From Bacteroidales bacterium (lineage in GTDB: Bacteria > Bacteroidota > Bacteroidia > Bacteroidales > UBA3824), in contig JAFPYT010000071.1 in the NCBI GenBank assembly GCA_017394445.1, positions 25,005 to 89,004 of the forward strand: DNA of 64,000 bases. Reading direction: 5' to 3'. A model generated the notes under the pieces. The model was given only the letters and a program-made list of their open reading frames with translations. It did not search any database and was not told where the DNA came from. Below, piece after piece: positions 1 through 64,000 of this stretch. How positions within the stretch are numbered: the stretch's first letter is position 1; each line of letters opens with the position of its first letter. The position numbers and the translations under genes were made by a program.

Positions 1-2903
1 GGTTTTCGGCAGTGGAGGGCGAGGTTTACAGTATGTCGAGCCTGTTTACGGCGGTGGTTTTCTGGTGCATACTCAAATGGGAGGAGTGCGCCGACGAAAA
101 ATACGCAAACCGCTGGATTATACTCATTTGCTACCTTATGGGATTGTCGATTGGCGTGCATTTGCTCAACCTCTTGGTGATTCCCGCAATTGTGTTTGTA
201 TATTATTACAAAAAATATCCCACCACACGCAGAGGCAACATAATCGCTATGGGAATAGCGTTTTTGCTGCTGGCTGCTATACTATACGGCATTATACCCC
301 AGTCGGTTAAGATTTCGGCTTATTTCGACCTCCTGTTTGTAAACACCTTTGGAATGGGCTATCTTTCGGGAACGGTATTCTTTGTAATAGCACTTTTGGC
401 AGGTCTTGCATGGCTGATTTGGTGGAGTCATAAGCGCAAAAAAGTGCTGCTCAACACCATAGCACTCGGAGCGGCTGTAATGTTTATAGGCTACGGCACA
501 TTTGCAATGACAGTAATACGCGCCTGCGCAAATACACCTATGAACGAGAACTGTCCCGACAACGGATTCAGCCTCCTCTCCTACCTCAACCGCGAGCAAT
601 ACGGCGACAGTCCGCTGCTCTACGGCAATTATTACAACGCCGATGTTATTGACCAAAAGCAACTTTACACCTATATTCCACAAGACGGTAAATATATCGA
701 GGTAACCAAAACCAATCCCGAATATATCTACGACTCAGAGCACTGCGGATTTTTCCCCCGTATGTGGAGCCAAAGCCAAAACCATATTTCGGGTTACAAG
801 AGCTGGGCAAACATCGATAGCAGCGACCCCGATAAGCGTCCGTCGTTTGCCGACAACATGGCTTTCTTCTTTAAATATCAGCTGGGGCACATGTATTTCC
901 GCTACTTTATGTGGAATTTTGCAGGACGGCAAAACGATATACAAAGCCACGGAAGCTACATCAACGGCAACTGGATAACGGGATTTGACTTTATCGACCG
1001 TGTTCGCCTTGGCAGTCAGGATGATTTGCCCGACCGTATGAAAAACAATCAGGCACGCAACGTTTATTATCTATTGCCGCTGCTGCTTGGATTTTTAGGA
1101 ATGTTTGTAGGATTTAACCACGACACCAAAAACTGTTTTGTAATATTCCTATTCTTTTTGCTAACAGGCGTTGCCATTGTGGTTTATCTAAACCAAACGC
1201 CCTATCAGCCACGCGAAAGGGATTACGCCTACGCAGGTTCGTTTTACGCGTTTGCAATCTGGTGCGGACTTGGCGTGGCAGGCATCTATGCATGGCTAAG
1301 GCGTCAAGCCAAAAATATCGAACCGATGGCAGCCGCAGCAGTGGTGTCGGCATTGTGTATGATTGTTCCTGTGCAGATGGCATATCAAAACTGGGACGAC
1401 CACGACCGCTCTAACCGTTACACCTGTCGCGATTTTGCACGCAACTATCTTGAATCGTGCGCTCCCAACGCCATATTGTTTACCTTTGGCGACAACGACA
1501 CATTCCCCCTCTGGTATGCTCAAGAAGTGGAGGGAATCCGTACTGATGTAAGGGTGGTTAACCTAAGTCTCGCAGGCACCGACTGGTATTTGAAACAGAC
1601 AATGGAAAAGAAATACGACAGCGAGCCTGTCAAGTTTTTCCTCACTGCCGACCAATACGCAGTAAACAAGCGCAATGTGGCACTCGTTTACGACAAAAAC
1701 GTGCTTGCTTACATCAACGAAAAAATCGCCGCCAACCCCAAAGAGGTTCAGGAAATTTACCAACCATTCTACAACGACTTTGTAAGAGTGATAAGCAACA
1801 GCCGTTTTCCCGAACTATATGCCAAGGATTACGAAACCATCACCAAGAATCCTCAATCAGTAGGCTTGCTTAGATTGGTTTCGCTTGTTCAAAACCTTGC
1901 CAAAGGCACCACCATGCAGCAAGTGTTTGGTAACAACACCGAAGGCATAACGGCACTCAACGCACAGTGCGGCGAAATACTCCAAAAAGTATCGGCACTC
2001 GCACCCACAATTCAAGATGTGGTAAAACTCTTAGGCTCCGAAAAAGCCGAAGACAAAATAGAGCTGCAGAGCGGCGAAGCAATCAACTACATAGGTACGC
2101 GCAAGGTGCTGATACCAGTCAACAAGCAAAACTGCATTGCCAACGGCACTCTCCTACCCCAAGACGAAAACCGCGCTGGCGACAACATTGTGATGAATAT
2201 CTCTAAGAGTTATTTCCTCAAAAACGACATCGCTGTTTTAGACATCATTGCCGCCAACAATTGGGAACGCCCGATATATTTTGCAGCAAGCGGAGGCACC
2301 GACGACTATCTCGGTCTCGACAAATATTTCCGTCTTGAAGGATTTGCCTACCGCCTTGTGCCTTATTCAGTAACACCCGAAACCAACGGCGAAACCGGCG
2401 AGATAAATCCCGACCTGATGTACAACAATGTGATGAACAAGTTTGCTTGGGGCGGAATGGGCAATCCCGAAGTAAACATCGAAGAAAACAACCGCCGCCA
2501 AATAAGCATTGTTGGCGTAAGAGAGATGTTTGCACGCCTTGCCAACTCGCTTGTAGACAACCACGAAACCGACAAGGCCAAGGAGGTAATCAACAAATGT
2601 TTAGAGATAACTCCGCCCAACCAAGTATATTACGACCAAAGTATGCTTCCGCTTATAGAAGCAATGTACAAGGCTGATATGGCAGACAAAGCAGCCGAAC
2701 TTTCGAATCAGATAGGCGACGAATACGACGGCATACTCGCTCACCTGCTCACACTCAAAAACGAAGGAATAATTGAAAACCGCGAACAAACCATAGGCAT
2801 AGCCGTGATAGCGCAATTGGCACAGTATGCGATGATATTCAACCGCAACGACGTGGCAACAAAACTCTCAGGACTATACGACAAGTATTCGGAAGTATTT
2901 TAA
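1..2903 (+). CDS. DUF2723-type polytopic membrane protein (GT117-like glycosyltransferase family), 5' end cut by the window edge
   Basis: The frame is open from nt 3, and the track 'M' at nt 12 is GTG, so the ORF probably continues upstream. The N-terminal half has many hydrophobic helices and the C-terminal ~450 aa are soluble, the usual layout of Bacteroidota DUF2723 proteins. A hairpin plus T-run follows the stop. Confidence 0.7.
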   Translation, partial: FSAVEGEVYSMSSLFTAVVFWCILKWEECADEKYANRWIILICYLMGLSIGVHLLNLLVIPAIVFVYYYKKYPTTRRGNIIAMGIAFLLLAAILYGIIPQSVKISAYFDLLFVNTFGMGYLSGTVFFVIALLAGLAWLIWWSHKRKKVLLNTIALGAAVMFIGYGTFAMTVIRACANTPMNENCPDNGFSLLSYLNREQYGDSPLLYGNYYNADVIDQKQLYTYIPQDGKYIEVTKTNPEYIYDSEHCGFFPRMWSQSQNHISGYKSWANIDSSDPDKRPSFADNMAFFFKYQLGHMYFRYFMWNFAGRQNDIQSHGSYINGNWITGFDFIDRVRLGSQDDLPDRMKNNQARNVYYLLPLLLGFLGMFVGFNHDTKNCFVIFLFFLLTGVAIVVYLNQTPYQPRERDYAYAGSFYAFAIWCGLGVAGIYAWLRRQAKNIEPMAAAAVVSALCMIVPVQMAYQNWDDHDRSNRYTCRDFARNYLESCAPNAILFTFGDNDTFPLWYAQEVEGIRTDVRVVNLSLAGTDWYLKQTMEKKYDSEPVKFFLTADQYAVNKRNVALVYDKNVLAYINEKIAANPKEVQEIYQPFYNDFVRVISNSRFPELYAKDYETITKNPQSVGLLRLVSLVQNLAKGTTMQQVFGNNTEGITALNAQCGEILQKVSALAPTIQDVVKLLGSEKAEDKIELQSGEAINYIGTRKVLIPVNKQNCIANGTLLPQDENRAGDNIVMNISKSYFLKNDIAVLDIIAANNWERPIYFAASGGTDDYLGLDKYFRLEGFAYRLVPYSVTPETNGETGEINPDLMYNNVMNKFAWGGMGNPEVNIEENNRRQISIVGVREMFARLANSLVDNHETDKAKEVINKCLEITPPNQVYYDQSMLPLIEAMYKADMADKAAELSNQIGDEYDGILAHLLTLKNEGIIENREQTIGIAVIAQLAQYAMIFNRNDVATKLSGLYDKYSEVF

Positions 2904-2957
2904 CACGTTCATTCCAATTCTTTTAGTTTTCATAATTTTTAATGTTTTTTTACACTA

Positions 2958-2990
2958 AGGGGCTGATGCGAATCAGCCCCTGTTTTTTTT
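2958..2990 (+). terminator. Rho-independent terminator
   Basis: AGGGGCTGAT-GCGA-ATCAGCCCCT is a perfect 10-bp stem, followed by a 9-T run. It lies 55 nt after the stop at 2903. Confidence 0.65.
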
Positions 2991-2995
2991 TATTA

Positions 2996-3415
2996 TTATT
3001 CGTTTTCAATAAGTTGTAACCCTTGATTACGGTAAAACTTAAATTTCACATCATCAGAGATTAGTGGAATGTGGTTGCAGATGGCATGAGAGATAATAAG
3101 GTGGTCGCTTGGGTCGAAATGATTCTCAGCCACATTAATTTGTAAACGTGCGTATGTATCGTAATGTTCTTTTTTTAAATAGAGGATGGTGATATTACAA
3201 TCATCTACAATAGAAGTTAAAATATCAGTAGGTTTTTTCCACCATCGTCGAATGTGCTGTTTATGATTCCAAAGGGCAATAAGTTCCCTCACAGATTCAC
3301 CGCTAATGCAGATCTCATTTTCATAATCCTGCAACATTGCGTACACATCACGAGAAAGATTACTTTGAACTTTGGAATACCATATAAAAATATGGGTATC
3401 AATCAGTATTCTCAT
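2996..3415 (-). CDS. PIN-domain toxin (VapC-like type II TA toxin)
   Basis: The N-terminus reads MRILIDTHIFIW. Acidic residues sit at typical PIN spacing (D6, ISGESVRE, DPSDHLI, ISDDVKF). Size is 139 aa. Confidence 0.8.
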   Translation of the reverse strand: MRILIDTHIFIWYSKVQSNLSRDVYAMLQDYENEICISGESVRELIALWNHKQHIRRWWKKPTDILTSIVDDCNITILYLKKEHYDTYARLQINVAENHFDPSDHLIISHAICNHIPLISDDVKFKFYRNQGLQLIENE

Positions 3416-3569
3416 ATTTTGCTATTACTGATGGTTTAAAGTTTGTAATCAATTTCAAACATTCAAAAAGTTCTCTTTCTTCTTCTTTGGTAAGGGGTTT
3501 TTCGCCTCTGAGTTTTTGATAATACTCCAACTGCTCTGTCCTGTTTTTAAATTTTCTCTTTTGTTCCAT
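3399..3569 (-). CDS. Putative antitoxin (56 aa) partnered with the PIN toxin; absent from the ORF track because it is under 60 aa
   Basis: Hand translation of the minus strand from ATG at 3569 gives MEQKRKFKNRTEQLEYYQKLRGEKPLTKEEERELFECLKLITNFKPSVIAKYENTD, ending at TGA 3401-3399. It overlaps the PIN start (3415) by 17 nt, the typical antitoxin-then-toxin arrangement. Confidence 0.55.
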   Translation of the reverse strand: MEQKRKFKNRTEQLEYYQKLRGEKPLTKEEERELFECLKLITNFKPSVIAKYENTD

Positions 3570-3678
3570 AGTGAATACACTTTATATAATTACACTGCAA
3601 ATATATAACATTAAACGCACAAAATCAAAATTTTGTTAATTATTTCAAATAATGTGCATAAGATACAAAAATGTAATG

Positions 3679-3686
3679 TATCTTTG
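3679..3686 (+). promoter_or_regulatory. Bacteroidota -7 promoter box (TATCTTTG)
   Basis: Matches TAnnTTTG and lies 36 nt upstream of ATG 3722. Confidence 0.45.
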
Positions 3687-3721
3687 CAGCGCAAAAAAGG
3701 GCAAGGAAAAAACAAACTAAA

Positions 3722-6187
3722 ATGATGAACAACTTCGTTAAAATTAGCCTATTAACCACCTTGTTGATGGTATCGGCGCAAATATCGGCACAAACAAAAG
3801 TGCGTGGAAGCGTTACAGATGCCGAAACAGGCGAGCCTCTGCCCTTTGCCAACGTGGTATTCCCTGGTACCACTATCGGCACTATTACCGACCCCGACGG
3901 CAATTTCTTTTTGCAAACACATGCCGATGTGGATTCCATATCATTCTCGATGCTCGGTTACGACACCTACACTTTGGCAATTGCCCGCAATTCGTATCAA
4001 GAAGTTAACGTTACCCTTACCCAAGGCGGTGTAACGCTCAACGAAATCATTGTCCGTCCTGGCGAAAACCCCGCATGGCGCATTATGCGAAACGTGGAGG
4101 CAAACCGCAAGAAAAACGACCCATCGCGTTTCGACGGATACAAATACCAATGCTACAACAAGATGGAAATCGACCTGAGCAACGTTAACAGCGGACTCAC
4201 CCGTAAGGGAATAATGAAAAACTTCGACTTTGTGATGAACTATGCCGACACCTCTGCCGAAACAGGTAAAGTATTTCTTCCAGTGTTTATAACAGAAACA
4301 TTGTCAGATGTTTACTTTAAGTCATCTCCACAAAAGAAAAAAGAGGTTATAACGGCAAGCAGAGTGTCGGGCGTAGAGAGTGCGCAAGTGTCGCAATACA
4401 CAGGTCAGATGTTTATCGACGTAAATATCTACAAAAATTACATTCCAGCATTTGGACACGACTTTGTGTCGCCAATATCCGACTATTGGAAAGCCAATTA
4501 CAAATACTATCTGCTTGATTCGGTTTACGAAGACGGACATTACCTCTACCACCTTGCATTCAAGCCCAAACGAAAACAAGAGTACACATTTCACGGCGAC
4601 CTTTGGATCAACGACACCACTTGGGCTGTAAAAAAAGTAACCGCCAAAATGAGCAACGATGTCAACGTCAACTACGTCAACAACATGTCCATTTCGCAAG
4701 AATACACATTCACCGATTCGGTGTGGTTTTTGAAAAAAGAAGAACTGTTTGTAGACTTTAACCTAACCGACAGCACCACAGGATTGTTTGGACGCCGCAC
4801 AATGTCGCGCAAGGATATTGAAATCAACCCCGAATTTGACCAAAGCACATTTTCGGCATCGTCTACCGACGAAACCATTGTGCTCGACGATGCCCTCAAC
4901 CGCGACACTTCGTTTTGGAATATAAGCCGTCACGAACAACTCTCAAAAAAAGAACAAGACATCTACGTAATGGTAGACTCTATCAAAGAAGTGCCTATAT
5001 TCCACACCATTACCAACACCATAAATATGTTTATAACAGGCTATTGGAATTGGAAATGGTTTGAGATAGGTCCTTACTTTAAATTTTACAGCCACAACCC
5101 TATTGAAGGACATCGGTTTAGGTTTGGCGGACGCACAAGCAACGAGTTAACCACCGATATCAAGTTTAACGCGCACGTGGCTTACGGCACCGACGATAAA
5201 AAATTTAAATACGGCGCAGGGTTTATCTATATGGTAAACAAAGCCCCGCGACGAACAATAGAACTGCAATACAAATACGACTACGAGCAACTTGGGCAGT
5301 CGATAAACGCATTTAGCGAAGACAACATCCTCACCAACCTCCTCGCCCGCAAAAAAAACGACAACCTGCTGCTTGTTAAAGAACTTTATTATAATTACGA
5401 AAACGAATATTTTCAAGGATTCTCTAACACTGTGGGTGTAAAATACCGCAAACTTTACCCCTCGAAGATAATCCCCTTTACCAACGAATCGATACAGGTA
5501 GATTACAGCAACATAACAAGTTACGAACTCACTCTCAACACCCACTTCTGTTACAACGAAAAATTTGTGGCAGGGCAGTTTTTCCGCGTTAGCATGTCGA
5601 GCGACTATCCTATGCTTGATATTAACGCCACTGTGGGCTTGTGGAACAACCGAGGCAACTACGACCGCTACTACCGTTTTACAGCATCGCTGCAACAGCA
5701 AGTGTCGATAAGTCCGATTGGCAAGTTGAAATACCTCATAGAAGCAGGCAAAGTGATTGGCACAGTGCCGTTTCCGCTGCTGAAACTCCACGAAGGCAAC
5801 GAAACCTACGCATTCGACACCTACGCCTTTAATATGATGAACCTCTACGAATTTGCCTCTGACACATACCTCAGCGCAACGGTAGAGCACCATTTCAACG
5901 GATTTTTTCTCAACCGCATACCGCTAATGCGCAAACTCAAATGGCGCGAAGTGGCATACGCCAAAGGACTTGTGGGCGATATTTCGGTAAAAAACAGCCG
6001 CGAACACGCAATACTTGATTTTCCATCGTCGCTTGGAGATGTCAACAAACCCTACGCCGAAGCCGGTGTGGGCGTGGAAAACGTATTCAAGTTTTTCCGT
6101 GTAGATGCCATTTGGCGTCTTACACACCGCGATGCTCCCGACATCACCAAATTTGCCGTAATGCTAAAAATGCAAGTAATATTATAA
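3722..6187 (+). CDS. DUF5686-family protein with an N-terminal CarboxypepD_reg-like domain (outer-membrane-associated)
   Basis: A signal peptide (MMNNFVKISLLTTLLMVSAQISAQ) is followed by KVRGSVTDAETGEPLPFANVVFPGTTIGTITDPDGNFFL, a carboxypeptidase-regulatory-like fold. The long, aromatic-rich C-terminal region is typical of DUF5686. Confidence 0.7.
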   Translation: MMNNFVKISLLTTLLMVSAQISAQTKVRGSVTDAETGEPLPFANVVFPGTTIGTITDPDGNFFLQTHADVDSISFSMLGYDTYTLAIARNSYQEVNVTLTQGGVTLNEIIVRPGENPAWRIMRNVEANRKKNDPSRFDGYKYQCYNKMEIDLSNVNSGLTRKGIMKNFDFVMNYADTSAETGKVFLPVFITETLSDVYFKSSPQKKKEVITASRVSGVESAQVSQYTGQMFIDVNIYKNYIPAFGHDFVSPISDYWKANYKYYLLDSVYEDGHYLYHLAFKPKRKQEYTFHGDLWINDTTWAVKKVTAKMSNDVNVNYVNNMSISQEYTFTDSVWFLKKEELFVDFNLTDSTTGLFGRRTMSRKDIEINPEFDQSTFSASSTDETIVLDDALNRDTSFWNISRHEQLSKKEQDIYVMVDSIKEVPIFHTITNTINMFITGYWNWKWFEIGPYFKFYSHNPIEGHRFRFGGRTSNELTTDIKFNAHVAYGTDDKKFKYGAGFIYMVNKAPRRTIELQYKYDYEQLGQSINAFSEDNILTNLLARKKNDNLLLVKELYYNYENEYFQGFSNTVGVKYRKLYPSKIIPFTNESIQVDYSNITSYELTLNTHFCYNEKFVAGQFFRVSMSSDYPMLDINATVGLWNNRGNYDRYYRFTASLQQQVSISPIGKLKYLIEAGKVIGTVPFPLLKLHEGNETYAFDTYAFNMMNLYEFASDTYLSATVEHHFNGFFLNRIPLMRKLKWREVAYAKGLVGDISVKNSREHAILDFPSSLGDVNKPYAEAGVGVENVFKFFRVDAIWRLTHRDAPDITKFAVMLKMQVIL

Positions 6188-6206
6188 CGTAAAGCATACT
6201 ATCCAC

Positions 6207-6303
6207 AACTCCCCAAAACTCGACAAAAAACCGAGATTTGGGGAGTTATCGTTCATACATAACTCCCCAAAACTCGACAAAAAACCGAGATTTGGGGAGT
6301 TAT
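6207..6303 (+). repeat. Tandem duplicated ~43-nt hairpin element (period 54 nt); the second copy is a terminator
   Basis: AACTCCCCAAAACTCGACAAAAAACCGAGATTTGGGGAGTTAT occurs at 6207-6249 and again at 6261-6303. The arms AACTCCCCAAA/TTTGGGGAGTT pair, with an inner CTCG/CGAG pairing. Copy 2 is followed by TTTTTT. Confidence 0.8.
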
Positions 6304-6397
6304 TTTTTAATGTTAGCATTATAAATCAGATATTTAAATAAAATGAACTTTTTGAAAAATAGAGAAAAAAATATTTTTTAATATAATATAAAAAACC

Positions 6398-6405
6398 TAT
6401 ATTTG
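6398..6405 (+). promoter_or_regulatory. Bacteroidota -7 promoter box (TATATTTG)
   Basis: Lies 22 nt upstream of ATG 6427. It overlaps the track's TTG start at 6403, which argues for ATG 6427 as the real start. The same TATATTTGC box precedes the paralog at 61421. Confidence 0.45.
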
Positions 6406-6426
6406 CAAAAACTAAACACAACAAAC

Positions 6427-7829
6427 ATGGGCATAGTATTAGGAAGAGATTACGAGGTAAAAGCTTTGCAAAAATGTATGAAATCAGACCGCTCGGAATT
6501 AGTATTGGTTTGTGGACGACGCAGAGTGGGCAAAACATACCTCATAGAACAGTATTTTGGCAAAAAATACGCATTTAGTTTTGTAGGTGGACATAATGCG
6601 CCGCCCGAAATACAGCTGCGCAATTTTAAAAAAGCCCTTATACAATACGGCAAATTTACAGTTGCACCCGAAATTAACAATTGGTACGATGCTTTTGATG
6701 CCTTAGAACTAATATTAACCAAAGGACGTAACCGCAAAAAAGTGGTATTTATCGACGAAATGCCTTGGATCGACAATCCTAAATCGCAGTTTGTTGCCGC
6801 ATTAGAAAACTTTTGGAACGGTTTTGCCGCCCGTCGCAACGATATTGTTTTTATTGCCTCCGGCTCTGCCACATCGTGGATGAACGACAAGATAATCAAC
6901 AATCAAGGAGGTCTGCACAACCGCGTTACGCTGCAACTTTATCTAAAACCATTTACCCTAAAAGAAACCGAAGAATATCTTTTGAGCAGAAATTTCGCCG
7001 ACGACCGTTACCAAATGGTTCAAACATATATGGTTACAGGTGGTGTACCATATTATCTAAGCCTATTGGATAGCGGAATGAGCATAGCACAAAATATTGA
7101 TGCCTTGTTTTTTAATCAAAAAGGCGCATTAAGAAACGAGTTTACCGAATTATATCCTGCATTATTCAAAAATTCAGACAATTACGTTTCGATAGTAAGA
7201 GCATTAAACCAAACAAAATCGGGACTTACCCGCTCGCAAATTTCGCAAGCCACAGGCATAGAAGGTGGTACGCTTACCAAAATACTCCGAAACCTCGAAC
7301 TATGCGACTTTATAAAGAGTTTCGCTCATTTTGGACGAAGCACCAAAGACTGCGTTTACCGTTTAACCGACTTTTACTCATTATTTTACTTCCGTTTTTT
7401 AGAAAGCGACACATCTATGGACGAAAACTTTTGGACACACAACCTAAACCATCCATCCATAAATGCGTGGCAAGGAATAACCTTTGAAACCGTTTGTATG
7501 ACGCACATCAAACAAATAAAAGAGGCGTTAAAATATCCGGAATATCCACAGAAGTAAGCACTTGGCGCAACGAAAACGCACAGATAGACCTTGTAATAAA
7601 ACGCGCCGACCGTATGATAAACCTCTGCGAAATAAAATTTTGTACATCGCTCTACACCATTACAGCCGATTATGCCGCACATTTGCGACAACGTCAAACC
7701 GACTTTGTGAATGCAACAGGCACTCGTTATGGGATATGTAACACATTTATAACATTATACGGAGTAGACAAAGGCAAAAACACAAGCGTAATGCAGTCGG
7801 AAATTACAGCCGCAGATTTGTTTTTATAA
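6427..7829 (+). pseudogene. ATPase_2/DUF234-type AAA ATPase, frameshifted (paralog of 61421-62869)
   Basis: ORFs 6403-7557 and 7494-7829 together align end to end with the intact 482-aa paralog: Walker A is GRRRVGKTYL in both, and the C-termini are IDLVIKRADRMINLCEIKF vs VDLVIDRADGVINLCEIKY. The frame changes at the A-run 7530-7533 (...GCG TTA AAA | ATA TCC GGA would need 5 A's but only 4 are present). Confidence 0.6.
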
Positions 7830-7926
7830 CGGTAGAAATAATTTTCTAAAATTTTTCCGCAAAATAATGCACCGTATTTAAAAAAATAGTTGTAACTTTA
7901 AACACTATTTTTAAGCACTAATTACG

Positions 7927-10416
7927 ATGGCAACAAAAAAAGTAATCAACACCGCCGACTTGCGCGAATACCGCCCACTAATATGGTACGGAGAACCCGT
8001 GCACGCAAGGTTTTCACAATTGGAAACCATCTTAAAAAACGGTCTCGGAGGGTTTTACCCAGAGTTTTTGGCTGAGCCACTTATCACTTCGGGACAAGCT
8101 CGATGGATGAGCGCGGCTGTGCCCAACGGCGTACCTTTTTCGCAGTTGCCTCCCGACAAACAAGAACAGGCAAGGGTTAACCTGCAAGTAATGCTCAACA
8201 AAATCAAGGCGTTTGCGCAGGAACTGTCCGAAGCCGGCGACCCCCACCAAAAAGAACTCGGCGAACTGCTGCTTCTTGCCATCGAAGTGCCGTCGCTCGA
8301 TTCGGTAATTGTTGATGGCGAACGTATTGTGCTCACTATCTGGGGATTCAGCAGCGAAGAATCGCAGAAGGTAAACTTTAAACTCGATGCAAAAATCGAA
8401 AAACCTGTTGCCGCCGCTGCCGCCTCCATACCTACTATATCGCAACCTGCTCCGCCCGAACCTCCGAGCGCAACAGTTACACAGAGTTCAACTCCTACCC
8501 CACCACCTTCACCGCAGAATCCTCCTGAGCCTCCGCAACATACAATGCAGACTCAGAATTCTGGTGCAACGCCGCCTCCCCCGCCGCCAACTCCTCCTAC
8601 CAATAATGACGGCAAGAAAAAAGGCCTGCCAGGATGGCTATGGTTTTTGTTTGGACTGCTGCTCGCATTGCTGTTGGTATGGCTCTATTTCCATTTTTTT
8701 GGCAAGCCCGACCCTAAGGACAACACCACCGACAACAACAATCCCGGTCAAAACGACCCACACACACCCGGCGACTATACCAATATTCTGCCCGAAAACC
8801 CTAACGTGATACCACCTATCGACACCACGCGCATTATCGTTGACCCCGACGACCCCGGTCAGCGCCGTGTGTTTTCTGATAAGGTAAACATCGCCCTCAA
8901 CAAAGGCGTTAACGCAATGGCGTTTGCCCAAAAACTTTACGATCAATATGCTGAGCAACTAAAAATCGTATACTGCGACACCGTTATAAAACTAATGCAG
9001 GTAGAAACTCCCGAAGGCGAGTGGAAAGATTGGATGACCAAGCTCAAAGCAATGGACGAGGTAAAACTGGCATTCTCTAACACAATGTTTTCGAGCGAAT
9101 ACAAAGCATCCGACCCAGCATTCAGCGATGCAAAAAAGTCGTGGTATTTTGAAACCGTTCAGGCATACAAGGCTTGGGACATTACCCGAGGCAGTGCCGA
9201 CGTGATAGTGGCTGTGGTAGACAACGGATTCGACCTCAACCATCCCGAAATCAAAGACAAAATAGTATCGCCCTACGACATCACCACAGGCGAAAGCCGC
9301 GTTACACCCTGCGGAGGCGAGGGCAACGAACACGGCACTCACGTGGCAGGCACGGCTGTGGGCAGCGGCAACAATGGTCAGGGGCTCTGCGGAATTGCTC
9401 CCGAATGCAAACTTATGCCCATCAAGATAGCCGACGAATACGGCAATATGCAAACGATTTCGGTGGTGGCAGGCATACTCTACGCTATTCACCATAATGC
9501 CAAAGTGGTGAACCTTTCACTCGGAACATATTTTGGCGAAGACATTCTTTCGATGCCGCTTAGTGAGCAAAACCAATTAGCACACAACGAATATCCCGAC
9601 GAGGCACAGTTTTGGAACGACCTTTTTCAGTTTGGACTCGACGAAGACATAGTGCTTGTGATAGCGGCAGGCAATCAAAACATTATCACGGGCATCGACC
9701 CCTTTGCACGTTCGCCCAAAACCCTCACCGTTTCGGCATATCAAAAAGGCGGAAAACCCAAGGCAGAATTTAGCAACCACGGCGAATTTGCCACCATTTC
9801 GGCACCGGGCGTGGATATTTACAGCAGCGTTCCGGGAGCAAAGTTTGAATATTTAGACGGCACAAGTATGGCGAGCCCCATAGTGGCAGGCGCGGCAGCA
9901 TTGATGCGTTCGGCACATCCGCACATCAAAGCCGAAGACATTGTTGCCATTCTTAAAAAAACCGCAAAACCTCTCAACAGCAATCCTCAAATAGGTCCGC
10001 TGTTGCAAATCGAAGACGCATTGAAAAGTCCCGGAGGCGTGCTCAACATTCCCGACAACGCCACCAACGCCGATTTTGCGCAAGGCAAGTGGAAATCTAC
10101 CACCGACCTTTACAGCACCAAAGATTCTGTGGACATAATGTTGTTCTTTACCTTAGAAAACGGCGGCAAAGGCACAATAACCTATTCGCAATCAGACGGA
10201 AAGGATTTTCGTGCACCGCTTACCGTATCGTTTGAAAACGGCAAATTGGTAATGAACCAAACATCAGAAGCCACCAACGACGACTATCCCGACGATGGAT
10301 ACCACCCATACAAATTCACCTGCAAGCAAGACGGCAACAAAACCGACGGAGCCAACTGCCAAGCCGAATTTGAAGGCGAACCATCAGTAGGATTTAAAAT
10401 GATTAAAATACTATAA
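7927..10416 (+). CDS. Membrane-anchored S8 (subtilisin-family) serine peptidase with a novel N-terminal module (cluster gene 1)
   Basis: Catalytic motifs are VAVVDNGFD (Asp), HGTHVAGT (His), AAGNQN (oxyanion Asn) and GTSMASPIVAG (Ser). An I9-like propeptide segment lies upstream. The ~150-aa N-module has no signal peptide and is followed by a Pro-rich linker, KKKG, and the TM helix LPGWLWFLFGLLLALLLVWLYFHFF. An extra ~150-aa C-terminal domain follows the protease. Confidence 0.85.
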   Translation: MATKKVINTADLREYRPLIWYGEPVHARFSQLETILKNGLGGFYPEFLAEPLITSGQARWMSAAVPNGVPFSQLPPDKQEQARVNLQVMLNKIKAFAQELSEAGDPHQKELGELLLLAIEVPSLDSVIVDGERIVLTIWGFSSEESQKVNFKLDAKIEKPVAAAAASIPTISQPAPPEPPSATVTQSSTPTPPPSPQNPPEPPQHTMQTQNSGATPPPPPPTPPTNNDGKKKGLPGWLWFLFGLLLALLLVWLYFHFFGKPDPKDNTTDNNNPGQNDPHTPGDYTNILPENPNVIPPIDTTRIIVDPDDPGQRRVFSDKVNIALNKGVNAMAFAQKLYDQYAEQLKIVYCDTVIKLMQVETPEGEWKDWMTKLKAMDEVKLAFSNTMFSSEYKASDPAFSDAKKSWYFETVQAYKAWDITRGSADVIVAVVDNGFDLNHPEIKDKIVSPYDITTGESRVTPCGGEGNEHGTHVAGTAVGSGNNGQGLCGIAPECKLMPIKIADEYGNMQTISVVAGILYAIHHNAKVVNLSLGTYFGEDILSMPLSEQNQLAHNEYPDEAQFWNDLFQFGLDEDIVLVIAAGNQNIITGIDPFARSPKTLTVSAYQKGGKPKAEFSNHGEFATISAPGVDIYSSVPGAKFEYLDGTSMASPIVAGAAALMRSAHPHIKAEDIVAILKKTAKPLNSNPQIGPLLQIEDALKSPGGVLNIPDNATNADFAQGKWKSTTDLYSTKDSVDIMLFFTLENGGKGTITYSQSDGKDFRAPLTVSFENGKLVMNQTSEATNDDYPDDGYHPYKFTCKQDGNKTDGANCQAEFEGEPSVGFKMIKIL

Positions 10417-10449
10417 AACACAAACATACAAGAAAAACAACTATACGCA

Positions 10450-12981
10450 ATGAGCCAACCCATAATAACAACCGACATATCGTCGGTAAGGCCGGTATTT
10501 ACCGCAGGCACAAGCGAGAACATAAAACGCTACGACCAACTGAAAAAATTTTTTGAGGAGGGCAAGGAATACACCGTGCTCGCAAAACCCATACCCGCAG
10601 GAAAAGACAAAATAACTTGGCACACCGAGTTTGACGGCAATCCCGAACCATTCAACAAACTTACCGAAGAGGAGCAGAAAACCGCCAAAGGCCGTATCAA
10701 GTATCAGGTAAACCGTATGTACAAATCGGCTTATTACCAACTGCGAAAGGGCAGCAAAAAAGAAATCGACGAGTTGTTTGAAATTCTTGACTCGTGTATT
10801 GAGATTCCCGACTACGACAATATTTTCCGCATCACCAATCCCAACGGAAAAGTCAACTATGTATTAATAAGGTGGGGTTTTATCGGCGACGATTTCAACG
10901 CCGGATCGGGAATTATCAAAAAACTTGTTCCGCTAAAAGTAGACACCGTTAAAATAAAGGTGTTGGATAATGGGAAACCTGCTGTTGACAAAAAAGTGAT
11001 TGTTAACCATCTCGGCAGAATATACCAACTGCAAACCGACAGTCTGGGATACGCCTGCGTGGAGGATATTCCCCTTGGCGACAAGTTTACCGCTGAAACC
11101 GACGACAACGACACACTCACCGAATACACTTGCGACGGTAGCGATGAATATCACCTGCTCATTGGCACCAAAAGTGCTGATATGAATTTCAAAATCGTAG
11201 ACAAAAACGGTAAGCCGATACCAGGCGCAGAAGTTTCGTTTACCTACGACGGCAAAACATACAACCTCTCCGCCGACCAAAATGGAAGAATTAGTCTACC
11301 CGACATTCCCGAAAAAACCGAAATCCTTGCCCAGCAAGGCGACATAGTACAGAAATTTGTGTGCGACACTCAGCGCGACGAATATATTTTCAACGGGTCG
11401 TCGCCATCTGCCGAACTCGAAACTACAGTGATTACCGAAAGCGGCGAAACTGTTGCCAATGTGGACATTACGATAGAATATCCAGGAATGAGCCACTCGT
11501 ATTGTTCTGACAAAAACGGCAAAATATTTATCGACAGTCTGCCTGTAAACACAGAAATAACAGTATCTTGCGCCGACAGAAACTACAATCACGCCGTTAT
11601 TTCCCTCACCACTCAGGAAGGTCTTAATATGGCAGAACTCAAAGTAAAAAAGAAATCGACCGAAGGCGTAATGGTGATAAAGGTAATCGACGACCACGGC
11701 GAAATTATATCAAACTCGCTCATCCGCTGCGAGTTCGACGATTTTAAAACCGAACTTGTTACCAACGAAAACGGCGAAATCACCCTCAACAAAGTGCCAT
11801 TCGACACCGAGGTAACCGCCACACAGATAATCGACGGTCTCGGAAGCCGCCGCCACAAGTTTATCTTCTCCCAAATGAACACCGACTACATACTCAAAGG
11901 ATTGAAGATACTTGGCAAGGCAGCAATCTCCGACCTCGAAATCCACGTTCAGAACAAGAAAAAACAAGACATTCCCAACCTCCGCATTACAATCAGCGAC
12001 GGACACAAAGATATCAACCGCATTACCAACGCCGATGGTCGCGTGTTTGTAAACGAACTGCCCCGAAGCAAAAAATACACTATCACCACCGAATACCGCA
12101 ACAAAACCACCCAAACTCAATTTGAGTGCACCAAAGAAAAAGAGTTGCTAAAAATTTCGGTAGGTCGTAGTCCGTGGTTGTTCTTAATTTGGCTTATTCC
12201 GTTGCTCGCACTCTTGGGTTTTGCTATCTATAAATATTTAGTACCCATTATTGTAGACAAAAATCCCGCTCCTGTGGTAGTGGCAGACAGCACCGACAAC
12301 AACGCTCAGCCCGAACCCGAGCCGCAACCCGAGCCGCAGCCTGCTCCAGAGCCGCAGCCCGAACCCGAACCTGAGCCCGCTCCTGCACCGGTAACAATTG
12401 TAAACCAAGGTATTGTGCTTACAATTATGGACGAAGAAACAGGCAACCCCCTTGCCGATGCTACTGTTCATTTGGAATGTAAAGGTCAGGTGTTCGACGA
12501 CCGTAGCGACGTGAAAGGCAAGGCCACAATCGACCAATTAAAAGCCGACACCACCGACAAGGTAGATGTAAAAATCACCGCACAAGGTCACGACGAGTTT
12601 ATCGGCTCGTTTATGTACACGCCAAACAAAACCATTATCATCCCCAAAAAATCAATAGAATTTAGCGAGGAGATACTACCCTGCGGCACCGAAATTCGTT
12701 CAAAAGGTTACCACAGCACCGTTAAGACCTTTGACCTCAAAAAGAAGAAAGGCAAAGTAAAAATCTATTACCAAATGAACGACGTGCCCGACCAGATGGT
12801 AATCTACAAAGGACGCGCTTCGCAAATATCTGATTCTAAGATAATTTACGACACCAAGTTTGTAAAATTCTCTAAGATGATAACCATACCATTCGACACC
12901 GAAGACGGACTCATTACCGTAAAAATCAACGGCGGCGACGACTCCAAGACACAGTGGTACGTAAAAGTAAACTGTCCGTGA
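10450..12981 (+). CDS. Hypothetical bitopic protein: shared N-module + ~5 beta-sandwich repeats + TM + PEPEPQ linker + 1 repeat + Cys-bracketed C-terminal domain (cluster gene 2)
   Basis: The N-terminal ~155 aa are homologous to those of the 7927 and 13024 products. Repeats such as FKIVDKNGKPIPGAEVSFTYDGKTYNLSADQNGRISLPDIP resemble CarboxypepD_reg/Cna-B-like folds. The TM helix is WLFLIWLIPLLALLGFAIY, followed by the linker QPEPEPQPEPQPAPEPQPEPEPEPAPAP. Confidence 0.75.
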   Translation: MSQPIITTDISSVRPVFTAGTSENIKRYDQLKKFFEEGKEYTVLAKPIPAGKDKITWHTEFDGNPEPFNKLTEEEQKTAKGRIKYQVNRMYKSAYYQLRKGSKKEIDELFEILDSCIEIPDYDNIFRITNPNGKVNYVLIRWGFIGDDFNAGSGIIKKLVPLKVDTVKIKVLDNGKPAVDKKVIVNHLGRIYQLQTDSLGYACVEDIPLGDKFTAETDDNDTLTEYTCDGSDEYHLLIGTKSADMNFKIVDKNGKPIPGAEVSFTYDGKTYNLSADQNGRISLPDIPEKTEILAQQGDIVQKFVCDTQRDEYIFNGSSPSAELETTVITESGETVANVDITIEYPGMSHSYCSDKNGKIFIDSLPVNTEITVSCADRNYNHAVISLTTQEGLNMAELKVKKKSTEGVMVIKVIDDHGEIISNSLIRCEFDDFKTELVTNENGEITLNKVPFDTEVTATQIIDGLGSRRHKFIFSQMNTDYILKGLKILGKAAISDLEIHVQNKKKQDIPNLRITISDGHKDINRITNADGRVFVNELPRSKKYTITTEYRNKTTQTQFECTKEKELLKISVGRSPWLFLIWLIPLLALLGFAIYKYLVPIIVDKNPAPVVVADSTDNNAQPEPEPQPEPQPAPEPQPEPEPEPAPAPVTIVNQGIVLTIMDEETGNPLADATVHLECKGQVFDDRSDVKGKATIDQLKADTTDKVDVKITAQGHDEFIGSFMYTPNKTIIIPKKSIEFSEEILPCGTEIRSKGYHSTVKTFDLKKKKGKVKIYYQMNDVPDQMVIYKGRASQISDSKIIYDTKFVKFSKMITIPFDTEDGLITVKINGGDDSKTQWYVKVNCP

Positions 12982-13023
12982 TAACTATCTGAAAACATAT
13001 TAACAACATAAAAACCTGAATAT

Positions 13024-14181
13024 ATGAACATTATAGCCACAAAAGACCTCAACAACATACGCTATATGCTCGGTGCTGCCGAAACAGCCAAAGGTGTCTA
13101 CAACCAAATAAAGGCGACGTTTCCCAACAGCGACGAGTATAAGATATTTGCCGAGCCAATTATTTTGGAAAACGGCGCAAAAATAGCGTGGGCGTCGAAC
13201 TACGACGGCAAGGGCGTGTGCTACGACCATCTCTCAGAAGAAGACCAGAGCATTGCCCGCGACATACTTTCGGCAAGCATCAAAAAACTCTTAGACAAGG
13301 TAAAAGAGTTTAACGATCAGTCTATCACCGATATGATGTACAAGTGCATCGAAATTCCCGGAATGAACGACGTATATATGATACGCAAAAACGGCGAAAC
13401 CAAAGTGGTGATAGCCGAATGGGGATTTGTGCTTGATACTCCCGGCGCAGAGAAAGGTTTGCTTTACAAAATTTTGAATACGCGCAAAATACCAATGAAG
13501 TTTACAGTTGTTTACAACGACGACCTTTCTATTGCTCCGTTTGAGGATATAATTTTTGAATACGAAGGCAAGCCATTGTCGTCAAAATCAGACGAAAACG
13601 GTATCATCGTTCTTGAAAAAATCAAAGAAGATTCGTATATCAAAGCCTTTGAACCCGACGGCGACCAAAAAATCAATATGCAAGGCTTCACTTGCTACGA
13701 AGAGGGCGCGTACACCATCAAAGTTACTCCCAAAGGCGATATGCTTTTTGAGGTAACCGACCAAAACAAGAATCCTCTTAGCGGCAAAGAATTTATATTT
13801 GATTATAACAATCAGAAGATAAAAGCCATCTCTGACGCCGACGGTCACATGACCTTAAAGAAGGTTAAAAACGGTGTTACAGTTCAAGCCTACCAAGAAG
13901 GTGAATCAGGCAGAGAGAATCAAAACACCTTTGTTTCTGACCGCAAAATAGAGAAGTATCCTATTGTAATAGAGATAAAAGAGGAGTTACCTCCGCCGCC
14001 ACCGCCAGCACGCAAAATGCGCTTTAAGGTAATCGACGAGAAAAACAACGTGGTAAAGAGCGCCGAAGTGATAGTAAAATATAACGGAATAACCAAAACA
14101 CTATTCACCGACGCCGACGGATACTGCGAACTCGAAGATGTGCCAATCGGCGCAGTGGTTGAGGCAAAGGCTAAAAAATAA
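13024..14181 (+). CDS. Hypothetical soluble protein: shared N-module + 3 beta-sandwich repeats, with no signal peptide or TM helix (cluster gene 3)
   Basis: The N-terminal ~145 aa are homologous to cluster genes 1 and 2 (FAEPI..W, EEDQ, CIEIPG, AEWGF). Repeats include LFEVTDQNKNPLSGKEFIFDYNNQKIKAISDADGHMTLKKV. A PPPPPP linker is present. Confidence 0.75.
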   Translation: MNIIATKDLNNIRYMLGAAETAKGVYNQIKATFPNSDEYKIFAEPIILENGAKIAWASNYDGKGVCYDHLSEEDQSIARDILSASIKKLLDKVKEFNDQSITDMMYKCIEIPGMNDVYMIRKNGETKVVIAEWGFVLDTPGAEKGLLYKILNTRKIPMKFTVVYNDDLSIAPFEDIIFEYEGKPLSSKSDENGIIVLEKIKEDSYIKAFEPDGDQKINMQGFTCYEEGAYTIKVTPKGDMLFEVTDQNKNPLSGKEFIFDYNNQKIKAISDADGHMTLKKVKNGVTVQAYQEGESGRENQNTFVSDRKIEKYPIVIEIKEELPPPPPPARKMRFKVIDEKNNVVKSAEVIVKYNGITKTLFTDADGYCELEDVPIGAVVEAKAKK

Positions 14182-14188
14182 TACACTT

Positions 14189-14248
14189 AGAGACGTGCCA
14201 AGGCGCGTCTCTATTTTCAATATAATGAGACGCACCATGGCACGTCTC
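14189..14248 (+). repeat. Two tandem GAGACG...CGTCTC hairpins (terminator/attenuator-like) between cluster genes 3 and 4
   Basis: AGAGACGtGCCaaGGCgCGTCTCT (14189-14212) is followed by ATTTTC. GAGACGcaCCatGGcaCGTCTC lies at 14227-14248. The two share outer arms but differ in the centre. Confidence 0.65.
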
Positions 14249-14283
14249 TACATTTAAAACAACCTTATTTGAATTAAATAATT

Positions 14284-16005
14284 ATGGAAGGCTCAGGAAA
14301 ATATACCTACAACGAATCCGATTCGGAATACATCGTAAAAATCAAGGGCCGCAAGCCGTGGTGGCTTTTGCTGTTGTTGCTTTTATTGCCGCTACTTTTA
14401 CTGCTGCCATTTGAAAAAGACGTTGTGTTTAAAACTGTGAACAAAACGTCAGGTGATGCAATACCGCAAATCAATGTTAAGTTTCAATATGTAAAACATA
14501 CTTTTATTTCTTTCTCTCCATTTGGATTTTGTGTAAAAGATACTATAAAATATGAGAATCAGAGCGACGAGAAGGGTGAAGTATTGTTTACAAAAGTAAA
14601 ATATACTTTATTTCAGTCGTTATTTTACGGAGGCGAAAACACTGAGGCTTCGGCATTTGGAGGTTGCTTAACCGGCGACACTATTACACCTCCTTTTGGT
14701 TCGCTCGGAGGACTTCTTGCTGATAAAATTGAATTAGGGTTTAAAGGTTACGACCTTGATTTTAAGGTAATTGATGCCGACGACAACGAGCCTATTCCCG
14801 ACGCAACAGTAAAGGCAGTAATATCAGGTCCTGAAAACCGAAACGACAACCAAAATTCAGACCCAGGCGGATACGCTATGTTTGAAAGCACTCCCCTATG
14901 CTCCGACATCACTGTTGTGGCTCAAAAAGAGGGCTACGAACCCGACACAATCACCGGCGGTGTGGAATCGCTCCTAAAAGGCGAATTTGGGCGTACTCTG
15001 CGTTTAAAACCCGGCAAGGGCGCGGTAACATTCACGGTTAAGGATTTGGTAAGCCGTCAGACTATTCCGGGCGCTAAGGCAACGCTGATTACCACAAACG
15101 GCTCAATTAGTCTCACAACCAATACCAACGGCGTGGGCAAGGGCTTTTTCGACAGCATCAACGTTAACAAAACCATCAAAATTCAGGTAGAGAAAATCTA
15201 TTACTACGACACCACTTCCGCCGAATACACAGTGATGAAATACGAAAAACTTTCGGACGACGAGCGCACACTCTATATGCGTCCCAAGACCGAAAATCTT
15301 GTTTTCCGCGATGTGGACGCAGTATCTAACAAACCGATAGCAGGCGTGCAAAACGTGATTTTTATCAACGGTAAAAAAACTGCCACTGAGTATTCCAACA
15401 ATCAAGGCTGCTTTAACGTGGCGGGCTTAAAACCCGAAGACAAAATCAGCGTGGTGGCATCCAAAGGCGGATATATCAAAAACGAGGATAAGATTAAAAA
15501 CGCCCGTACATCTACCCTCGACAACCAAGAAAAACGTGATATTCCGCTGTTTGCTATCCAAGAAATGCACTCAAAACCGCGCAAAAACTGCGGTGTGCAC
15601 TTCTCAGGCACTCTCCTATCCGACACCGAAATCAAGGGTCATATCTCAAAAATCTACCAGCCCGACAAATACGGCGAATATGTTGGCGATGGAATGTACC
15701 CAAGCAATCAAGCCGCTTTTCCAAATGCAGTTCAGTATACATTTGATGCAATAGCAGTTGACAAAGGTACACATCTCACAATATATAGTCAACCAAACTT
15801 TAAAGGAAAAATTCTGTTAGATGTTACAGGTCCGGCTTTAATCAACAACGTTAAGTGGAAAGACGAAGCACGAATCAAAGACGTTAACGAAAAGACCTTC
15901 ACTCCTGAGTTTGAGGCAAATTTCCCGAAATCATGTCGCCGTTGGAGTTCAGAGAATATGAACCAATGGGACTACGGTTCGGTTAAAATCACCTGCGGAG
16001 AATAA
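14284..16005 (+). CDS. Hypothetical N-in membrane-anchored protein: ~4 beta-sandwich repeats + C-terminal Cys-bracketed domain with one beta/gamma-crystallin-like signature (cluster gene 4)
   Basis: The TM anchor is KGRKPWWLLLLLLLLPLLLLLPFEKD. Repeats include DFKVIDADDNEPIPDATVKAVISG....GGYAMFES. The C-terminal region contains LTIYSQPNFKGK (Y-x4-F-x-G) and is bracketed by NCGVH...ITCGE. Confidence 0.7.
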   Translation: MEGSGKYTYNESDSEYIVKIKGRKPWWLLLLLLLLPLLLLLPFEKDVVFKTVNKTSGDAIPQINVKFQYVKHTFISFSPFGFCVKDTIKYENQSDEKGEVLFTKVKYTLFQSLFYGGENTEASAFGGCLTGDTITPPFGSLGGLLADKIELGFKGYDLDFKVIDADDNEPIPDATVKAVISGPENRNDNQNSDPGGYAMFESTPLCSDITVVAQKEGYEPDTITGGVESLLKGEFGRTLRLKPGKGAVTFTVKDLVSRQTIPGAKATLITTNGSISLTTNTNGVGKGFFDSINVNKTIKIQVEKIYYYDTTSAEYTVMKYEKLSDDERTLYMRPKTENLVFRDVDAVSNKPIAGVQNVIFINGKKTATEYSNNQGCFNVAGLKPEDKISVVASKGGYIKNEDKIKNARTSTLDNQEKRDIPLFAIQEMHSKPRKNCGVHFSGTLLSDTEIKGHISKIYQPDKYGEYVGDGMYPSNQAAFPNAVQYTFDAIAVDKGTHLTIYSQPNFKGKILLDVTGPALINNVKWKDEARIKDVNEKTFTPEFEANFPKSCRRWSSENMNQWDYGSVKITCGE

Positions 16006-16008
16006 ACG

Positions 16009-16611
16009 CTAATAAAAAAGCATTAGCATATTACCACACAAAAATCCCGTTACATAGCCAATTAAAAGGCGTGTAAACGGGATTTTTTCTATATGCATAC
16101 GAGCAAAGGCACAAATAGAAAACACCAAGACTGTTACCACAAACGTCCAAAAAACATCTGCGCCGCTGATTTTGCCAATCAAAACCACAAACGACGATAG
16201 ACCTCCGCAAAACAGTCCGTATGGATGAAGATGAAATTTATTGAAATCTAAAAGAGATATCGCCGATAATATAGCAAACAACTGAAAGATAGAGAGAACT
16301 CCGTGTGATGAGAAATTTTCGTTTCGCATAACATAAAAGCCGAGCACGTAAGAACCAATCATTGCTGTCGTAATCAAAATTTTAGAGCGCAAAGGAGATT
16401 CGCCGCTAAAAACATCTTTGATTTTGGCGATATACATCACATAAGATGGAATCAGCACCACCAAAAGCAGCACAAAAAAATAGTAATAGACCGACGACCA
16501 GACCGAATAGTAATAAGCCTGCCGCTCAGTGCCGTAAAACACCGTAAAAGCGTAAAAAGGCATTAAAAACGGGTAGGTTAATACCGACAGTATCTTGGCA
16601 GCACGCTCCAT
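16009..16611 (-). CDS. Hypothetical polytopic membrane protein (about 6 TM helices)
   Basis: Hydrophobic helices run throughout. Its ATG overlaps the rpoN stop in TAATG (16609-16613). I recognise no family motif. Confidence 0.6.
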   Translation of the reverse strand: MERAAKILSVLTYPFLMPFYAFTVFYGTERQAYYYSVWSSVYYYFFVLLLVVLIPSYVMYIAKIKDVFSGESPLRSKILITTAMIGSYVLGFYVMRNENFSSHGVLSIFQLFAILSAISLLDFNKFHLHPYGLFCGGLSSFVVLIGKISGADVFWTFVVTVLVFSICAFARMHIEKIPFTRLLIGYVTGFLCGNMLMLFY

Positions 16612-18167
16612 TACAATTCTTTTCTAAGGCGTGCTACAAGTATGTTCATCTGTTCGCGATATTTTGCCACAGTGCGTCGTGCAATCTGATAACCGCGTTG
16701 TTGGAGAATCTTGGCGAGTTTTTCGTCGGTAAGGGGCTGACGCTTGCTCTCGTTGTCGATGCACTCTTTGAGTATCTTCTTGATTTCGCGGGTAGAAACC
16801 TCATCGCCGTCGGTGGTCTGCATTCCTTCGGAAAAGAAAAATTTCAACGGGAAAATACCAAAGTGAGTTTGAATATACTTGCTGTTTGCCACACGCGAAA
16901 TGGTGGAAATGTCGAAACCTGTGGCGTCGGCTATGGTTTTGAGAATCATTGGCTTCAACTTAGTTTCGTCGCCATCTTCAAAATACTCTTTTTGATAGTC
17001 GAGGATAGCCTGCATTGTTATCATAAGTGTATTCTGACGCTGCTTAATAGCCTCGATAAACCATTTTGCGCTGTCGAGTTTCTGTTTTACAAAAAGTAAA
17101 GTTTCCTTATCTTTTTTATTACCCTTCGACTTACCAACGCTGTCAATCATATCGGCATAGGTGCGGTTGATACGCAGTTCGGGAACGTTTTTAGAATTAA
17201 GATGGAGAATAAAATCGCCGTCGTGATCTTCCAAAATAAAGTCGGGAATGATATGCTGAGTGCTTTTTGAGAGTTGCGGCGCAAAAATACTTCCCGGTTT
17301 GGGATTCAAACGTGTAATATCCTCAACAGCCTGTTTCAACTGTTTTTCGGTAATGTCTGTTTTTGAGAGAATCTTGTCGTAATGCTTTTTAGAAAATTCT
17401 TCAAAAAACTCTTTGAGTATAAGATATTCAAATTTGAGAATGGTTTTGTCGCCCTTTTGCGAGCGGTAGTTGCGCATAACTTGCAACATAAGGCATTCGC
17501 GCAAATCACGTGCGCCCACACCTGCGGGGTCAAAATCTTGAATAATAGTGAGAATTTTCAGAAGTTCCTTTTCGGTGGTTTCGTATCCAGCCGTAAATGC
17601 AATATCGTCAACAATGTTTTCAATATCGCGGCGCAGATAACCGTCCTCGTCAATATTGCCGATGATATATTCTGCAAGCAGTTGCTCATCCTCGTTCATT
17701 ACACCGAGACCGAGTTGCGAAAGCAGATACTCGTGGAGCGAATTACCCGAAGAATAAGGAATGTCGGAGCGGCGGTCATCGTCGTCGTCGCTGTAATTAT
17801 TTGAGTTTAGGCGGTAGTTTGGAGTGTCATCGTCTTCAAGATAATCCTCCACGGTAAACTCCTCGTCGCTCTGAGTTTTTTTAAACTCGTCGTCGTTGTA
17901 ATCGTCGTTGATATCGCGCTCTGGTTCATCGTATTCAGGACCATCGAGAGAATCATCGTCGCCTTCGTGGTCGGAGGAATAATCGTCGGTGCTGCGGGTG
18001 TTATCGTCCATATCCTCGCCGCCCTCTTCGAGCACAGGATTCTCCTCAATCTCGCGTTTGATTCGCTGCTCTAACTGTATAGTAGGTATCTCCAACAGTT
18101 TTATCAACTGTATTTGTTGCGGCGAAAGTTTCTGCAACAGTTTCTGTTGAAGTTTCTGATTAAGCAT
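16611..18167 (-). CDS. rpoN: RNA polymerase sigma-54 factor
   Basis: The N-terminus is MLNQKLQQKLLQKLSPQQIQLIKLLEIPTIQLEQRIKREIEENPVLEE, followed by an acidic region II. The C-terminal RpoN box is ARRTVAKYREQMNI. I prefer ATG 18167 over the track start at 18197. Confidence 0.9.
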   Translation of the reverse strand: MLNQKLQQKLLQKLSPQQIQLIKLLEIPTIQLEQRIKREIEENPVLEEGGEDMDDNTRSTDDYSSDHEGDDDSLDGPEYDEPERDINDDYNDDEFKKTQSDEEFTVEDYLEDDDTPNYRLNSNNYSDDDDDRRSDIPYSSGNSLHEYLLSQLGLGVMNEDEQLLAEYIIGNIDEDGYLRRDIENIVDDIAFTAGYETTEKELLKILTIIQDFDPAGVGARDLRECLMLQVMRNYRSQKGDKTILKFEYLILKEFFEEFSKKHYDKILSKTDITEKQLKQAVEDITRLNPKPGSIFAPQLSKSTQHIIPDFILEDHDGDFILHLNSKNVPELRINRTYADMIDSVGKSKGNKKDKETLLFVKQKLDSAKWFIEAIKQRQNTLMITMQAILDYQKEYFEDGDETKLKPMILKTIADATGFDISTISRVANSKYIQTHFGIFPLKFFFSEGMQTTDGDEVSTREIKKILKECIDNESKRQPLTDEKLAKILQQRGYQIARRTVAKYREQMNILVARLRKEL

Positions 18168-18255
18168 AATATTTCGGTTATTAATTTTTAATAACACAAA
18201 AATAAGGAATAATCTTTAATGTTGGTATATTTTATGCAACAATTTTTTCTTTTTT

Positions 18256-19284
18256 TTAAAACTTGGTCTCCGAAGTTACCCTAAACACGGCTGTTGTCTT
18301 AGAGCCACGTTTATAAAATTCGCAGAGCCAACCACGCTGCAAAAATTTTTCGCGAAGAGTTTCGGCAGAAGTTTCGGTGGTGAATGAAACAATATTGGCG
18401 CAAGGTTTTTCGGGATTGAAGCCCATTTCGCGGAGAGTGTCGTAAAGGCGGAGAACGTTTTCGCAGAGGGCATCGCGCTCATCATCAGAATAATCAATAA
18501 ACGTTTGAAGGTCGAAGGCGGCAGTGGCAAGAGTTCCACGCTGAACACTTACCGAATATCTAAGCGATACAGAACGGCGGCGAAGGAGTTCTATCAAAGT
18601 GGAATCGCCACAGATAAACGCTCCTACTGAGGCTTTGAGAGTGGATTGAAGGTTAACGATTTTTAAATCGGCAAAACCACGAATGCCGCAATGCTCGTCG
18701 CTACCACGTCCGTTTTTACCACAGGCGAGAAAACCGAAACTATCGTCTACCACCACCAAAGCGTTGTATTTTTCTGCCAAAAGTTTTATGGCGTTGAGAT
18801 TGGCACATTGCCCCGAATCGCAAAAAATACCGTCGGTAACTATCATCCTGATTCTCCGCATTTGTGATAGTTTCAATTTATCTTCAAGTTTAGCCATATC
18901 GTTGTGTCCAAACCGTAGTTTTTCGGCAGCAGAAAGACGTATACCACGCATCAAAGAGGGATTGCAATATTCGTCGTAAATAATGGCGTCGGTATCGTTC
19001 AAGAGGTTTGCGGCAAAATCGGCAGTAATAGCCTCGTAAGATGGAAACACCAATATTTCAGGAACTTGAAGAAAATCACAAACTACGGATTCAAACTCCT
19101 TTTGCTCTTTGGTAACACCGCACGAATAGGTGTTGAAAATGGTTTGGAAGCCACCCATTACACCAGTGTTAGAAAAATTAATAATTGATGTATTATCAAA
19201 GTCGAAAACCATATCAGATGGTCGCGATATGGCTTTCGACATTACAAGTTCTTCTTCAAAAAACTGACGGCTGTTTGAATCCAT
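18256..19284 (-). CDS. Alpha-oxoamine-synthase-like (KBL/AONS/SPT family, fold-type I PLP) protein, short and apparently divergent at PLP-contact residues
   Basis: The Lys motif STLKASVGAF is family-like, and VVVDDSFGF and DEYCNPSLMRGIRLS align by eye to D(E/D)AH and NHAS...RLS. At 342 aa it is shorter than typical members. Confidence 0.55.
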   Translation of the reverse strand: MDSNSRQFFEEELVMSKAISRPSDMVFDFDNTSIINFSNTGVMGGFQTIFNTYSCGVTKEQKEFESVVCDFLQVPEILVFPSYEAITADFAANLLNDTDAIIYDEYCNPSLMRGIRLSAAEKLRFGHNDMAKLEDKLKLSQMRRIRMIVTDGIFCDSGQCANLNAIKLLAEKYNALVVVDDSFGFLACGKNGRGSDEHCGIRGFADLKIVNLQSTLKASVGAFICGDSTLIELLRRRSVSLRYSVSVQRGTLATAAFDLQTFIDYSDDERDALCENVLRLYDTLREMGFNPEKPCANIVSFTTETSAETLREKFLQRGWLCEFYKRGSKTTAVFRVTSETKF

Positions 19285-19301
19285 AGTTTAAATAATGATG
19301 G

Positions 19302-20243
19302 TTATTTTCGCTTATAATAAGTTTTTACTCCTGTGCTACATTCGCGGCAATTGCCGGTATACTTGTAAGTGATTTCATCGGTGTCGGACGAATTATCCTC
19401 TTTATAGTTACTTTTAGTAACAGATTTAATCAAACGTCCGGCATTGTCGTATTCGTAAGTAGAATTAGAGGTCATAGCCGTATTCTCGTAAATTTGTTTT
19501 GACAATGTTCCATCGGCATTATACTCATTAGTAGTGGTTTCGGCAACTTCCCATTTTCCATTTTTGGCTTTACGCTTTGTTTCGGAACTCTTTACAAGAT
19601 ATTTACCACCTATCGAAACATAAGATATGCGAGTTTCTGATAAGCCCTCTTCCTGAGAATTTACAACTATAAGAGTGTCATTATTATTTGCGTCAAAATA
19701 TTTCTCGGTTATAGTTTTTTTGGGCTCGCTCTCCATCATCGAAAGAATACGGGTTTCGGTACTTTTGTTACCCTCGTATTTGGTTGTGGAGGTCTCCTCG
19801 CCGCCGTCGGCACCGTAATAGGTTTCTACAAGACGGTTTTGCGAATCATAGGTATAAGTGTCGGTGGTTTCAATTTCAGAATCGCTGATAGGGTCGTAAT
19901 AAACGTAAGACGTGAGGTTGCCATTGTCGTCGTAGTTATAGTTGACAATGCATCCGCAACGGTTTTCCTCGTAATAATCGGCGAATTTTTTGGTAATTCT
20001 GCCATTGGCATCGTATTCCAAACGGTAAGAAGTGTCGCCATTGCTTTGAATTTCGCAAAGCGGTTTTTCCCAATCAATTCCGTCGTCAATGGGCTGGGCG
20101 GGTTGCGGTTCGGGTTGAGTTTCGGTAACGGCAGATGCAGTGGAATCAACATTCTGAGCGTTTTGATTGTTACCATTGGATGCGCATCCTGCCAAAACTG
20201 CAAGCGATGCCAATGATAAAATAGTTAGATAATGGTTTTTCAT
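19302..20243 (-). CDS. YD-repeat-containing lipoprotein, paralog 1 of 3
   Basis: The lipobox signal is MKNHYLTILSLASLAVLAGC. YD-like repeats include YEYDANGRITK, YNYDDNGNLTS, YTYDSQNRLVE and YEYDNAGRLIK. Confidence 0.75.
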   Translation of the reverse strand: MKNHYLTILSLASLAVLAGCASNGNNQNAQNVDSTASAVTETQPEPQPAQPIDDGIDWEKPLCEIQSNGDTSYRLEYDANGRITKKFADYYEENRCGCIVNYNYDDNGNLTSYVYYDPISDSEIETTDTYTYDSQNRLVETYYGADGGEETSTTKYEGNKSTETRILSMMESEPKKTITEKYFDANNNDTLIVVNSQEEGLSETRISYVSIGGKYLVKSSETKRKAKNGKWEVAETTTNEYNADGTLSKQIYENTAMTSNSTYEYDNAGRLIKSVTKSNYKEDNSSDTDEITYKYTGNCRECSTGVKTYYKRK

Positions 20244-20288
20244 TGTAAATGACAGTTTTAATTAATGATATGTAAAAGATTGAATTAC

Positions 20289-21140
20289 TTATTTTTTTGC
20301 ATAGTATGTTTTATATCCGTTGTCCTCGATTTTGCAGTTGCCATCGTAAGAATAAGTGTAAGTACTGGTCCTGGCGGGATCGCCATCGCCATAATCACTA
20401 ACACAAATACTTTTGGTCAACCTGCCGTATTGGTCGTATTCGTTATCCTTTTTAAAAGAAACAAATTTTTGTCCATCTTTGGTCTCCTTGTTGGTAATCG
20501 ATGATTTTAAAACCTTTTTACCGTTGATGGTGACGTATGTAAAGCGAGTGGTATAGATGTCGGGCTTGACAGTGTAGTCGGGTTCGGTCTCGTCAGCTCT
20601 GCGAACCAACTGCGATTTGTCTATCTCCAAAGTATCGTTTCCGTCGGCATCAAAATAGGTTTCAATAACGTCTTTATAGATCTCCTCCGAATATGATTCT
20701 GACTCAGTGATTTTTTTGTTGCCTTCATAGCGGTATGTGGAGGTTACATCGGATGATAGGTCGTGTGTTTTGTAGGCAATAACACGGTTTTGCGAATCGA
20801 ATTGTTTAGAATAACTTCCGATTTCCAGATCTTCGGAAACACAAGAAGTGTCGTTACCGGCGGCATCGTAATAATAAGTAGAATACGACTCCTCACTGTT
20901 ATCAGAATAGTAAGAGACCTTTACAAGTTTGCCGGAAGCATTGTATTGATACACTGTGGATGTATCTCCCATTTTGTCAAGAGAATAAAGCGGTTTTTCC
21001 CAATCGATACCGTCGTCAACGGGCTGGGCGGGTTGCTGTTCAGTGTCATTCTGAGCGTTTTGATTGTTACCATTGGATGCGCATCCTGCCAAAACTGCAA
21101 GCGATGCCAATGATAAAATAGTTAGATAATGATTTTTCAT
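20289..21140 (-). CDS. YD-repeat-containing lipoprotein, paralog 2 of 3
   Basis: The signal peptide and lipobox are identical to paralog 1. Other features are YQYNASGKLVK and FDSQNRVIAY, and the C-terminus GYKTYYAKK is shared with paralog 3. Confidence 0.75.
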   Translation of the reverse strand: MKNHYLTILSLASLAVLAGCASNGNNQNAQNDTEQQPAQPVDDGIDWEKPLYSLDKMGDTSTVYQYNASGKLVKVSYYSDNSEESYSTYYYDAAGNDTSCVSEDLEIGSYSKQFDSQNRVIAYKTHDLSSDVTSTYRYEGNKKITESESYSEEIYKDVIETYFDADGNDTLEIDKSQLVRRADETEPDYTVKPDIYTTRFTYVTINGKKVLKSSITNKETKDGQKFVSFKKDNEYDQYGRLTKSICVSDYGDGDPARTSTYTYSYDGNCKIEDNGYKTYYAKK

Positions 21141-21185
21141 TGTAAATAACAGTTTTAATTAATGATATGTAAAAGATTGAATTAC

Positions 21186-22076
21186 TTATTTTTTGGCATA
21201 GTATGTTTTATAACCGTAGGAATCGGTTTTGCAGTTGCCATCGTAAGAATAAGTGTAAGTATCGGTAGTGGCAGGATCGCCGTTGCCCTGATCCGAAACA
21301 CAAATATTTTTGGTCAACCTGCCGTATTGGTCGTATTCGTTATCCTCCTCAGAAAAAACAAATTTTTTCCCATCTTTGGTCTCCTTGTTGGTAACCGATG
21401 ATTTTAAAACCCTCTTGCCGTTGATGGTGACGTAGGTATTGCGGGTGGTAAAAATATCGGGCTTAACAGAGTAGTCGGGGTCGGTATCGGACGCTTCGCG
21501 AACCAACTGCGATTTATTTATAACCAAAGTATCGTTTCCATCGGCATCAAAATAGGTTTCAATAACTTCTTTATAGATACACTCCGAAAGGGATGATTCT
21601 GACTCAGTGATTTTTTTGTTGCCCTCATAGCGGTATGTAGCGGATTCTGAATCAGATTCGCCATCCATTTCGTAGGCAATAACACGGTTTTGCGAATCGA
21701 ATTTTTTTGAAAAACCTCCGCAGGGCAATTCCTGACTTTCGTCTACGAAAAATGAAACACAAGAAGTGTCGTTACCGGCGGCATCGTAATAATATTTACT
21801 TCCCGACATTAAATGTTTTTCGTAATAGTTACTGTGCTTAACAAGTTTGCCGGCAGCATTGTATTGATACACATCGGATGTATCTCCCTTTTCGTCAAGC
21901 GAATAAAGTGGTTTTTCCCAATCGATACCGTCGTCTAATACCTGAGATTCTGATTTAGTTTCAGTGGCGGCGGAGGCAGTTGAATCTACATTCTGAGCGT
22001 TTTGATTTGAATTGTTTGATGCGCATCCTGCCAAAACAGCCGATGCACACAAAATTGTTAAATAGTTGATTTTCAT
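21186..22076 (-). CDS. YD-repeat-containing lipoprotein, paralog 3 of 3
   Basis: The lipobox signal is MKINYLTILCASAVLAGC. It is collinear with paralog 2 over most of its length (YQYNAAGKLVK, FDSQNRVIAYE, ...YGYKTYYAKK). Confidence 0.75.
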   Translation of the reverse strand: MKINYLTILCASAVLAGCASNNSNQNAQNVDSTASAATETKSESQVLDDGIDWEKPLYSLDEKGDTSDVYQYNAAGKLVKHSNYYEKHLMSGSKYYYDAAGNDTSCVSFFVDESQELPCGGFSKKFDSQNRVIAYEMDGESDSESATYRYEGNKKITESESSLSECIYKEVIETYFDADGNDTLVINKSQLVREASDTDPDYSVKPDIFTTRNTYVTINGKRVLKSSVTNKETKDGKKFVFSEEDNEYDQYGRLTKNICVSDQGNGDPATTDTYTYSYDGNCKTDSYGYKTYYAKK

Positions 22077-22111
22077 AATTATAAAAAATTAATTGATTAA
22101 ATAATACAGGG

Positions 22112-22119
22112 CAAAGGTA
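22112..22119 (-). promoter_or_regulatory. Bacteroidota -7 promoter box (TACCTTTG on the minus strand) for the lipoprotein array
   Basis: The reverse complement of CAAAGGTA lies 36 nt upstream of ATG 22076. I saw no comparable box in the two 45-nt spacers between paralogs. Confidence 0.4.
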
Positions 22120-22150
22120 AAAAAATTAATCTACATATTATATTAATTCG

Positions 22151-22158
22151 TAAATTTG
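22151..22158 (+). promoter_or_regulatory. Bacteroidota -7 promoter box (TAAATTTG) for pyrH
   Basis: Lies 33 nt upstream of ATG 22191 and overlaps or precedes the track's TTG start (22161), so ATG 22191 is preferred. Confidence 0.4.
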
Positions 22159-22190
22159 CATTGAATCTAAAACTTATAAACACAGCACAA

Positions 22191-22898
22191 ATGGTAAAAT
22201 ACAAACGCATATTATTGAAACTCAGCGGAGAAGCACTTGCCGGCGAAGATCATTACGGCATCAACGCCTCTACGCTCGAAGAATTTGGAAAAGAAATTTT
22301 GGAACTTACCAACGATGGCGTACAAGTGGGAATAGTTGTGGGCGGAGGAAACATTTTCCGCGGACTCACCGGCACAAGCAAGGGCATTGAACGCACCAAG
22401 GGCGACAGTATGGGAATGCTTGCCACCACTATCAACGCCATTGCTATTCAAAGCGAAATAGAGGCTCTTGGCGGAAAAGCAAAAGTGCTAACGTCCACAT
22501 TGATGGAACCTTACGCCGAAAGATTTTCAAGAAACCGCGCCATTCACGCATTAGAAAAAGGACACGTGGTAATTTTCTCAGGCGGAACAGGTAATCCATA
22601 CTTTACTACCGACAGCGCAGCAGCCCTCCGTGCAGTTGAAATCAATGCCGACATCCTTATCAAAGGCACCAAGGTAGACGGCATTTACGACAAAGACCCA
22701 ATGAAATATCCAGACGCTGTAAAATTCAACGAAATATCTTACGACGAAACTATCAGCCGCAAACTTAAAGTAATGGACCTCACAGCATTTGCACTGTGCA
22801 GCGAAAACAAAATGCCGATTATGGTTTTTGATATGACTAAAAAAGGCAACTTGAAAAAAGTAATAAACGGCGAAAAAATTGGAACTTTGGTAAAATAA
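22191..22898 (+). CDS. pyrH: UMP kinase
   Basis: Motifs: MVKYKRILLKLSGEAL, GIVVGGGNIFRG, and FSGGTGNPYFTTDSAAALRA. Confidence 0.9.
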   Translation: MVKYKRILLKLSGEALAGEDHYGINASTLEEFGKEILELTNDGVQVGIVVGGGNIFRGLTGTSKGIERTKGDSMGMLATTINAIAIQSEIEALGGKAKVLTSTLMEPYAERFSRNRAIHALEKGHVVIFSGGTGNPYFTTDSAAALRAVEINADILIKGTKVDGIYDKDPMKYPDAVKFNEISYDETISRKLKVMDLTAFALCSENKMPIMVFDMTKKGNLKKVINGEKIGTLVK

Positions 22899-22931
22899 TT
22901 GTAGCAAATAAATAACACATTTGCTAAAAAG

Positions 22932-23975
22932 ATGAGATACCTCGATCACAAAAAGACGGCTGAAATTATCCGCCGAATACTTAAAGAGAACCGCGTAGAC
23001 CAAGAATCTATCGACCATTTGACCGAAAGCATTATCGATGCATCGCTCAAAGGTATTGATACGCACGGTCTTGCGCTGTTTCCGCATTACTTAGAAGGTT
23101 TTCAGTTGGGCAGAATAAACCGCAAACCGCAATTCAGAATTATCAAAGACAGCGGCTCTGCCAAACTTATCGACGCCGATGGCGCAATAGGACACCACGC
23201 AGGACGTTTCGCAATGGATTTCTGCATAGATATGGCTTCAAAAAACGGCTCAGGATGCTGCGCGGTAAAGAACTCGTCGCATTTTGGCGCGGCAGAATAT
23301 TTCACCATCTACGCCGCCAAGCACAATATGCTCGGATTCGCTTTCACCAATACAAACTCTCTTGTAAAGGCGTTCAACGCCGTAGAGCCTATGTTTGGCA
23401 CAAATCCGATTTGTTTTGCGTGTCCCATCGAGGGCGAAGAACCTCTCAGCCTTGATATGGCAACAAGCGTAATCTCTTGGAATCACGTGCGTAACTATAA
23501 GGAAGCGGGACTAACACTTGAAGACGGCTGCGCCTACGATGCAGAAGGTCATTTCACCACCGACCCTCACGCCGCTAAATGTGTCCGCCCGATTGGAGAT
23601 TACAAAGGATATGGTCTTGGAATGATGGTAGAGATTTTGTGTAGTGTGCTCACAGGCAGCGACTTAGGCAAAGACCTTATGCCAATGTTCCATTCTGATA
23701 TGACCAAAAAACGTGGTATCTCGCACTTTTTTCACGCAATAGACATCAGCAAATTTACCAAAGTGAGCGATTTTGCCAAACGTATGAAGACTTTGGCAGA
23801 GTTTATCCGCTCAATGCGTCCGCTCGAAGGCAAAGAGGTGATGATACCCGGCGACCCCGAAAAACGCCGCAAAGCCGAACGCCTAAAAACTGGTATCCCT
23901 ATGACCGACAATGTATTTGCCGAGTTTATAGCCATTAGCAAAGATTTTGAAGAAGCGGTGATAAGGGAGGATTAA
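22932..23975 (+). CDS. Ldh_2 family (malate/L-lactate/sulfolactate dehydrogenase type 2) oxidoreductase
   Basis: Motifs: SLKGIDTHGLALFPHYLEG, SSHFGAAEYF and FGTNPICFACP. Its stop overlaps the stop of the convergent helicase gene by 4 nt. Confidence 0.75.
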   Translation: MRYLDHKKTAEIIRRILKENRVDQESIDHLTESIIDASLKGIDTHGLALFPHYLEGFQLGRINRKPQFRIIKDSGSAKLIDADGAIGHHAGRFAMDFCIDMASKNGSGCCAVKNSSHFGAAEYFTIYAAKHNMLGFAFTNTNSLVKAFNAVEPMFGTNPICFACPIEGEEPLSLDMATSVISWNHVRNYKEAGLTLEDGCAYDAEGHFTTDPHAAKCVRPIGDYKGYGLGMMVEILCSVLTGSDLGKDLMPMFHSDMTKKRGISHFFHAIDISKFTKVSDFAKRMKTLAEFIRSMRPLEGKEVMIPGDPEKRRKAERLKTGIPMTDNVFAEFIAISKDFEEAVIRED

Positions 23976-26212
23976 ATCACACTCCCCCTCCCCCATTGCA
24001 ACACTCTTTCTTTCATACCTTTAATATCGAGCACACCGTAGGCGAAACCTTTTTTGATGAGTTCTTCGGGCACATAGATGTCGTATTTTTCAAAAATGGG
24101 ATTTTCATTCGGATAGACGAGCGCAAGGGGAGAAAAATCTACCTGCGCCTCCTCGGTGGTGATTTGATAAAACTCCTCAGCAGAGGTGCGCATAGTAAAC
24201 TGCATATAGTAAGGTCGGCACGGACTAAGTCCCTTAATACCAAGCCGTGCGCCGCAACGTATTTTCAAAAATCGCTCCAAGGCAATAAAAGCGTAGGTGC
24301 CGAGCCACGGAAACAAAGCCCACATACTGCCACCAAGATTAATGAGCGGATTATGAGCCAATCCCGACTTTTGAAACAATTCTCGTGCGTCGCGCAGACG
24401 GAAAACTGCATTTCGCATAAGGTAGCGGTATGATTCTGAGCCGTTTAGCACCGAATGCATTTTTTCAAGAATTCGGGTATGAATATCGCCCGCGCAATCG
24501 CCAAAATATGCAGGAACACGTCCCTTAACCAATGTGCAGTAAACCTCGTGACGATTGTGGTCAACGCTGTCCACAGCCCACACACGACCCGCAATGGCAA
24601 TCTTCTCTCCCACTGGCGGCGGCTTAACTATTGTGCCAAGTTCCTGAGAATCACTACGAACAGTATATTCCAAATTTTCTTGAAACACAGCGTAAAACTT
24701 GTAGTTGTTGACCACTCGTTCGCCGGTAAGACCCGTAATCAAACCTCCATTTTCGGTGCGTACAATATGGTCGGTTTTTAAAAGATGGCGCAAAAGTATG
24801 CGGTAATCGTCTTGCGAAATGGTTTTGAAAACGCTGAGAGTGAGGATACGCGAAGCGAGTTCGGCAGCGGTCATTTCGCCACACGAAGCCAAAGTGCTCA
24901 TAGTCTGGTGATAAAGCAGGCTAAACGGCAGACGACCTGTGCGTGGCGGCTCTACAAAACGTTCCTCTATGTATAACTGTATCAGCGCGATAGTCTGAAT
25001 CAAATACCACGGAATATTGTCGGGCAGCATAGCACGCGATTCGGGATGCTCCTCACGCATAACAAAGTGCATTTCAGAGGGGTTTCCACGGCGACCTGTG
25101 CGACCGAGACGTTGCAGAAATCCCGAAACAGTAAACGGTGCGTCGATATGAAACGCACGCTCCAAACGTCCGATGTCGATACCAAGTTCCAAAGTGGCAG
25201 TGGCGCATACCGACATCAGCGATTCATCGTCTTTCATATCCTCCTCGGCACTCTCGCGATATGATACAGAGAGATTTCCGTGATGAATAAGAAAACGATC
25301 GGGTTCGCCGTTTACCTCGCAATATTGGCGAAGTTGCTGGCAAACACTTTCGCACTCTTCGCGCGAATTGGTAAAAATCAAGCACTTGGCATCTTTGGTG
25401 TGTTCAAAAATATAACCTATACCTGGGTCGGCAGCCTTGGGAGCAGTATCAGTGGGCGCATCGGGCACAGGCGTAGAGATTTGCTCAGTTTTATCGTCTG
25501 ACGCTTGTGGTGCAGTGTTAAAGAAGTGCTCCACAGATAGCCTCCAACGGTCTTTCGCCCCTTCAATTTTTGGAATAACAGTTTGGTGACCGCTTCCCGA
25601 AGAAAGGAAACGCCCTGCCTCAACGGGATTGCCTATTGTGGCAGAGAGGCCAATACGGCGGGGGTTGCAATCGGCAATAGAGCAGAGCCGCTGAATAAGG
25701 CAAAAAGTCTGATATCCTCTATCGCCCCGCAATAAAGAGTGAATTTCGTCGATAACTATAAACCTAAGGTCGCAAAATAGCGATGGAATCATTGCGTGCT
25801 TGGTAATCAACAGTGCTTCAAGCGATTCGGGAGTAATCTGCAACACACCTGCGGGATGGTTTAGCAGTTTTCGTTTTTTGCTTTGCGACACATCGCCGTG
25901 CCAACGAGTAACGGGTATGGCCGCCTCTTGACAAAGTTCTTCAAGCCTACCGAATTGGTCGTTGATCAATGCTTTAAGGGGTGCTATATAAAGTATTCCA
26001 ACAGATTTAGAAGGGTCTTCGTCTAAGAGGGTCAGCATAGGGAAAAACGCAGCCTCGGTTTTGCCCGAGGCGGTAGAGGCGCACAGCAGCACATCGGCGT
26101 TTGTGGTAAAGATAGTCTCACCAGCCGCATTCTGCACCGCCCTAAGCGTCTGCCACCCATTGCGGTAAATATAATCCTGAATAAACGGCGAATATCGGTT
26201 GAAGACGTCCAT
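23972..26212 (-). CDS. Lhr-like DEAD/DExH-box superfamily-2 helicase (Shango SngC-like / BrxHI-like)
   Basis: Motif I is CASTASGKTEAAF, motif II VIDEIHSL, motif III SATIGN and motif VI QRLGRTGRRG. A ~350-aa Lhr-type C-terminal extension follows. Confidence 0.85.
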   Translation of the reverse strand: MDVFNRYSPFIQDYIYRNGWQTLRAVQNAAGETIFTTNADVLLCASTASGKTEAAFFPMLTLLDEDPSKSVGILYIAPLKALINDQFGRLEELCQEAAIPVTRWHGDVSQSKKRKLLNHPAGVLQITPESLEALLITKHAMIPSLFCDLRFIVIDEIHSLLRGDRGYQTFCLIQRLCSIADCNPRRIGLSATIGNPVEAGRFLSSGSGHQTVIPKIEGAKDRWRLSVEHFFNTAPQASDDKTEQISTPVPDAPTDTAPKAADPGIGYIFEHTKDAKCLIFTNSREECESVCQQLRQYCEVNGEPDRFLIHHGNLSVSYRESAEEDMKDDESLMSVCATATLELGIDIGRLERAFHIDAPFTVSGFLQRLGRTGRRGNPSEMHFVMREEHPESRAMLPDNIPWYLIQTIALIQLYIEERFVEPPRTGRLPFSLLYHQTMSTLASCGEMTAAELASRILTLSVFKTISQDDYRILLRHLLKTDHIVRTENGGLITGLTGERVVNNYKFYAVFQENLEYTVRSDSQELGTIVKPPPVGEKIAIAGRVWAVDSVDHNRHEVYCTLVKGRVPAYFGDCAGDIHTRILEKMHSVLNGSESYRYLMRNAVFRLRDARELFQKSGLAHNPLINLGGSMWALFPWLGTYAFIALERFLKIRCGARLGIKGLSPCRPYYMQFTMRTSAEEFYQITTEEAQVDFSPLALVYPNENPIFEKYDIYVPEELIKKGFAYGVLDIKGMKERVLQWGRGSVI

Positions 26213-26224
26213 AGTTAGAAATTT

Positions 26225-27550
26225 TTACACCTCAAACTCAGCAAACTCCTCTCCTCTTTCATCCGATACTGCCTCGGATTTGGCGAAAGTGAAGTCGCCG
26301 GAGGTGAGGATATCGGTAAGTTTGAGCGTGGGGTTTTGGTACAGTAAATCAGAAAGTTCTATAAAATCGCGGATAACTTCGCGAGGAGTGATGTTTTGAT
26401 CGGCACCAATGCGCGAAAACTCTGTTTTTACGAAAGTTACCAAATCGTCGGTGGTAAGGCGGGTGGTGTAATTGTAAAGTCCGGCGTGCATATCGCGGAG
26501 TTTTTCGCACAGAACAAGCATCTCCTCGGCAGAAAGCGGGTCTAAGCGGATAATCGGCGCAAGAAGATCACGTGTGCCGGGTTTTGAAAAACGACCCTCG
26601 GCAAGTCGCGAACGGAGAGCCTCGTAACTATACACGCCACGTCGCTTATCCTCAACGGTTTGCGGAGTTGCACCCATTATTATGCCAAGATATTTAGCCT
26701 TGCCTTGCAAAGTATCGTTATACATTGTGAGCATTTTTTCGTAATTGTACTGACGGCTAATAGATTGCTGAATCTTGTAGATATTCACAAGTTCGTCGAT
26801 CATCACCATCAAACCTGTATAACCCGCAAGGCGGAAAAAATTTGCAAAGAGTTTAAGATAGTCGTACCAATCGTCGTCGGTAATGATGATACTTATGCCG
26901 AGTTCTTCCTTGGCTTCACGTTTCTGCGCGTATTCACCACGAAACCAACGTGTTACCTTCGCTTTTGTGGTATCGTCGCCATCTAAATATGCGTGGTAAT
27001 ATGCTGAGAGAAGTTTTCCAAACTCAAAACCGTGCACAAGTTCGCCAAGCGACGATGTAACGGCAAAAATTCTGCGGTCAACCTCTTTGGCGAGTTCGGG
27101 ATTATTGATATCCAAACCTATTTCCTGTACCGCAGCACTCTGTACTCCCGAAATCCAACGGTCGAGAACCAATGTTAGCGCACCACCTTCGGGTTTTGTT
27201 TTGGTAGAAAGGTTTGAAATAAGTTCGCGATAAGTAGCAAGACCCTGACCGCGTGTACCTTGCAAACGGCGTTCGGGTGAAAGGTCGGCATCAGCCACCA
27301 CAAAACCCTTGTCCATCACATAGTTGCGTATGGTTTGTAAAAGAAAACTCTTGCCCGAACCATATTTGCCCACAATAAAACGAAACGATGCTCCGCCTTC
27401 TGAAATAATATCCACATCGTGAAGAAGTGCGGCTATCTCGTTTTTGCGACCTACTGCAATGTAAGGCAGACCAATACGCGGCACAACACCGCCTTTGAGC
27501 GAGTTGAGCACAGTTTGCGCTATGCGTCGGGGTATTTTTACCTGTTCCAT
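26225..27550 (-). CDS. DUF2791 / BrxD-like P-loop ATPase (Shango SngB-like)
   Basis: Walker A is GKYGSGKSFLL and Walker B is LMVMIDELVN. The N-terminus IAQTVLNSLKGGVVPRIGLPYIAVGR is typical of the BrxD/DUF2791 family. Confidence 0.75.
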   Translation of the reverse strand: MEQVKIPRRIAQTVLNSLKGGVVPRIGLPYIAVGRKNEIAALLHDVDIISEGGASFRFIVGKYGSGKSFLLQTIRNYVMDKGFVVADADLSPERRLQGTRGQGLATYRELISNLSTKTKPEGGALTLVLDRWISGVQSAAVQEIGLDINNPELAKEVDRRIFAVTSSLGELVHGFEFGKLLSAYYHAYLDGDDTTKAKVTRWFRGEYAQKREAKEELGISIIITDDDWYDYLKLFANFFRLAGYTGLMVMIDELVNIYKIQQSISRQYNYEKMLTMYNDTLQGKAKYLGIIMGATPQTVEDKRRGVYSYEALRSRLAEGRFSKPGTRDLLAPIIRLDPLSAEEMLVLCEKLRDMHAGLYNYTTRLTTDDLVTFVKTEFSRIGADQNITPREVIRDFIELSDLLYQNPTLKLTDILTSGDFTFAKSEAVSDERGEEFAEFEV

Positions 27551-27606
27551 AAAAAATTGATTTCTGAGTAATGCGTGGCAAAAATAATAAAAATGCCGGA
27601 TAATGA

Positions 27607-29025
27607 CTACGACAACAGCAAATTCTTTAAATCTTCTACGTAATCATCTATTAATGTGATAGTTAACCCATCACAGTCAACCACATTGTCGGCAAATTCA
27701 TCAAAATACATCTCGTTAATCTTATCCGCTAAAACAGAGGGCATAAGGTGATGTGTTTTAATAATTTCGCTAACAGATGAATTTTGCAAAAGGGCTATGA
27801 GAATTTGATTTTCGATAGATTGCACGGGGGCGATTTCGTTGGGTAGAGACGGTGTGCACACCGTCTCTACATTTATGGGCGTGGAAATATCCATATCCAT
27901 TACATCATCCTCGGTTAATAGGCTTTCGCGGGTTTCGGCAGAATCGGTGCGTATTTGGTCTAAGGATGAGAGGTTTACCGACACTTGCGGACGTGATTGA
28001 AATTCGCAATAGCGTATAGCCTTGTCGATACCTTCAAAAAATGGCTGATACGCCTCCATCTCTTTCACCTTGCTGCCTGTGCGAAAATACTGACGAAGTT
28101 TGTAATCAACTGCACCAATGTAATTTACCAACATACGTTTTTGCGGATAGGCAAAATAGTAAAACTTCTGATACCATTCGCCGCGACGAAAAAGGTAAAT
28201 CAATGTGGGATATAATTCGTAAATAGCATCGTCGGTTTTAGCCGCAGCATAGTAAATAGCATTGGCAAAAGGTTGCCAACTTCGGGTAACTGGTTCGCCA
28301 AAAATATTGTTAAACAGTTCCTTAGTCAAATATCGCCAAACGCCTACAAAATATTTTTTGCCGTTTTCGCCCTGCTTTGTAAACACAGGCGATTTTGTGA
28401 TTTTTTTGGCAGAAAGGAGTTCAAAAGCCGCTAAAATCTCATCATCGGTGGCATTGTCGGGATTATGCAGTAGCGATAGCGCGCGGTGATTATCATTATT
28501 GTCGGTAGAATATTTTTGCAGCGTTTCTTTGGGAAGATTGTTAACAATGCACAAATCGCACGCCCAATGGTTCAGATAGTTAACCACACGGCGTGCATCG
28601 TAACTTTCGCCCGAATATGCGTCGCGGATTTGGTCTATCTTGCTGAGCGACTCTTGTGGCGAATTTACACCAATGCCATTGATAAGTTCGTAAATATAAA
28701 GGTAGAGATACGACAGCGACGTAGGTTTAAACACACCCTTGCGAACATCGGTGCGCCAAGTAAAATATGTGCGCAACTGACTCACATTCATATCGTGATA
28801 GGTGGGGAAATAATGCTGAAAATGAACGCTCACCGTGGCATTATCCTCAAAATTTTCCATAAACTTGCCCTGACGGTAAAAGTTTTTGGCTTGCAACAGA
28901 GGGTCGCCACCGCCATACTCATACATCTGCCGCATTTTTGAAATCATCGGCGGCACGCCAGGAATATCGCTCGCACGCATTACACCGGGTATAATAGGAG
29001 TATCTTTAAAAACCTTCTCGTCCAT
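27607..29025 (-). CDS. TerB-N + TerB-C domain protein (Shango SngA-like)
   Basis: The N-terminal region YFPTYHDMNVSQLRTYFTWRTDVRKG....YLYLYIYELINGIG is TerB-N-like. The C-terminal region LIALLQNSSVSEIIKTHHLMPSVLADKINEMYFDEFADNVVDCDG is TerB-C-like. Confidence 0.7.
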   Translation of the reverse strand: MDEKVFKDTPIIPGVMRASDIPGVPPMISKMRQMYEYGGGDPLLQAKNFYRQGKFMENFEDNATVSVHFQHYFPTYHDMNVSQLRTYFTWRTDVRKGVFKPTSLSYLYLYIYELINGIGVNSPQESLSKIDQIRDAYSGESYDARRVVNYLNHWACDLCIVNNLPKETLQKYSTDNNDNHRALSLLHNPDNATDDEILAAFELLSAKKITKSPVFTKQGENGKKYFVGVWRYLTKELFNNIFGEPVTRSWQPFANAIYYAAAKTDDAIYELYPTLIYLFRRGEWYQKFYYFAYPQKRMLVNYIGAVDYKLRQYFRTGSKVKEMEAYQPFFEGIDKAIRYCEFQSRPQVSVNLSSLDQIRTDSAETRESLLTEDDVMDMDISTPINVETVCTPSLPNEIAPVQSIENQILIALLQNSSVSEIIKTHHLMPSVLADKINEMYFDEFADNVVDCDGLTITLIDDYVEDLKNLLLS

Positions 29026-29061
29026 AAAAAAGCAAAAAAATGTGTGCCGCTAAGATAGAAA

Positions 29062-30864
29062 TTATCTGTTAAAAACCCGCATAAAACACTCCTTGCAATC
29101 GAATTTTAGTGCGAATGAGCCGTAAGAACTTACTAAGCGGTATTCGTCGCATTTCCACTTATCGGTCATAACACCTTTATTTTTGGGACAATAACCCAAT
29201 TCGCGACGTATACAGTAGCGAGTGGTCATAAGTTCAAGACCTTTGGTAGAGTTTTGGAGTTCAAATGCCTGCTGAGTAACGTTACAGCCGTGTTTTTTGT
29301 AAAAATCCTTAGCCAGACGGTTGGAAACATTGAGCCTATATCCGCCTTCGGTTTCAAAATATGGAGCATTGCCCGACGGTTTGGGCGAATCTTTTGGATG
29401 AAAAGTTTTAATACGCTTTTGTTCAAGCATTTGCAAAACATTGCGACGGGCTTCGTTTATAACAGAGTTTGGGATAAAAGGTGATTCGTCAAAATCAAAC
29501 GTAATTCGCTTACATTCAAACTTTTCGCCACATTTGCTTAGCGAATTGGTGATACTATCAAATGCCCGCTCTTGGTTGTCGGCTCGCTGCAATTGAAACT
29601 GTGTAAAACACTCACATTCAATATTATCTTCATCAAGAGCAATTATTGTAAAGCCATTATCCGAAAGCGTTACGGTAAACTCCACGGCAACTTTGCGGGT
29701 GGTTTTGGTGTTGTCGAGTTTTTGTTGAAACTTGATATCGAGATTGCGGTAAATATCTGTGCCAGTGACAATTTTCTCTTTTAAATTGGCAGTAATAATG
29801 CCGTTCTCTATTTTCTCTACACGAAAACCGTACATTGCGCCATTAAACACGCAGCACAATCCATCACCATTTGAAATCACCTCATCAGTCTTGATTTTCA
29901 AATTGTTACCTCTTACCATAACCACCTTACCCAAATATTCACCCGAAGATTTGGGACTAATATGGTTAGCCATTTTATTAGGCTCAACTGCAAAATAATC
30001 AGTGAATTTGCGGTTAAAAACCTTCTGCGGCGAGGGTGTAAAATCAAAATAGCACCGTCCCGATGAAGGTTTACGCACTTTGCCGTTTAAAATATTGTCA
30101 ATCAGGTTTCTATAATGCACTGTGATATTTGCCACGTAAGATTTATCCTTTAATCTGCCCTCAATTTTTAGAGAATCTACACCAGCAGAGTACATCTCAG
30201 CAATATGCGAAGTCATATTTAAATCTCTGAGCGACAATAGATAAGAATCTTTTATCAAAACCTCTCCCCTACTATTAAGCAAATCGTATTTCAAGCGGCA
30301 CGCCTGCGCACATTCGCCACGGTTGGCACTACGTCCGCCGATAGCCGCACTCATATAGCATTGTCCGCTTAGCGAAACGCACAACGCACCGTGGATAAAG
30401 CACTCTATTTCAGCATTTATGCTCTTGCGAATCTCTTTAATCCGCTCCAAAGGAGTTTCTCGGGCAAGCACTATGCGTTTAAAACCAATCTCATCAAAAA
30501 ACATAATCCGCTGTAAATCAAAATTATTCATCTGTGTGCTTGCGTGGAGTTCTATCGGCGGAATATCCATTTCTAATATTCCCAAATCTTGAACAATAAG
30601 CGCATCCACGCCAATATTGTAAAGGTTGCGAATAAGTTTATTTACGATAGGCAATTCATTGTCGTAGAGAATTGTATTGAGCGTTACATAAACCTTTGCT
30701 TTATAGAAATGAGCATAGGTTACAAGTTTTTCTATATCCTGAATAGAATTGCCCGCAGCCTTGCGAGCGGAAAAGTCGTTTGCACCAATATACACAGCAT
30801 CAGCGCCACAATTTATAGCGGCAATGGCTGTTTCAAGATTTTTTGCGGGAGATAGAAGTTCCAT
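29062..30864 (-). CDS. Peptidase U32 family protein (long two-module form)
   Basis: Starts MELLSPAKNLETAIAAINCGADAVYIGANDFSARKAA, and also contains GRSANRGECAQACR. Its ATG overlaps the upstream stop in TAATG. Confidence 0.85.
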   Translation of the reverse strand: MELLSPAKNLETAIAAINCGADAVYIGANDFSARKAAGNSIQDIEKLVTYAHFYKAKVYVTLNTILYDNELPIVNKLIRNLYNIGVDALIVQDLGILEMDIPPIELHASTQMNNFDLQRIMFFDEIGFKRIVLARETPLERIKEIRKSINAEIECFIHGALCVSLSGQCYMSAAIGGRSANRGECAQACRLKYDLLNSRGEVLIKDSYLLSLRDLNMTSHIAEMYSAGVDSLKIEGRLKDKSYVANITVHYRNLIDNILNGKVRKPSSGRCYFDFTPSPQKVFNRKFTDYFAVEPNKMANHISPKSSGEYLGKVVMVRGNNLKIKTDEVISNGDGLCCVFNGAMYGFRVEKIENGIITANLKEKIVTGTDIYRNLDIKFQQKLDNTKTTRKVAVEFTVTLSDNGFTIIALDEDNIECECFTQFQLQRADNQERAFDSITNSLSKCGEKFECKRITFDFDESPFIPNSVINEARRNVLQMLEQKRIKTFHPKDSPKPSGNAPYFETEGGYRLNVSNRLAKDFYKKHGCNVTQQAFELQNSTKGLELMTTRYCIRRELGYCPKNKGVMTDKWKCDEYRLVSSYGSFALKFDCKECFMRVFNR

Positions 30865-33800
30865 TATTGCTTAATTGAAAGACCTACAACAGTAATATCG
30901 TCGCGCTGCGGCTGACCGTCCATAAAGGCGTTTAGTTCGGCAGAAAGTAGATTGCCCGTATTAGCCACCGAATCGTTGCGGTGCTGCGTTACAAAACGTA
31001 TAAACCTCTCTGTACCAAAACGTTTGCGCTGAGGATTATTTTGATCTACAAGTCCATCGGTTATCATAAAGAGTTTGTCGCCCGGACGGAAAAGGAATTG
31101 ATGCTCTTCAAAATCGTTGTTGATAACGGTTTCGTCGGTGAGACCAAGATGACGGTGCACACCCTTGATACGCTGCATTTCGTCGGTGGTATGGTCGTAG
31201 TAGAATATCGAAGAGCCTGTGCCGCAGAATGTTACATTATATCCGCCGTCAATTTTTACAAAGCGGCATAGGCGGACTTCCATACCGTCGTAGTTTTGGT
31301 TACGTTCTTGTTTAAGCACATTAATAAGTCCTTGACTTAGGTTTTCTAAAATCTGTTTTGGCTGCGTAATATCCTGAATCATAATAATTTCGTTGAGCAG
31401 GTTGTAGCCAATCAAACTCATAAACGCTCCAGGAACACCGTGACCAGTGCAGTCTGCCACCACAAATATCAACGAACCGTCGGGCAAAGGTTCAAACCAA
31501 TAAAAGTCACCCGAAACAATATCCTTAGGCATATAAATTACAAAATGCTCAAAATATTGCGAAATGCTCTCATCTAAAGGTAATATAGAGTGCTGCATCT
31601 GCTGAGCGTAGTGGAGACTATTGGTAATGGCGCTGTTTTGAACCTCGATTTTTTTGTAGCCTTTTTCAAGTTCAGAATTTTTCATAAAGAGTTGCTCTTT
31701 CTGCATCTCTATCTGCAATTGGTTCTCTTGCAACTGCATAAACGCCTCGGTGAGTTGCGTAGCCTGACGGCTACCCTCCTCTTGAGCACGTTTTAGCATA
31801 GTGATGTCGGTTTCGGTGAGAATCCAGTTGCAGAGGTTCCCATTATCGTCGAAAACGGTGTCTAACGATGCCTGAACCCAATTGACACTATCGTAGAAGC
31901 GGTGGCAGGTTTCGTATGTAACATTTTGACTGCTCTGCCGTGCAAGTTGTATCAGTTCTTGATTCTTTTTGTCAGACGAAAGGTAAGACTCAAAATAATT
32001 GCGTCCGTGGATATAGAGAAATTCATCAAACGAGCAGCCGTAAATATTTTTAAATGAATCGTTTGTCCATTGGATATTACCGTCCTTATCCATAATAATC
32101 ACCGAATTGGTAGAACGAGTAGCCACAAACGACATCTGACGGAGGCGTTCGTTCTGATCTTCAAGTTGTTGATTACGTTGCTGCAGCAAAGCCGAAAGGT
32201 TATTGGCCTTATTTTTCAACTTGGCAGTGCGACGGCGTATCAACAATGTAATCAACAAAGCACAAATAACCACATAAAGCAATATAGCCCAAATAGTTAG
32301 ATAAAACGGCGCAACAATCGTAAATTCAAACGAAGCCACCGACGATTCCACATTTTCGCAGTTTTTGGCCTTAACCTTAAACACATAGTGTCCAGGAGGT
32401 AGTTTGGTAAATTCCCTTACATTGGCGTGCGACCATTCGTTCCATCCGCTGTCGATACCTTCGAGTTTGTAACTATACACCATCGACTCAAGATTTTCAA
32501 ATGCCGAAGTTGAAAATGTGATGCGGATTTTATTGTTGTGATACTCACATTCAGCTTTGAAAATCGAATCAGAAGGGTTGCCCAAATCGTTGTAGGTGGT
32601 GTACACATTATAATTACGGTCGGCTGTGGCACTTTTAAAATATCTGTATCCTCGGTAAACCCTTTCGCCATTAAACGATACCGAATTGATAATGGTGTTG
32701 AAAGGTTGGCTTGCGGGATTAAACGATGTAGTATCTTTGATATCGCCCTTTACAAGTCCACGGTTTGTGGAATATAGCAACACAGAATCCAACACATTAA
32801 TATTATAAACCGTTTCTAAAGAGACTCTGAAATGTATAATCTCGTTTCGTTCGGGATGCGAGCGGTTGATACGGCGATTGCAAGACTGCGTAAAAACAAA
32901 AAACTCATCGGTAAGTTTGCTGTAAGCAAAATGATAAATCAATTCATCAGGGTCGAAACATTTATTAAGAGCTGTATCAGCCTCGAACACAAGCGGTTGC
33001 ATTGGATTTCCGATTTTTGCGCGTTTAAATTGACCATCGTTGATATATACCATATCATCTACCACCTCTACAGTAAGTTGGTTAAGATGTTCAAAACCGT
33101 AATTAGAGTCGATATACTCAGAATCAAAGTCGGTTAGAGTGTTACCCTTTGGCGTTAGCAACAAAATTCCGTCGGAAAGCGATGTGCACCAAAACGTGCC
33201 GTTGTTTGCAATTTTTAATTTAAACAGCGGACGATTTATTTGGCTGATACTACGCACATTAGTTACCGTAATTACTCCATTATTGACAACATAGTCGCAC
33301 ACCTTGAAACCTTCAAATCCAGTGATAAATAGTTTGCCGGGATAGAGAGGCGAAACAGCCGCTCCGTATGTGCGACCTGTATTAGCTATCTGAACAGCCT
33401 TGTCGGGGAAAACCTGATAAAGTCCTTCGGATGTACAGGCAATGGTAAGTCCCTCGATACCAACCAAATCCCAACAGAAATGCTGACCGTGTGTTACATT
33501 ATAAGGAATTGGGCGGAAACTCGAATTTTTGCCAGCTCCCTCGTGCGACGATACAAAAATCGACGACACTGTGCCCACATAATAGTAATTCTTGTCGGTA
33601 TGCGCACACAGCACCACGCTCGAAACTCCCTGATTAGCAAAGTAGAACACAAACGGTGAATTGAGTTCTATTTTTGAAATTCCTCCCGAATACGATGCCC
33701 AAAGATTGTTTTTTGAATCAAAAAACACATTAACTATATCGTTGACAGGCAGGTTGATATCCTTATCGATTTTTTGGAGATATTCGTAGCGGTTGGAATA

Positions 33801-34670
33801 CACGTAGATGCCGTTGTTGGTGGCTACGGCAATTTTGCGCAAACGTTTGTTGTATTTAATATCGTTTACCACAATGTGAGGATGATTGTCGGTGGCAAGC
33901 GTTATAGTTTTCACATCTTCGGGAGCGATACTTTTGGTTTTCAGTAATTTATCAAGATTGATTTCGCACGCCTTATAGCCATTAGAAATAAACAAAAGGC
34001 GCGAATTATCCATCTCTAACATCCTAACATCGTCGGTTTTGATGCCCGAAGTGCTTACGTTACAGACGTTTTGCAATATTCCGTCAAAATATGTGTAAAA
34101 ATCGCCGTTGGTGCAGAGTATTACGATACCTCCATTGTAGGGCATTGAGGCGGCAATATCTCCCACGCTGCGCACAATTATACCGTTACTGTTGCTCAAT
34201 ACGGCAAAACCATCTTTGAGCATAAACACAACTCTGCCGCTGTCGGATTCGCATCCAAAAATATTGGTGACGTCGCGGCTGTTGAATGGCACTTCTAATG
34301 GAATAAATTTTAATGAGCCGTTGATTTCGGGGTGATAGTAGCCAATGCACTCAGGACCAGCCACATAAATATTGTGAAAAGGCGAAACATAAACCTTTGC
34401 CAAAAGTTCCGACCGGTTGGTGTGGTAAAAACGCTCCCACAAACGGCCGTTGTAGATTTTTAAACCCGCCGATGTGCACGACATAATGCACCCGTTGGAA
34501 TCTTCCGCCAATTGCGAGCATTTTACGATGTAGCCTTTTTCGTCGAGACGGTAGTTGTGTATAAACGACGACTTGCGGAATGTATTTGACTGCTGGCACA
34601 CAGCGGTATATGGGGCTAAAAGCATTGCCACCGCCACAATTAAACATCGTATAATATCAGTCAAATACAT
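30864..34670 (-). CDS. Sensor phosphatase: signal/anchor + two-component-regulator beta-propeller + Y_Y_Y + TM + coiled coil/PAS + PP2C (SpoIIE-type) phosphatase
   Basis: The Y_Y_Y-like segment YSYKLEGIDSGWNEWSHANVREFTKLPPGHYVFKVKAKN is followed by the TM helix WAILLYVVICALLITLLI. A PAS-like segment reads SVIIMDKDGNIQWTNDSF. The PP2C segment is SGDFYWFEPLPDGSLIFVVADCTGHGVPGAFMS...ITDGLVDQ...DDITVVG. Confidence 0.8.
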   Translation of the reverse strand: MYLTDIIRCLIVAVAMLLAPYTAVCQQSNTFRKSSFIHNYRLDEKGYIVKCSQLAEDSNGCIMSCTSAGLKIYNGRLWERFYHTNRSELLAKVYVSPFHNIYVAGPECIGYYHPEINGSLKFIPLEVPFNSRDVTNIFGCESDSGRVVFMLKDGFAVLSNSNGIIVRSVGDIAASMPYNGGIVILCTNGDFYTYFDGILQNVCNVSTSGIKTDDVRMLEMDNSRLLFISNGYKACEINLDKLLKTKSIAPEDVKTITLATDNHPHIVVNDIKYNKRLRKIAVATNNGIYVYSNRYEYLQKIDKDINLPVNDIVNVFFDSKNNLWASYSGGISKIELNSPFVFYFANQGVSSVVLCAHTDKNYYYVGTVSSIFVSSHEGAGKNSSFRPIPYNVTHGQHFCWDLVGIEGLTIACTSEGLYQVFPDKAVQIANTGRTYGAAVSPLYPGKLFITGFEGFKVCDYVVNNGVITVTNVRSISQINRPLFKLKIANNGTFWCTSLSDGILLLTPKGNTLTDFDSEYIDSNYGFEHLNQLTVEVVDDMVYINDGQFKRAKIGNPMQPLVFEADTALNKCFDPDELIYHFAYSKLTDEFFVFTQSCNRRINRSHPERNEIIHFRVSLETVYNINVLDSVLLYSTNRGLVKGDIKDTTSFNPASQPFNTIINSVSFNGERVYRGYRYFKSATADRNYNVYTTYNDLGNPSDSIFKAECEYHNNKIRITFSTSAFENLESMVYSYKLEGIDSGWNEWSHANVREFTKLPPGHYVFKVKAKNCENVESSVASFEFTIVAPFYLTIWAILLYVVICALLITLLIRRRTAKLKNKANNLSALLQQRNQQLEDQNERLRQMSFVATRSTNSVIIMDKDGNIQWTNDSFKNIYGCSFDEFLYIHGRNYFESYLSSDKKNQELIQLARQSSQNVTYETCHRFYDSVNWVQASLDTVFDDNGNLCNWILTETDITMLKRAQEEGSRQATQLTEAFMQLQENQLQIEMQKEQLFMKNSELEKGYKKIEVQNSAITNSLHYAQQMQHSILPLDESISQYFEHFVIYMPKDIVSGDFYWFEPLPDGSLIFVVADCTGHGVPGAFMSLIGYNLLNEIIMIQDITQPKQILENLSQGLINVLKQERNQNYDGMEVRLCRFVKIDGGYNVTFCGTGSSIFYYDHTTDEMQRIKGVHRHLGLTDETVINNDFEEHQFLFRPGDKLFMITDGLVDQNNPQRKRFGTERFIRFVTQHRNDSVANTGNLLSAELNAFMDGQPQRDDITVVGLSIKQ

Positions 34671-34707
34671 TAAAATATCTTGTTTCTATTAAATAATACA
34701 AATTAAC

Positions 34708-34737
34708 GAAAAAAGCCTGAATTAACAGGCTTTTTTT
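34708..34737 (-). terminator. Rho-independent terminator downstream of frr (symmetrical, A-run/T-run flanked)
   Basis: AAAAAAGCCTG-AATTAA-CAGGCTTTTTTT. On the minus strand the hairpin is followed by TTTTT. Confidence 0.6.
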
Positions 34738-34772
34738 AATAATTTTTTTCGACTATTTGTAAAAAAATTTTT

Positions 34773-35336
34773 TTACACAGTCATAATCTCGTTTTCTTTA
34801 ACCTGCGAAATCTTGTCGATGTCGGCTACAAAACGGTCGGTGAGTTTTTGTACCAACTCCTGACCCTGTTTAGACTCATCTTCGGTAAGTCCGTCTTTTT
34901 CAAGGGATTTAAGAGTATTGTTGGTATCTTTGCGAACACTGCGGACAGCCACACGAGCATTTTCTGCCTCGCTCTTTACCTGTTTTACAAGAGCCTTGCG
35001 GCGTTCTTCGGTGAGGGCGGGAATCACAATGCGGAGTATTTCGCCGTTGTTGGTGGGAGTAAGTCCGAGGTTAGCCTTCAGAATCTCCTTTTCGATTTTT
35101 GGGAGCATAGTTTTTTCCCAAGGCTGCACTACTATGGTGCGAGCGTCGGTGGTGCCTACGTTAGCCACTTGGTTGAGGGGGGTGGGTGTGCCGTAATAGT
35201 CTACACTTATACCCTGCAAAATAGCGGGTGTGGCTTTGCCTGCACGGATTTTGGCAAGTTCGCCTTCAAAGTGAACCACAGCGGCTTTCATTTTCTCTTC
35301 CGCCTCGTCTATGTACATTTGTGCTTCTTCGTTCAT
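34773..35336 (-). CDS. frr: Ribosome recycling factor
   Basis: 187 aa, with LAKIRAGKATPAILQGISVDYYGTPTPLNQVANV and IPALTEERRKALVKQVK. Confidence 0.9.
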   Translation of the reverse strand: MNEEAQMYIDEAEEKMKAAVVHFEGELAKIRAGKATPAILQGISVDYYGTPTPLNQVANVGTTDARTIVVQPWEKTMLPKIEKEILKANLGLTPTNNGEILRIVIPALTEERRKALVKQVKSEAENARVAVRSVRKDTNNTLKSLEKDGLTEDESKQGQELVQKLTDRFVADIDKISQVKENEIMTV

Positions 35337-35364
35337 TATGTGTTTTCGTTAAAATTATTTTTTA

Positions 35365-35372
35365 CAAATATA
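35365..35372 (-). promoter_or_regulatory. Bacteroidota -7 promoter box (TATATTTG on the minus strand) for frr
   Basis: The reverse complement of CAAATATA lies 29 nt upstream of ATG 35336. Confidence 0.4.
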
Positions 35373-35400
35373 TAGGTATATTTATTAACAACAAAATTTT

Positions 35401-36261
35401 TTATTGTTTTCCCAATTTTTTGAAATCGCCTTTGAGGAAACCGTCGGGTTCTTTGGTGCTGATTTTGTGCCATCCAAAGTAATAAACGCATCCGTCGTTA
35501 CCCAAAACCACATTAAAACAGCGAGCTGCCTTGGGGCTGCCCTTCGGAGGTCCTACCTTGTGTACAAACACAGTTTTTGGGTCGTTTGCCTTAACAATAT
35601 CTTCAAGATTTTCTTGCTCGGCAAGTATTTGAAACGGCTTGGTATACACGGTTTTAACCTTAGCTTCGGTGTTGAGGTCTTTGGGAAGGTCTTCCTTTAT
35701 AATATAGAGTTTTTTGTCGCCAAGTTTTTCGGCGTTGCGGTTATAATAAAGCACGATATTTTTTTCGGTGAGTTCGGGATGATCTTTGGTAAGGTTTACG
35801 TGATTCTGCATAAACTTGACAATGGGTGCAAGTTTATATACATATTTCTCATAATCCTGATTCTCGTAATACGACAATGGGAACGATGCCAACGTGGGCA
35901 TATCTTGTACCGATTTGTAGTCGCCACCAAGCACGAGCGAGAGAAATGCGTAGGTCATTTTGTCGGAATCATCTTTGTAATAATCTTTTGTAACCATCAA
36001 AAACGAATACTGCGGGTCGTATTTGCGTTTTTGAAAATCGTCGAACGAGCAATATTCAAACTTTGTGATTGTCCAGCTGCTTTCAACAGCCTGTTTGATA
36101 CCCGAGTTGTAACTGTTGAAAATATTGTTGTCGAGCACAACGCAGGTTTTGGTGTTGAGAAACTTTTTGATAACGTCGGCGCCCGCCACCTTTTCTTGAG
36201 CCAACGAGGGCAGAGCCACAAGCACCGCCACGAGTGCAAATAATAGGTTCTTTATCTTCAT
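35401..36261 (-). CDS. Hypothetical secreted protein
   Basis: The signal peptide MKIKNLLFALVAVLVALPSLAQE starts at ATG 36261, which I prefer over 36288. I recognise no family. Confidence 0.6.
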   Translation of the reverse strand: MKIKNLLFALVAVLVALPSLAQEKVAGADVIKKFLNTKTCVVLDNNIFNSYNSGIKQAVESSWTITKFEYCSFDDFQKRKYDPQYSFLMVTKDYYKDDSDKMTYAFLSLVLGGDYKSVQDMPTLASFPLSYYENQDYEKYVYKLAPIVKFMQNHVNLTKDHPELTEKNIVLYYNRNAEKLGDKKLYIIKEDLPKDLNTEAKVKTVYTKPFQILAEQENLEDIVKANDPKTVFVHKVGPPKGSPKAARCFNVVLGNDGCVYYFGWHKISTKEPDGFLKGDFKKLGKQ

Positions 36262-36296
36262 AAAAATAGGTTTTATATCGTTAAACAATAGATAAA

Positions 36297-36962
36297 TTAT
36301 TCATAAACAGGTAGATACAAAGGATGTTTTTCGTTAAACTTTCGCATATAGTAAAAAAGTTTTGCATTGCGTTTTTTGCGTTTGAGGGCGGCAAACTCGT
36401 CGTGGAGTTCGGGGTCTTTCATTAGCATCTGCTCAAGATTGTTGGCATTGTATTCAAGAATGTCGCCGGTTTCAAAATTGAGCAAATATTGCTGTGCCTC
36501 GGTAGATGTGGTGTAAGCCGGACCATACATACTATAACGACCGTACATTCCGCCGTAGAAAGGGTCGCGCGAATTGATATAGGTTTTGGTGCCGAGAAAA
36601 TGGCAAATGCTGCCCACAATGCCCACACGGTTGAAATATCCGTTGTGATAAACGTAGATAATGCCGCCCGAACAGTAGCCCCACAGCGACGATGTTTTCA
36701 CTGTTACCTCGTTGCCCACCTCGTCGAATAGCGTAATTGTGTTTTCCTGAGTAAGATAGTCGAAAAAAGCAAGGTCGTTGGGGTCGATTTGACTTTTTAC
36801 ACGAGCCTTATCAACGGGTTTGTTTTTTTGCATCATCTCCTTGTTGAGATACAGCCCGTCGGTAAACACAAAATCTTCATCGTAGACTTGCTTGGTCTGC
36901 GAATGTAACGACACGGCGATGCACAACAATATAAGCGACAATAATATATGTTTCATAAACAT
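36297..36962 (-). CDS. Hypothetical secreted protein
   Basis: The signal peptide is MKHILLSLILLCIAVSLHSQ. I recognise no family. It is adjacent to and co-oriented with 35401-36261. Confidence 0.6.
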   Translation of the reverse strand: MFMKHILLSLILLCIAVSLHSQTKQVYDEDFVFTDGLYLNKEMMQKNKPVDKARVKSQIDPNDLAFFDYLTQENTITLFDEVGNEVTVKTSSLWGYCSGGIIYVYHNGYFNRVGIVGSICHFLGTKTYINSRDPFYGGMYGRYSMYGPAYTTSTEAQQYLLNFETGDILEYNANNLEQMLMKDPELHDEFAALKRKKRNAKLFYYMRKFNEKHPLYLPVYE

Positions 36963-37028
36963 TGCAATATTTTACTATCCAAATATAAGGATAATTTGTA
37001 AAACGGCGGCATAATTTTAATTTTTTTT

Positions 37029-37036
37029 TAATTTTG
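37029..37036 (+). promoter_or_regulatory. Bacteroidota -7 promoter box (TAATTTTG)
   Basis: Lies 20 nt upstream of ATG 37056. Confidence 0.4.
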
Positions 37037-37055
37037 CCGCTCAAAAGCACCCAAA

Positions 37056-38093
37056 ATGGATGGCAGACTTAAAAAAGGAATCAGAATAACAGTGTTTTTC
37101 GCCATTGGGGCACTACTATTTTGGCTCGCATACCGAGGTCAGGATATAGGCACGCTCATCAATGCGCTCGAAGGCACACGTTGGGGATGGATTGTGGCTA
37201 TTGCAATATTCTATCTTACAGCGCATTACAGCCGTGCCGAAAGATGGAGGCTGCTTTTAGAACCATTTGGATACAAGCCAAGAGGAATCAACCTTTTTAT
37301 GTCGGTTTTGGTAATGTATCTCAGCAACTTAGCCATACCGCGTTCGGGCGAAGTGTTGCGCTGCGGAATTGTTTCAAAATACGAAAAAATACCATTTGCA
37401 CGGTGTCTCGGCACGGTGGTAACGGAGCGCATAGCCGATTTGACAATAATATTAATAGTGTCGGCAATAGTGCTGGCAAGTCAGTGGGGATTTGTGTCGG
37501 AAATGGTAGCAGCCAACCCCGATATTAGCGAAAGAATCGAACTCATAAAGCAATACATTATACCCATTTCGTTGATACTCATAGTATTAACCATTATTGG
37601 AATTTGGCTTTTCCGGTTGGCAATACGCCGAAATATTTTTGGCATTGGCGACAAAATCAACGGCATTTGGCAGCAGTTTCGCGACGGACTCACCACAATT
37701 CTTCACCTAAAACACCGCACCTTATTTATAATACATAGCCTTTACATCAATTTTGTATATTTCTACGCCGTGTATCTCGGGTTCAAAGCATTTGGATTTA
37801 CCGAACATCTTACCCTTATAACAGGTTTGATGGTGTTTGTGCTTGCCACTTTTGGCGTAATAGTGCCGTCGCCAGGTGGTATGGGAACGTGGCATTTTAT
37901 TGTAATAGAGACGCTTGCAATGTACGGCGTAAAACGCGACCCCGATGGCAGAGCATTCGCCCTTGTGATTCACGGATTGCAAGATATTTCGTTTATAATA
38001 CTCGGTGCTTTATCGCTGATATTGCTGCCGGTTATTAACAAAGACTATGTTCCACAAGTTGACGATGCCGACCAAACGCCTCCAAACACCTGA
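37056..38093 (+). CDS. Flippase-like / LPG-synthase-TM (UPF0104) domain membrane protein
   Basis: Polytopic, with the motif IPRSGEVLRCGIVSKYEKIPFARCLGTVVTERIADL typical of the lysylphosphatidylglycerol-synthase TM-region family. Confidence 0.65.
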   Translation: MDGRLKKGIRITVFFAIGALLFWLAYRGQDIGTLINALEGTRWGWIVAIAIFYLTAHYSRAERWRLLLEPFGYKPRGINLFMSVLVMYLSNLAIPRSGEVLRCGIVSKYEKIPFARCLGTVVTERIADLTIILIVSAIVLASQWGFVSEMVAANPDISERIELIKQYIIPISLILIVLTIIGIWLFRLAIRRNIFGIGDKINGIWQQFRDGLTTILHLKHRTLFIIHSLYINFVYFYAVYLGFKAFGFTEHLTLITGLMVFVLATFGVIVPSPGGMGTWHFIVIETLAMYGVKRDPDGRAFALVIHGLQDISFIILGALSLILLPVINKDYVPQVDDADQTPPNT

Positions 38094-38098
38094 TTATT

Positions 38099-39070
38099 AT
38101 GAAGAAAAAGGTAATACTCGCTTTAAAAATATTCGCGGTAATCGCTTTTTATGTTTTTCTTTATAAAATATCAATTCCACACATCGAGCAACTTAAAGAA
38201 TATTATCAAATAAATGGGTTTAGCGATATAAGGCTCAACCTTTTCGCTATGGCAGTAATTCTTGTTTTGCCTAATTGGTTGGTAGAGTCGGTAAAATGGC
38301 TTTTTGCCGTTAAGCCAATACAAGAAATATCATTAAAAACCGCAATCAAAGGCGTTTTAAAAGGCATTCCACCGTCAACATTTACTCCCAACCGCATAGG
38401 CGAAACAGTAGGACGACCCTCTGTGCTCAACCCCCAGCACCATGTGGAAGGTGGCATTGCCACGCTTTACAACGGTATTAGTCAAATGCCTATAATGTTG
38501 ATATTTACAGCAGCGGCTTCGTTTTATTTTTCTGCAAATGGCACACTATTTATCCACGAAGAATACCTCACAAAACCATTGTTTGGCATAGCGGCATTGA
38601 TAGGTGCGGCATTGATTATAGCATTATTTTACCACCCGAAAATATTTGTGCCAACAACTCAAAAATACCGTCTCACCCAAAAAATTGCACCAAAATTAGA
38701 GTTTTTTGCACGATACCACAGCCAAGAGCAAAACACATTATTAATATTAAGTGCAATCAGATTTTTTATTTACTGCACACAAAACTATCTTGTAATAAAA
38801 GCATTAGGCATCAACATCAGCATCATCGACGGATATGCGGCGATATTTTTGATCTACGGCATAATAAGTTTTGTGCCGCGTCCTGCCCTTGCCGAATTAG
38901 GAGTAAGATGTTCGGTATCGGCATTGATACTCGCCCCCTACTCTCCCAACCCACTGTTGCCCGCGGCATCTTCGGCATTACTTTGGATTATCAACATACT
39001 GATACCGTGCATTATAGGAACATTTTTGTATATTCCACAAAAAAAACATCAAAAAAACTTTGCACAATAA
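38099..39070 (+). CDS. Second flippase-like / LPG-synthase-TM-type membrane protein (divergent)
   Basis: Polytopic, with the FTPNRIGETVGRP motif. It starts 5 nt after the previous gene. Confidence 0.5.
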   Translation: MKKKVILALKIFAVIAFYVFLYKISIPHIEQLKEYYQINGFSDIRLNLFAMAVILVLPNWLVESVKWLFAVKPIQEISLKTAIKGVLKGIPPSTFTPNRIGETVGRPSVLNPQHHVEGGIATLYNGISQMPIMLIFTAAASFYFSANGTLFIHEEYLTKPLFGIAALIGAALIIALFYHPKIFVPTTQKYRLTQKIAPKLEFFARYHSQEQNTLLILSAIRFFIYCTQNYLVIKALGINISIIDGYAAIFLIYGIISFVPRPALAELGVRCSVSALILAPYSPNPLLPAASSALLWIINILIPCIIGTFLYIPQKKHQKNFAQ

Positions 39071-39081
39071 TAAAAAACCTC

Positions 39082-39089
39082 TACATTTG
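39082..39089 (+). promoter_or_regulatory. Bacteroidota -7 promoter box (TACATTTG) for tRNA-Leu
   Basis: Lies 19 nt upstream of the tRNA 5' end. Confidence 0.4.
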
Positions 39090-39107
39090 CGCCGTGAAAA
39101 CCACCTT

Positions 39108-39191
39108 GCCCTGGTGGCGGAATTGGTAGACGCGTTGGTCTCAAACACCAATGGAGTAACATCCTTGCCGGTTCGATCCCGGCCCGGGGTA
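39108..39191 (+). tRNA. tRNA-Leu (anticodon CAA), class II with long variable arm
   Basis: Acceptor GCCCTGG/CCGGGGT, D arm GCGG-AATTGGTAGA-CGC, anticodon stem TTGGT/ACCAA with loop CTCAAAC, long variable arm, T arm GCCGG-TTCGATC-CCGGC. CCA is not encoded. Confidence 0.85.
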
Positions 39192-39192
39192 C

Positions 39193-39232
39193 AAAAAAAG
39201 AGGCGCAAAAATTTTTTGCGCCTCTTTTTTTT
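39193..39232 (+). terminator. Rho-independent terminator after tRNA-Leu
   Basis: AAAAAAAGAGGCGCAAAAATTTTTTGCGCCTCTTTTTTTT: a GAGGCGC/GCGCCTC stem with A/T extension and an 8-T tail. Confidence 0.7.
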
Positions 39233-39338
39233 ATAAAACTCAAAACAAATTAAATAAAATCAATCGTTTTTTTTAGGATATGTAAATAATTATCAGTATA
39301 ATTGCAACTTAATTATTACATATAACACTACAAATAAT

Positions 39339-42300
39339 ATGAACACGCATAACCAAATCAAACTTGACAATGTGCCAACAATAGGCCTACATTTAAAAAC
39401 AGTGCTTTCTTTATTAATTATAACGCTGTTTTTAAACGCAGAATCGTATGGACAAAAACTATTCAAAGCCACATATACAAACAAAGAGGGTGAAGAACAA
39501 ACTCAAGAGTTCGACAAACTTGAAGACGCACTTGACGATAATAATTATTGGACTCACTATCCAGAAGAAAATCTATACTGGTTTCCTTTAGAAGTAACAA
39601 TCACACAAACACAAGATGATAATTACTATGTTAATAAACAAACACTATCTCCTGGAATACTAAAAAGTCCAGATAGTGGGAATATGCGCACTGGAGTAAA
39701 ACGTTATATCCTTAATCTACAAAACGTGTCTTTTCCCGAAAACGCTGAAATCAATGTTAAAGGATATGGAATAATCATTCAAAACATTATTCTAAATAGC
39801 CCTCTAATATTCAATATACCCTCTGGTCCTGTCTTAGAGATTAAAGGTGGCACATTCAATCGAAAAGTATCATTTGTTGGAACAGAAAATAAATATTATG
39901 GAATCTTGGAAATTTCTGGAGGAACTTTCACTAATGGACAAAATGATGATTGCGCTTTATCGATTGAAAACATATATAGTGTAGAGGTATCAGGAGGCGA
40001 TTTTCGTTATCAAACAAGTACAAGTAGCAATTTAGATGTAAGTGGGCCTACTGCTTTCAAAGTTGTATCTAACCGCAATGATATAAAAATTACAGGTGGC
40101 ACCTTTGGTCCAGCAAACCCTGATGCTAATATTAATGGAACAGGATTACTTGTAGAAGCATTTGCTGGTATTATGAAAATTTCAGGAGGAACTTTTAAAG
40201 GTAATCCGGGTGCAATAAAAAATATAACAGGCAAGAGTATTATCGACCCACAAGCATCTTTTGTTGATATCAACGGTTCAGTATTCACCGAAAACTACAA
40301 TAGTTCATATCTGCTTGCTGACGGTAGTGGTAATCCTTTTGGAGAATCTTCAGTTGGAGGTTTTGGTCAATATCTCGAACTTTCTAACGAAGGTAAAACC
40401 CTCACCTTTAAATATGGGCTATTGCCTGAACCATTCGGAGATAACATTATTGAATTAAAGTATTTACAACAAACACCCGGAAAAGATTGGAGCAAGGTAG
40501 AAACCGTAGTTTTTGATCAATCTTATACCGATAATGTATTACCTACATCTTGTGCATTTTGGTTCTCTAATTTTGAGAATCTCAAAGAGATTCAAAACTT
40601 AGACAAACTTAATACAAGCCAAGTAACCAATATGTATGGTATGTTTATGAATTGTTCTTCGCTTGAAACAATCGACATAAGCACATTCAGCACGGCATCA
40701 CTCAAAAAAGACCAAGAAGGAGAAACCGTTGGCATCAAATATATGTTTTACGGGTGCAAAAAACTAAAATCCATTACATTGTATAATCCAGAAACACCAT
40801 CCGTACATTTCACGCCCAACAGTAATATAACTTCGCTTTCTGGCATATTTAGTGATTGCAATGTCCTCGAAACCATCGATTTGAGTTACTTCGATATCGG
40901 CACAAACATAACTGATATGTCGCAAATGTTTTACAATTGCAATACAATTACCACACTCGATTTGTCAAAATTTAACACAAACAATGTAACAGATATGTCT
41001 GCAATGTTTTATTATTGCAATAACCTGACAACAATTTTAGTAGATCAAAATAAATGGAAAACCAACGATGGAACAAACACAAGTGCTATGTTCAGTGGTT
41101 GTATCAACCTCATCGGTAACAATGGCACTCAATACGATGACTCACAAACTTCTGGAGACTACGCCCACATTGATGAAGGTCAAGACAATCCAGGCTACTT
41201 TACAACTGGTTCGTACAAAATAATCTACGACCTTGATGGCGGTGAAGAAACAGGAAACCCAACTTCATTACCTCTATCTGGTGCAACTTCTGATATTACC
41301 CTTACAAAACCTACAAAAGAAGGATATTTCTTTACGGGATGGTCTGGCACGTCGGCCACCGGTTTATCGGGTGATAATAATACGAATGTTTCTATTCCGA
41401 AAGGAAGCAAAGAAAATAGAAAATATACTGCAAACTGGGCTCAAGGAAAACCTTACGCTGTTGTTACTGAAACTGAAGGCACAAAAAAAATGACGTTTTA
41501 CTATGGTGTAAAACCTGAAAACAATTCTACGCAAACAGTTCTCACTATTTATCAGGATGAGAATTTCGATTCTGAAATATTTAATAATTGGAAACAAAAC
41601 AGAGGAGATGTTATAGAAGTAATATTCGATGAATCGTTCAAAAAATGTCAATTAACTACTTGTAGCGGCTTATTTGCAGGATTTTCATCCCTTACAACAA
41701 TAACCAACATTGAAAATTTTGATGCATCACAAGTAAAAGATATGAATCAAATGTTCTCTGGGTGTTCTGCATTAGAAAGCATGGATTTTTTAAAAAATAT
41801 CAAAACATCTAATGTTACAAATATGTCTAAGATGTTTCAAAACTGTTCGAAGTTAGAAAGCATTGATTTTTTAAATAATATCAATACATCTAAAGTAGAA
41901 GATATGTCTTATATGTTCAATGGGTGTTCTGCATTAAAAAGAATAGATTTAAACATCAACACAGAAAAGGTTACAGATATGTCTGAGATGTTCCAAGAGT
42001 GTTCTTCATTGATAAGTGTAAATTTAGACATCAACACATCTAATGTTAAAGATATGCATTGTATGTTTACTGATTGCTCATGGCTAACTGACATCACATT
42101 CGGTAATGACTTTACAACTGCTAATGTTACGGATTGCGGTGGTATGTTTTATGGTTGCACAAACCTGACGAAACCAATAGATATGTCATTGTTTGACCTT
42201 AGGCTTTGTGAAGGCTATTTGGGTGGTGGTATATTTATGAATACAGGTTATACAAATATAGTCCTTAAAGAGTTTAATATTCCAGAAGGTATAACTTCAA

Positions 42301-43634
42301 TGCACCAATGGTTTCAAAGATGCGAAAAACTGGAAACTATTGATCTTAGAGATGTTGACATTTCATCGGTAAAAGATTTTAGTTATATGTTTGCACAATG
42401 TGAAAATCTCAAAACTATCATTGTTGACAAAGACTGGAAAATAAACAACGATGCTGTTTGCGATGGTATGTTCTCACGCTGTTTTTCTCTTGAGGGCAAA
42501 TATGGAACTAAATACGATGAAGGCAAAACAGATGGACAATACGCCAGAGTTGATAGTGATGGTGCTCCCGGCTATCTATCCGACGGAATATACACAATAT
42601 CCTATATTCACAAAGATCAAAACGGCGAGACTATAAACATCACACTTGATAATAATTATCCAACAAAATATACCTACGATGATAATGACATTACCATCAA
42701 CAAACCAACTCAAATGCCAGGTTATTCTTTTAAAGAGTGGAAGTACACAATATCAACCGACAAGGACAATATTCTTACTGGAGACCAAATAATTATTCCT
42801 CATAATTCTGTAGGCAACTATGAGATAACTATCACATGGGACGTAGAATCTAAAATCAAAATCATCCCGTCAACAGATTTCATCTCATTCCCCACAGATT
42901 GGAAAAAATTCTGCAAAAAACAAGAAACAGAGGCAATACTAACTTACAGTCTTGCTGAGGGTAGCGGCGAACCAAAAAATTGTATTATCATTATAGAAAC
43001 TATTGAAGGTAGTGTTAATTACGAAACACAAAATGGCGAAGTGCATATTTCTACATTGCCCACCCCCCCAGGAAAATACAATTGCTCTGCAGTGTTTGTG
43101 GGCGATGAAGAATCTACAACTCCATCAGACACCATCAAATTCACTTTAGAAATCACCGCCGCACGTGGATTAATTTTGCAACTATACAAAAACGTGATTT
43201 TCGTCAACAATAGTAGCGAAAAGTTTGAAACATACCAATGGTATCGCTACGGAGAAGAAACCGACGAAAAACTCAAAAACGGTGAACGCCAATACTTCAC
43301 CGAACCCACTCTCAAAGGCTCGTATTGGGCATTGCTCAACGGCAAAATTCACGCCTGCTATATGGAAGACCAACCCGTGATTGTAAAGCAAGCCGAGGTG
43401 TCAATCTCAACCTACCCCAACCCTGCCGTAGAAGGCGAGCAGTTTACCATCGAAATCAACAATTTTGACCCTGATACAGAATACTCTTTGATAATATCCA
43501 ATAGCAACGGCAATATAATAAAACAACTAACCGTTACAAAAAAGCAAACCACACTCAGCCTGCCTCGTGGTTTTTACACAGGTGCGTTGATGTGGTCGGG
43601 CAACAAACAGTCGTTTAAAATAATAGTGAGGTAA
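39339..43634 (+). CDS. Giant BspA-type leucine-rich-repeat (DUF285) surface protein with Listeria-Bacteroides repeats and a T9SS C-terminal sorting domain
   Basis: There are many DUF285-type repeats (VTNMYGMFMNCSSLETIDIS, VTDMSAMFYYCNNLTTI, VKDMNQMFSGCSALESMDF...). List-Bact repeats include YKIIYDLDGGEETGNP...TKEGYFFTGWSG and YTISYIHKDQNGE...MPGYSFKEWKY. The C-terminus ISTYPNPAVEGEQFTIEINN...FKIIVR is T9SS CTD-like. Confidence 0.8.
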   Translation: MNTHNQIKLDNVPTIGLHLKTVLSLLIITLFLNAESYGQKLFKATYTNKEGEEQTQEFDKLEDALDDNNYWTHYPEENLYWFPLEVTITQTQDDNYYVNKQTLSPGILKSPDSGNMRTGVKRYILNLQNVSFPENAEINVKGYGIIIQNIILNSPLIFNIPSGPVLEIKGGTFNRKVSFVGTENKYYGILEISGGTFTNGQNDDCALSIENIYSVEVSGGDFRYQTSTSSNLDVSGPTAFKVVSNRNDIKITGGTFGPANPDANINGTGLLVEAFAGIMKISGGTFKGNPGAIKNITGKSIIDPQASFVDINGSVFTENYNSSYLLADGSGNPFGESSVGGFGQYLELSNEGKTLTFKYGLLPEPFGDNIIELKYLQQTPGKDWSKVETVVFDQSYTDNVLPTSCAFWFSNFENLKEIQNLDKLNTSQVTNMYGMFMNCSSLETIDISTFSTASLKKDQEGETVGIKYMFYGCKKLKSITLYNPETPSVHFTPNSNITSLSGIFSDCNVLETIDLSYFDIGTNITDMSQMFYNCNTITTLDLSKFNTNNVTDMSAMFYYCNNLTTILVDQNKWKTNDGTNTSAMFSGCINLIGNNGTQYDDSQTSGDYAHIDEGQDNPGYFTTGSYKIIYDLDGGEETGNPTSLPLSGATSDITLTKPTKEGYFFTGWSGTSATGLSGDNNTNVSIPKGSKENRKYTANWAQGKPYAVVTETEGTKKMTFYYGVKPENNSTQTVLTIYQDENFDSEIFNNWKQNRGDVIEVIFDESFKKCQLTTCSGLFAGFSSLTTITNIENFDASQVKDMNQMFSGCSALESMDFLKNIKTSNVTNMSKMFQNCSKLESIDFLNNINTSKVEDMSYMFNGCSALKRIDLNINTEKVTDMSEMFQECSSLISVNLDINTSNVKDMHCMFTDCSWLTDITFGNDFTTANVTDCGGMFYGCTNLTKPIDMSLFDLRLCEGYLGGGIFMNTGYTNIVLKEFNIPEGITSMHQWFQRCEKLETIDLRDVDISSVKDFSYMFAQCENLKTIIVDKDWKINNDAVCDGMFSRCFSLEGKYGTKYDEGKTDGQYARVDSDGAPGYLSDGIYTISYIHKDQNGETINITLDNNYPTKYTYDDNDITINKPTQMPGYSFKEWKYTISTDKDNILTGDQIIIPHNSVGNYEITITWDVESKIKIIPSTDFISFPTDWKKFCKKQETEAILTYSLAEGSGEPKNCIIIIETIEGSVNYETQNGEVHISTLPTPPGKYNCSAVFVGDEESTTPSDTIKFTLEITAARGLILQLYKNVIFVNNSSEKFETYQWYRYGEETDEKLKNGERQYFTEPTLKGSYWALLNGKIHACYMEDQPVIVKQAEVSISTYPNPAVEGEQFTIEINNFDPDTEYSLIISNSNGNIIKQLTVTKKQTTLSLPRGFYTGALMWSGNKQSFKIIVR

Positions 43635-43636
43635 AA

Positions 43637-44269
43637 ATGAAAAAATCGTCACCGCTACTTTTGTTAGCGTTTGTAACTTTATGTGTTTTAATATCTTGCA
43701 GCAACAATAATTCTATCAAAGAACCACACAGCGGCGAGTTTTCGGTTAGCGATTCGCAAAAGGTGGTGTTTGCTATCGAAAATCTCAAAAATGGAGATTC
43801 TGATTTGTTTGATTTCAATCAATATGGCAATATATCAGAGGGTTGGCGTTTACTTTCCGCCGATGAGTGGCAATACATTGTGTTAAAACGCAAAAACGCC
43901 ATAAACCTAATTCTGTGGGCTACTGTTGATGGCAAAAAGGGTGTAATTTTATTACCCGATAATTACGCTAACACACTCAAACTAAACCATATATCACCAC
44001 AATCTATTAAGCCGTGGGACGATCAGATATGCCTTATCAACTCCGACACTGACCCCACCACGCTCAACGTTATATCAAATAATCAGTGGACAGAATTGGC
44101 AAACCAAGGTGCGATATTCTTGCCTATGAACCTTGGCAACGAAGGCGGATATTGGCAAACCGGCGACTCGTTTTTAAGTTTCAATTCTGCTTTTATATGG
44201 CCTGCTCGTGGCTGTGTAACATCGGCATTAAAGTTAAATGTGCGCCTTGCAATTGATATCAACAAATAA
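43637..44269 (+). CDS. Hypothetical lipoprotein
   Basis: The lipobox signal is MKKSSPLLLLAFVTLCVLISC. It starts 2 nt after the BspA-like stop. The motifs GWRLLSADEWQYI and GGYW hint at a DUF1566/FISUMP-like fold (weak). Confidence 0.6.
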   Translation: MKKSSPLLLLAFVTLCVLISCSNNNSIKEPHSGEFSVSDSQKVVFAIENLKNGDSDLFDFNQYGNISEGWRLLSADEWQYIVLKRKNAINLILWATVDGKKGVILLPDNYANTLKLNHISPQSIKPWDDQICLINSDTDPTTLNVISNNQWTELANQGAIFLPMNLGNEGGYWQTGDSFLSFNSAFIWPARGCVTSALKLNVRLAIDINK

Positions 44270-44350
44270 ACTCGTCTACCAAAATCGGCGGTTTATCGAC
44301 CAATTACAGCCCTTCATCTAAAAAAAAATCTATATCACCTTTTATTAAGT

Positions 44351-44358
44351 TAAGTTTG
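44351..44358 (+). promoter_or_regulatory. Bacteroidota -7 promoter box (TAAGTTTG)
   Basis: Lies 50 nt upstream of ATG 44408. Confidence 0.35.
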
Positions 44359-44407
44359 CAATGTAAAACAACAAAGACAATTGTTTAATATTTAAAACTG
44401 AACTGAC

Positions 44408-44992
44408 ATGAAAGTAAAAATGATTTTAGCGGCTGCCGCTATGGTATTCTGCACAGCCGCTGCCAACGCTCAAGAAGCACGCTACGAATTTGAAAAAGCC
44501 GTCATCACCACCAAAACCGAGATGATGGGCAACCCTATGATTACTACTTACTACATTGCTGACTACGGCAAAAAAGAGACATCCGAATTTAAGATGGATA
44601 TGTCGGCTATGGGCGGCAACGTAATGAATATGAGAACTGTACGCACTGCCGAAGGTGCTGTAACATTCGACATTAACGCCAAAGAGGGTCAAAAAACCGA
44701 AGGCTCAGTAAACTTTCTCAACCTTACTCCCGAAATAGTTAAGAAACACAAAATCAAAGAGAAAGGCGAAGAAATCGTAAACGGCTATCCCTGCAAAAAA
44801 TACGAAGTTAACACCGAACAGATGGGTATGTCGGTAGCGTCTACCGTTTGGGTTTGGAAAGGATTCGCTATCAAAACAGTGGTAGACGGCGGAATGTTTC
44901 AAATCGAAACCGTTGTAGATTCGTTTGACGAAAACGGAACTATTCCCGAAGGCATTTTTGATGTACCTGCCGACGTAAAAATCAGAAAATAA
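44408..44992 (+). CDS. Hypothetical secreted protein (possibly LolA-like/DUF4412-like)
   Basis: The signal peptide is MKVKMILAAAAMVFCTAAANAQE. The family assignment is weak. Confidence 0.55.
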   Translation: MKVKMILAAAAMVFCTAAANAQEARYEFEKAVITTKTEMMGNPMITTYYIADYGKKETSEFKMDMSAMGGNVMNMRTVRTAEGAVTFDINAKEGQKTEGSVNFLNLTPEIVKKHKIKEKGEEIVNGYPCKKYEVNTEQMGMSVASTVWVWKGFAIKTVVDGGMFQIETVVDSFDENGTIPEGIFDVPADVKIRK

Positions 44993-45020
44993 GTTAATAG
45001 CCAATAGTTTTCACACACAT

Positions 45021-45049
45021 GGGACGCGCCTTGGTGCGTCCCTTTTTTT
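45021..45049 (+). terminator. Rho-independent terminator
   Basis: GGGACGCgCCttGGtGCGTCCC followed by TTTTTTT. Confidence 0.65.
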
Positions 45050-45500
45050 ATTCATCGTCGTTGTCGAAGTCGGGCATAAAGCCGTCGAGCATATCGTATT
45101 CGTCGTCGGAATCGTATAGGCGGTCGATGTCGCGGCGGTCTTTTTTGGTAGGACGTCCTGCGCCACGGTCGCGTTTGCCAAACGAAAAACGTCCCATCTC
45201 GGTCATCATTTTTAGTTTAAACAAATCGTCCTCAGAGGTGGTTTCGGTGATATAATCGGGTACTTTGGCTGCGCCCACACGTCCACGGAGCAATTGAAGC
45301 ACCTTGTAGCGGCGGTAAACAGGATTAACCTTTACGCTGATTTCGTCGTTGGGACGAACAACACGGGCGGGTTTTACAGCCGCTCCATTGATAAGTATGC
45401 GCCCCTTGCCACAAGCGTCGGCGGCAAGCGAACGGGTTTTAAACAAGCGGACGTTGAACAAAAACTTGTCGATCCGCATTTCGGAGTTTTCTTCTGCCAT
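45048..45500 (-). CDS. S4-domain RNA-binding protein (Hsp15/HslR-like) with an acidic/basic C-terminal tail
   Basis: The segment MRIDKFLFNVRLFKTRSLAADACGKGRILINGAAVKPARVVRPNDEISV is an S4 domain. Confidence 0.75.
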   Translation of the reverse strand: MAEENSEMRIDKFLFNVRLFKTRSLAADACGKGRILINGAAVKPARVVRPNDEISVKVNPVYRRYKVLQLLRGRVGAAKVPDYITETTSEDDLFKLKMMTEMGRFSFGKRDRGAGRPTKKDRRDIDRLYDSDDEYDMLDGFMPDFDNDDE

Positions 45501-45518
45501 AATGGTTTGGTTTAAAGG

Positions 45519-46082
45519 TTATTTACCGTTATACATATTCATAGTGCGCTGTATACCGTTGGTAATAAAACTGTAAAGTGCCTCGGTGGTGGTTTTGGTG
45601 CGTTCTTGAATACGATTTAGTTCTTCAAAATTCCATTTTCCAAGCACAAAATCTACCTGATGACCCTTTGCAAAATCGTTGCCGATACCAAAACGCAAAC
45701 GCGCATAATTTTGAGTACCAAGCAGTTCTGAAATGTTTTTAAGTCCGTTATGCCCAGCCTCGCTACCGTTTGCCCTCAGGCGTATTACACCAAAGGGCAA
45801 CGCAAGGTCGTCGACACATACAATGAGGTTTTCAACTGGAATGTTTTCCTCTTTGAGCCAATAACTTACAGCCTTTCCGCTGAGGTTCATAAAAGTAGAC
45901 GGCTTGATAATGGTAACAGGGTTGCCACGGTATTTAAACTGCGCCACATCGGCATAGCGGTCGGATGAAAACTGCGCACCTGCGTCGGCGGCAAGAGCGT
46001 CGGCGATTTTGAAGCCAATATTGTGGCGTGTGTCCCGGTATTCGGCTCCTATATTTCCGAGACCTGCGATAAGGTATTTCAC
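45519..46082 (-). CDS. pth: Peptidyl-tRNA hydrolase
   Basis: Motifs: MKYLIAGLGNIGAEYRDTRHNIGF and GSEAGHNGLKNI. Confidence 0.9.
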   Translation of the reverse strand: MKYLIAGLGNIGAEYRDTRHNIGFKIADALAADAGAQFSSDRYADVAQFKYRGNPVTIIKPSTFMNLSGKAVSYWLKEENIPVENLIVCVDDLALPFGVIRLRANGSEAGHNGLKNISELLGTQNYARLRFGIGNDFAKGHQVDFVLGKWNFEELNRIQERTKTTTEALYSFITNGIQRTMNMYNGK

Positions 46083-46102
46083 TGCTGATAATTATAAAAA
46101 CA

Positions 46103-46125
46103 GAGACGGCATAAAGTGCCGTCTC
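46103..46125 (-). terminator. Hairpin (GAGACGGCA/TGCCGTCTC) + T-run downstream of rplY on the minus strand
   Basis: A 9-bp perfect stem with a 5-nt loop. On the minus strand it is followed by TGTTTTTATAAT. Confidence 0.5.
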
Positions 46126-46157
46126 CGAAAGTCTAAAAACTTTTATTACTATGCAAA

Positions 46158-46751
46158 CTACTTCTTTTTCTTCTTTCCACCGTCGTCGGCAACAGCAGCC
46201 TGCTGAGTAGCACGTGTAGCTATGATGCGGCAGAGAAGCATATCCTGCGGGTCGGAAATACGATAATTGTCGAATTTGAGGTCGTGAACCTTGATCTGCT
46301 GTTCGAGTTCGAGTTCAGCGATGCTAACAACGATTCTTTCAGGAAGATTAGCAGCCTTGCCGGTAACTTTGAGTTTGCGGACAGCGGTTTTGAGTTTACC
46401 ACCGGCCTTAACACCGGGAGCGTGACCTTCGAATACTACAGGAAGTTTAACGGTGATTTCCTGCTCGTCGTTGAAGATGTAGAAATCGATGTGCATTACC
46501 TCGTCGGTAACGGGGTGGAACTGCATATCTTTGATTACAGTGTTGAATACTTCGCCGTCGATGGTGATTTTAACGATGAATACTTCGGGAGTGAAGATTG
46601 CGCCGTTGATTTCTTTTTGTTTAACGGTGAAGTCGATGTGCTTGCCGCAGCAGTAAGCCACGCAGGGTACGAGACCCTCTTTGCGCAAGTCTTTTGCAAA
46701 CTTGGTACCGATGTTTTCGCGTTTGGTACCTGCAATTTCAAATACTTTCAT
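46158..46751 (-). CDS. rplY: 50S ribosomal protein L25 / general stress protein Ctc
   Basis: 197 aa; the long Ctc form with a Lys-rich tail. Contains IPCVAYCCGKHIDFTV... and FHPVTDEVMHIDF. Confidence 0.85.
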   Translation of the reverse strand: MKVFEIAGTKRENIGTKFAKDLRKEGLVPCVAYCCGKHIDFTVKQKEINGAIFTPEVFIVKITIDGEVFNTVIKDMQFHPVTDEVMHIDFYIFNDEQEITVKLPVVFEGHAPGVKAGGKLKTAVRKLKVTGKAANLPERIVVSIAELELEQQIKVHDLKFDNYRISDPQDMLLCRIIATRATQQAAVADDGGKKKKK

Positions 46752-46852
46752 TTAATTAAATTTGTGTTACTCAAAATTGAGTGTTAATAAAAATTGTTTA
46801 CTCAATTTCCCATCGCACGGGCGGCTTTCCGCCCAATTGGAAAATTCGGGTG

Positions 46853-46860
46853 CAAAGATA
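46853..46860 (-). promoter_or_regulatory. Bacteroidota -7 promoter box (TATCTTTG on the minus strand) for rplY
   Basis: The reverse complement of CAAAGATA lies ~100 nt upstream of ATG 46751, which implies a long structured leader. Confidence 0.4.
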
Positions 46861-46892
46861 GATGTTTTTTTTATTCTTACAAAAAAAATCTC

Positions 46893-47834
46893 CTATTTAT
46901 AATAAGATGTCTCGCTTATCGACTGACAGGTGAACACCTTTTTAATTACCTCGGCAAAGAGGTTTGCCACGGTGAGAACCTTGATTTTTGGATGCGGTTT
47001 TTTCAAGGGAATGGTGTCGGTAACGTAGAGTTCGGTAAGTTTCGACTCGGAAATGCGGTCGTAAGCAGGACCCGAAAGCACAGGGTGAGTGATAAACGCC
47101 CTAACGCTCAACGCACCTTGACCCATCATCAGGTCGGCAGCCTTAGAAAGTGTGCCGGCTGTGTCGATAATATCGTCGATGATGATAACGTTTTTGCCCT
47201 TAACATCGCCGATAACAGTCATTTCGCTCACCTCGTTGGCTTTTTCGCGATACTTGTGGCAGATAACCATTGGCACTTGGAGAAATTTGCTATAAGTATT
47301 TGCACGTTTGCTGCCGCCTATGTCGGGCGAAGCGATAACGAGGTTTTCGAGTTTTAGCGAGTTGATAAATGGTACAAATATGGTGGACGAGTAGAGGTGG
47401 TCTACCGGCACGTCGAAGAAACCTTGAATTTGGTCGGCGTGGAGGTCCATAGTAATAATTCGGTCAACACCCGCCTTAGTAAGTAGGTTGGCGATGAGTT
47501 TAGCGCCGATTGCCACACGGGGTTTGTCTTTGCGGTCTTGACGCGCAAATCCAAAGTAAGGGATAACGGCTGCAATCTTGTAAGCCGACGCACGACGGGC
47601 GGCGTCGATCATAAGCAAGAGTTCGAGAAGGTTGTCGGCGGGAGTGAATGTAGACTGAACTATAAACACATAATCGCCACGGACAGTCTCGTTGAGGCTC
47701 GGTTGATATTCGCCGTCGGAATAGTGGTTCATTGTTACGTTTCCGAGGGTGGTGCCGTATGCCTTGGCTATTTGCTCCGAAAGGTAGAGCGACGTGGTTC
47801 CCGAAAAGATTTTGATGTTTGAACTTGATACCAT
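46893..47834 (-). CDS. prs: Ribose-phosphate pyrophosphokinase
   Basis: 313 aa, with PYFGFARQDRK, DLHADQIQGFF and VIIIDDIIDTAGTL. Confidence 0.9.
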   Translation of the reverse strand: MVSSSNIKIFSGTTSLYLSEQIAKAYGTTLGNVTMNHYSDGEYQPSLNETVRGDYVFIVQSTFTPADNLLELLLMIDAARRASAYKIAAVIPYFGFARQDRKDKPRVAIGAKLIANLLTKAGVDRIITMDLHADQIQGFFDVPVDHLYSSTIFVPFINSLKLENLVIASPDIGGSKRANTYSKFLQVPMVICHKYREKANEVSEMTVIGDVKGKNVIIIDDIIDTAGTLSKAADLMMGQGALSVRAFITHPVLSGPAYDRISESKLTELYVTDTIPLKKPHPKIKVLTVANLFAEVIKKVFTCQSISETSYYK

Positions 47835-47890
47835 TTTGCTATCTTTTTATATCATAAAGAATGGATTGAATTTCAAATCTTTATATTTTG

Positions 47891-50656
47891 TTATTTAACT
47901 ACAAAGTTTACCATTTTGCCGGGTACGATAATTACCTTTATTACCGATTTACCTTCGATAAGTTGTTTAAAACGATCGTTGGCGCGGACTTCTTTTTCGA
48001 TTTCGTCCTTGTCGGCATTGGCAGGAAGGTCGAGTGTAAAGCGGGTCTTGCCGTTGATTGCCACAGGATAGGTTTTGGTGCTGTCTACTGTGTAACGCTC
48101 GTCTACCTTGGGGAACTCGGCATCCGAAATAGACTCATTGTGTCCAAGAAGTTTCCACAACTCTTCGGCAATGTGCGGGGCAAACGGCGCAAGGGTTATT
48201 ACCAACGGTTCGAGAATTGCGCGTTTGTTGCATTTGAGCGATGTGAGCTCGTTTACGCAAACCATAAACTGACTTACGCTTGTGTTGTAAGAGAATATCT
48301 CAATGTCGCTCTCAACCTTTTTGATGGTTTTGTGGAGTGCTTTGAGTTCTGCTTCAACGGGCTGTGCGTCAGAAACTTCAAAATCACCATTTGCGTTAAA
48401 GAACAATCTCCAGAACTTATTTAAGAAACGATAAACGCCTTCGATACCGCCTGTATCCCACGGCTTAGACTGCTGAATAGGTCCGAGGAACATTTCGTAA
48501 AGTCGCAATGTATCAGCACCGTAACGTTCTACAATAGTGTCGGGATTAACAACGTTAAACATCGACTTGCTCATCTTTTCGATGGCGCTACCGCAGATAT
48601 ATTTGCCGTCTTCAAGCACAAACTGAGCATCGGCAAATTCAGGTCGCCATTGTTTAAACGCTTCTAAATCAAGAATATCGTTTTTCACAATGTTAACATC
48701 AACGTGAATTTCTTGAGTGTCGAAATCGTCTTTTAATCCGTAAGAAACATATTGGTTTGTGCCTTTGATACGGTAAACAAACTTGCTCTGTCCCTGAATC
48801 ATACCTTGGTTAACGAGTTTTTTGAAAGGCTCGTCTTTGCAAACAACACCAAGGTCGAAAAGAAACTTGTTCCAGAAACGTGAATATATAAGGTGTCCCA
48901 CAGCATGTTCGGTGCCTCCGATGTAGAGGTCTACATCTTGCCAATACTCGTTAGACTCTTTCGACACAAGAGCGTTGTTGTTATCGGGGTCCATATACCT
49001 TAAATAATATGCCGACGAACCTGCGAAACCGGGCATTGTGCTTGTTTCGTAGGGATAGCCCTCGGGAGTTTTCCAATTGGCAGCACGGCTCAAAGGAGGT
49101 TCGCCATCTTCGGTGGGCAAGAACGAATCAATTTCGGGTAATTCCAATGGAAGTTTTGTAATATCAAGTGTTTGCACACGGCCATCTTTGTAATAAACGG
49201 GGAAAGGTTCGCCCCAATAACGCTGACGGCTAAAAATTGCATCGCGCAGACGATAGTTGATTTTGCGGTTTCCAATTCCAAGTTTTTCCACCTCATTGAT
49301 AGCGGCTTGTTTGGCTTCAAGCACATTCATGCCGTTAAACATTCCGCTGTTCATCATTATGCCTTCCTTAGCGTCGTACGATTCGGTTGAAACGTCCGCG
49401 CCCTCAATCAAAGGAATTATGGGGAGGTCGAATTTCTTAGCAAAAGCATAGTCGCGGCTGTCGTGAGCAGGCACAGCCATAATAGCTCCCGTACCGTAAC
49501 CAACTAATACATAATCGCTTATCCAAATAGGAATTTGCGAGCCGGTAAAAGGGTTGATGGCGTAAGCACCTGTAAACTGACCTGTAACAGAGTGAGTGTC
49601 GCTCATACGTTCGCGTTCGGTACGTTTTCCGGCATCGGCGCGATATTGCTGAACAGCATCGCGGTATTCTGCAGTTGTAACTTGGTCAACATACTCGCTT
49701 TCAGGAGCTAACACCATAAATGTAACGCCATAAACTGTATCGGGACGAGTAGTGAAAATCTTCATCTTAACTTCGCTATCGGCAATGTCGAAAAACATTT
49801 CACACCCCTCGCTACGACCAATCCAGTTGCGCTGCATCTCTTTGAGCGAATCTGTCCAATCAATGCGGTCGAGACCTTCGAGCAAGCGTTCTGCGTAAGC
49901 CGAAACTCTCAAAAGCCATTGAACCATAGGTTTTTGCACTACGGGATAACCACCACGTACCGAAAGACCCTCTTTCACCTCATCGTTGGCAAGCACTGTT
50001 CCAAGTTTAGGACACCAGTTAACCATAGTTTTGGCACGATATGCAAGGCGGTAAGCATCAATTACTTCTGCCTTTTCGCCATCGCTCAATCCGTTCCAAA
50101 CCTCAGCAGGGAAAACTGGAACTTCGCTGTGAGCAGCGTTAACTTTCTGATTGCCATTACGTTCAAATTCGGCGGTAAGAGTGGCGATAGGCTCAGCCTT
50201 CTGTGTATCGTTGTTGTACCAATGGTGGTACATTTGAAGGAAAGCCCATTGAGTCCATTTATAATATTTAGGATCGCAAGTGCGGAGTTCGCGACTCCAA
50301 TCGTAAGAGAAACCAATTTTTTTCAACTGCGAACGGTAGCGCGAAATATTGTTTTCGGTGGTAACTGCTGGATGTTGACCCGTTTGAATTGCATATTGCT
50401 CGGCAGGAAGGCCAAAAGCGTCGTAGCCCATCGGGTGAAGCACATTAAAACCTTTGAGCCTTTTGTAACGGCTGTAAATATCTGATGCAATGTAACCTAA
50501 GGGGTGTCCTACGTGCAGACCTGCTCCCGAAGGATAAGGGAACATATCAAGTACGTAATACTTAGGACGTTCCGATTTGTTTGAGACGGTAAAAGTACCG
50601 TTCTCGTCCCAATACTTTTGCCAATATGCCTCAATTTCGCGATGATTGTATTCCAT
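47891..50656 (-). CDS. leuS: Leucine--tRNA ligase
   Basis: 921 aa, with [16 protein letters not shown] (HIGH region) and KMSKS ([10 protein letters not shown]). Confidence 0.95.
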
Positions 50657-50700
50657 TGTAGTTTAAAATCTGTTACAACTAATTGATTTGTTAATTTCGG

Positions 50701-50708
50701 CAAAGTTA
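50701..50708 (-). promoter_or_regulatory. Bacteroidota -7 promoter box (TAACTTTG on the minus strand) for leuS
   Basis: The reverse complement of CAAAGTTA lies 45 nt upstream of ATG 50656. Confidence 0.4.
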
Positions 50709-50783
50709 AAAGTTTTTTTTAATAAGTGTAACAAATAGTGTGGATATATTTTTATTAAGATTTGGTTAAGACCAAAAAATAGT

Positions 50784-53441
50784 TTACAACGGCATACCTT
50801 TCTTCTTACGATATACTATCAAAACAACAACAAACGCCCACATCAAAACAGCAAGCAATCTTTTTAAAGAGTTGAAACTTTGCGAGGTTTTGTTCTGATA
50901 TTGTAATTCCACAGTATGTTTTCCAGCAGGAATTTCTGCGCCCGACATACCAAAATCGCATATTTTCAAATCCTTAACTTCGCCATCAAGTGTAAAAGTC
51001 CAGTTGACATCGTATGGAATGGTTAGCACCAGAAATTTATCCTTAGAAACATTCAAGTTGCCCTTTATATTATCCTGTTTAAAATAGGTAATTTCAAGAG
51101 GTTCGCTATTGGCATAATTATACAACGAATCGAACATAGGTGTAGTAAATTGTTCAACAGGTGTAATTACGTTTCGGTCGTTAATATCAAGACGGGTAAA
51201 ATGTGTAGTATCTATCTGTGAATCATCTTCATACACAAACGATGCTAAAAGAGCCTCGTTAGCCATAAAACTATTGATAGATGTGTGATAAATGTTTTGT
51301 GCCAACATCATCCAAGCTACACCGGGAGACGCATCACGAATTGCCATATAAAGGCTGTCGGCATCGGAGTATTCACTGCCTATAAGTTTGCGCAAACGCT
51401 CAACAACATCAAACTTCTGCGCAGGTTGAACGCCCATATAATCGAGTGTGGCGGAAGCGCTTACTACTGAATTATTGTCGATGCGAAACTTTATAAGTTT
51501 CTTAAAATCAGAGGCTTTAATATAACGATCAACTGTAAATCCAAGCGGCAGACATTTATCAATTTTAAAAACGTGTATACCGTTTACTGTGTCGTATGGC
51601 TGACAGATGGGAATATGAGCCATAAGTGTATCTGTTTTAGTAAGATAGTATTTAATGCCAGCAAAAGATAAGCAAAGAGGATCGCGACCAATGCCCGAAA
51701 GCCAACGTGTTTCGGATTCGATATGAGGAGCAATGTGTCCCGTGTTACTCAAGAACTTAACATAATTAGGTTGGTTAAACGAATTGTAATTCTTGGTGCC
51801 AAAATAGCCAATAGCTTTAGCCTCGTTGAGGTTTGAGTGTATCTGACGCGAAGACTTGTAATCTTTTTCCATACGATAAAACTTCGTAGTATCGGTCTGT
51901 TTTAACTTGGCAACTATCTGTTCTGTTCCATCGAAAATGCCGTTGCGGTTAAGGTCAAACTCAATTTTAGATACAGTGTCGCGTCCGTCGAAACTCGAAT
52001 ATGTGATAAACGAAACCTCTATTAAAACAAGCACAACCTGCACAATTTTAAACATTTGCCTATTGGTAGTGTTTGCGCTCCACAACAGCACTGCGGCGTG
52101 AATCACCAAAAATGCGATTGCAAAATATACCACATTTGCTTTGTAAGTGGGGTTATTCACCATCAAATCACTATTGGCTGCTCCGTAAAGTGCTATTACA
52201 CAAACAACAAGCGATCCTGCAAGCACTGGCACATTCACACGTTTGAGGTTTTCTATAAGCGATAAAGACTGCGCCGCCACAAATATCATTGCAAAGGTTA
52301 TAAAAAAGTCGATTCCGTAGCGGTAATAGTCGCCGGCATAGAGCACGATGGCACGGCGAAGGGGCGGAAAAATCAGTACAGCAGCCCAAAACGCTATAAA
52401 ACAGCCGTATGCAATTTGTTTGCGGCGATTGAGATATTGAAAAATCTGCGGCAAAAGCAGCAAAGTAATTAAGCCAGAATAAATTGCGGGTGCTTCAAGA
52501 AAATTGTTCCACTCGCCCATTGAAAAATCACAACCGGGAATATCATTAGCAAAAAGCCTGAGAATGGTGGTGATACCCATAGTTTTTTCAACCAAAAGGT
52601 TTGACGGAGCTGTGGTTTCAAAGCCCACTCCGCCCGCATACCTTGGGGTGTTGAGACTAACTATCAAGCTGTTGATTAAATCGGGCAACGCCACAGCCAT
52701 TCCCAACAAGCCAAGCACAAATATCCAAAGACAGGTGCGGAATATTGTCTTAAAGTTTGCCTTCATTACCACAAACCTCATTATCATATAGATAGCCAAA
52801 AATAGCGATGCCAAATACAAGAAGTATGGCGAACCTGCAAACTGAAGTACTGCAAAGGGGAAGAAATATGGTCGGCGTTTTACCAAAAGTTGCTCAAAGG
52901 CAAACAGATAGAATGCCATACTGAATCCAAAAGATTCGATACGCCAAATAGAAAGCACCACTATGCTTCCCGAAAATGCCATCAAAAGCGAACCAATTGT
53001 AGAGGCGTATTTACTTACATTTAAAGTTCTGAGCCACAAGAATGTAAACAACGCAGTACCCAAAAACGAAGTAAAAAACTGATAGTAGAAATTCTCTACC
53101 GAACTTGCTCCTGCGTCAACAGGCAAAAAAAGATACACAAACTGCCTTACCCAACCAAGCACATACGAAATAGGCTCAACGTTAAAAGATCCGCTGCCTA
53201 AACCGTCGCCCATACCAGCAGTAAACGAATATGCGGTGGAGATTCCTTCATTAGCATAACGCTCTGACTGAATGGCTCCTACCATCTGCAAACAGCACGA
53301 ATCATCTGCCAATCCAGTAAAATAATAAAGGTATTCGCCAGAGAAAAAGCCATACATCGACAACAATCCCGCCAATACCACCAAAAAAATCACCGCTATT
53401 ATAGGGTGCTTTACTATAAAATTTTTTATATTTGCTATCAC
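50784..53441 (-). CDS. YfhO-family polytopic membrane protein (putative glycosyltransferase)
   Basis: 885 aa, with ~13 N-terminal TM helices, a large extracytoplasmic C-terminal domain and a terminal TM helix. This matches the YfhO layout. Confidence 0.7.
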   Translation of the reverse strand: MIANIKNFIVKHPIIAVIFLVVLAGLLSMYGFFSGEYLYYFTGLADDSCCLQMVGAIQSERYANEGISTAYSFTAGMGDGLGSGSFNVEPISYVLGWVRQFVYLFLPVDAGASSVENFYYQFFTSFLGTALFTFLWLRTLNVSKYASTIGSLLMAFSGSIVVLSIWRIESFGFSMAFYLFAFEQLLVKRRPYFFPFAVLQFAGSPYFLYLASLFLAIYMIMRFVVMKANFKTIFRTCLWIFVLGLLGMAVALPDLINSLIVSLNTPRYAGGVGFETTAPSNLLVEKTMGITTILRLFANDIPGCDFSMGEWNNFLEAPAIYSGLITLLLLPQIFQYLNRRKQIAYGCFIAFWAAVLIFPPLRRAIVLYAGDYYRYGIDFFITFAMIFVAAQSLSLIENLKRVNVPVLAGSLVVCVIALYGAANSDLMVNNPTYKANVVYFAIAFLVIHAAVLLWSANTTNRQMFKIVQVVLVLIEVSFITYSSFDGRDTVSKIEFDLNRNGIFDGTEQIVAKLKQTDTTKFYRMEKDYKSSRQIHSNLNEAKAIGYFGTKNYNSFNQPNYVKFLSNTGHIAPHIESETRWLSGIGRDPLCLSFAGIKYYLTKTDTLMAHIPICQPYDTVNGIHVFKIDKCLPLGFTVDRYIKASDFKKLIKFRIDNNSVVSASATLDYMGVQPAQKFDVVERLRKLIGSEYSDADSLYMAIRDASPGVAWMMLAQNIYHTSINSFMANEALLASFVYEDDSQIDTTHFTRLDINDRNVITPVEQFTTPMFDSLYNYANSEPLEITYFKQDNIKGNLNVSKDKFLVLTIPYDVNWTFTLDGEVKDLKICDFGMSGAEIPAGKHTVELQYQNKTSQSFNSLKRLLAVLMWAFVVVLIVYRKKKGMPL

Positions 53442-53508
53442 AATTATGCTTGGTTTGAGTTATACAAATTGAGCACGTAAAATTACAAAATTTTTTTAGA
53501 ACAAAAAA

Positions 53509-54654
53509 ATGGAACCTATTCCTTACAACAAGCCGTTTCTTTGCGGCAACGAAATAAAATATATCCGCGAGGCTGTAAAAAGCGGCAAAATATCGGGCAA
53601 CGGTGCTTTTACCCAAAAATGCCAACGTTTTTTTGAAGACAAGTACGGTTTTGGCAAGTGTTTGATGACATCAAGTTGCACCGACGCGCTCGAAATGGCA
53701 GCGATACTCTCTGGCGTGGGCGAAGGCGACGAGGTGATAATGCCCTCATACACATTTGTTTCCACGGCGTTGGCGTTTGCCCGTCAAAATGCCACAATTG
53801 TTTTTGCCGACAGTCGCGATGATAATCCCAATATAGATGAAAATCAGATAGAATCGCTAATTACACCGCGCACAAAGGTGATTGTGGCTGTGCATTACGC
53901 CGGATTTTGCTGCAATATGGACAAGATTTGCGAAATTGCCCGCCATCGCAACCTTATTTTAATAGAAGACGCCGCGCAAGCATTTGATTCTTACTACAAT
54001 GAACGTCCGGCGGGCAGTTTCGGCGCAATGGCAACTTTCTCGTTTCACGAAACCAAAAACATTATTTCGGGCGAGGGCGGAATGTTGGCTATCAACGACC
54101 CGAAACTATTTTCGCGTGCCGAGATTATTTGGGAAAAGGGAACTAACCGTGCCGATTTTTCGCGTGGCAAAGTAAGTAAGTATCAATGGGTTGATATTGG
54201 TAGTTCGTTTCTACCATCGGAATTGATTTCAGCGTTTCTTTATGCCCAAATCGAAAAATCAGGTCAAATTCAGTTGAAACGCCTCAAACTTTGGAATCTA
54301 TATTACAAACTTCTTAAACCTTTGGAAGACAAGGGCTATATTTCGCTACCTCACCATTCGTCGGAATCGTCGGGCAACGGACACATATTTTATATAGTGT
54401 GCAAAAACGCCAAACAGCGCAAAAAGATAGCCGATTATCTCGGTGAAAAACAGATTCTTGCCGTAACGCACTACTTGGGATTACACAAAAGTCCGTATTT
54501 TAAAGAGCGTTACACCGGCGCACCACTCCGCAACTGCGACAGATACGAGGACACTCTGCTGAGGCTTCCGCTTTATTACGAAATGCGTTTAGAGGATGTA
54601 AAATATGTTTGCAGCACTTTGGGAGATATACTCGACTACCTGAATGTGAAATAG
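53509..54654 (+). CDS. wecE: DegT/DnrJ/EryC1-family aminotransferase, WecE (TDP-4-keto-6-deoxyglucose transaminase)-like
   Basis: The N-terminus PYNKPFLCGNEIKYIREAVKSGKISGNGAFTQKCQRFFEDKYG...LMTSSCTDALEMAAIL is collinear with E. coli WecE as I remember it. It also contains FHETKNIISGEGG. Confidence 0.75.
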   Translation: MEPIPYNKPFLCGNEIKYIREAVKSGKISGNGAFTQKCQRFFEDKYGFGKCLMTSSCTDALEMAAILSGVGEGDEVIMPSYTFVSTALAFARQNATIVFADSRDDNPNIDENQIESLITPRTKVIVAVHYAGFCCNMDKICEIARHRNLILIEDAAQAFDSYYNERPAGSFGAMATFSFHETKNIISGEGGMLAINDPKLFSRAEIIWEKGTNRADFSRGKVSKYQWVDIGSSFLPSELISAFLYAQIEKSGQIQLKRLKLWNLYYKLLKPLEDKGYISLPHHSSESSGNGHIFYIVCKNAKQRKKIADYLGEKQILAVTHYLGLHKSPYFKERYTGAPLRNCDRYEDTLLRLPLYYEMRLEDVKYVCSTLGDILDYLNVK

Positions 54655-54660
54655 AGTATC

Positions 54661-57564
54661 CTACAATCCATCAACCATAACAAACGCTGCCCAATTTTGT
54701 GGTTCGGGATAGCGTTGACGAGTGATGTTTTGTGCCGAAACAAAGGCGGCACGTTTGGATTGTCCGGCGGTAAGGTTTTTGAAAAACTCGGTCATAAGCA
54801 GCTGCGTGGCTGAGTCAGAAACATCCCAAAGACTCATCACAATGGTTTGCGCACCAGCTTTTTTAAATCCACGTTGAAGTCCAAAAACTCCTTCGCCTGT
54901 GATTTCGCCAAGTCCCGACTTGCAAGCCGATAGCACCACCAAATCAAGTCCTCGGAAATCAAGACGTGATATTTCGCGAGCAGTAAGTATACCGTCGTCA
55001 AAGCCTTCGGGTATAATGCTGTTTTTCAACGGGTCGAGAGCTGTATTTGCTCCGGCAAAGAGTAATCCGCTGTAAGTGAGCGAACGGTCTTCGCTGCTCT
55101 GAGTTGCCATCAACGACGAAGGCATCAAATCTGCCACAAAATCAGACTTATAGAAACCGTGCGTGCCAATGTGAAGTATCTTTAATCTACTGCCTGATAG
55201 TTTTTTGAAACTATCTTCAGTGGCGGTGCGACCCGATTGCTCGCTAACAGTGTAGTTGGCATTGCGTAAATATTTGGCAATGGTTTCTGATTCTATTTTT
55301 GAGCCACGTAGAAATCCTGCCACAGCACCTCGAAGAGTATCGCGACTATCGATAAGATTTAGCCAATCTTCGTTAGAAAAATCGTATTCAATTCCACCGT
55401 ATGTGGCAGCCTTGCGGTCGGGGTTAATTTGCTGTTCGATAGCGATTTCGCGCGTTGACGATAGACGGTAGGCATCGTATTGTTCGGCAAAAATGGTTCC
55501 TTTTTCGGTGCGAAGATATTCGATAGCGATATTGTGAAAACGTCCTGCAGGCGAAAAATAAACGTTTTTTACACCTTGAAGATATTTTTCCAATGGTTTC
55601 CACACAAGGTTGTAAAGTTTGGAAGTGGTGTAATATTCTGATTTTTTTACGTTCCACATATCCGATTGTTTAAAAAGCGTTACCACTTGGGGAGTGTCCA
55701 TACCTTTTTTAAGCACAAAAGCCATAAAGATACGCTCTTTGTTAGCGTCTTTACATTCGGCAAATTCTATGGCTAAATCGTTATTCTTCAAGTGTTTTTG
55801 TATTTCTCTATAATCAATCGAAAGGTTGTGAGTATAGTTACCCAAATTACTCGACGACAGCACCAGAGCTCTTTCTTCAGCTTCGATTGCATTGGCAAGC
55901 GAATCGGCATTCATTGTGCGTTCAAGTATATTGGTTTTCAGAAGGTTGTCGAGCAAGCCACGATTTTGACGTATCTTATAATAACGTCTCAAAAGTGTGC
56001 TGTCGGTGCTCTGTTGCAATATTTTTTGAATTTCGAGTTCGGTATTTAGCAGCAAACCTTTGGAAAAAACTTGCGAATTGTAAGCTAAAACCGCCGCCTC
56101 CCCTCCCATCGAGAGCGAATCAGCCAATGGCGATAGTTTATAAACAGCGTAAGGAAGGTCGAGCACAAAAAATTCGGCATATTTATTCCAAAAATCTGTA
56201 CGCTCTTTATAGGTCATCAACAGAAAGTTTTTGAGTATAAACGCTTTAATGCGATCGTAAGCCTCGCTGTAATAATCTGCCGATTTGGCATAATTACCCG
56301 CATAAAGATTGATTTGAGCCAATTTGCTGAGCGATATGGCATAATCGGGATGGTTTTCGCCCCAAACGTTCTTTCTGATTTGCAGCGACTTATGCTCAAG
56401 GTCAATAGCCTCAGGATATTGTTTAAGTTTGTAATTATATTCGGCAAGATTGCCCAACACAGCAGCGTAATTGGCGTGCTGCTCGCCATAAATATTTTTT
56501 TCAATAGAAGATGCGCGGGTGGCAAGTCGAATAGCGTATTTATAATTGCCTGCCTGCGCATAATATGATGAAAGGTTGATTAACGCACCCGAATAGTCGG
56601 GATGGTTGTCGCCAAAATTGTTTTCAAAAATTTGCAACGCCTTAAGTCCCAATTGAATAGCCTCGGCAGTGTCGCCAAGTACGCATTTAAAACCAGCAAG
56701 AGTTTTTAAAGATATGGCATAATGCGGATGCTGTTCGCCCAAAATAGTTTTGCGAAGTTGCGTGGCGCGGGTTTCGAGTTTTACAGCCTCGCGATAGTTG
56801 CCTATGGTGTAATAATATCCCGCAAGATTGTGTAGCGAAAGCGCATAATCGGGATGAGTTTCACCCAAAACCTTGCCTATCGACTCCAAAGCAAATTTTT
56901 CAAGTCTGATTGCCTCGGTGTAATTACCTGAATATAAATTATAATAGGCAAGATTTTCTAAATAATAAAAGTAGTAAGGATGGTCGTCGCCCAAGATATT
57001 TTTAGCCGCTTCGATAGCTGATGTTACCAATTTTATCGCGTCGTCATGGTTACCCAATGCAAAATAATACGAAGCAAGGTTTCCCAACGCCATTACATAA
57101 TTGTCGCCACGATAGTTGAGCCGTTGGCGCACCTCTAATGTGTATGCCTGAATGTCGGCGGCAGAGATAAATTTGCCAAGTTCGCATAAAAACAAGGCGC
57201 AGTTTTCCATCGCGCTCAAATACTCTTCGTGCTCGGCACCGTAAACTGTTTTGCAAAGTTGCGCGGCATATTCGCCTACACGGAGGGCTTCGGAATAATT
57301 GCCGTTATAATAATGATACTCTGCAAGTTTGCCTACCGATTTGGCATATAGCGGACTTTTTTCGCCCGCACCTTGTTTATAAAGATCAGATGCCAACGTT
57401 CCAAGCCTTACCGCTTCGGGATAGTTAACAGTATCTATATTATAATCAGCAAGTTTCTCATAATTCGATGCTTCTGCTAAAAGCGCTTTGCGTTGTTTTT
57501 TAGATGTTTGTGCCGACACTGCAAACGGCAATATCAGCAGCATTATCACAATTATTTGCTTCAT
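54661..57564 (-). CDS. Secreted TPR-repeat + CHAT (caspase-like) domain protein
   Basis: The signal peptide MKQIIVIMLLILPFAVSAQ starts at ATG 57564. About 9 TPR units follow (...YSGNYTEAIRL..., ...TIGNYREAVKL...). The C-terminal CHAT region reads LHIGTHGFY...LVVLSACKSGLGEITGEGVFGLQRGF. Confidence 0.8.
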   Translation of the reverse strand: MKQIIVIMLLILPFAVSAQTSKKQRKALLAEASNYEKLADYNIDTVNYPEAVRLGTLASDLYKQGAGEKSPLYAKSVGKLAEYHYYNGNYSEALRVGEYAAQLCKTVYGAEHEEYLSAMENCALFLCELGKFISAADIQAYTLEVRQRLNYRGDNYVMALGNLASYYFALGNHDDAIKLVTSAIEAAKNILGDDHPYYFYYLENLAYYNLYSGNYTEAIRLEKFALESIGKVLGETHPDYALSLHNLAGYYYTIGNYREAVKLETRATQLRKTILGEQHPHYAISLKTLAGFKCVLGDTAEAIQLGLKALQIFENNFGDNHPDYSGALINLSSYYAQAGNYKYAIRLATRASSIEKNIYGEQHANYAAVLGNLAEYNYKLKQYPEAIDLEHKSLQIRKNVWGENHPDYAISLSKLAQINLYAGNYAKSADYYSEAYDRIKAFILKNFLLMTYKERTDFWNKYAEFFVLDLPYAVYKLSPLADSLSMGGEAAVLAYNSQVFSKGLLLNTELEIQKILQQSTDSTLLRRYYKIRQNRGLLDNLLKTNILERTMNADSLANAIEAEERALVLSSSNLGNYTHNLSIDYREIQKHLKNNDLAIEFAECKDANKERIFMAFVLKKGMDTPQVVTLFKQSDMWNVKKSEYYTTSKLYNLVWKPLEKYLQGVKNVYFSPAGRFHNIAIEYLRTEKGTIFAEQYDAYRLSSTREIAIEQQINPDRKAATYGGIEYDFSNEDWLNLIDSRDTLRGAVAGFLRGSKIESETIAKYLRNANYTVSEQSGRTATEDSFKKLSGSRLKILHIGTHGFYKSDFVADLMPSSLMATQSSEDRSLTYSGLLFAGANTALDPLKNSIIPEGFDDGILTAREISRLDFRGLDLVVLSACKSGLGEITGEGVFGLQRGFKKAGAQTIVMSLWDVSDSATQLLMTEFFKNLTAGQSKRAAFVSAQNITRQRYPEPQNWAAFVMVDGL

Positions 57565-57666
57565 TGGCGATGTATAGTAAAACGACAAAAACACTTAGTT
57601 AATTACTTATATTACAAAATGTAACAAATAGTCAATTAACTAAGTGCTTTAAATAGAGAAATGGTA

Positions 57667-58704
57667 TTATATCAGCGGTATATTAGCCTGTTTGCACTCT
57701 TGGCGCATTTCGTCGCTCCAAAGCGATGATTGGATTTCGCCGATGTGAGCCTTTTTGAGGAAAAACATACAAAGACGACTCTGTCCGATGCCGCCACCGA
57801 TTGATTCGGGCAATGTGCCGTCCAATAGGCGTTTGTGGAAATAGAGATCTTTGCGCTCGTTTTTGCCTTCGATTTCAAGTTGGCGCAAAAGTGCCTCTTT
57901 GTCAACGCGTACACCCATCGACGAAAGTTCAAACGAACGACCGAGAATATCGTTCCAAACAAGGATGTCGCCGTTTAAACCCTTGAAACCGTCGGAGTTA
58001 GGAGTGCTCCAATCGTCGTAGTCGGGAGCGCGGCCATCGTGTTTTTCGCCGTCGGAGAGTTTGCCGCCAATGCCCATAATAAACACAGCCTTGTGTTCGC
58101 GGCAGATGGCGTCTTCGCGCTCGTGAGGTGTAAGGTTGGGGTATTTTTTGCACAATTCCTCGGCGCTTACAAAGAAAATATCTTCGGGCAGCGAGGGTTT
58201 AATCTGCGGAAACATCTCGTACACAACGTATTCGGTTTTTATCATTACAGAATAGATGCGTTTAACGATGTTTTTTAGAAAATCTATGTTACGGTCTTTG
58301 GGTTCGATATGGCGTTCCCAATCCCATTGGTCTACATAGAGCGAATGGAGGTTGTCGAGTTCCTCATCGGGACGGATGGCGTTCATATCGGTGTAGATTC
58401 CGTAGCCGCTCTCGATATTATAGTCGGCGAGGGTCAGGCGTTTCCACTTGGCAAGCGAATGAACCACTTCGGCTTTTTGGTCGCCAAAATCCTTGATAGG
58501 GAACGTTACAGGACGCTCCACGCCGTTGAGGTCGTCGTTGATGCCGGTTCCCTTCAACACAAACAGGGGCGCGGTAACACGGCGAAGTTTAAGTTCTGCC
58601 GAAAGGCTGCTCTCAAAAAAATCCTTGATTCTCTTGATACCCAACTCGGTTTGTTTCAAATCGAGAATGGGTTTGTAATGTTCGGGTTTGATAAGTTTTC
58701 CCAT
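57667..58704 (-). CDS. asnA: Aspartate--ammonia ligase (asparagine synthetase A)
   Basis: 345 aa, with LKQTELGIKRIKDFFE, RVTAPLFV, DQWDWER and GGGIGQSRLCMF. Confidence 0.9.
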   Translation of the reverse strand: MGKLIKPEHYKPILDLKQTELGIKRIKDFFESSLSAELKLRRVTAPLFVLKGTGINDDLNGVERPVTFPIKDFGDQKAEVVHSLAKWKRLTLADYNIESGYGIYTDMNAIRPDEELDNLHSLYVDQWDWERHIEPKDRNIDFLKNIVKRIYSVMIKTEYVVYEMFPQIKPSLPEDIFFVSAEELCKKYPNLTPHEREDAICREHKAVFIMGIGGKLSDGEKHDGRAPDYDDWSTPNSDGFKGLNGDILVWNDILGRSFELSSMGVRVDKEALLRQLEIEGKNERKDLYFHKRLLDGTLPESIGGGIGQSRLCMFFLKKAHIGEIQSSLWSDEMRQECKQANIPLI

Positions 58705-58823
58705 AATTGCATAAAAAATTTTGTCGCCGTAAAAATAGGCATTCGGCGATTAAAAACAAAAAAAATTATTTTCTCTTCTTTGGCGATTAAGAAAATCACG
58801 TAAAGCGGATAAAAAAATCTTGC

Positions 58824-58831
58824 TACCTTTG
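58824..58831 (+). promoter_or_regulatory. Bacteroidota -7 promoter box (TACCTTTG)
   Basis: Lies 27 nt upstream of ATG 58858. Confidence 0.4.
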
Positions 58832-58857
58832 CAATCGCAAACCAAACGCGTTACAAT

Positions 58858-59943
58858 ATGTCAGAAACTTACATTCAATACCCCGAAATGATGTCGGGAC
58901 GAAAAATTCTCTATGTTCACGGATTTGCCTCGTCGGGCGCAAGCGGAACTGCCAAAAGCCTCCGAATACTTTTGCCTAACGCCGAGGTGATTTCACCCGA
59001 CCTGCCCGTAAGTCCGCTCAAAGAGATGGAACTGCTCCGCAATATCTGCGAAACCCAAAAGCCCGACCTTATTATCGGCACTTCGATGGGTGGACTTTAT
59101 ACCGAGCAACTTTATGGTTTTAACCGCATTTTGGTGAATCCCGCGTTTCAAATCGGCGAAACCCTCAAAACTCTCCACGGTATGGGCAAGCAAAAATGGC
59201 TCAACCCTCGCGAGGATGGCGAAACCGAATTTTGGATTACACAAACCGAGGTGGACGAGTTTAAACAGGTGATGGCTAATAGTTTCTCGCAAATCAATGT
59301 GGAGGAGCACCGCAATCTTGTTTACGGACTTTTTGGCGATAAAGACCCTCTTGTGCATACTCACGACATTTTTGCAGCGCATTATATGAATGCAATTTGG
59401 TTTGACGGAGAACACCGGCTCAATGATTCTATCTTGCTCAATTCGGTGATTCCAGTTATACATTGGATCGATGACAAACTCAACAACCGTCAGCGGCCTA
59501 TCCTCTATATCGACCTCGACGAAACACTCGTAGACTATCACAACGGCATCCACAAATGCACCGAGGCGGAGTTGAAACAATACGAGGGACGTATTTGGGA
59601 TATTCCGGGTTATTTTTCGAGGCTTGAACCTATGCCGAGCGCAGTTAAGGCGTTTCGACAACTTTCGCTCAAATACGACACCTATATATTATCGTCGGCA
59701 CCGTGGGGCAATCCATCGTCGTGGACCGACAAGATGCTTTGGGTGCAAAAATGGCTCGGCGTGCCAGCATTCCGCCGCCTGATACTATCGCACCACAAAA
59801 ACCTCAACTACGGCGACTACCTCATCGACGACCGCATCCACAACGGTGCCAAAGACTTTATGGGCGCATTTCTCCAATTCGGCGAAGCCCCCTACAAAAC
59901 TTGGGACGATGTGTTGGAGTTTTTTAGTCATATCGAGGGGTGA
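58858..59943 (+). CDS. Fusion protein: YqiA-like alpha/beta-hydrolase (UPF0227) + HAD-type 5'(3')-deoxyribonucleotidase (NT5C-like)
   Basis: The N-terminal half has ILYVHGFASSGASGTAKSL and the nucleophile elbow IGTSMGG. The C-terminal half has HAD motif I ILYIDLDETLVDY and SSAPWGN...YLIDDR. Confidence 0.65.
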   Translation: MSETYIQYPEMMSGRKILYVHGFASSGASGTAKSLRILLPNAEVISPDLPVSPLKEMELLRNICETQKPDLIIGTSMGGLYTEQLYGFNRILVNPAFQIGETLKTLHGMGKQKWLNPREDGETEFWITQTEVDEFKQVMANSFSQINVEEHRNLVYGLFGDKDPLVHTHDIFAAHYMNAIWFDGEHRLNDSILLNSVIPVIHWIDDKLNNRQRPILYIDLDETLVDYHNGIHKCTEAELKQYEGRIWDIPGYFSRLEPMPSAVKAFRQLSLKYDTYILSSAPWGNPSSWTDKMLWVQKWLGVPAFRRLILSHHKNLNYGDYLIDDRIHNGAKDFMGAFLQFGEAPYKTWDDVLEFFSHIEG

Positions 59944-59976
59944 GTAATTATCGCTTGTTTTTTGAGAATCTTTTTC

Positions 59977-59984
59977 TAATTTTG
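59977..59984 (+). promoter_or_regulatory. Bacteroidota -7 promoter box (TAATTTTG) for tRNA-like RNA 1
   Basis: Lies 13 nt upstream of the first base of the acceptor-stem sequence. Confidence 0.45.
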
Positions 59985-59996
59985 CAGCACCTTAAT

Positions 59997-60155
59997 GCGG
60001 GAATAGCTTAGTGGCAGTAGCAACGGAAAATTCTTAAACTTTGTTTTAAAAGTTTTCAGAAAGTTAGTTGCGTAAATCTCCAATGGTTAGAGCACACACG
60101 GTCGGTCATTAATTAATATGGTGTGAAGACACGAGTTCGAATCTTGTTTCCCGCT
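59997..60155 (+). ncRNA. tRNA-Gly-derived tRNA-like RNA, long form (159 nt), not a canonical tRNA
   Basis: Acceptor GCGGGAA/TTCCCGC + T73, D stem GCTT/GAGC, stem CACAC/GTGTG, variable loop AAGAC, T arm ACGAG-TTCGAAT-CTTGT. The D loop carries a 62-nt structured insertion between GTGGCAG and CCAATGG. The 'anticodon' loop is 21 nt (GGTCGGTCATTAATTAATATG). It has its own -7 box and a T-run (CTCTTTTTTT) at the 3' end. Confidence 0.6.
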
Positions 60156-60246
60156 CTTTTTTTCTTTTCACCTTTCATATTTTATAGTTTATTTGTAAAT
60201 TAACGCATCTTGCCGAGACCTTGCCTTGAAGATAGAGCCAAGTTTT

Positions 60247-60594
60247 TTACACTGCGTAAGTGTCTGCAAGATATTTCAAAAAAGAATCGCTGATATTGTC
60301 CATTTCATTTTTGTCATAGATATAAAGCAAAGAGATATTAATATCGTTTTCTTTTGATTCCAACACGTTGACAACCATTGTTATAACCCTTGCGCCACCG
60401 CTCTTGCCCTTGCCTTTTGAACTTATTTGCATGCGAACCTTCCTCATTCCGTGTCCGGGACTTGCCCCGAGATAAGGATTTTCAAGTAGTTCTTGTTCAA
60501 AAGCCTTCAAATCGTCCACAAAGGACTTGTATTTTTTTTTGAGTTTTTTTGCACTTTCCTTGAATTCAACTGAAACTTCTTTGATTCTGTTCAT
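60247..60594 (-). CDS. RelE/ParE-superfamily (HigB/Gp49-like) type II toxin
   Basis: 115 aa, with the motif GKGKSGGARVITMV and the ending ...LLYIYDKNEMDNIS. Its ATG overlaps the upstream stop (ATGA). Confidence 0.7.
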   Translation of the reverse strand: MNRIKEVSVEFKESAKKLKKKYKSFVDDLKAFEQELLENPYLGASPGHGMRKVRMQISSKGKGKSGGARVITMVVNVLESKENDINISLLYIYDKNEMDNISDSFLKYLADTYAV

Positions 60595-60896
60595 GCTCCT
60601 TTCTCCAACTCTTTCAGAAAATCATCATAATTCTGCATTGTTGACTTGCCTTCTTGCGACTCCTTAAACGCCCTCATTGCATTGCTAATCCCTTGCGCAA
60701 TCTTTTGGTCTCGTTTGGTATAGTTAGACGGCAAGGGTACACGTTCACCGTTGGGCGCAGTGATATACAACGGCTCTTTTTTGAGTAGGCTGTTGACGTA
60801 TTTTGCGATGCTTTCGATTAGTTCATCGCTGTCTATCGACATTATTTTGTGTATAAGAGATTCGCGATTTCTCTCCAATGTCATTGTTGCTTCCAT
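60591..60896 (-). CDS. Putative antitoxin (101 aa)
   Basis: I prefer ATG 60896 (MEATMTLERNRESL...), because a -7 box lies 26 nt upstream and the longer track ORF would run through it. It overlaps the toxin start by 4 nt. Confidence 0.55.
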   Translation of the reverse strand: MEATMTLERNRESLIHKIMSIDSDELIESIAKYVNSLLKKEPLYITAPNGERVPLPSNYTKRDQKIAQGISNAMRAFKESQEGKSTMQNYDDFLKELEKGA

Positions 60897-60921
60897 AATA
60901 AATTCTTTTAGATTGACATGG

Positions 60922-60929
60922 CAAATATA
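60922..60929 (-). promoter_or_regulatory. Bacteroidota -7 promoter box (TATATTTG on the minus strand) for the TA pair
   Basis: The reverse complement of CAAATATA lies 26 nt upstream of ATG 60896. Confidence 0.4.
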
Positions 60930-61089
60930 AAAGTTTTTCGGGGCGCATACAAATGTAAAAGTAATTTTTTCACAAGTGGAAATAAGAATATAACGAAATC
61001 GGTTAATAGTCAGAATAATACATAACATGCGCGTCAAAAGTGGGTTGCAAAACACACCAGCAATAGTTTGTGGAAAGAAAAAATATTTC

Positions 61090-61097
61090 TAACTTTG
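61090..61097 (+). promoter_or_regulatory. Bacteroidota -7 promoter box (TAACTTTG) for tRNA-like RNA 2
   Basis: Lies 13 nt upstream of the acceptor-stem 5' base, the same spacing as for copy 1. Confidence 0.45.
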
Positions 61098-61109
61098 CGA
61101 CACTTAAAT

Positions 61110-61218
61110 GCGGGAATAGCTTAGTGGCAGAGCATTATTCTGCCAATGGTTAGAGCACACACGGTTGGTCATTAATTATTATTGTGTGAAGACACGAGTT
61201 CGAATCTTGTTTCCCGCT
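61110..61218 (+). ncRNA. tRNA-Gly-derived tRNA-like RNA, short form (109 nt), not a canonical tRNA
   Basis: The scaffold is the same as in 59997-60155: the first 21 nt are identical and the last ~85 nt nearly so. The D-loop insertion is only 12 nt and forms GGCAGA-GCATTA-TTCTGCC. The loop is 21 nt (GGTTGGTCATTAATTATTATT). CTCTTTTTTT follows. Confidence 0.6.
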
Positions 61219-61263
61219 CTTTTTTTCCCCTTTCTTATATTAAAATTACTATCAATTATATTG

Positions 61264-61378
61264 CGATAGTTGCTCCGTAACTCTAAAAAAAACATAGTTA
61301 CGGAGCAAGTATCGCCGATACATACTCCGTAAGTCCTAAAAAAAATGAGTTACGGAGCAAGTATCGCTTGTTTTTTTG
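61264..61378 (+). repeat. Two tandem related hairpins (CGATAgTTGCTCCGTAACT/AGTTACGGAGCAAgTATCG type); the second is followed by a T-run
   Basis: Hairpin 1 has arms at 61264-61282 and 61296-61314 with the A-rich loop CTAAAAAAAACAT. Hairpin 2 has arms at about 61314-61334 and 61347-61366 with the loop CTAAAAAAAAT. CTTGTTTTTTT follows. Confidence 0.7.
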
Positions 61379-61390
61379 GAAATGATTTTG

Positions 61391-61398
61391 TATATTTG
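61391..61398 (+). promoter_or_regulatory. Bacteroidota -7 promoter box (TATATTTG)
   Basis: Lies 23 nt upstream of ATG 61421, making the track's TTG start at 61409 unlikely. Confidence 0.45.
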
Positions 61399-61420
61399 CG
61401 GCAACTAATTGATTGAAACT

Positions 61421-62869
61421 ATGGCGCAAAACTACATTATAATAGGTCGCAAGGAAGAACAGGCACTCTTCAAAAACTATTTGGATAGTTCCAAAGCCGA
61501 ACTCATCGCTGTATATGGACGCAGACGAGTAGGCAAAACTTATCTCATTAAAAGTTATTTCAAAGAGAAATTCGACTTTGCTCTTTCGGGTTTGTACAAC
61601 GTTACAAAAACGGTGCAACTAACTCAATTTCAAAAAAAGTTGGAAGAGTATTCGGGTAATGCTGTTAAACGTCCAAAAGATTGGTTTGAAGCCTTCGACC
61701 TTTTGTCAAAATATTTAGACACTCTAAAAAAAGACAAAATCATCGTTTTCCTTGACGAAATTCCGTGGTTAGACACACCCAAAAGCAATTTTTTGGCGGC
61801 ATTCAGTCAGTTTTGGAACGATTGGGCGTCAATGAAACCCAATTTCAAACTCTTTGTCTGCGGCTCGGCTACCACGTGGATGCTTTCAAAATTCATAGGC
61901 GACAAGGGCGGAATTTACGGACGTGTAAGCCGCTCGATTTGGCTCCGTCCATTCACGCTTTTAGAAACCCAAAAATTCCTAAAAGAAATCAAAGGCATCG
62001 ACCTCAACCAAAAACAAGTATTGAGCATTTATATGGTTTTGGGCGGAATACCGTACTATTTGGATATGTTAGTAAAGGGCAAACCGTTGGATGTGAATAT
62101 CGACGAATTGTTGTTTCAGGAGGGTGCTCCGTTGCGTCCTGAATTTGATTTCCTGTTTCGGTCGTTGTTTCTCAATTCCAAAATATACCGCTCAGTGGTA
62201 ACAGCATTGTCGCAAAAATTAAAAGGCCTTACTCGTCAAGAACTTATAGAAATTCTCAAAATCAAAGAAGGCGGAATGTTGACCGAGGCGTTGGAAAACC
62301 TTGCAAAATGCGATTTTATCCGCAAATATTCAGCAATAGGTAAGACCGAAAGAGATGCTATGTATCAATTAACCGACTTGTTTTCATTGTTTTATCTCAA
62401 ATTTATATCTGCCGACAACGGTCAGGAACAGCATTTTTGGACTAAAATGTCAGGTAAGCCACAAATGATTGCGTGGAGTGGTTATGCTTTTGAACAAGTG
62501 TGCCTAAATCACACCGAGCAAATAAAGAAGTCGCTCGGTATCAGCGGTATGGTAAGCAATATTTATTCGTGGAGTTGCCGTCCGTTTACCGACAAAAACG
62601 GTGCAGAATGGCAAGGTGGACAGGTGGATCTTGTAATCGACCGTGCCGACGGAGTAATCAATCTTTGCGAAATCAAATATGTGTCGGGCAAATACGCCAT
62701 TGACACTCAATACGCTGAACATCTGAGAGAACGTGCATCACTTTTTAGCGTTGTTACCAAAACCTCCAAAGCCATACATCACACATTCATAACTACTTAC
62801 GGCATTAAACAAAACCAAAATAGCGACATCGTGCAGTCGGAGGTAACAGCGGAAGGTTTATTTGAGTAA
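61421..62869 (+). CDS. ATPase_2/DUF234-type AAA ATPase (intact paralog of the 6427-7829 pseudogene)
   Basis: Starts MAQNYIIIGRKEEQALF. Walker A is YGRRRVGKTYL and Walker B is IIVFLDEIPW. A winged-helix-like mid region precedes the DUF234-like C-terminus VDLVIDRADGVINLCEIKY. Confidence 0.8.
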   Translation: MAQNYIIIGRKEEQALFKNYLDSSKAELIAVYGRRRVGKTYLIKSYFKEKFDFALSGLYNVTKTVQLTQFQKKLEEYSGNAVKRPKDWFEAFDLLSKYLDTLKKDKIIVFLDEIPWLDTPKSNFLAAFSQFWNDWASMKPNFKLFVCGSATTWMLSKFIGDKGGIYGRVSRSIWLRPFTLLETQKFLKEIKGIDLNQKQVLSIYMVLGGIPYYLDMLVKGKPLDVNIDELLFQEGAPLRPEFDFLFRSLFLNSKIYRSVVTALSQKLKGLTRQELIEILKIKEGGMLTEALENLAKCDFIRKYSAIGKTERDAMYQLTDLFSLFYLKFISADNGQEQHFWTKMSGKPQMIAWSGYAFEQVCLNHTEQIKKSLGISGMVSNIYSWSCRPFTDKNGAEWQGGQVDLVIDRADGVINLCEIKYVSGKYAIDTQYAEHLRERASLFSVVTKTSKAIHHTFITTYGIKQNQNSDIVQSEVTAEGLFE

Positions 62870-62963
62870 CAACACTTACTCCACTTTTTCTCATCCCCAA
62901 TCCTAATTATCCCCTCCTAAAATTTACCTACTTTTGGTGATTGTGTACTTTTTTATCTGCCTG

Positions 62964-62971
62964 TAATTTTG
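62964..62971 (+). promoter_or_regulatory. Bacteroidota -7 promoter box (TAATTTTG)
   Basis: Lies 26 nt upstream of ATG 62997. Confidence 0.4.
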
Positions 62972-62996
62972 CGGTGTTTTAAATTAACAGACAGAA

Positions 62997-64000
62997 ATGA
63001 ACAAACTAAAACTTTTGTTTTTTGCGGCTTTATTATTCTCTTTTAGCGCAAAAGCCCAAGACGATGATTCTACTTTTCAAAAAATCCGAGTAGGCAGTTA
63101 TGGCGAAATTCTTGGTTCGTGGCAAAATTATGGATTAAACCGTTGGACAGGTTCGCCTAAGGGCAATTCTGAGATAAATCACGCACAGATTTCGATTCCC
63201 CGTTTTGTGTTGGCGATTGACTATAAATTTAATCCCAAATGGATTCTCGGGGCAGAAATTGAGTTTGAGGCAGGCGGCACAGGCACTGCAATGGAGATGG
63301 AAGCCGGTAGCGGAAGCGAAAACGGCGAATACGAAACCGAAATGGAAAAGGGCGGCGAGGTGGCTCTCGAACAATTCCACATCACTCGCAAAATTGTGGA
63401 CGCTTTTAATATTAAGGTGGGACATATTGTTCTGCCAGTGGGACTTACCAACGCTCACCACGAACCAATCAATTTTTACACTACATTCCGTCCCGAAGGC
63501 GCAACTACCATTATGCCTTGCACTTGGCACGAAACAGGTATTGAGTTTTTCGGCTCGTTTGGCGGTGGATTTGCAAAATTTGACTATCAGGCGCAGATTG
63601 TGGCAGGTCAAAACCCTCTCGGTTTCAGCCGTTACAATTGGATAAAGGGCGGCAAACAAGGATTATTTGAGGCAGATAACTTTACCCGTCCGGCTTACGT
63701 TTTGCGACTTGATTACAACGGTTTGCCCGGACTAAGACTCGGATACTCAATGTATTACTGCCACGATGCAGGCAAAAATTGCGACCGTTTGAATACTTTC
63801 AACAGCAATGACCCTATCAATATTTCAATATATTCTGTTGACGCTCAATACAAAAACAAATTTTTAACATTCCGAGGAAGTTTTCTCAGCGGTAATCTCA
63901 CCGAGGTGCTGTTTATCGACAAAACCATACGCACATACTCCAACAAATCGGGTTACAGCCGCACACCAAACGTTGCCAAAAATGCGCTGAACTACAATTT
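62997..64000 (+). CDS. Putative outer-membrane beta-barrel (porin-like) protein, 3' end cut by the window edge; absent from the ORF track
   Basis: Hand translation from ATG 62997 stays open to nt 64000: MNKLKLLFFAALLFSFSAKAQDDDSTFQKIRVGSYGEILGSWQNYG...ALEQFHITRKIVDAFNIKVGHIVLPVGLTN.... It has a signal peptide and alternating amphipathic strands. Confidence 0.65.
   Translation, partial: MNKLKLLFFAALLFSFSAKAQDDDSTFQKIRVGSYGEILGSWQNYGLNRWTGSPKGNSEINHAQISIPRFVLAIDYKFNPKWILGAEIEFEAGGTGTAMEMEAGSGSENGEYETEMEKGGEVALEQFHITRKIVDAFNIKVGHIVLPVGLTNAHHEPINFYTTFRPEGATTIMPCTWHETGIEFFGSFGGGFAKFDYQAQIVAGQNPLGFSRYNWIKGGKQGLFEADNFTRPAYVLRLDYNGLPGLRLGYSMYYCHDAGKNCDRLNTFNSNDPINISIYSVDAQYKNKFLTFRGSFLSGNLTEVLFIDKTIRTYSNKSGYSRTPNVAKNALNYN

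Follow-up and report, generated by a model that had tools for sequence, protein, structure and literature searches.

The three genes between a U32 peptidase gene and an Ldh_2 gene in this uncultured rumen Bacteroidales bacterium form an intact, canonical Shango operon, sngA-sngB-sngC (Table 1). We consider it very probable that this intact operon originated as an insertion of approximately 5.05 kb between the two flanking genes in the ancestor shared by a genus-level clade, and that it has been kept since by purifying selection. Within the window (the whole 64,000-nt stretch of DNA that was analyzed), the triad is a further copy of an already catalogued system, detectable with standard tools.

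Table 1. Coordinates of the Shango operon and its surroundings in the window.
Feature	Positions	Strand	Description
sngA	27607-29025	minus	472 aa, TerB_N + TerB_C protein
sngB	26225-27550	minus	441 aa, BrxD-like ORC/Cdc6-type AAA+ ATPase
sngC	23972-26212	minus	746 aa, SF2 DExH helicase, SngC/BrxHI/Lhr-like group
sngA-sngB spacer	27551-27606	minus	Conserved core and exact Bacteroidota -7 box; candidate internal promoter for sngB-sngC
U32-sngA spacer	29026-29061	minus	36 nt; upstream insertion boundary
Peptidase_U32 + DUF3656 gene (U32)	29062-30864	minus	Pfam
Sensor phosphatase gene, Y_Y_Y/PAS/SpoIIE (PP2C)	30864-34670	minus	Pfam
Ldh_2 gene	22932-23975	plus	Pfam Ldh_2 2.5e-104; downstream insertion boundary
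Hairpin terminator-like site	34708-34737		Upstream of the sensor phosphatase gene

The three genes are adjacent on one strand in the order A-B-C. A preliminary description of this DNA had named the trio Shango, and the PADLOC models agree, matching all three proteins end to end: SngA at 3.3e-70 (residues 25-469 against profile positions 68-526 of 528), SngB at 3.1e-187 (residues 1-440 against positions 1-438 of 439), and SngC at 2.2e-274 (residues 3-735 against positions 5-715 of 720), well above the next families, BrxD (1e-46) and BrxHI (6e-116). The domain assignments were likewise upheld by Pfam. The first gene encodes a TerB-N/TerB-C protein (TerB_N 4.4e-30, 105 bits; TerB_C 7e-16, 59 bits; both above cutoffs), and the second a BrxD/DUF2791-like P-loop ATPase, DUF2791 being equivalent to BrxC_BrxD (PF10923; 8.7e-164). 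A tellurite-resistance (ter) operon was considered and rejected, as a Pfam search at E <= 0.01 yielded TerB_N and TerB_C but no TerB domain proper (PF05099); no TerZ/A/C/D/E genes were present among the neighbors of the triad. A gene neighborhood of TerB-N/TerB-C protein, DUF2791 ATPase, and SF2 helicase was reportedly predicted by comparative genomics by Anantharaman, Iyer, and Aravind in 2012, with the same domain trio as found here.

Anti-phage activity has been published only for Shango homologs from Escherichia coli and Pseudomonas aeruginosa (10.1101/2022.05.11.491447; PMC10250203), and no account of the Shango mechanism was found in the literature searched. The operon described here shares with these systems its three proteins and their order, which in P. 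aeruginosa PA14 is TerB-like protein, ATPase, and helicase (PMC10250203), and its catalytic motifs are intact. It differs in its host, an uncultured rumen Bacteroidales, and in the short, 472-aa form of SngA without an N-terminal extension, while its SngB is approximately 40% identical to plasmid-borne enterobacterial homologs. In contrast to Shango systems in variable hotspots like cDHS1 (PMC10250203), this copy has housekeeping genes on both sides and is fixed in several species.

SngA is the most divergent of the three proteins. Most of its homologs carry an additional N-terminal extension of approximately 130 aa, and those outside the clade, mostly around 610 aa long, do not exceed 45% identity. 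No match among PDB sequences was found even at E <= 1. An AlphaFold2 model with a pLDDT of 84 was mostly helical, with a disordered linker at residues 378-401, and a fold search with this model returned nothing at E <= 0.001. A likeness to LysR winged-helix domains was not relied on, as the matches spanned only approximately 70 residues with E around 2 and probabilities of 0.6-0.7, which was too weak.

In SngB, the Walker A motif GKYGSGKS (K67; GKYGSGKSF in full) and the Walker B motif MVMIDE could be read in the translation; a search against PDB sequences gave no useful match. Homologs of SngB were found on 697 plasmids, 542 of which are conjugative, and none was found in phage genomes. On plasmid pCF002-344 of C. 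estertheticum, a copy with 76% identity has a relaxase and an IS110 transposase as neighbors.

The third gene had been described as a DExH helicase with an Lhr-type C-terminal region. The helicase part stands (DEAD 9.5e-29; Helicase_C 4.2e-17), with motif I TASGKTEA (K51), motif II DEIH (D155, E156, H158), motif III SAT, and motif VI QRLGRTGRR, all invariant in the alignment (A4). The C-terminal part found little backing: DEAD_assoc did not match SngC, WH_Lhr stayed at 15.4 bits (E 0.012), below its cutoff of 27, and TIGR04121 at 200.8 bits, below its cutoff of 850. The best solved relative, Lhr of Mycobacterium smegmatis (5v9x; 5.6e-30), aligned over RecA1 and RecA2 only. In a fold search, 5v9x_A again came first (6e-14), followed by MrfA, at a TM-score of approximately 0.25, too low to settle the C-terminal architecture; the underlying model was poor (pLDDT 56, pTM 0.38) owing to a shallow alignment, in which all usable homologs were at least 76% identical. 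Homologs at approximately 77% identity are many and occur across phyla. The solved helicases closest to SngC are Lhr/Lhr-core (M. smegmatis 5v9x, 7lhl) and MrfA (6znp), with which it has the DExH motifs in common. Unlike Lhr, SngC is encoded with SngA and SngB rather than with a ligase or in a repair operon.

The genes are tightly packed. As had been described, the open reading frames leave gaps of only 56 and 12 nt, the triad begins 36 nt past the end of U32, and the 3' end of sngC overlaps the convergent Ldh_2 gene by 4 nt (23972-23975). Upstream, the stop codon of the sensor phosphatase gene overlaps the start of U32 (TAATG at 30864). The neighbors at 16-44 kb of the window include rpoN, pyrH, frr, Ldh_2, U32, the sensor phosphatase, an aminotransferase, and lipoproteins, among others; no other defense genes were found in this region, and no Rfam RNA family was found in or near the locus. 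The GC content of the triad is 46%, compared with 42.5% for the window, a difference too small to be used as a sign of foreign origin.

The insertion is delimited by comparison with related genomes, for which Ldh_2 served as the anchor gene. The triad occupies the identical site in the window and in four GTDB species representatives (L001, L002, L004, and L007), and in 2 further relatives (L014 and L025) sngC adjoins Ldh_2 on contigs that break off beyond it. All close relatives open to assessment, from at least four GTDB species, have the triad at the U32-Ldh_2 site. In L013, sngA and sngB are missing, which may be a true loss or an assembly break. It is not universal, as 6 more distant syntenic relatives (L016, L017, L018, L019, L021, and L022) keep the arrangement pyrH>Ldh_2<U32, in which U32 directly abuts Ldh_2 at a distance of 7-357 nt and Sng matches are absent. 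In L021 and L022, the sensor gene is also next to U32 at the empty site. This distribution indicates that the triad was inserted between U32 and Ldh_2 long ago, before the rumen Bacteroidales of this genus-level clade diverged.

No flanking direct repeats or att-like sites were found across the boundaries of the 5.05-kb insert, nor was an integrase. Fixation across species without integrase or repeats is atypical for a mobile defense cassette, and could point to a domesticated function. The view that the triad lies in housekeeping surroundings rather than in a recognizable island holds for the window. In sibling loci, a type II restriction-modification system, a PIN gene pair, and PDC-M13, a candidate system of PADLOC, have been added at this site, adjoining the operon or within it; PDC-M13 lies between sngB and sngC.

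Purifying selection acts on each of the three genes (dN/dS 0.03-0.19), with values of 0.12-0.19 for SngA and 0.04-0.06 for SngB, while their synonymous divergence from L007 (dS 0.45-1.3) is similar to that of the flanking genes. The order A-B-C also occurs in 3 loci in unrelated contexts (L026, L028, and L031), where the unit stands alone. Compared with these, which include other phyla, SngA is 36-39% identical, whereas SngB and SngC are 75-80% identical, SngB by itself reaching 76-80%; synonymous sites are saturated (pS 0.76-0.89). The SngA protein diverges approximately 3.5-fold faster than its partners. Between the systems of the L007 type and the window type, SngA is 64% identical and SngB 97%. 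Homolog searches across the database gave the same contrast between a diverged SngA and conserved SngB and SngC. Recent horizontal transfer as the source of the high cross-phylum identity of SngB and SngC was rejected, as synonymous sites are saturated (pS 0.83-0.89). These rates suggest that SngA is a specificity subunit, and SngB and SngC a conserved motor.

The triad had also been described as lacking a promoter of its own. The 36-nt spacer between U32 and sngA, which reads ...CACATTTTTTTGCTTTTTTATG, indeed contains no exact TAnnTTTG box. It is identical in L001, L002, and L004, whereas in L007 approximately 10 nt remain, which leaves no room for a promoter of sngA. A terminator-like site or hairpin was not found after U32. 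For sngA, the claim fits, and read-through transcription into this gene likely comes from the sensor-phosphatase/U32 operon. However, an exact TAnnTTTG (TATTTTTG, 27586-27579, minus strand) lies in the sngA-sngB spacer, 29 nt before sngB, and the core of this spacer, TTTTTATTATTTTTGCCACGCATTACTCAGAAATC, does not vary among the window, L001, L002, L004, and L007, although the adjoining genes have diverged from L007 at synonymous sites as given above (0.45-1.3). This -7 box may be a candidate promoter of sngB-sngC, its conservation being only suggestive since a -33 TTTG at consensus spacing is absent and the tract is generally around 90% identical at the nucleotide level. A sigma-70 promoter scan was discarded, as its counts equaled the shuffled expectation and the model is not applicable to Bacteroidota.

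Alternatively, the triad could have its own undetected promoter and be independent of U32, with the tight packing reflecting mere genome compaction. An exact-match search is a weak test, and the missing box before sngA is weak evidence, since the leader of the sensor-U32 operon also lacks an exact TAnnTTTG. Moreover, TTTTTTTG, a near-match, is located 9 nt ahead of the sngA ATG, an exact TACGTTTG occurs within U32, approximately 470 nt upstream of sngA, and in the Bacteroidota Shango locus L028, TACTTTTG directly precedes sngA. However, L007 has lost 26 nt containing the near-match while its sngA is still under purifying selection, and the missing hairpin past U32 also speaks for read-through. 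We consider an independent promoter doubtful, although it keeps an appreciable chance.

Two other readings concern what the triad is. It could be the remnant of a type 2 BREX (Pgl) system that has lost PglX, PglZ, BrxC, and PglW, leaving BrxD-BrxHI with an unrelated TerB gene alongside. Type 2 BREX does contain a tightly linked BrxD-BrxHI dyad, a homologous pair of AAA+ ATPase and SF2 helicase (PMC12839542), PF10923 in SngB is the BrxC/BrxD family, and residues 1-658 of SngC align to the BrxHI profile. Nevertheless, the Sng models outscore their Brx counterparts, with 621 against 158 bits for SngB (BrxD, 1.1e-46) and 911 against 386 bits for SngC (BrxHI, 6.3e-116), and the NCBIfam BrxD equivalog NF033438 reaches only 159.9 bits on SngB, under its cutoff of 350. 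PglX, PglZ, and BrxC do not flank the triad at 16-44 kb; in place of the PglX methyltransferase, PglZ, BrxC, and PglW of type 2 BREX, there is a TerB_N/TerB_C partner, and the three-gene unit recurs by itself in the unrelated contexts of L026, L028, and L031. A BREX remnant is thus extremely improbable. The triad could also have become a core DNA/RNA repair or stress function of the genus, co-expressed with the sensor phosphatase and U32 and no longer mainly anti-phage. Its presence at one site in all assessable close relatives, the strong purifying selection over dS of up to approximately 1.3, the operon-like U32-sngA junction (no terminator, 10-nt spacer in L007), the lack of a further defense gene at 16-44 kb of the window, and the repair enzymes Lhr and MrfA as closest solved helicases would all fit. 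Against this, the best models for all three proteins are Shango, the site is empty in the 6 more distant relatives, and defense and toxin-antitoxin cassettes accumulate at this spot in sibling loci, as expected for a defense locus. In addition, SngA evolves far faster than its partners, which is typical of host-parasite conflict, and Sng homologs are carried by conjugative plasmids. We regard such a domesticated module as very unlikely, and favor a Shango defense operon retained by selection.

How this Shango operon might act can be sketched tentatively, in a division of labor drawn solely from domain content and evolutionary rates: SngA as sensor or specificity subunit, SngB as switch or loader, and SngC as motor, an arrangement that is possible rather than probable. 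SngA, which evolves fast and has TerB_N and TerB_C but no enzymatic domain, would act as a sensor or set specificity, and its conserved C-terminal stretch of approximately 60 residues is predicted to contact SngB. SngB resembles BrxD in being an ORC/Cdc6-type AAA+ ATPase, and could serve as an ATP-driven switch or loader; in the linked BrxD-BrxHI dyad, BrxD is a possible helicase loader (PMC12839542). SngC, an Lhr/BrxHI-like 3'-5' DExH translocase, would be the motor, with phage DNA or RNA:DNA replication intermediates as its substrate. Since the triad encodes neither a nuclease nor a membrane or toxin domain, interference would proceed by unwinding or displacement, or by exposing DNA to host nucleases. 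Expression of sngA would come from read-through of the sensor-phosphatase/U32 operon, and sngB-sngC might additionally be expressed from the internal -7 box. A more far-reaching proposal, which we consider unlikely, is that Shango is wired to host signaling, with sngA under read-through from the sensor operon, SngB-SngC produced from the internal promoter, and the junctions acting as a landing pad for cassettes.

The occupied and empty versions of one site constitute a clean natural pair in which the cassette has long been fixed, and the cassettes inserted between sngB and sngC in some relatives could tell whether co-translation or subunit stoichiometry matters. The asymmetry in rates makes SngA the candidate for the specificity or sensor subunit, with SngB and SngC as the constrained machine. 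If the wiring to host signaling were true, an environmental signal would set how much sensor is made relative to motor, and with it the immune threshold.

Profile evidence identifies the minus-strand triad sngA-sngB-sngC as a genuine and intact Shango operon, a further member of an already known system type. Each of the 3 proteins matched the corresponding Shango profile of PADLOC-DB end to end: SngA at 3.3e-70 with no next-best family, SngB at 3.1e-187 (621 bits; runner-up BrxD, 1.1e-46, 158 bits), and SngC at 2.2e-274 (911 bits; runner-up BrxHI, 6.3e-116, 386 bits). BrxD and BrxHI of type 2 BREX are homologous to SngB and SngC, yet their profiles score far below those of Shango. NCBIfam contains no Shango model, and its BrxD equivalog and Lhr-type models all scored far below their cutoffs. 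The preliminary description had made the same identification, and its reading of the genes was borne out: the ORF table contains 3 co-oriented genes with gaps of 56 and 12 nt, ORF coordinates place the start of sngA 36 nt past the U32 stop and give a 4-nt overlap between the 3′ end of sngC and the convergent Ldh_2 gene, the motifs it quoted (GKYGSGKSF, MVMIDE, TASGKTEA, DEIH, SAT, and QRLGRTGRR) all occur in the translations, and Pfam matches agree with the TerB_N/TerB_C, DUF2791, and DExH helicase assignments. In PA14, the published Shango genes run from a TerB-like protein through an ATPase to a DEAD/DEAH helicase (PMC10250203); reported protection was 10-100-fold for several phages of Pseudomonas and, in E. 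coli, about 10-fold (PMC10250203; Millman et al. preprint). A literature search on Shango found no paper establishing its mechanism.

Features of the Shango locus and other elements in the window (dN/dS and dS by pairwise Nei-Gojobori; L007 is a relative with Shango genes)
Feature	Position	Strand	Product	Pfam match	dN/dS	dS to L007
sngA	27607-29025	-	472 aa	TerB_N 4.4e-30, TerB_C 7e-16	0.12-0.19	1.29
sngB	26225-27550	-	441 aa	BrxC_BrxD (PF10923, formerly DUF2791) 8.7e-164	0.04-0.06	0.45
sngC	23972-26212	-	746 aa	DEAD 9.5e-29, Helicase_C 4.2e-17	0.03-0.07	1.04
U32, upstream neighbor	29062-30864		600 aa	Peptidase_U32, DUF3656	0.10-0.14	0.78
Ldh_2, downstream neighbor, convergent	22932-23975		347 aa	Ldh_2	0.01-0.06	1.03
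Sensor gene, next upstream of U32				Y_Y_Y, PAS, SpoIIE (PP2C)
Palindrome in sngA	27843-27870
-7 box in sngA-sngB spacer	27586-27579	-
pyrH	22161-22898
frr	34773-35336
Three lipoprotein genes	19302-22076		313, 283, and 296 aa
Lipoprotein gene tested	21186-22076			none
DUF285/LRR gene	39108-43634		1431 aa
tRNA-like match	61110-61218

An Lhr-type C-terminal region had also been claimed for SngC. The sequence likeness to Lhr was found in the RecA domains. The nearest solved structures by sequence are Mycobacterium smegmatis Lhr (5v9x, 5.6e-30; 7lhl) and MrfA, and the profile alignment with Lhr is confined to residues 27-214 and 309-375, the 2 RecA domains. Within residues 390-746, Pfam returned WH_Lhr alone, below threshold (15.4 bits; cutoff, 27), and no DEAD_assoc match. 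The AlphaFold model of SngC is poor (pLDDT 56), because all retrievable homologs are at least 76% identical; a fold search with it ranked Lhr first (6e-14), at a low TM. In BrxHI, the SF2 core precedes a wHTH and a HAS barrel, and the C-terminal domain is a homolog of the one in Lhr (2026 BREX analysis, PMC12839542); through homology with BrxHI, an Lhr-type C-terminus is plausible for SngC as well. A helicase phylogeny groups SngC with BrxHI, DruE, and DpdJ, possibly as a distinct defense-associated SF2 clade (PMC12278908).

The triad is not universal between U32 and Ldh_2. A genome scan with U32 returned rumen Bacteroidales MAGs, one per GTDB species; 4 relatives (L001, L002, L004, and L007) carried sngA directly past U32, with the rest of the triad present as far as the contigs reach. 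A metagenome scan with Ldh_2 recovered 6 more distant relatives (L016-L019, L021, and L022; Ldh_2 67-71% and U32 55-60% identical) that keep the order pyrH>Ldh_2<U32, in 2 of them (L021 and L022) with the sensor gene adjoining U32 as well. Here, the gap between the end of U32 and Ldh_2 is 7-357 nt, and none of the Sng proteins could be detected. The triad, which occupies this site in one clade but not beyond it, is therefore an insertion of ~5.05 kb into a conserved junction. It is ancient and clade-fixed rather than strain-variable, and no flanking repeats or integrase remain at the insert.

Several other features of the window were recorded. In bacteria, pyrH and frr are usually adjacent. 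Here, about 12 kb separates the 2 genes, which are encoded on opposite strands, and this interval contains Ldh_2, Shango, U32, and the sensor phosphatase; Shango-less relatives share the pyrH>Ldh_2<U32 part of the arrangement. The 3 tandem lipoprotein paralogs are almost identical in their signal peptides, and their bodies are repetitive and rich in Y, D, and N. The DUF285/LRR protein, which carries a T9SS sorting domain at its C-terminus, is encoded in low-GC DNA (34-35%) directly past tRNA-Leu(CAA); it may be a surface protein gained by horizontal transfer. A 109-nt Rfam tRNA match (46.9 bits), without an ARAGORN call, may represent either a tRNA carrying an insertion or an element that resembles tRNA.

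The remark that Shango does not sit in a recognizable island is true of the window, where it is solitary among housekeeping genes, but not of its siblings. In L002, a C-5 (Dcm) methyltransferase and an NgoBV-type endonuclease, forming a restriction-modification system, lie between sngC and Ldh_2 (17394-19509), and 2 DUF3791 genes, without the DUF3990 gene of the cassette described next, between sngB and sngC (14704-15170). L013, 96.6% identical to window positions 12941-26218, carries a complete DUF3791-DUF3990-DUF3791 cassette directly upstream of sngC (13284-14277); it corresponds to PDC-M13, a PADLOC candidate system, and is inserted exactly at the 12-nt sngB-sngC junction. Unrelated DNA follows, and the last 2.9 kb of the contig contained neither sngA nor sngB, which could mean either a genuine rearrangement or a break in the assembly. 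In L025, the Ldh_2-sngC interval contains a PIN_3 gene with an 80-aa partner (363-1030), and in the distant relative L020 a gene that resembles, by eye, an IS200/RAYT-type transposase gene lies past Ldh_2 with GC-rich repeats (11425-12201). Gains at the 3′ junction of Ldh_2 differ among L002, L025, and L020, and within the clade the U32-Ldh_2 site behaves as a small defense island. Elsewhere, SngB homologs occur on 697 plasmids (542 conjugative), mostly of Klebsiella and Salmonella at ~40% identity; none was found in the phage genomes searched. A megaplasmid of Clostridium estertheticum from bovine feces encodes one 76%-identical SngB, adjoining a relaxase and an IS110 transposase.

The stop codon of the sensor gene and the start codon of U32 overlap (TAATG). 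A hairpin precedes the sensor gene, whereas none resembling a terminator was found between U32 and sngA. The U32-sngA spacer, identical in 4 genomes, contains no exact TAnnTTTG box, as claimed, although this is weak evidence, since the leader of the sensor operon has near-matches only. In L007, however, the spacer is about 10 nt, which leaves no room for a promoter. The simplest reading is that sngA would be transcribed by read-through from the upstream operon or from a start inside U32. The proposal that the triad has no promoter of its own fits sngA, but may fail for sngB-sngC: the sngA-sngB spacer has a 35-nt core, invariant in 5 of 5 genomes, with an exact box (TATTTTTG) 29 nt before the sngB start codon, which may be an internal promoter. 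No -33 TTTG was found at consensus distance from it, and conservation is in any case about 90% throughout the tract around it. In the Shango locus of a different member of the Bacteroidota (L028), TACTTTTG directly precedes sngA.

By the dN/dS criterion, sngA, sngB, and sngC are all functional, and the cassette diverged together with its flanks, with some mosaicism. Between L001 (6198-11803) and the window (29062-34670), the sensor gene is 76% identical (dS 1.8) and the adjoining U32 gene 95% (dS 0.2), which indicates a recombination breakpoint at their boundary. The 3 proteins differ in rate. Outside the clade, SngA identity is at most 45%, while identity is 76% or more for the best 120 SngC homologs among the matches listed, the named ones of which belong to Bacteroidales, Oscillospiraceae, Lachnospiraceae, and Anaerolineaceae. 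Identities of SngA, SngB, and SngC are 39%, 77%, and 77% in L026, 38%, 80%, and 78% in L028, and 36%, 76%, and 75% on the C. estertheticum plasmid (L031). Recent transfer would explain such high SngB and SngC identity, but is ruled out by saturated synonymous sites in these comparisons (pS 0.76-0.89), and the identity therefore reflects constraint. The dN of SngA is ~3.5 times that of SngB and SngC.

The SngA model is confident (pLDDT 84, pTM 0.65) and consists mostly of helices; residues 246-288 form a small beta-sheet, residues 378-401 a disordered linker, and the C-terminus a helix-helix-helix-strand-strand unit. A fold search gave no significant likeness to any solved structure, and a sequence search of PDB no relative. 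Most homologs are about 610 aa, with an N-terminal extension of ~130 residues that the clade of the window does not have; the PADLOC profile is covered from position 68 on. Short forms of about 490 aa exist elsewhere too, and the short SngA is therefore a common variant. The closest homolog outside the clade (L029/L030, 8001-9842; 45% identical, 613 aa) is an orphan TerB_N/TerB_C gene that adjoins CotH and AAA_14/DUF4143 genes, without sngB or sngC. A perfect 28-nt palindrome, GTAGAGACGGTGTGCACACCGTCTCTAC, falls in the hypervariable, predicted-disordered linker and codes for VETVCTPSL; its 20-nt core is retained in L004, imperfect in L001 and L002, and absent from L007. Chance alone would be unlikely to produce a perfect 14+14 palindrome within 5 kb.

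Between the window and L007, SngA varies most in the second half of TerB_N and in the linker, whereas a single conserved tract spans its last ~60 codons and sngB. From the difference in rates and this pattern we infer that SngA is a specificity or sensor subunit, the C-terminus of which would dock onto a conserved SngB-SngC machine. BrxD, an AAA+ ATPase of the ORC/Cdc6 type, is described as a possible loader or activator of the helicase (PMC12839542). In Shango, SngA would act as the sensor, SngB as an AAA+ switch or loader, and SngC as an Lhr/BrxHI-like translocase working on phage nucleic acid; the triad encodes neither a nuclease nor a toxin.

Follow-up and report, generated by a model that had tools for sequence, protein, structure and literature searches.

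To our knowledge, few bacterial tRNA mimics that do not decode are known, the cases being tmRNA, YrlA, tRNAOther and the cell-wall tRNA-Gly of Staphylococcus. The staphylococcal RNAs are non-proteinogenic tRNA-Gly paralogues that are kept from translation and serve as peptidoglycan bridge donors; those of S. aureus escape EF-Tu and are altered at the T-stem pairs 49-65 and 51-63 (PMC9976931). They keep a UCC anticodon and a normal length, and work with Fem transferases. Irregular and allo-tRNA-like sequences, from Acidobacteria and soil, occur in tandem, often near toxin-antitoxin (TA) modules, and apparently lie outside translation; their acceptor/T geometry is 8/4 or 9/3, with a long variable arm and a real anticodon loop, and some carry an extra stem/loop, termed a "five-stem junction" or "E-loop" (Mukai et al. 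2017, PMC5389517). The tRNAOther of Bacillus cereus (PMC3399842) is a single chromosomal tRNA-like gene of normal size beside a variable island; its product is charged by a LysRS1/2 complex, is outside translation and is thought to be a small RNA. The tRNA-like domain of tmRNA and the Y RNA YrlA mimic the top half or elbow of tRNA without an anticodon. In tmRNA there are also a reading frame for the tag, pseudoknots and alanine identity (G3.U70), while the ends of YrlA form a Ro-binding stem, leaving the "acceptor" closed. The engineered "tRNA scaffold" attributed to Ponchon and Dardel in 2007 is said to keep the tRNA body whole except for the anticodon loop, for which an arbitrary hairpin is substituted, and to be processed and protected like tRNA.

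The two RNA genes described here, and the family to which they belong, share features with each of these systems. Like the staphylococcal RNAs, they appear to be tRNA-Gly paralogues kept from translation, with T-stem changes at the same two pairs, but they have no anticodon, keep G18 and G19, have no Fem-like gene nearby and come from a Gram-negative host. The tandem arrangement beside TA genes is common to them and the allo-tRNA-like sequences, although here it is lost with TA homologues of 86% identity or less; in contrast to the latter, the geometry is 7/5, the origin lies in tRNA-Gly, the extra hairpin is inside the D loop, and there is no anticodon. The sequence of tRNAOther is unrelated, and that gene has neither modular arms nor arrays. 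None of the distinguishing features of tmRNA was found: there was no ARAGORN tmRNA call and no Rfam tmRNA match, and the pair here is G3-C70. Unlike in YrlA, the RNA ends form an acceptor stem, and there is no Ro60 gene nearby. Compared with the synthetic scaffold, the family is natural and diversified, and accepts insertions at a second site, the D loop. The new architecture that it would add is that of a fused "1.5 tRNA", which lacks an anticodon, bears a hairpin in the pocket of the D loop, and is found in arrays, under purifying selection and with modular diversification.

Two tRNA-like genes in the window

The analysis covered 64 kb of a rumen Bacteroidales chromosome (the window), in which the following features are relevant:

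59977..59984, + strand: Bacteroidetes -7 promoter box TAATTTTG of copy 1, ending 13 nt before G1 (12-nt spacing)
59997..60155, + strand: tRNA-like gene copy 1 (type I, 159 nt), U73 at 60155
59997-60003 / 60148-60154, + strand: copy 1 acceptor stem
60006-60009 / 60090-60093, + strand: copy 1 D stem
60013-60081, + strand: copy 1 D-loop hairpin
60082-60089, + strand: copy 1 canonical D-loop remainder AATGGTTA
60095-60125, + strand: copy 1 anticodon-less arm (CACAC, 21-nt loop, GTGTG)
60131-60147, + strand: copy 1 T arm
60156..60169, + strand: T-rich tail CTTTTTTTCTTTTC directly 3' of the copy 1 discriminator, presumed terminator or 3' trailer
60247..60594, - strand: gene for a RelE-like toxin of 115 aa (sub-threshold Pfam match to PF06296, E 2.9e-5), convergent with copy 1
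60591..60896, - strand: putative antitoxin ORF, about 101 aa when read from the ATG at 60896; it overlaps the start of the toxin gene, and the promoter regions of this ORF and of copy 2 are divergent
61090..61097, + strand: -7 promoter box TAACTTTG of copy 2, ending 13 nt before G1
61110..61218, + strand: tRNA-like gene copy 2 (type II, 109 nt), U73 at 61218
61110-61116 / 61211-61217, + strand: copy 2 acceptor stem
61119-61122 / 61153-61156, + strand: copy 2 D stem
61126-61144, + strand: copy 2 D-loop hairpin GGCAGA-GCATTAT-TCTGCC
61145-61152, + strand: copy 2 D-loop remainder AATGGTTA
61158-61188, + strand: copy 2 anticodon-less arm
61194-61210, + strand: copy 2 T arm
61263..61370, + strand: strong hairpin element, present twice (GTTGCTCCGTAACT...AGTTACGGAGCAA), at the array end

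The genes at 59997-60155 and 61110-61218 are paralogous tRNA-like genes. Their coordinates, their lengths and their common scaffold are exactly those given by the first-pass annotation, and the 50-nt difference in length lies wholly in the D-loop hairpin, as stated there. ARAGORN called neither copy, which had been predicted, whereas a search against Rfam placed both above the threshold of 29 bits for the Rfam tRNA family (RF00005): copy 2 scored 46.9 bits with a 41-nt insertion, and copy 1 scored 34.7 bits with insertions of 75 and 21 nt. No Rfam family other than RF00005 matched either copy. Our own covariance model of the family (R1) gave 161 bits for copy 1 and 119.5 bits for copy 2. The minimum-free-energy fold of copy 2 had a z-score of -2.9. 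A 24-nt string from the T arm and acceptor stem occurs at two sites in the window, both of them in the tRNA-like genes, against a chance expectation of 0.

Each copy has its TAnnTTTG box 13 nt upstream and a T-run tail, as noted in the first pass. In the related loci, a perfect TAnnTTTG at 12-nt spacing precedes the first gene of each array, and a T-run follows every family member. A genuine tRNA-Leu gene at 39108 also has a promoter of the TAnnTTTG type (TACATTTG) and no encoded CCA. The hairpin element at 61263..61370 recurs 3' of the last tRNA-like gene in four other arrays (L005, L020, L038 and L142); it probably ends transcription of the array and carries the next promoter.

The RelE-like TA pair adjoins tRNA-like genes in the window and in L058, L125, L137 and L142. 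In L015, L058, L125, L137 and L142, a toxin homologue with 92% identity or more is found next to tRNA-like genes or no further than about 4 kb away. The putative antitoxin matched nothing in Pfam or NCBIfam; in L058 and L125, it is conserved along with the toxin. We considered a functional link between the RNAs and this TA pair, but TA homologues of 59–86% identity occur without tRNA-like genes. Synteny with the upstream esterase/nucleotidase (NT5C) gene was rejected in the same way (homologues of 61–83% identity without a downstream RNA gene), as was a link to the downstream ATPase (PADLOC PDC-S27, E 4e-191; homologues of 76–88% identity without tRNA-like genes). The family loci hold genes of the defence-island type.

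A family with a conserved body and variable arms

A covariance-model search found at least 24 copies of the RNA, representing 17 distinct sequences and about six types, in contigs of rumen Bacteroidales; this count is a lower bound, since the metagenome hinge-pattern scan was swamped by genuine tRNA-Trp genes (D arm GCTCCAAYGGTTAGAGC). Members are 93–161 nt long, and L005, L020, L125 and L142 contain arrays of two or three. The spread is narrow, with five GTDB species representatives, all of them rumen MAGs. No family match was found by blastn in phage and plasmid collections, none of the family-specific patterns matched in viral contigs, and no copies were found in more distant Bacteroidales loci; blastn against the E. 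coli genome returned chance matches only. One viral match (L006) was rejected as a different tRNA-like sequence. No account of the family was found in the literature searched on tRNA-like RNAs in Bacteroidales and Prevotella, on anticodon-less tRNAs and on decoy or anti-phage tRNA-like RNAs. We conclude that it is small, evolutionarily conserved, lineage-specific and previously undescribed.

All members have a 7/5 acceptor/T-stem geometry and a variable loop of 4–5 nt. The fold in which the D stem encloses the hairpin has 4/4 pairs in all members, and for the 93-nt type it is also the minimum-free-energy fold. The D-loop hairpin, 19–69 nt long, occupies the variable pocket throughout the family, and its base (GGCAG/CUGCC) is conserved; the distal part varies between types but is kept within a type. 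At the anticodon-loop position, both window copies have a 21-nt loop, and other members have a loop of 4, 5 or 7 nt or a long hairpin (about 40 nt, type VI). In an alignment fitted to the model, 94.7% of cells in the 17 distinct sequences were paired, compared with 35–63% in slid controls. Both partners have changed in five of the pairs, of which one lies in the D stem (C11-G24 to U11-A24) and the other four in the stem at the anticodon position. The cloverleaf proposed in the first pass is thus upheld by compensatory changes. None of the 12 acceptor and T-stem pairs shows a two-sided change; the 7-bp acceptor and 5-bp T helices are 100% and 98.8% paired across the family, and the T loop is GTTCRANYC. 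The T arm and elbow nucleotides do not vary, nor does the acceptor stem apart from a G1.U72 in L058. The nucleotides for tertiary interactions (U8, A14, G15:C48 and the T loop GTTCGAATC) are intact in 17/17 variants.

Copy 1 and its orthologue in L002 are identical at 155 of 159 positions, with 0/78 changes in the scaffold, while third codon positions in the adjacent gene differ by 19.1% (80.9% identical) and the spacer by 23% (binomial P ~2e-10 for the RNA against its neighbours). The 3/59 changes in the D hairpin within the type likewise compare with a neutral divergence of about 19%, and all 11 changes in L001 lie in the arms. The 93-nt type is identical at 93/93 positions in three contexts in which the upstream 120 nt are just 51–87% identical, although near-identity across contexts could result partly from recent recombination or transfer, rather than selection. 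These comparisons indicate that the RNA sequences are under purifying selection, and so are not decaying pseudogenes; the decay of the scaffold against which the first-pass annotation had warned was not seen.

The first-pass annotation had derived the scaffold from tRNA-Gly and described the D-loop hairpin as an insertion. The tRNA-Gly(GCC) sequence given there agrees with glyV of E. coli MG1655, and an alignment with glyV and a real tRNA-Gly(UCC) bears out the derivation and backs a fusion. The first 37 nt of copy 2 are colinear with glyV positions 1-38, CUGCCAA included, and the remainder matches a second tRNA-Gly body. On this alignment, what had been called a D-loop insertion is left over from a gene fusion: the variable hairpin is present as described, but it is not foreign sequence, being the remainder of the tRNA-Gly(GCC) 5' half with its former anticodon loop. 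The acceptor stem (GCGGGAA/UUCCCGC) is identical to that of tRNA-Gly (GCC and UCC), and U8, the D-stem and T-loop consensus, C50-G64 and the length of the variable loop are alike. U73 is likewise shared by both window copies, but some paralogues have A73. Compared with tRNA-Gly, the RNAs lack an anticodon loop, have a second D-loop copy, are longer, and are altered at T-stem pairs 49-65 and 51-63.

In this fusion, positions 1-38 of a tRNA-Gly(GCC) were joined to a second tRNA-Gly, of which the part between the D loop and position 73 is present. The CUGCC of the former anticodon loop now pairs with GGCAG (formerly G18-G22), producing the hairpin that projects from the variable D-loop pocket, and the second D-loop copy (AAYGGUUA) gives the elbow its G18 and G19. 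The product has the normal L shape of tRNA with two outward arms, the D-loop hairpin and the arm that replaces the anticodon.

The acceptor end and the proposed mode of action

Bacterial GlyRS recognizes G1-C72, C2-G71, G3-C70, U73 and, in the anticodon, C35/C36. The acceptor-side part of this set, which had been assigned to both window copies, stands for the three pairs (invariant apart from the one G1.U72) and for U73 in these two copies, but not for U73 across the family: types I–III and part of VI have U73, whereas IV, V and part of VI have A73 (5/17 distinct sequences). The only CC of anticodon origin is paired inside the stem of the D-loop hairpin. Charging by GlyRS is uncertain, since no anticodon displays C35/C36 and the paralogues differ in their discriminator (U or A). 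A49-U65 and G51.U63 are invariant throughout the family, where E. coli glyV (a reference, not the host's own tRNA-Gly) has G.U and G-C; the correspondence with the S. aureus tRNAs at these two positions, to which the first pass had drawn attention, holds (PMC9976931). TacT reads tRNA-Gly through U73 and G71 alone (PMC9976931), so factors that read just the acceptor end exist.

A role as aminoacyl donor in a non-ribosomal reaction, suggested earlier, is weakened by the neighbourhood. No tRNA-dependent transferase (Fem, MprF, CDPS etc.) was found among the scanned window genes or the neighbours of related loci, and no second GlyRS or other conserved partner gene lies near the family loci. Of the first reading of the RNAs as tRNA mimics, the descent from tRNA-Gly, the cloverleaf, the lack of a decoding loop and the selection stand, while U73 does not extend to the whole family, the insertion is not foreign, and the glycylation suggested there is made uncertain by the incomplete GlyRS identity set.

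The RNAs are most likely non-decoding tRNA mimics that mature like tRNAs, and a mode of action is proposed for them here. We tentatively favor the explanation that the family comprises independently transcribed, non-decoding RNAs derived from tRNA-Gly, which are read through their tRNA-Gly-like acceptor, T-arm and elbow features. Transcripts would start a few nt upstream of G1; RNase P would cut the 5' end, the U-tail would be trimmed, and CCA would be added as for the CCA-less tRNA genes of this genome, leaving stable mimics that cannot decode. Since the acceptor/T-arm "top half" alone is frozen in sequence, while the other stems vary in a compensatory manner, the RNAs most likely act via factors that read the acceptor end, T arm and elbow of tRNA-Gly. 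They might be competitors or decoys or, if GlyRS charges them, carriers poorly bound by EF-Tu, with the type-specific arms as add-on recognition modules. Some observations count against this explanation. The variable discriminator and the one G1.U72 fit poorly with a single reader of the acceptor end, such as bacterial GlyRS or a TacT-like enzyme; a pure top-half mimic leaves the conservation of the arms within a type unexplained; and homologues of the TA pair, the PDC-S27-like ATPase and the esterase/nucleotidase at identities up to 88% lack the RNA genes.

A more elaborate version, which we regard as rather unlikely, is that of a modular natural tRNA-scaffold platform, with a body matured by the tRNA pathway and swappable hairpins at the D-loop pocket and the anticodon position. 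Its RNAs would perhaps be glycylated yet kept off EF-Tu and the ribosome, and would then act as dedicated decoys or carriers in defence-island conflicts, shielding or diverting the acceptor end of tRNA-Gly, e.g., from toxins that read nothing else of the tRNA. The family lends itself naturally to asking how large a part of a tRNA is required by the maturation and charging machinery, and whether tRNA bodies serve as scaffolds or decoys in bacteria.

Alternative explanations

We considered the possibility that these are tRNA-scaffolded regulatory RNAs, in which the body provides processing signals and nuclease resistance, and the arms pair with mRNAs or bind proteins. The arms are wholly different between types but conserved within a type across species, and their modules recombine independently (d2 with a1 or a6; d4 with a4 or a5). 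One distal D-hairpin pair forms a U-A / U.G / C-G series, and in type VI the long hairpin on the anticodon stem mirrors what is reported of engineered tRNA scaffolds. A candidate arm is formed by the 21-nt loop, GGUCGGUCAUUAAUUAUUAUG, whose antisense partner would be an AU-rich start region with AUGACC at its end. However, complementary targets in the window were self-matches or chance-level 10–12-mers, the apical loop is the most variable part of the type I D hairpin, and several types have a mere tetraloop or 5-nt loop. A mere scaffold would also not need acceptor and T stems that are invariant at the sequence level, as they are here. This explanation is possible, though unlikely, and we prefer that of mimics read through their top half.

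It is improbable that the genes are non-functional or selfish relics, i.e., duplicated chimeric tRNA pseudogenes that are homogenized by gene conversion and would, at best, be substrates for the recombination by which cargo (the TA module, for instance) is shuffled in variable islands. The narrow spread, the identical copies in differing contexts and the defence-island-type genes in the loci would be consistent with such a history, as would the position of the copies, which flank variable cargo and have flanks reshuffled between genomes; for example, the flank TTTTCACCTTTCA leading to the toxin is found 3' of type I, IV or V in different contigs. Relics would not, however, be expected to show much stronger conservation than neighbouring third codon positions and spacers, to keep helices by compensatory changes and promoter boxes at a fixed spacing, or to retain the tertiary-interaction nucleotides in every variant. 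There is no integrase nearby, and the arms were found only inside tRNA-like genes in about 1 Mb of related DNA, on which ground we also rejected dispersed repeats or MITEs as an explanation for them.

That the genes encode real decoding tRNAs of odd structure, either with a class-II-like fold and the anticodon loop UGCCAAY or as a precursor spliced to tRNA-Gly, is barely credible: the 5' 37 nt contain an intact CUGCCAA loop sequence, and the Rfam alignment of copy 2 has a local D arm, but there is no 3' strand to pair with the would-be anticodon stem around CUGCCAA, and no family member has sequence able to restore an anticodon stem and loop. A 7-nt U33-NNN-R37 anticodon loop on a 5-bp stem is absent in all members, consistent with the earlier statement that the RNAs lack a usable anticodon loop. 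Group I introns in bacterial tRNAs are several hundred nt long, have a catalytic core and restore a 7-nt loop upon excision. An intron of this kind in the anticodon loop was rejected, as the inserts of 4–51 and 19–69 nt are far too small and no Rfam intron family matched up to E 10. ARAGORN calls the shortest members (93–94 nt, outside the window) "tRNA-Trp cca". This class-II-like fold was rejected as well; it depends on G33 in place of U33, on a U.U mismatch and on a D stem of 3/4 pairs, and it is not conserved, retaining 1–2/4 pairs in type I and the L125a and L137 variants, and 3/4 pairs in type III with a would-be anticodon stem of 2/5. Since tRNA finders miss the genes of this family or label them as tRNA-Trp, the annotation of rumen MAGs is affected.

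Gene architecture and signals

The first-pass annotation had described two tRNA-like genes sharing one scaffold, and its coordinates and lengths hold. At their 5′ ends the copies match perfectly over 21 nt, and at their 3′ ends almost perfectly over ≈75 nt; a single 50-nt block makes up the difference between them. Both were identified from sequence.

Features of the tRNA-like genes and adjoining elements (window positions)
59977–59984, + strand: Bacteroidetes −7 box of copy 1, TAATTTTG, ending 13 nt before G1
59997–60155, + strand: tRNA-like gene, copy 1 (type I), 159 nt
61090–61097, + strand: Bacteroidetes −7 box of copy 2, TAACTTTG, ending 13 nt before G1
61110–61218, + strand: tRNA-like gene, copy 2 (type II), 109 nt
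61263–61370, after copy 2: two tandem copies of a strong hairpin element with a 13-bp stem, GCGATAGTTGCTCCGTAACT...AGTTACGGAGCAAGTATCGC
61421–62869, downstream of copy 2: ATPase_2/AAA protein, full-length match to the PADLOC candidate defence family PDC-S27 (E 4e-191)

A 24-nt string from the T arm and acceptor stem occurs twice in the window, once in each copy, against zero occurrences expected by chance. Both genes are directly followed by a T-run. The genuine tRNA-Leu at 39108 has a box of the same kind, TACATTTG, and, as in the tRNA-like genes, its CCA is not encoded. (Directly downstream of this tRNA-Leu and its terminator, at 39339–43634, is a protein of 1431 aa that contains five DUF285 repeats.) As had been forecast, ARAGORN called neither copy. 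The Rfam tRNA model scored 46.9 bits for copy 2 and 34.7 bits for copy 1 (threshold 29), in alignments that skip insertions of 41 nt in one copy and 75 + 21 nt in the other. The Rfam search of both copies found no other family near, and no separate model for the tRNA-like family.

Family members and their fold

When one genome per GTDB species was scanned with a sequence pattern, the 21-nt-loop type turned up in five rumen MAGs of Bacteroidales, whose hosts include sheep, yak and red deer. Further members came from a metagenome scan and from contigs retrieved via neighbouring proteins. A family covariance model, R1, was built from 18 copies and matched at least 24, 17 of them distinct, among the sequences searched. 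It matched no further copy elsewhere in the window, in syntenic loci of more distant relatives, or at loci of diverged TA (toxin–antitoxin) or ATPase homologues; phage, plasmid and viral collections held no family member. The metagenome scan (contigs L007–L126) was swamped by genuine tRNA-Trp genes from many environments, in which the D arm GCTCCAAYGGTTAGAGC equals the family hinge (CUCCAAUGGUUAGAGC in type I).

The members form about six types, each combining one of four D-loop hairpins (one of 19 nt, a second short version, and two unrelated long versions of ≈60 nt) with one of six "anticodon" arms (a 5-bp stem with a 21-nt loop; a 7-nt loop UAUGUAG; a tetraloop CUUG; a 5–7-nt loop; and a 16-bp AU-rich hairpin in two versions). 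Four of the retrieved contigs (L005, L020, L125 and L142) carry arrays of two or three genes, in which the promoter box is perfect at the first gene and degenerate at internal genes.

Two folds were compared. In fold A, proposed in the first-pass annotation, positions 10–13 pair with a distal GARC to form a D stem enclosing a hairpin with the base GGCAG/CUGCC. In fold B the D arm is local, the anticodon stem is UAUUC/GGUUA with UGCCAAY as its loop, and the variable arm is long. The D stem of fold A retains 4/4 pairs in 17/17 variants. Of the nine variants outside type I, eight keep 5/5 pairs in the hairpin base and the ninth (L125b) keeps 4/5; in type I, one G is lost, leaving a bulge. Fold A is also the minimum-free-energy fold of the 93-nt type. 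Fold B requires G33 and contains a U·U mismatch, and its D stem keeps just 1–2 of four pairs in type I, in type III and in two other variants. Fold B underlies the ARAGORN label tRNA-Trp (cca) on the 93–94-nt members (L005 619–711, L015 1151–1243, L020 1754–1846, L058 2809–2902 and L142 10167–10259). Since the implied fold has G33 and is not conserved, this label is a misannotation, which has probably found its way into annotated MAGs. Every family member lacks a loop that combines U33, an anticodon and a purine at 37.

In the family alignment, 94.7% of cells were paired, compared to 35–63% in slid controls, the second of the two pairing alignments being fitted to the covariance model. Five pairs change on both sides, one in the D stem (C11–G24 to U11–A24) and four in the stem that replaces the anticodon stem (CACAC/GUGUG, CGCAC/GUGCG, CACAU/AUGUG and CCAGC/GCUGG). 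None of the 12 pairs in the acceptor and T stems covaries across the family, which argues that the top half is constrained in sequence, beyond pairing. U8, A14, G15:C48, G18G19 and the T loop read as intact throughout, and the D-loop hairpin is placed between U16 and G18, a pocket of variable length in normal tRNAs. Given this intact core and a gene architecture matching that of tRNA-Leu, the genes would be expressed from promoters of their own, and their transcripts would mature as those of the CCA-less tRNA genes of this genome do, through RNase P, 3′ trimming and CCA addition.

Selection and origin

Divergence was measured between the window and its orthologue in a related contig (L002). 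It was 19.1% at third codon positions of the esterase/nucleotidase gene adjoining the RNA and 23% in the 53-nt spacer, while only 4/159 positions of the type I RNA and 0/78 of its scaffold positions differed (binomial P ≈ 2e-10 and ≈ 1e-8, respectively). Copies of the 93-nt type show no difference between three contexts in which the upstream 120 nt are only 51–87% identical, although recent recombination could partly account for such identical copies. In the most diverged type I copy, at a different chromosomal site (L001), 11/11 changes fall in the arms. One distal pair of type I runs through the series U–A, U·G and C–G, and types I and III have the lower stem of their long hairpins in common, with a compensatory change from GCAAC/GUUGC to GUAAC/GUUAC. 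The pseudogene-like decay that the first-pass annotation had allowed for, without conservation or covariation, is contradicted by the unchanged scaffold and the compensatory changes. Both genes are real and under selection, and they specify non-decoding, tRNA-shaped RNAs that derive from tRNA-Gly.

This derivation, also proposed earlier, agrees with the alignments. In copy 2 and in the 93-nt type alike, the 5′-terminal 37 nt are colinear with E. coli glyV tRNA-Gly(GCC) 1–38, including the anticodon loop CUGCCAA. What follows looks like another tRNA-Gly, beginning in the D loop; here the D loop AAUGGYUA and the stem CCAGC/GCUGG come close to those of a real tRNA-Gly(UCC) in an unrelated contig. 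On these alignments, the gene is a fusion of ≈1.5 tRNA-Gly genes. The D-loop hairpin does explain the 50-nt difference, as first noted, but rather than an insertion it is the leftover of the first tRNA-Gly gene, with the former anticodon buried in a stem.

Genomic neighbourhood and possible function

The RNA genes occupy a variable patch within ordinary chromosome (leuS, prs, L25, pth, rpoN, asnA). Between them, on the opposite strand, lies a pair of RelE-like toxin and putative antitoxin genes, which is present with the RNA genes in every case where its proteins reach 92% identity, and not at ≤86%; because the association fails there, it may reflect no more than the common descent of one island. 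Homologues of the PDC-S27-like ATPase elsewhere, at 76–88% identity, had no adjoining tRNA-like gene; a second ATPase_2 paralogue lies at 6427–7557. Two genes upstream of the RNA genes is a large TPR + CHAT (caspase-like protease) protein (54661–57564, − strand), for which PADLOC gave no match. Taken with the TA pair and the ATPase, it lends the region something of the character of a defence island. The hairpin element also closes arrays in four more loci (L005, L020, L038 and L142), after the last tRNA-like gene, and the sequence of its 3′ end, TATCGCTTGTTTTTT, is found again shortly before the copy 1 and ATPase promoters.

In related contigs, the RNA genes lie between other housekeeping genes, with IetA-like ATPase, dynamin/DUF4407, caspase-like or lipoprotein genes as neighbours. 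In L142 (6584–9747, − strand), four small unannotated ORFs (92–141 aa) and an AAA ATPase matching PADLOC IetA (E 1.7e-30) lie between two tRNA-like genes; no IetS-like protease was recognised in this cluster. In L004, the esterase/NT5C gene is separated from the tRNA-like gene by an insertion of 1.5 kb, absent from the window and L002, which contains short tandem repeats GGCGTAATAAAT (≈7390–7440, several copies). The neighbourhoods examined contained no tRNA-dependent transferase, extra synthetase, Ro60, reverse transcriptase or integrase. The 64-kb window held no complementary base-pairing target for the RNAs, and the arm sequences are not dispersed repeats.

We are much more confident of this description than of any mechanism. 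Our tentative preference, at somewhat short of even chances, is that the RNAs mimic the top half of tRNA-Gly and might act as a decoy, a competitor or a carrier poorly bound by EF-Tu, with the type-specific arms as extra modules. Mimicry is favoured because the acceptor/T-arm half is the sole part frozen in sequence, because the T stem carries A49–U65 and G51·U63, and because readers of this kind exist: the toxin TacT recognises tRNA-Gly via U73 and G71 alone. As the first-pass annotation had pointed out, pairs 49–65 and 51–63 are those altered in Staphylococcus tRNA-Gly species that avoid EF-Tu (PMC9976931). Against mimicry, the discriminator is U or A across the family, C35/C36 are absent as an anticodon, and the arms are conserved within types. 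The last point is better explained by the main rival, a natural tRNA-scaffolded regulatory RNA working through its arms, which we nevertheless consider unlikely. Relics kept alike by recombination are more doubtful still, since the data on selection and covariation speak against them. That the RNAs decode, or are spliced to give a tRNA, is scarcely credible in view of the G33, U·U mismatch and unconserved D stem of fold B.

A literature search for such tRNA-like RNAs found no report of the present family, which belongs with known non-decoding tRNA mimics. The nearest descriptions include B. cereus tRNAOther (PMC3399842), the Staphylococcus cell-wall tRNA-Gly species, tmRNA and YrlA, and the irregular allo-tRNA-like polycistrons that Mukai et al. 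(PMC5389517) described beside TA systems, whose RNAs have another geometry and keep their anticodons. A different odd tRNA-Gly-like gene was seen on a viral contig (L006, IMGVR_UViG_3300046656_000751; 4400–4480, − strand). It has the same acceptor stem as the family, its D and T arms are normal and its CCA is encoded, but a 7-bp "anticodon" stem, CTCTTAC/GTAAGAG, closes a 12-nt GC-rich loop. It scores 49.6 bits with R1 and has no ARAGORN call.
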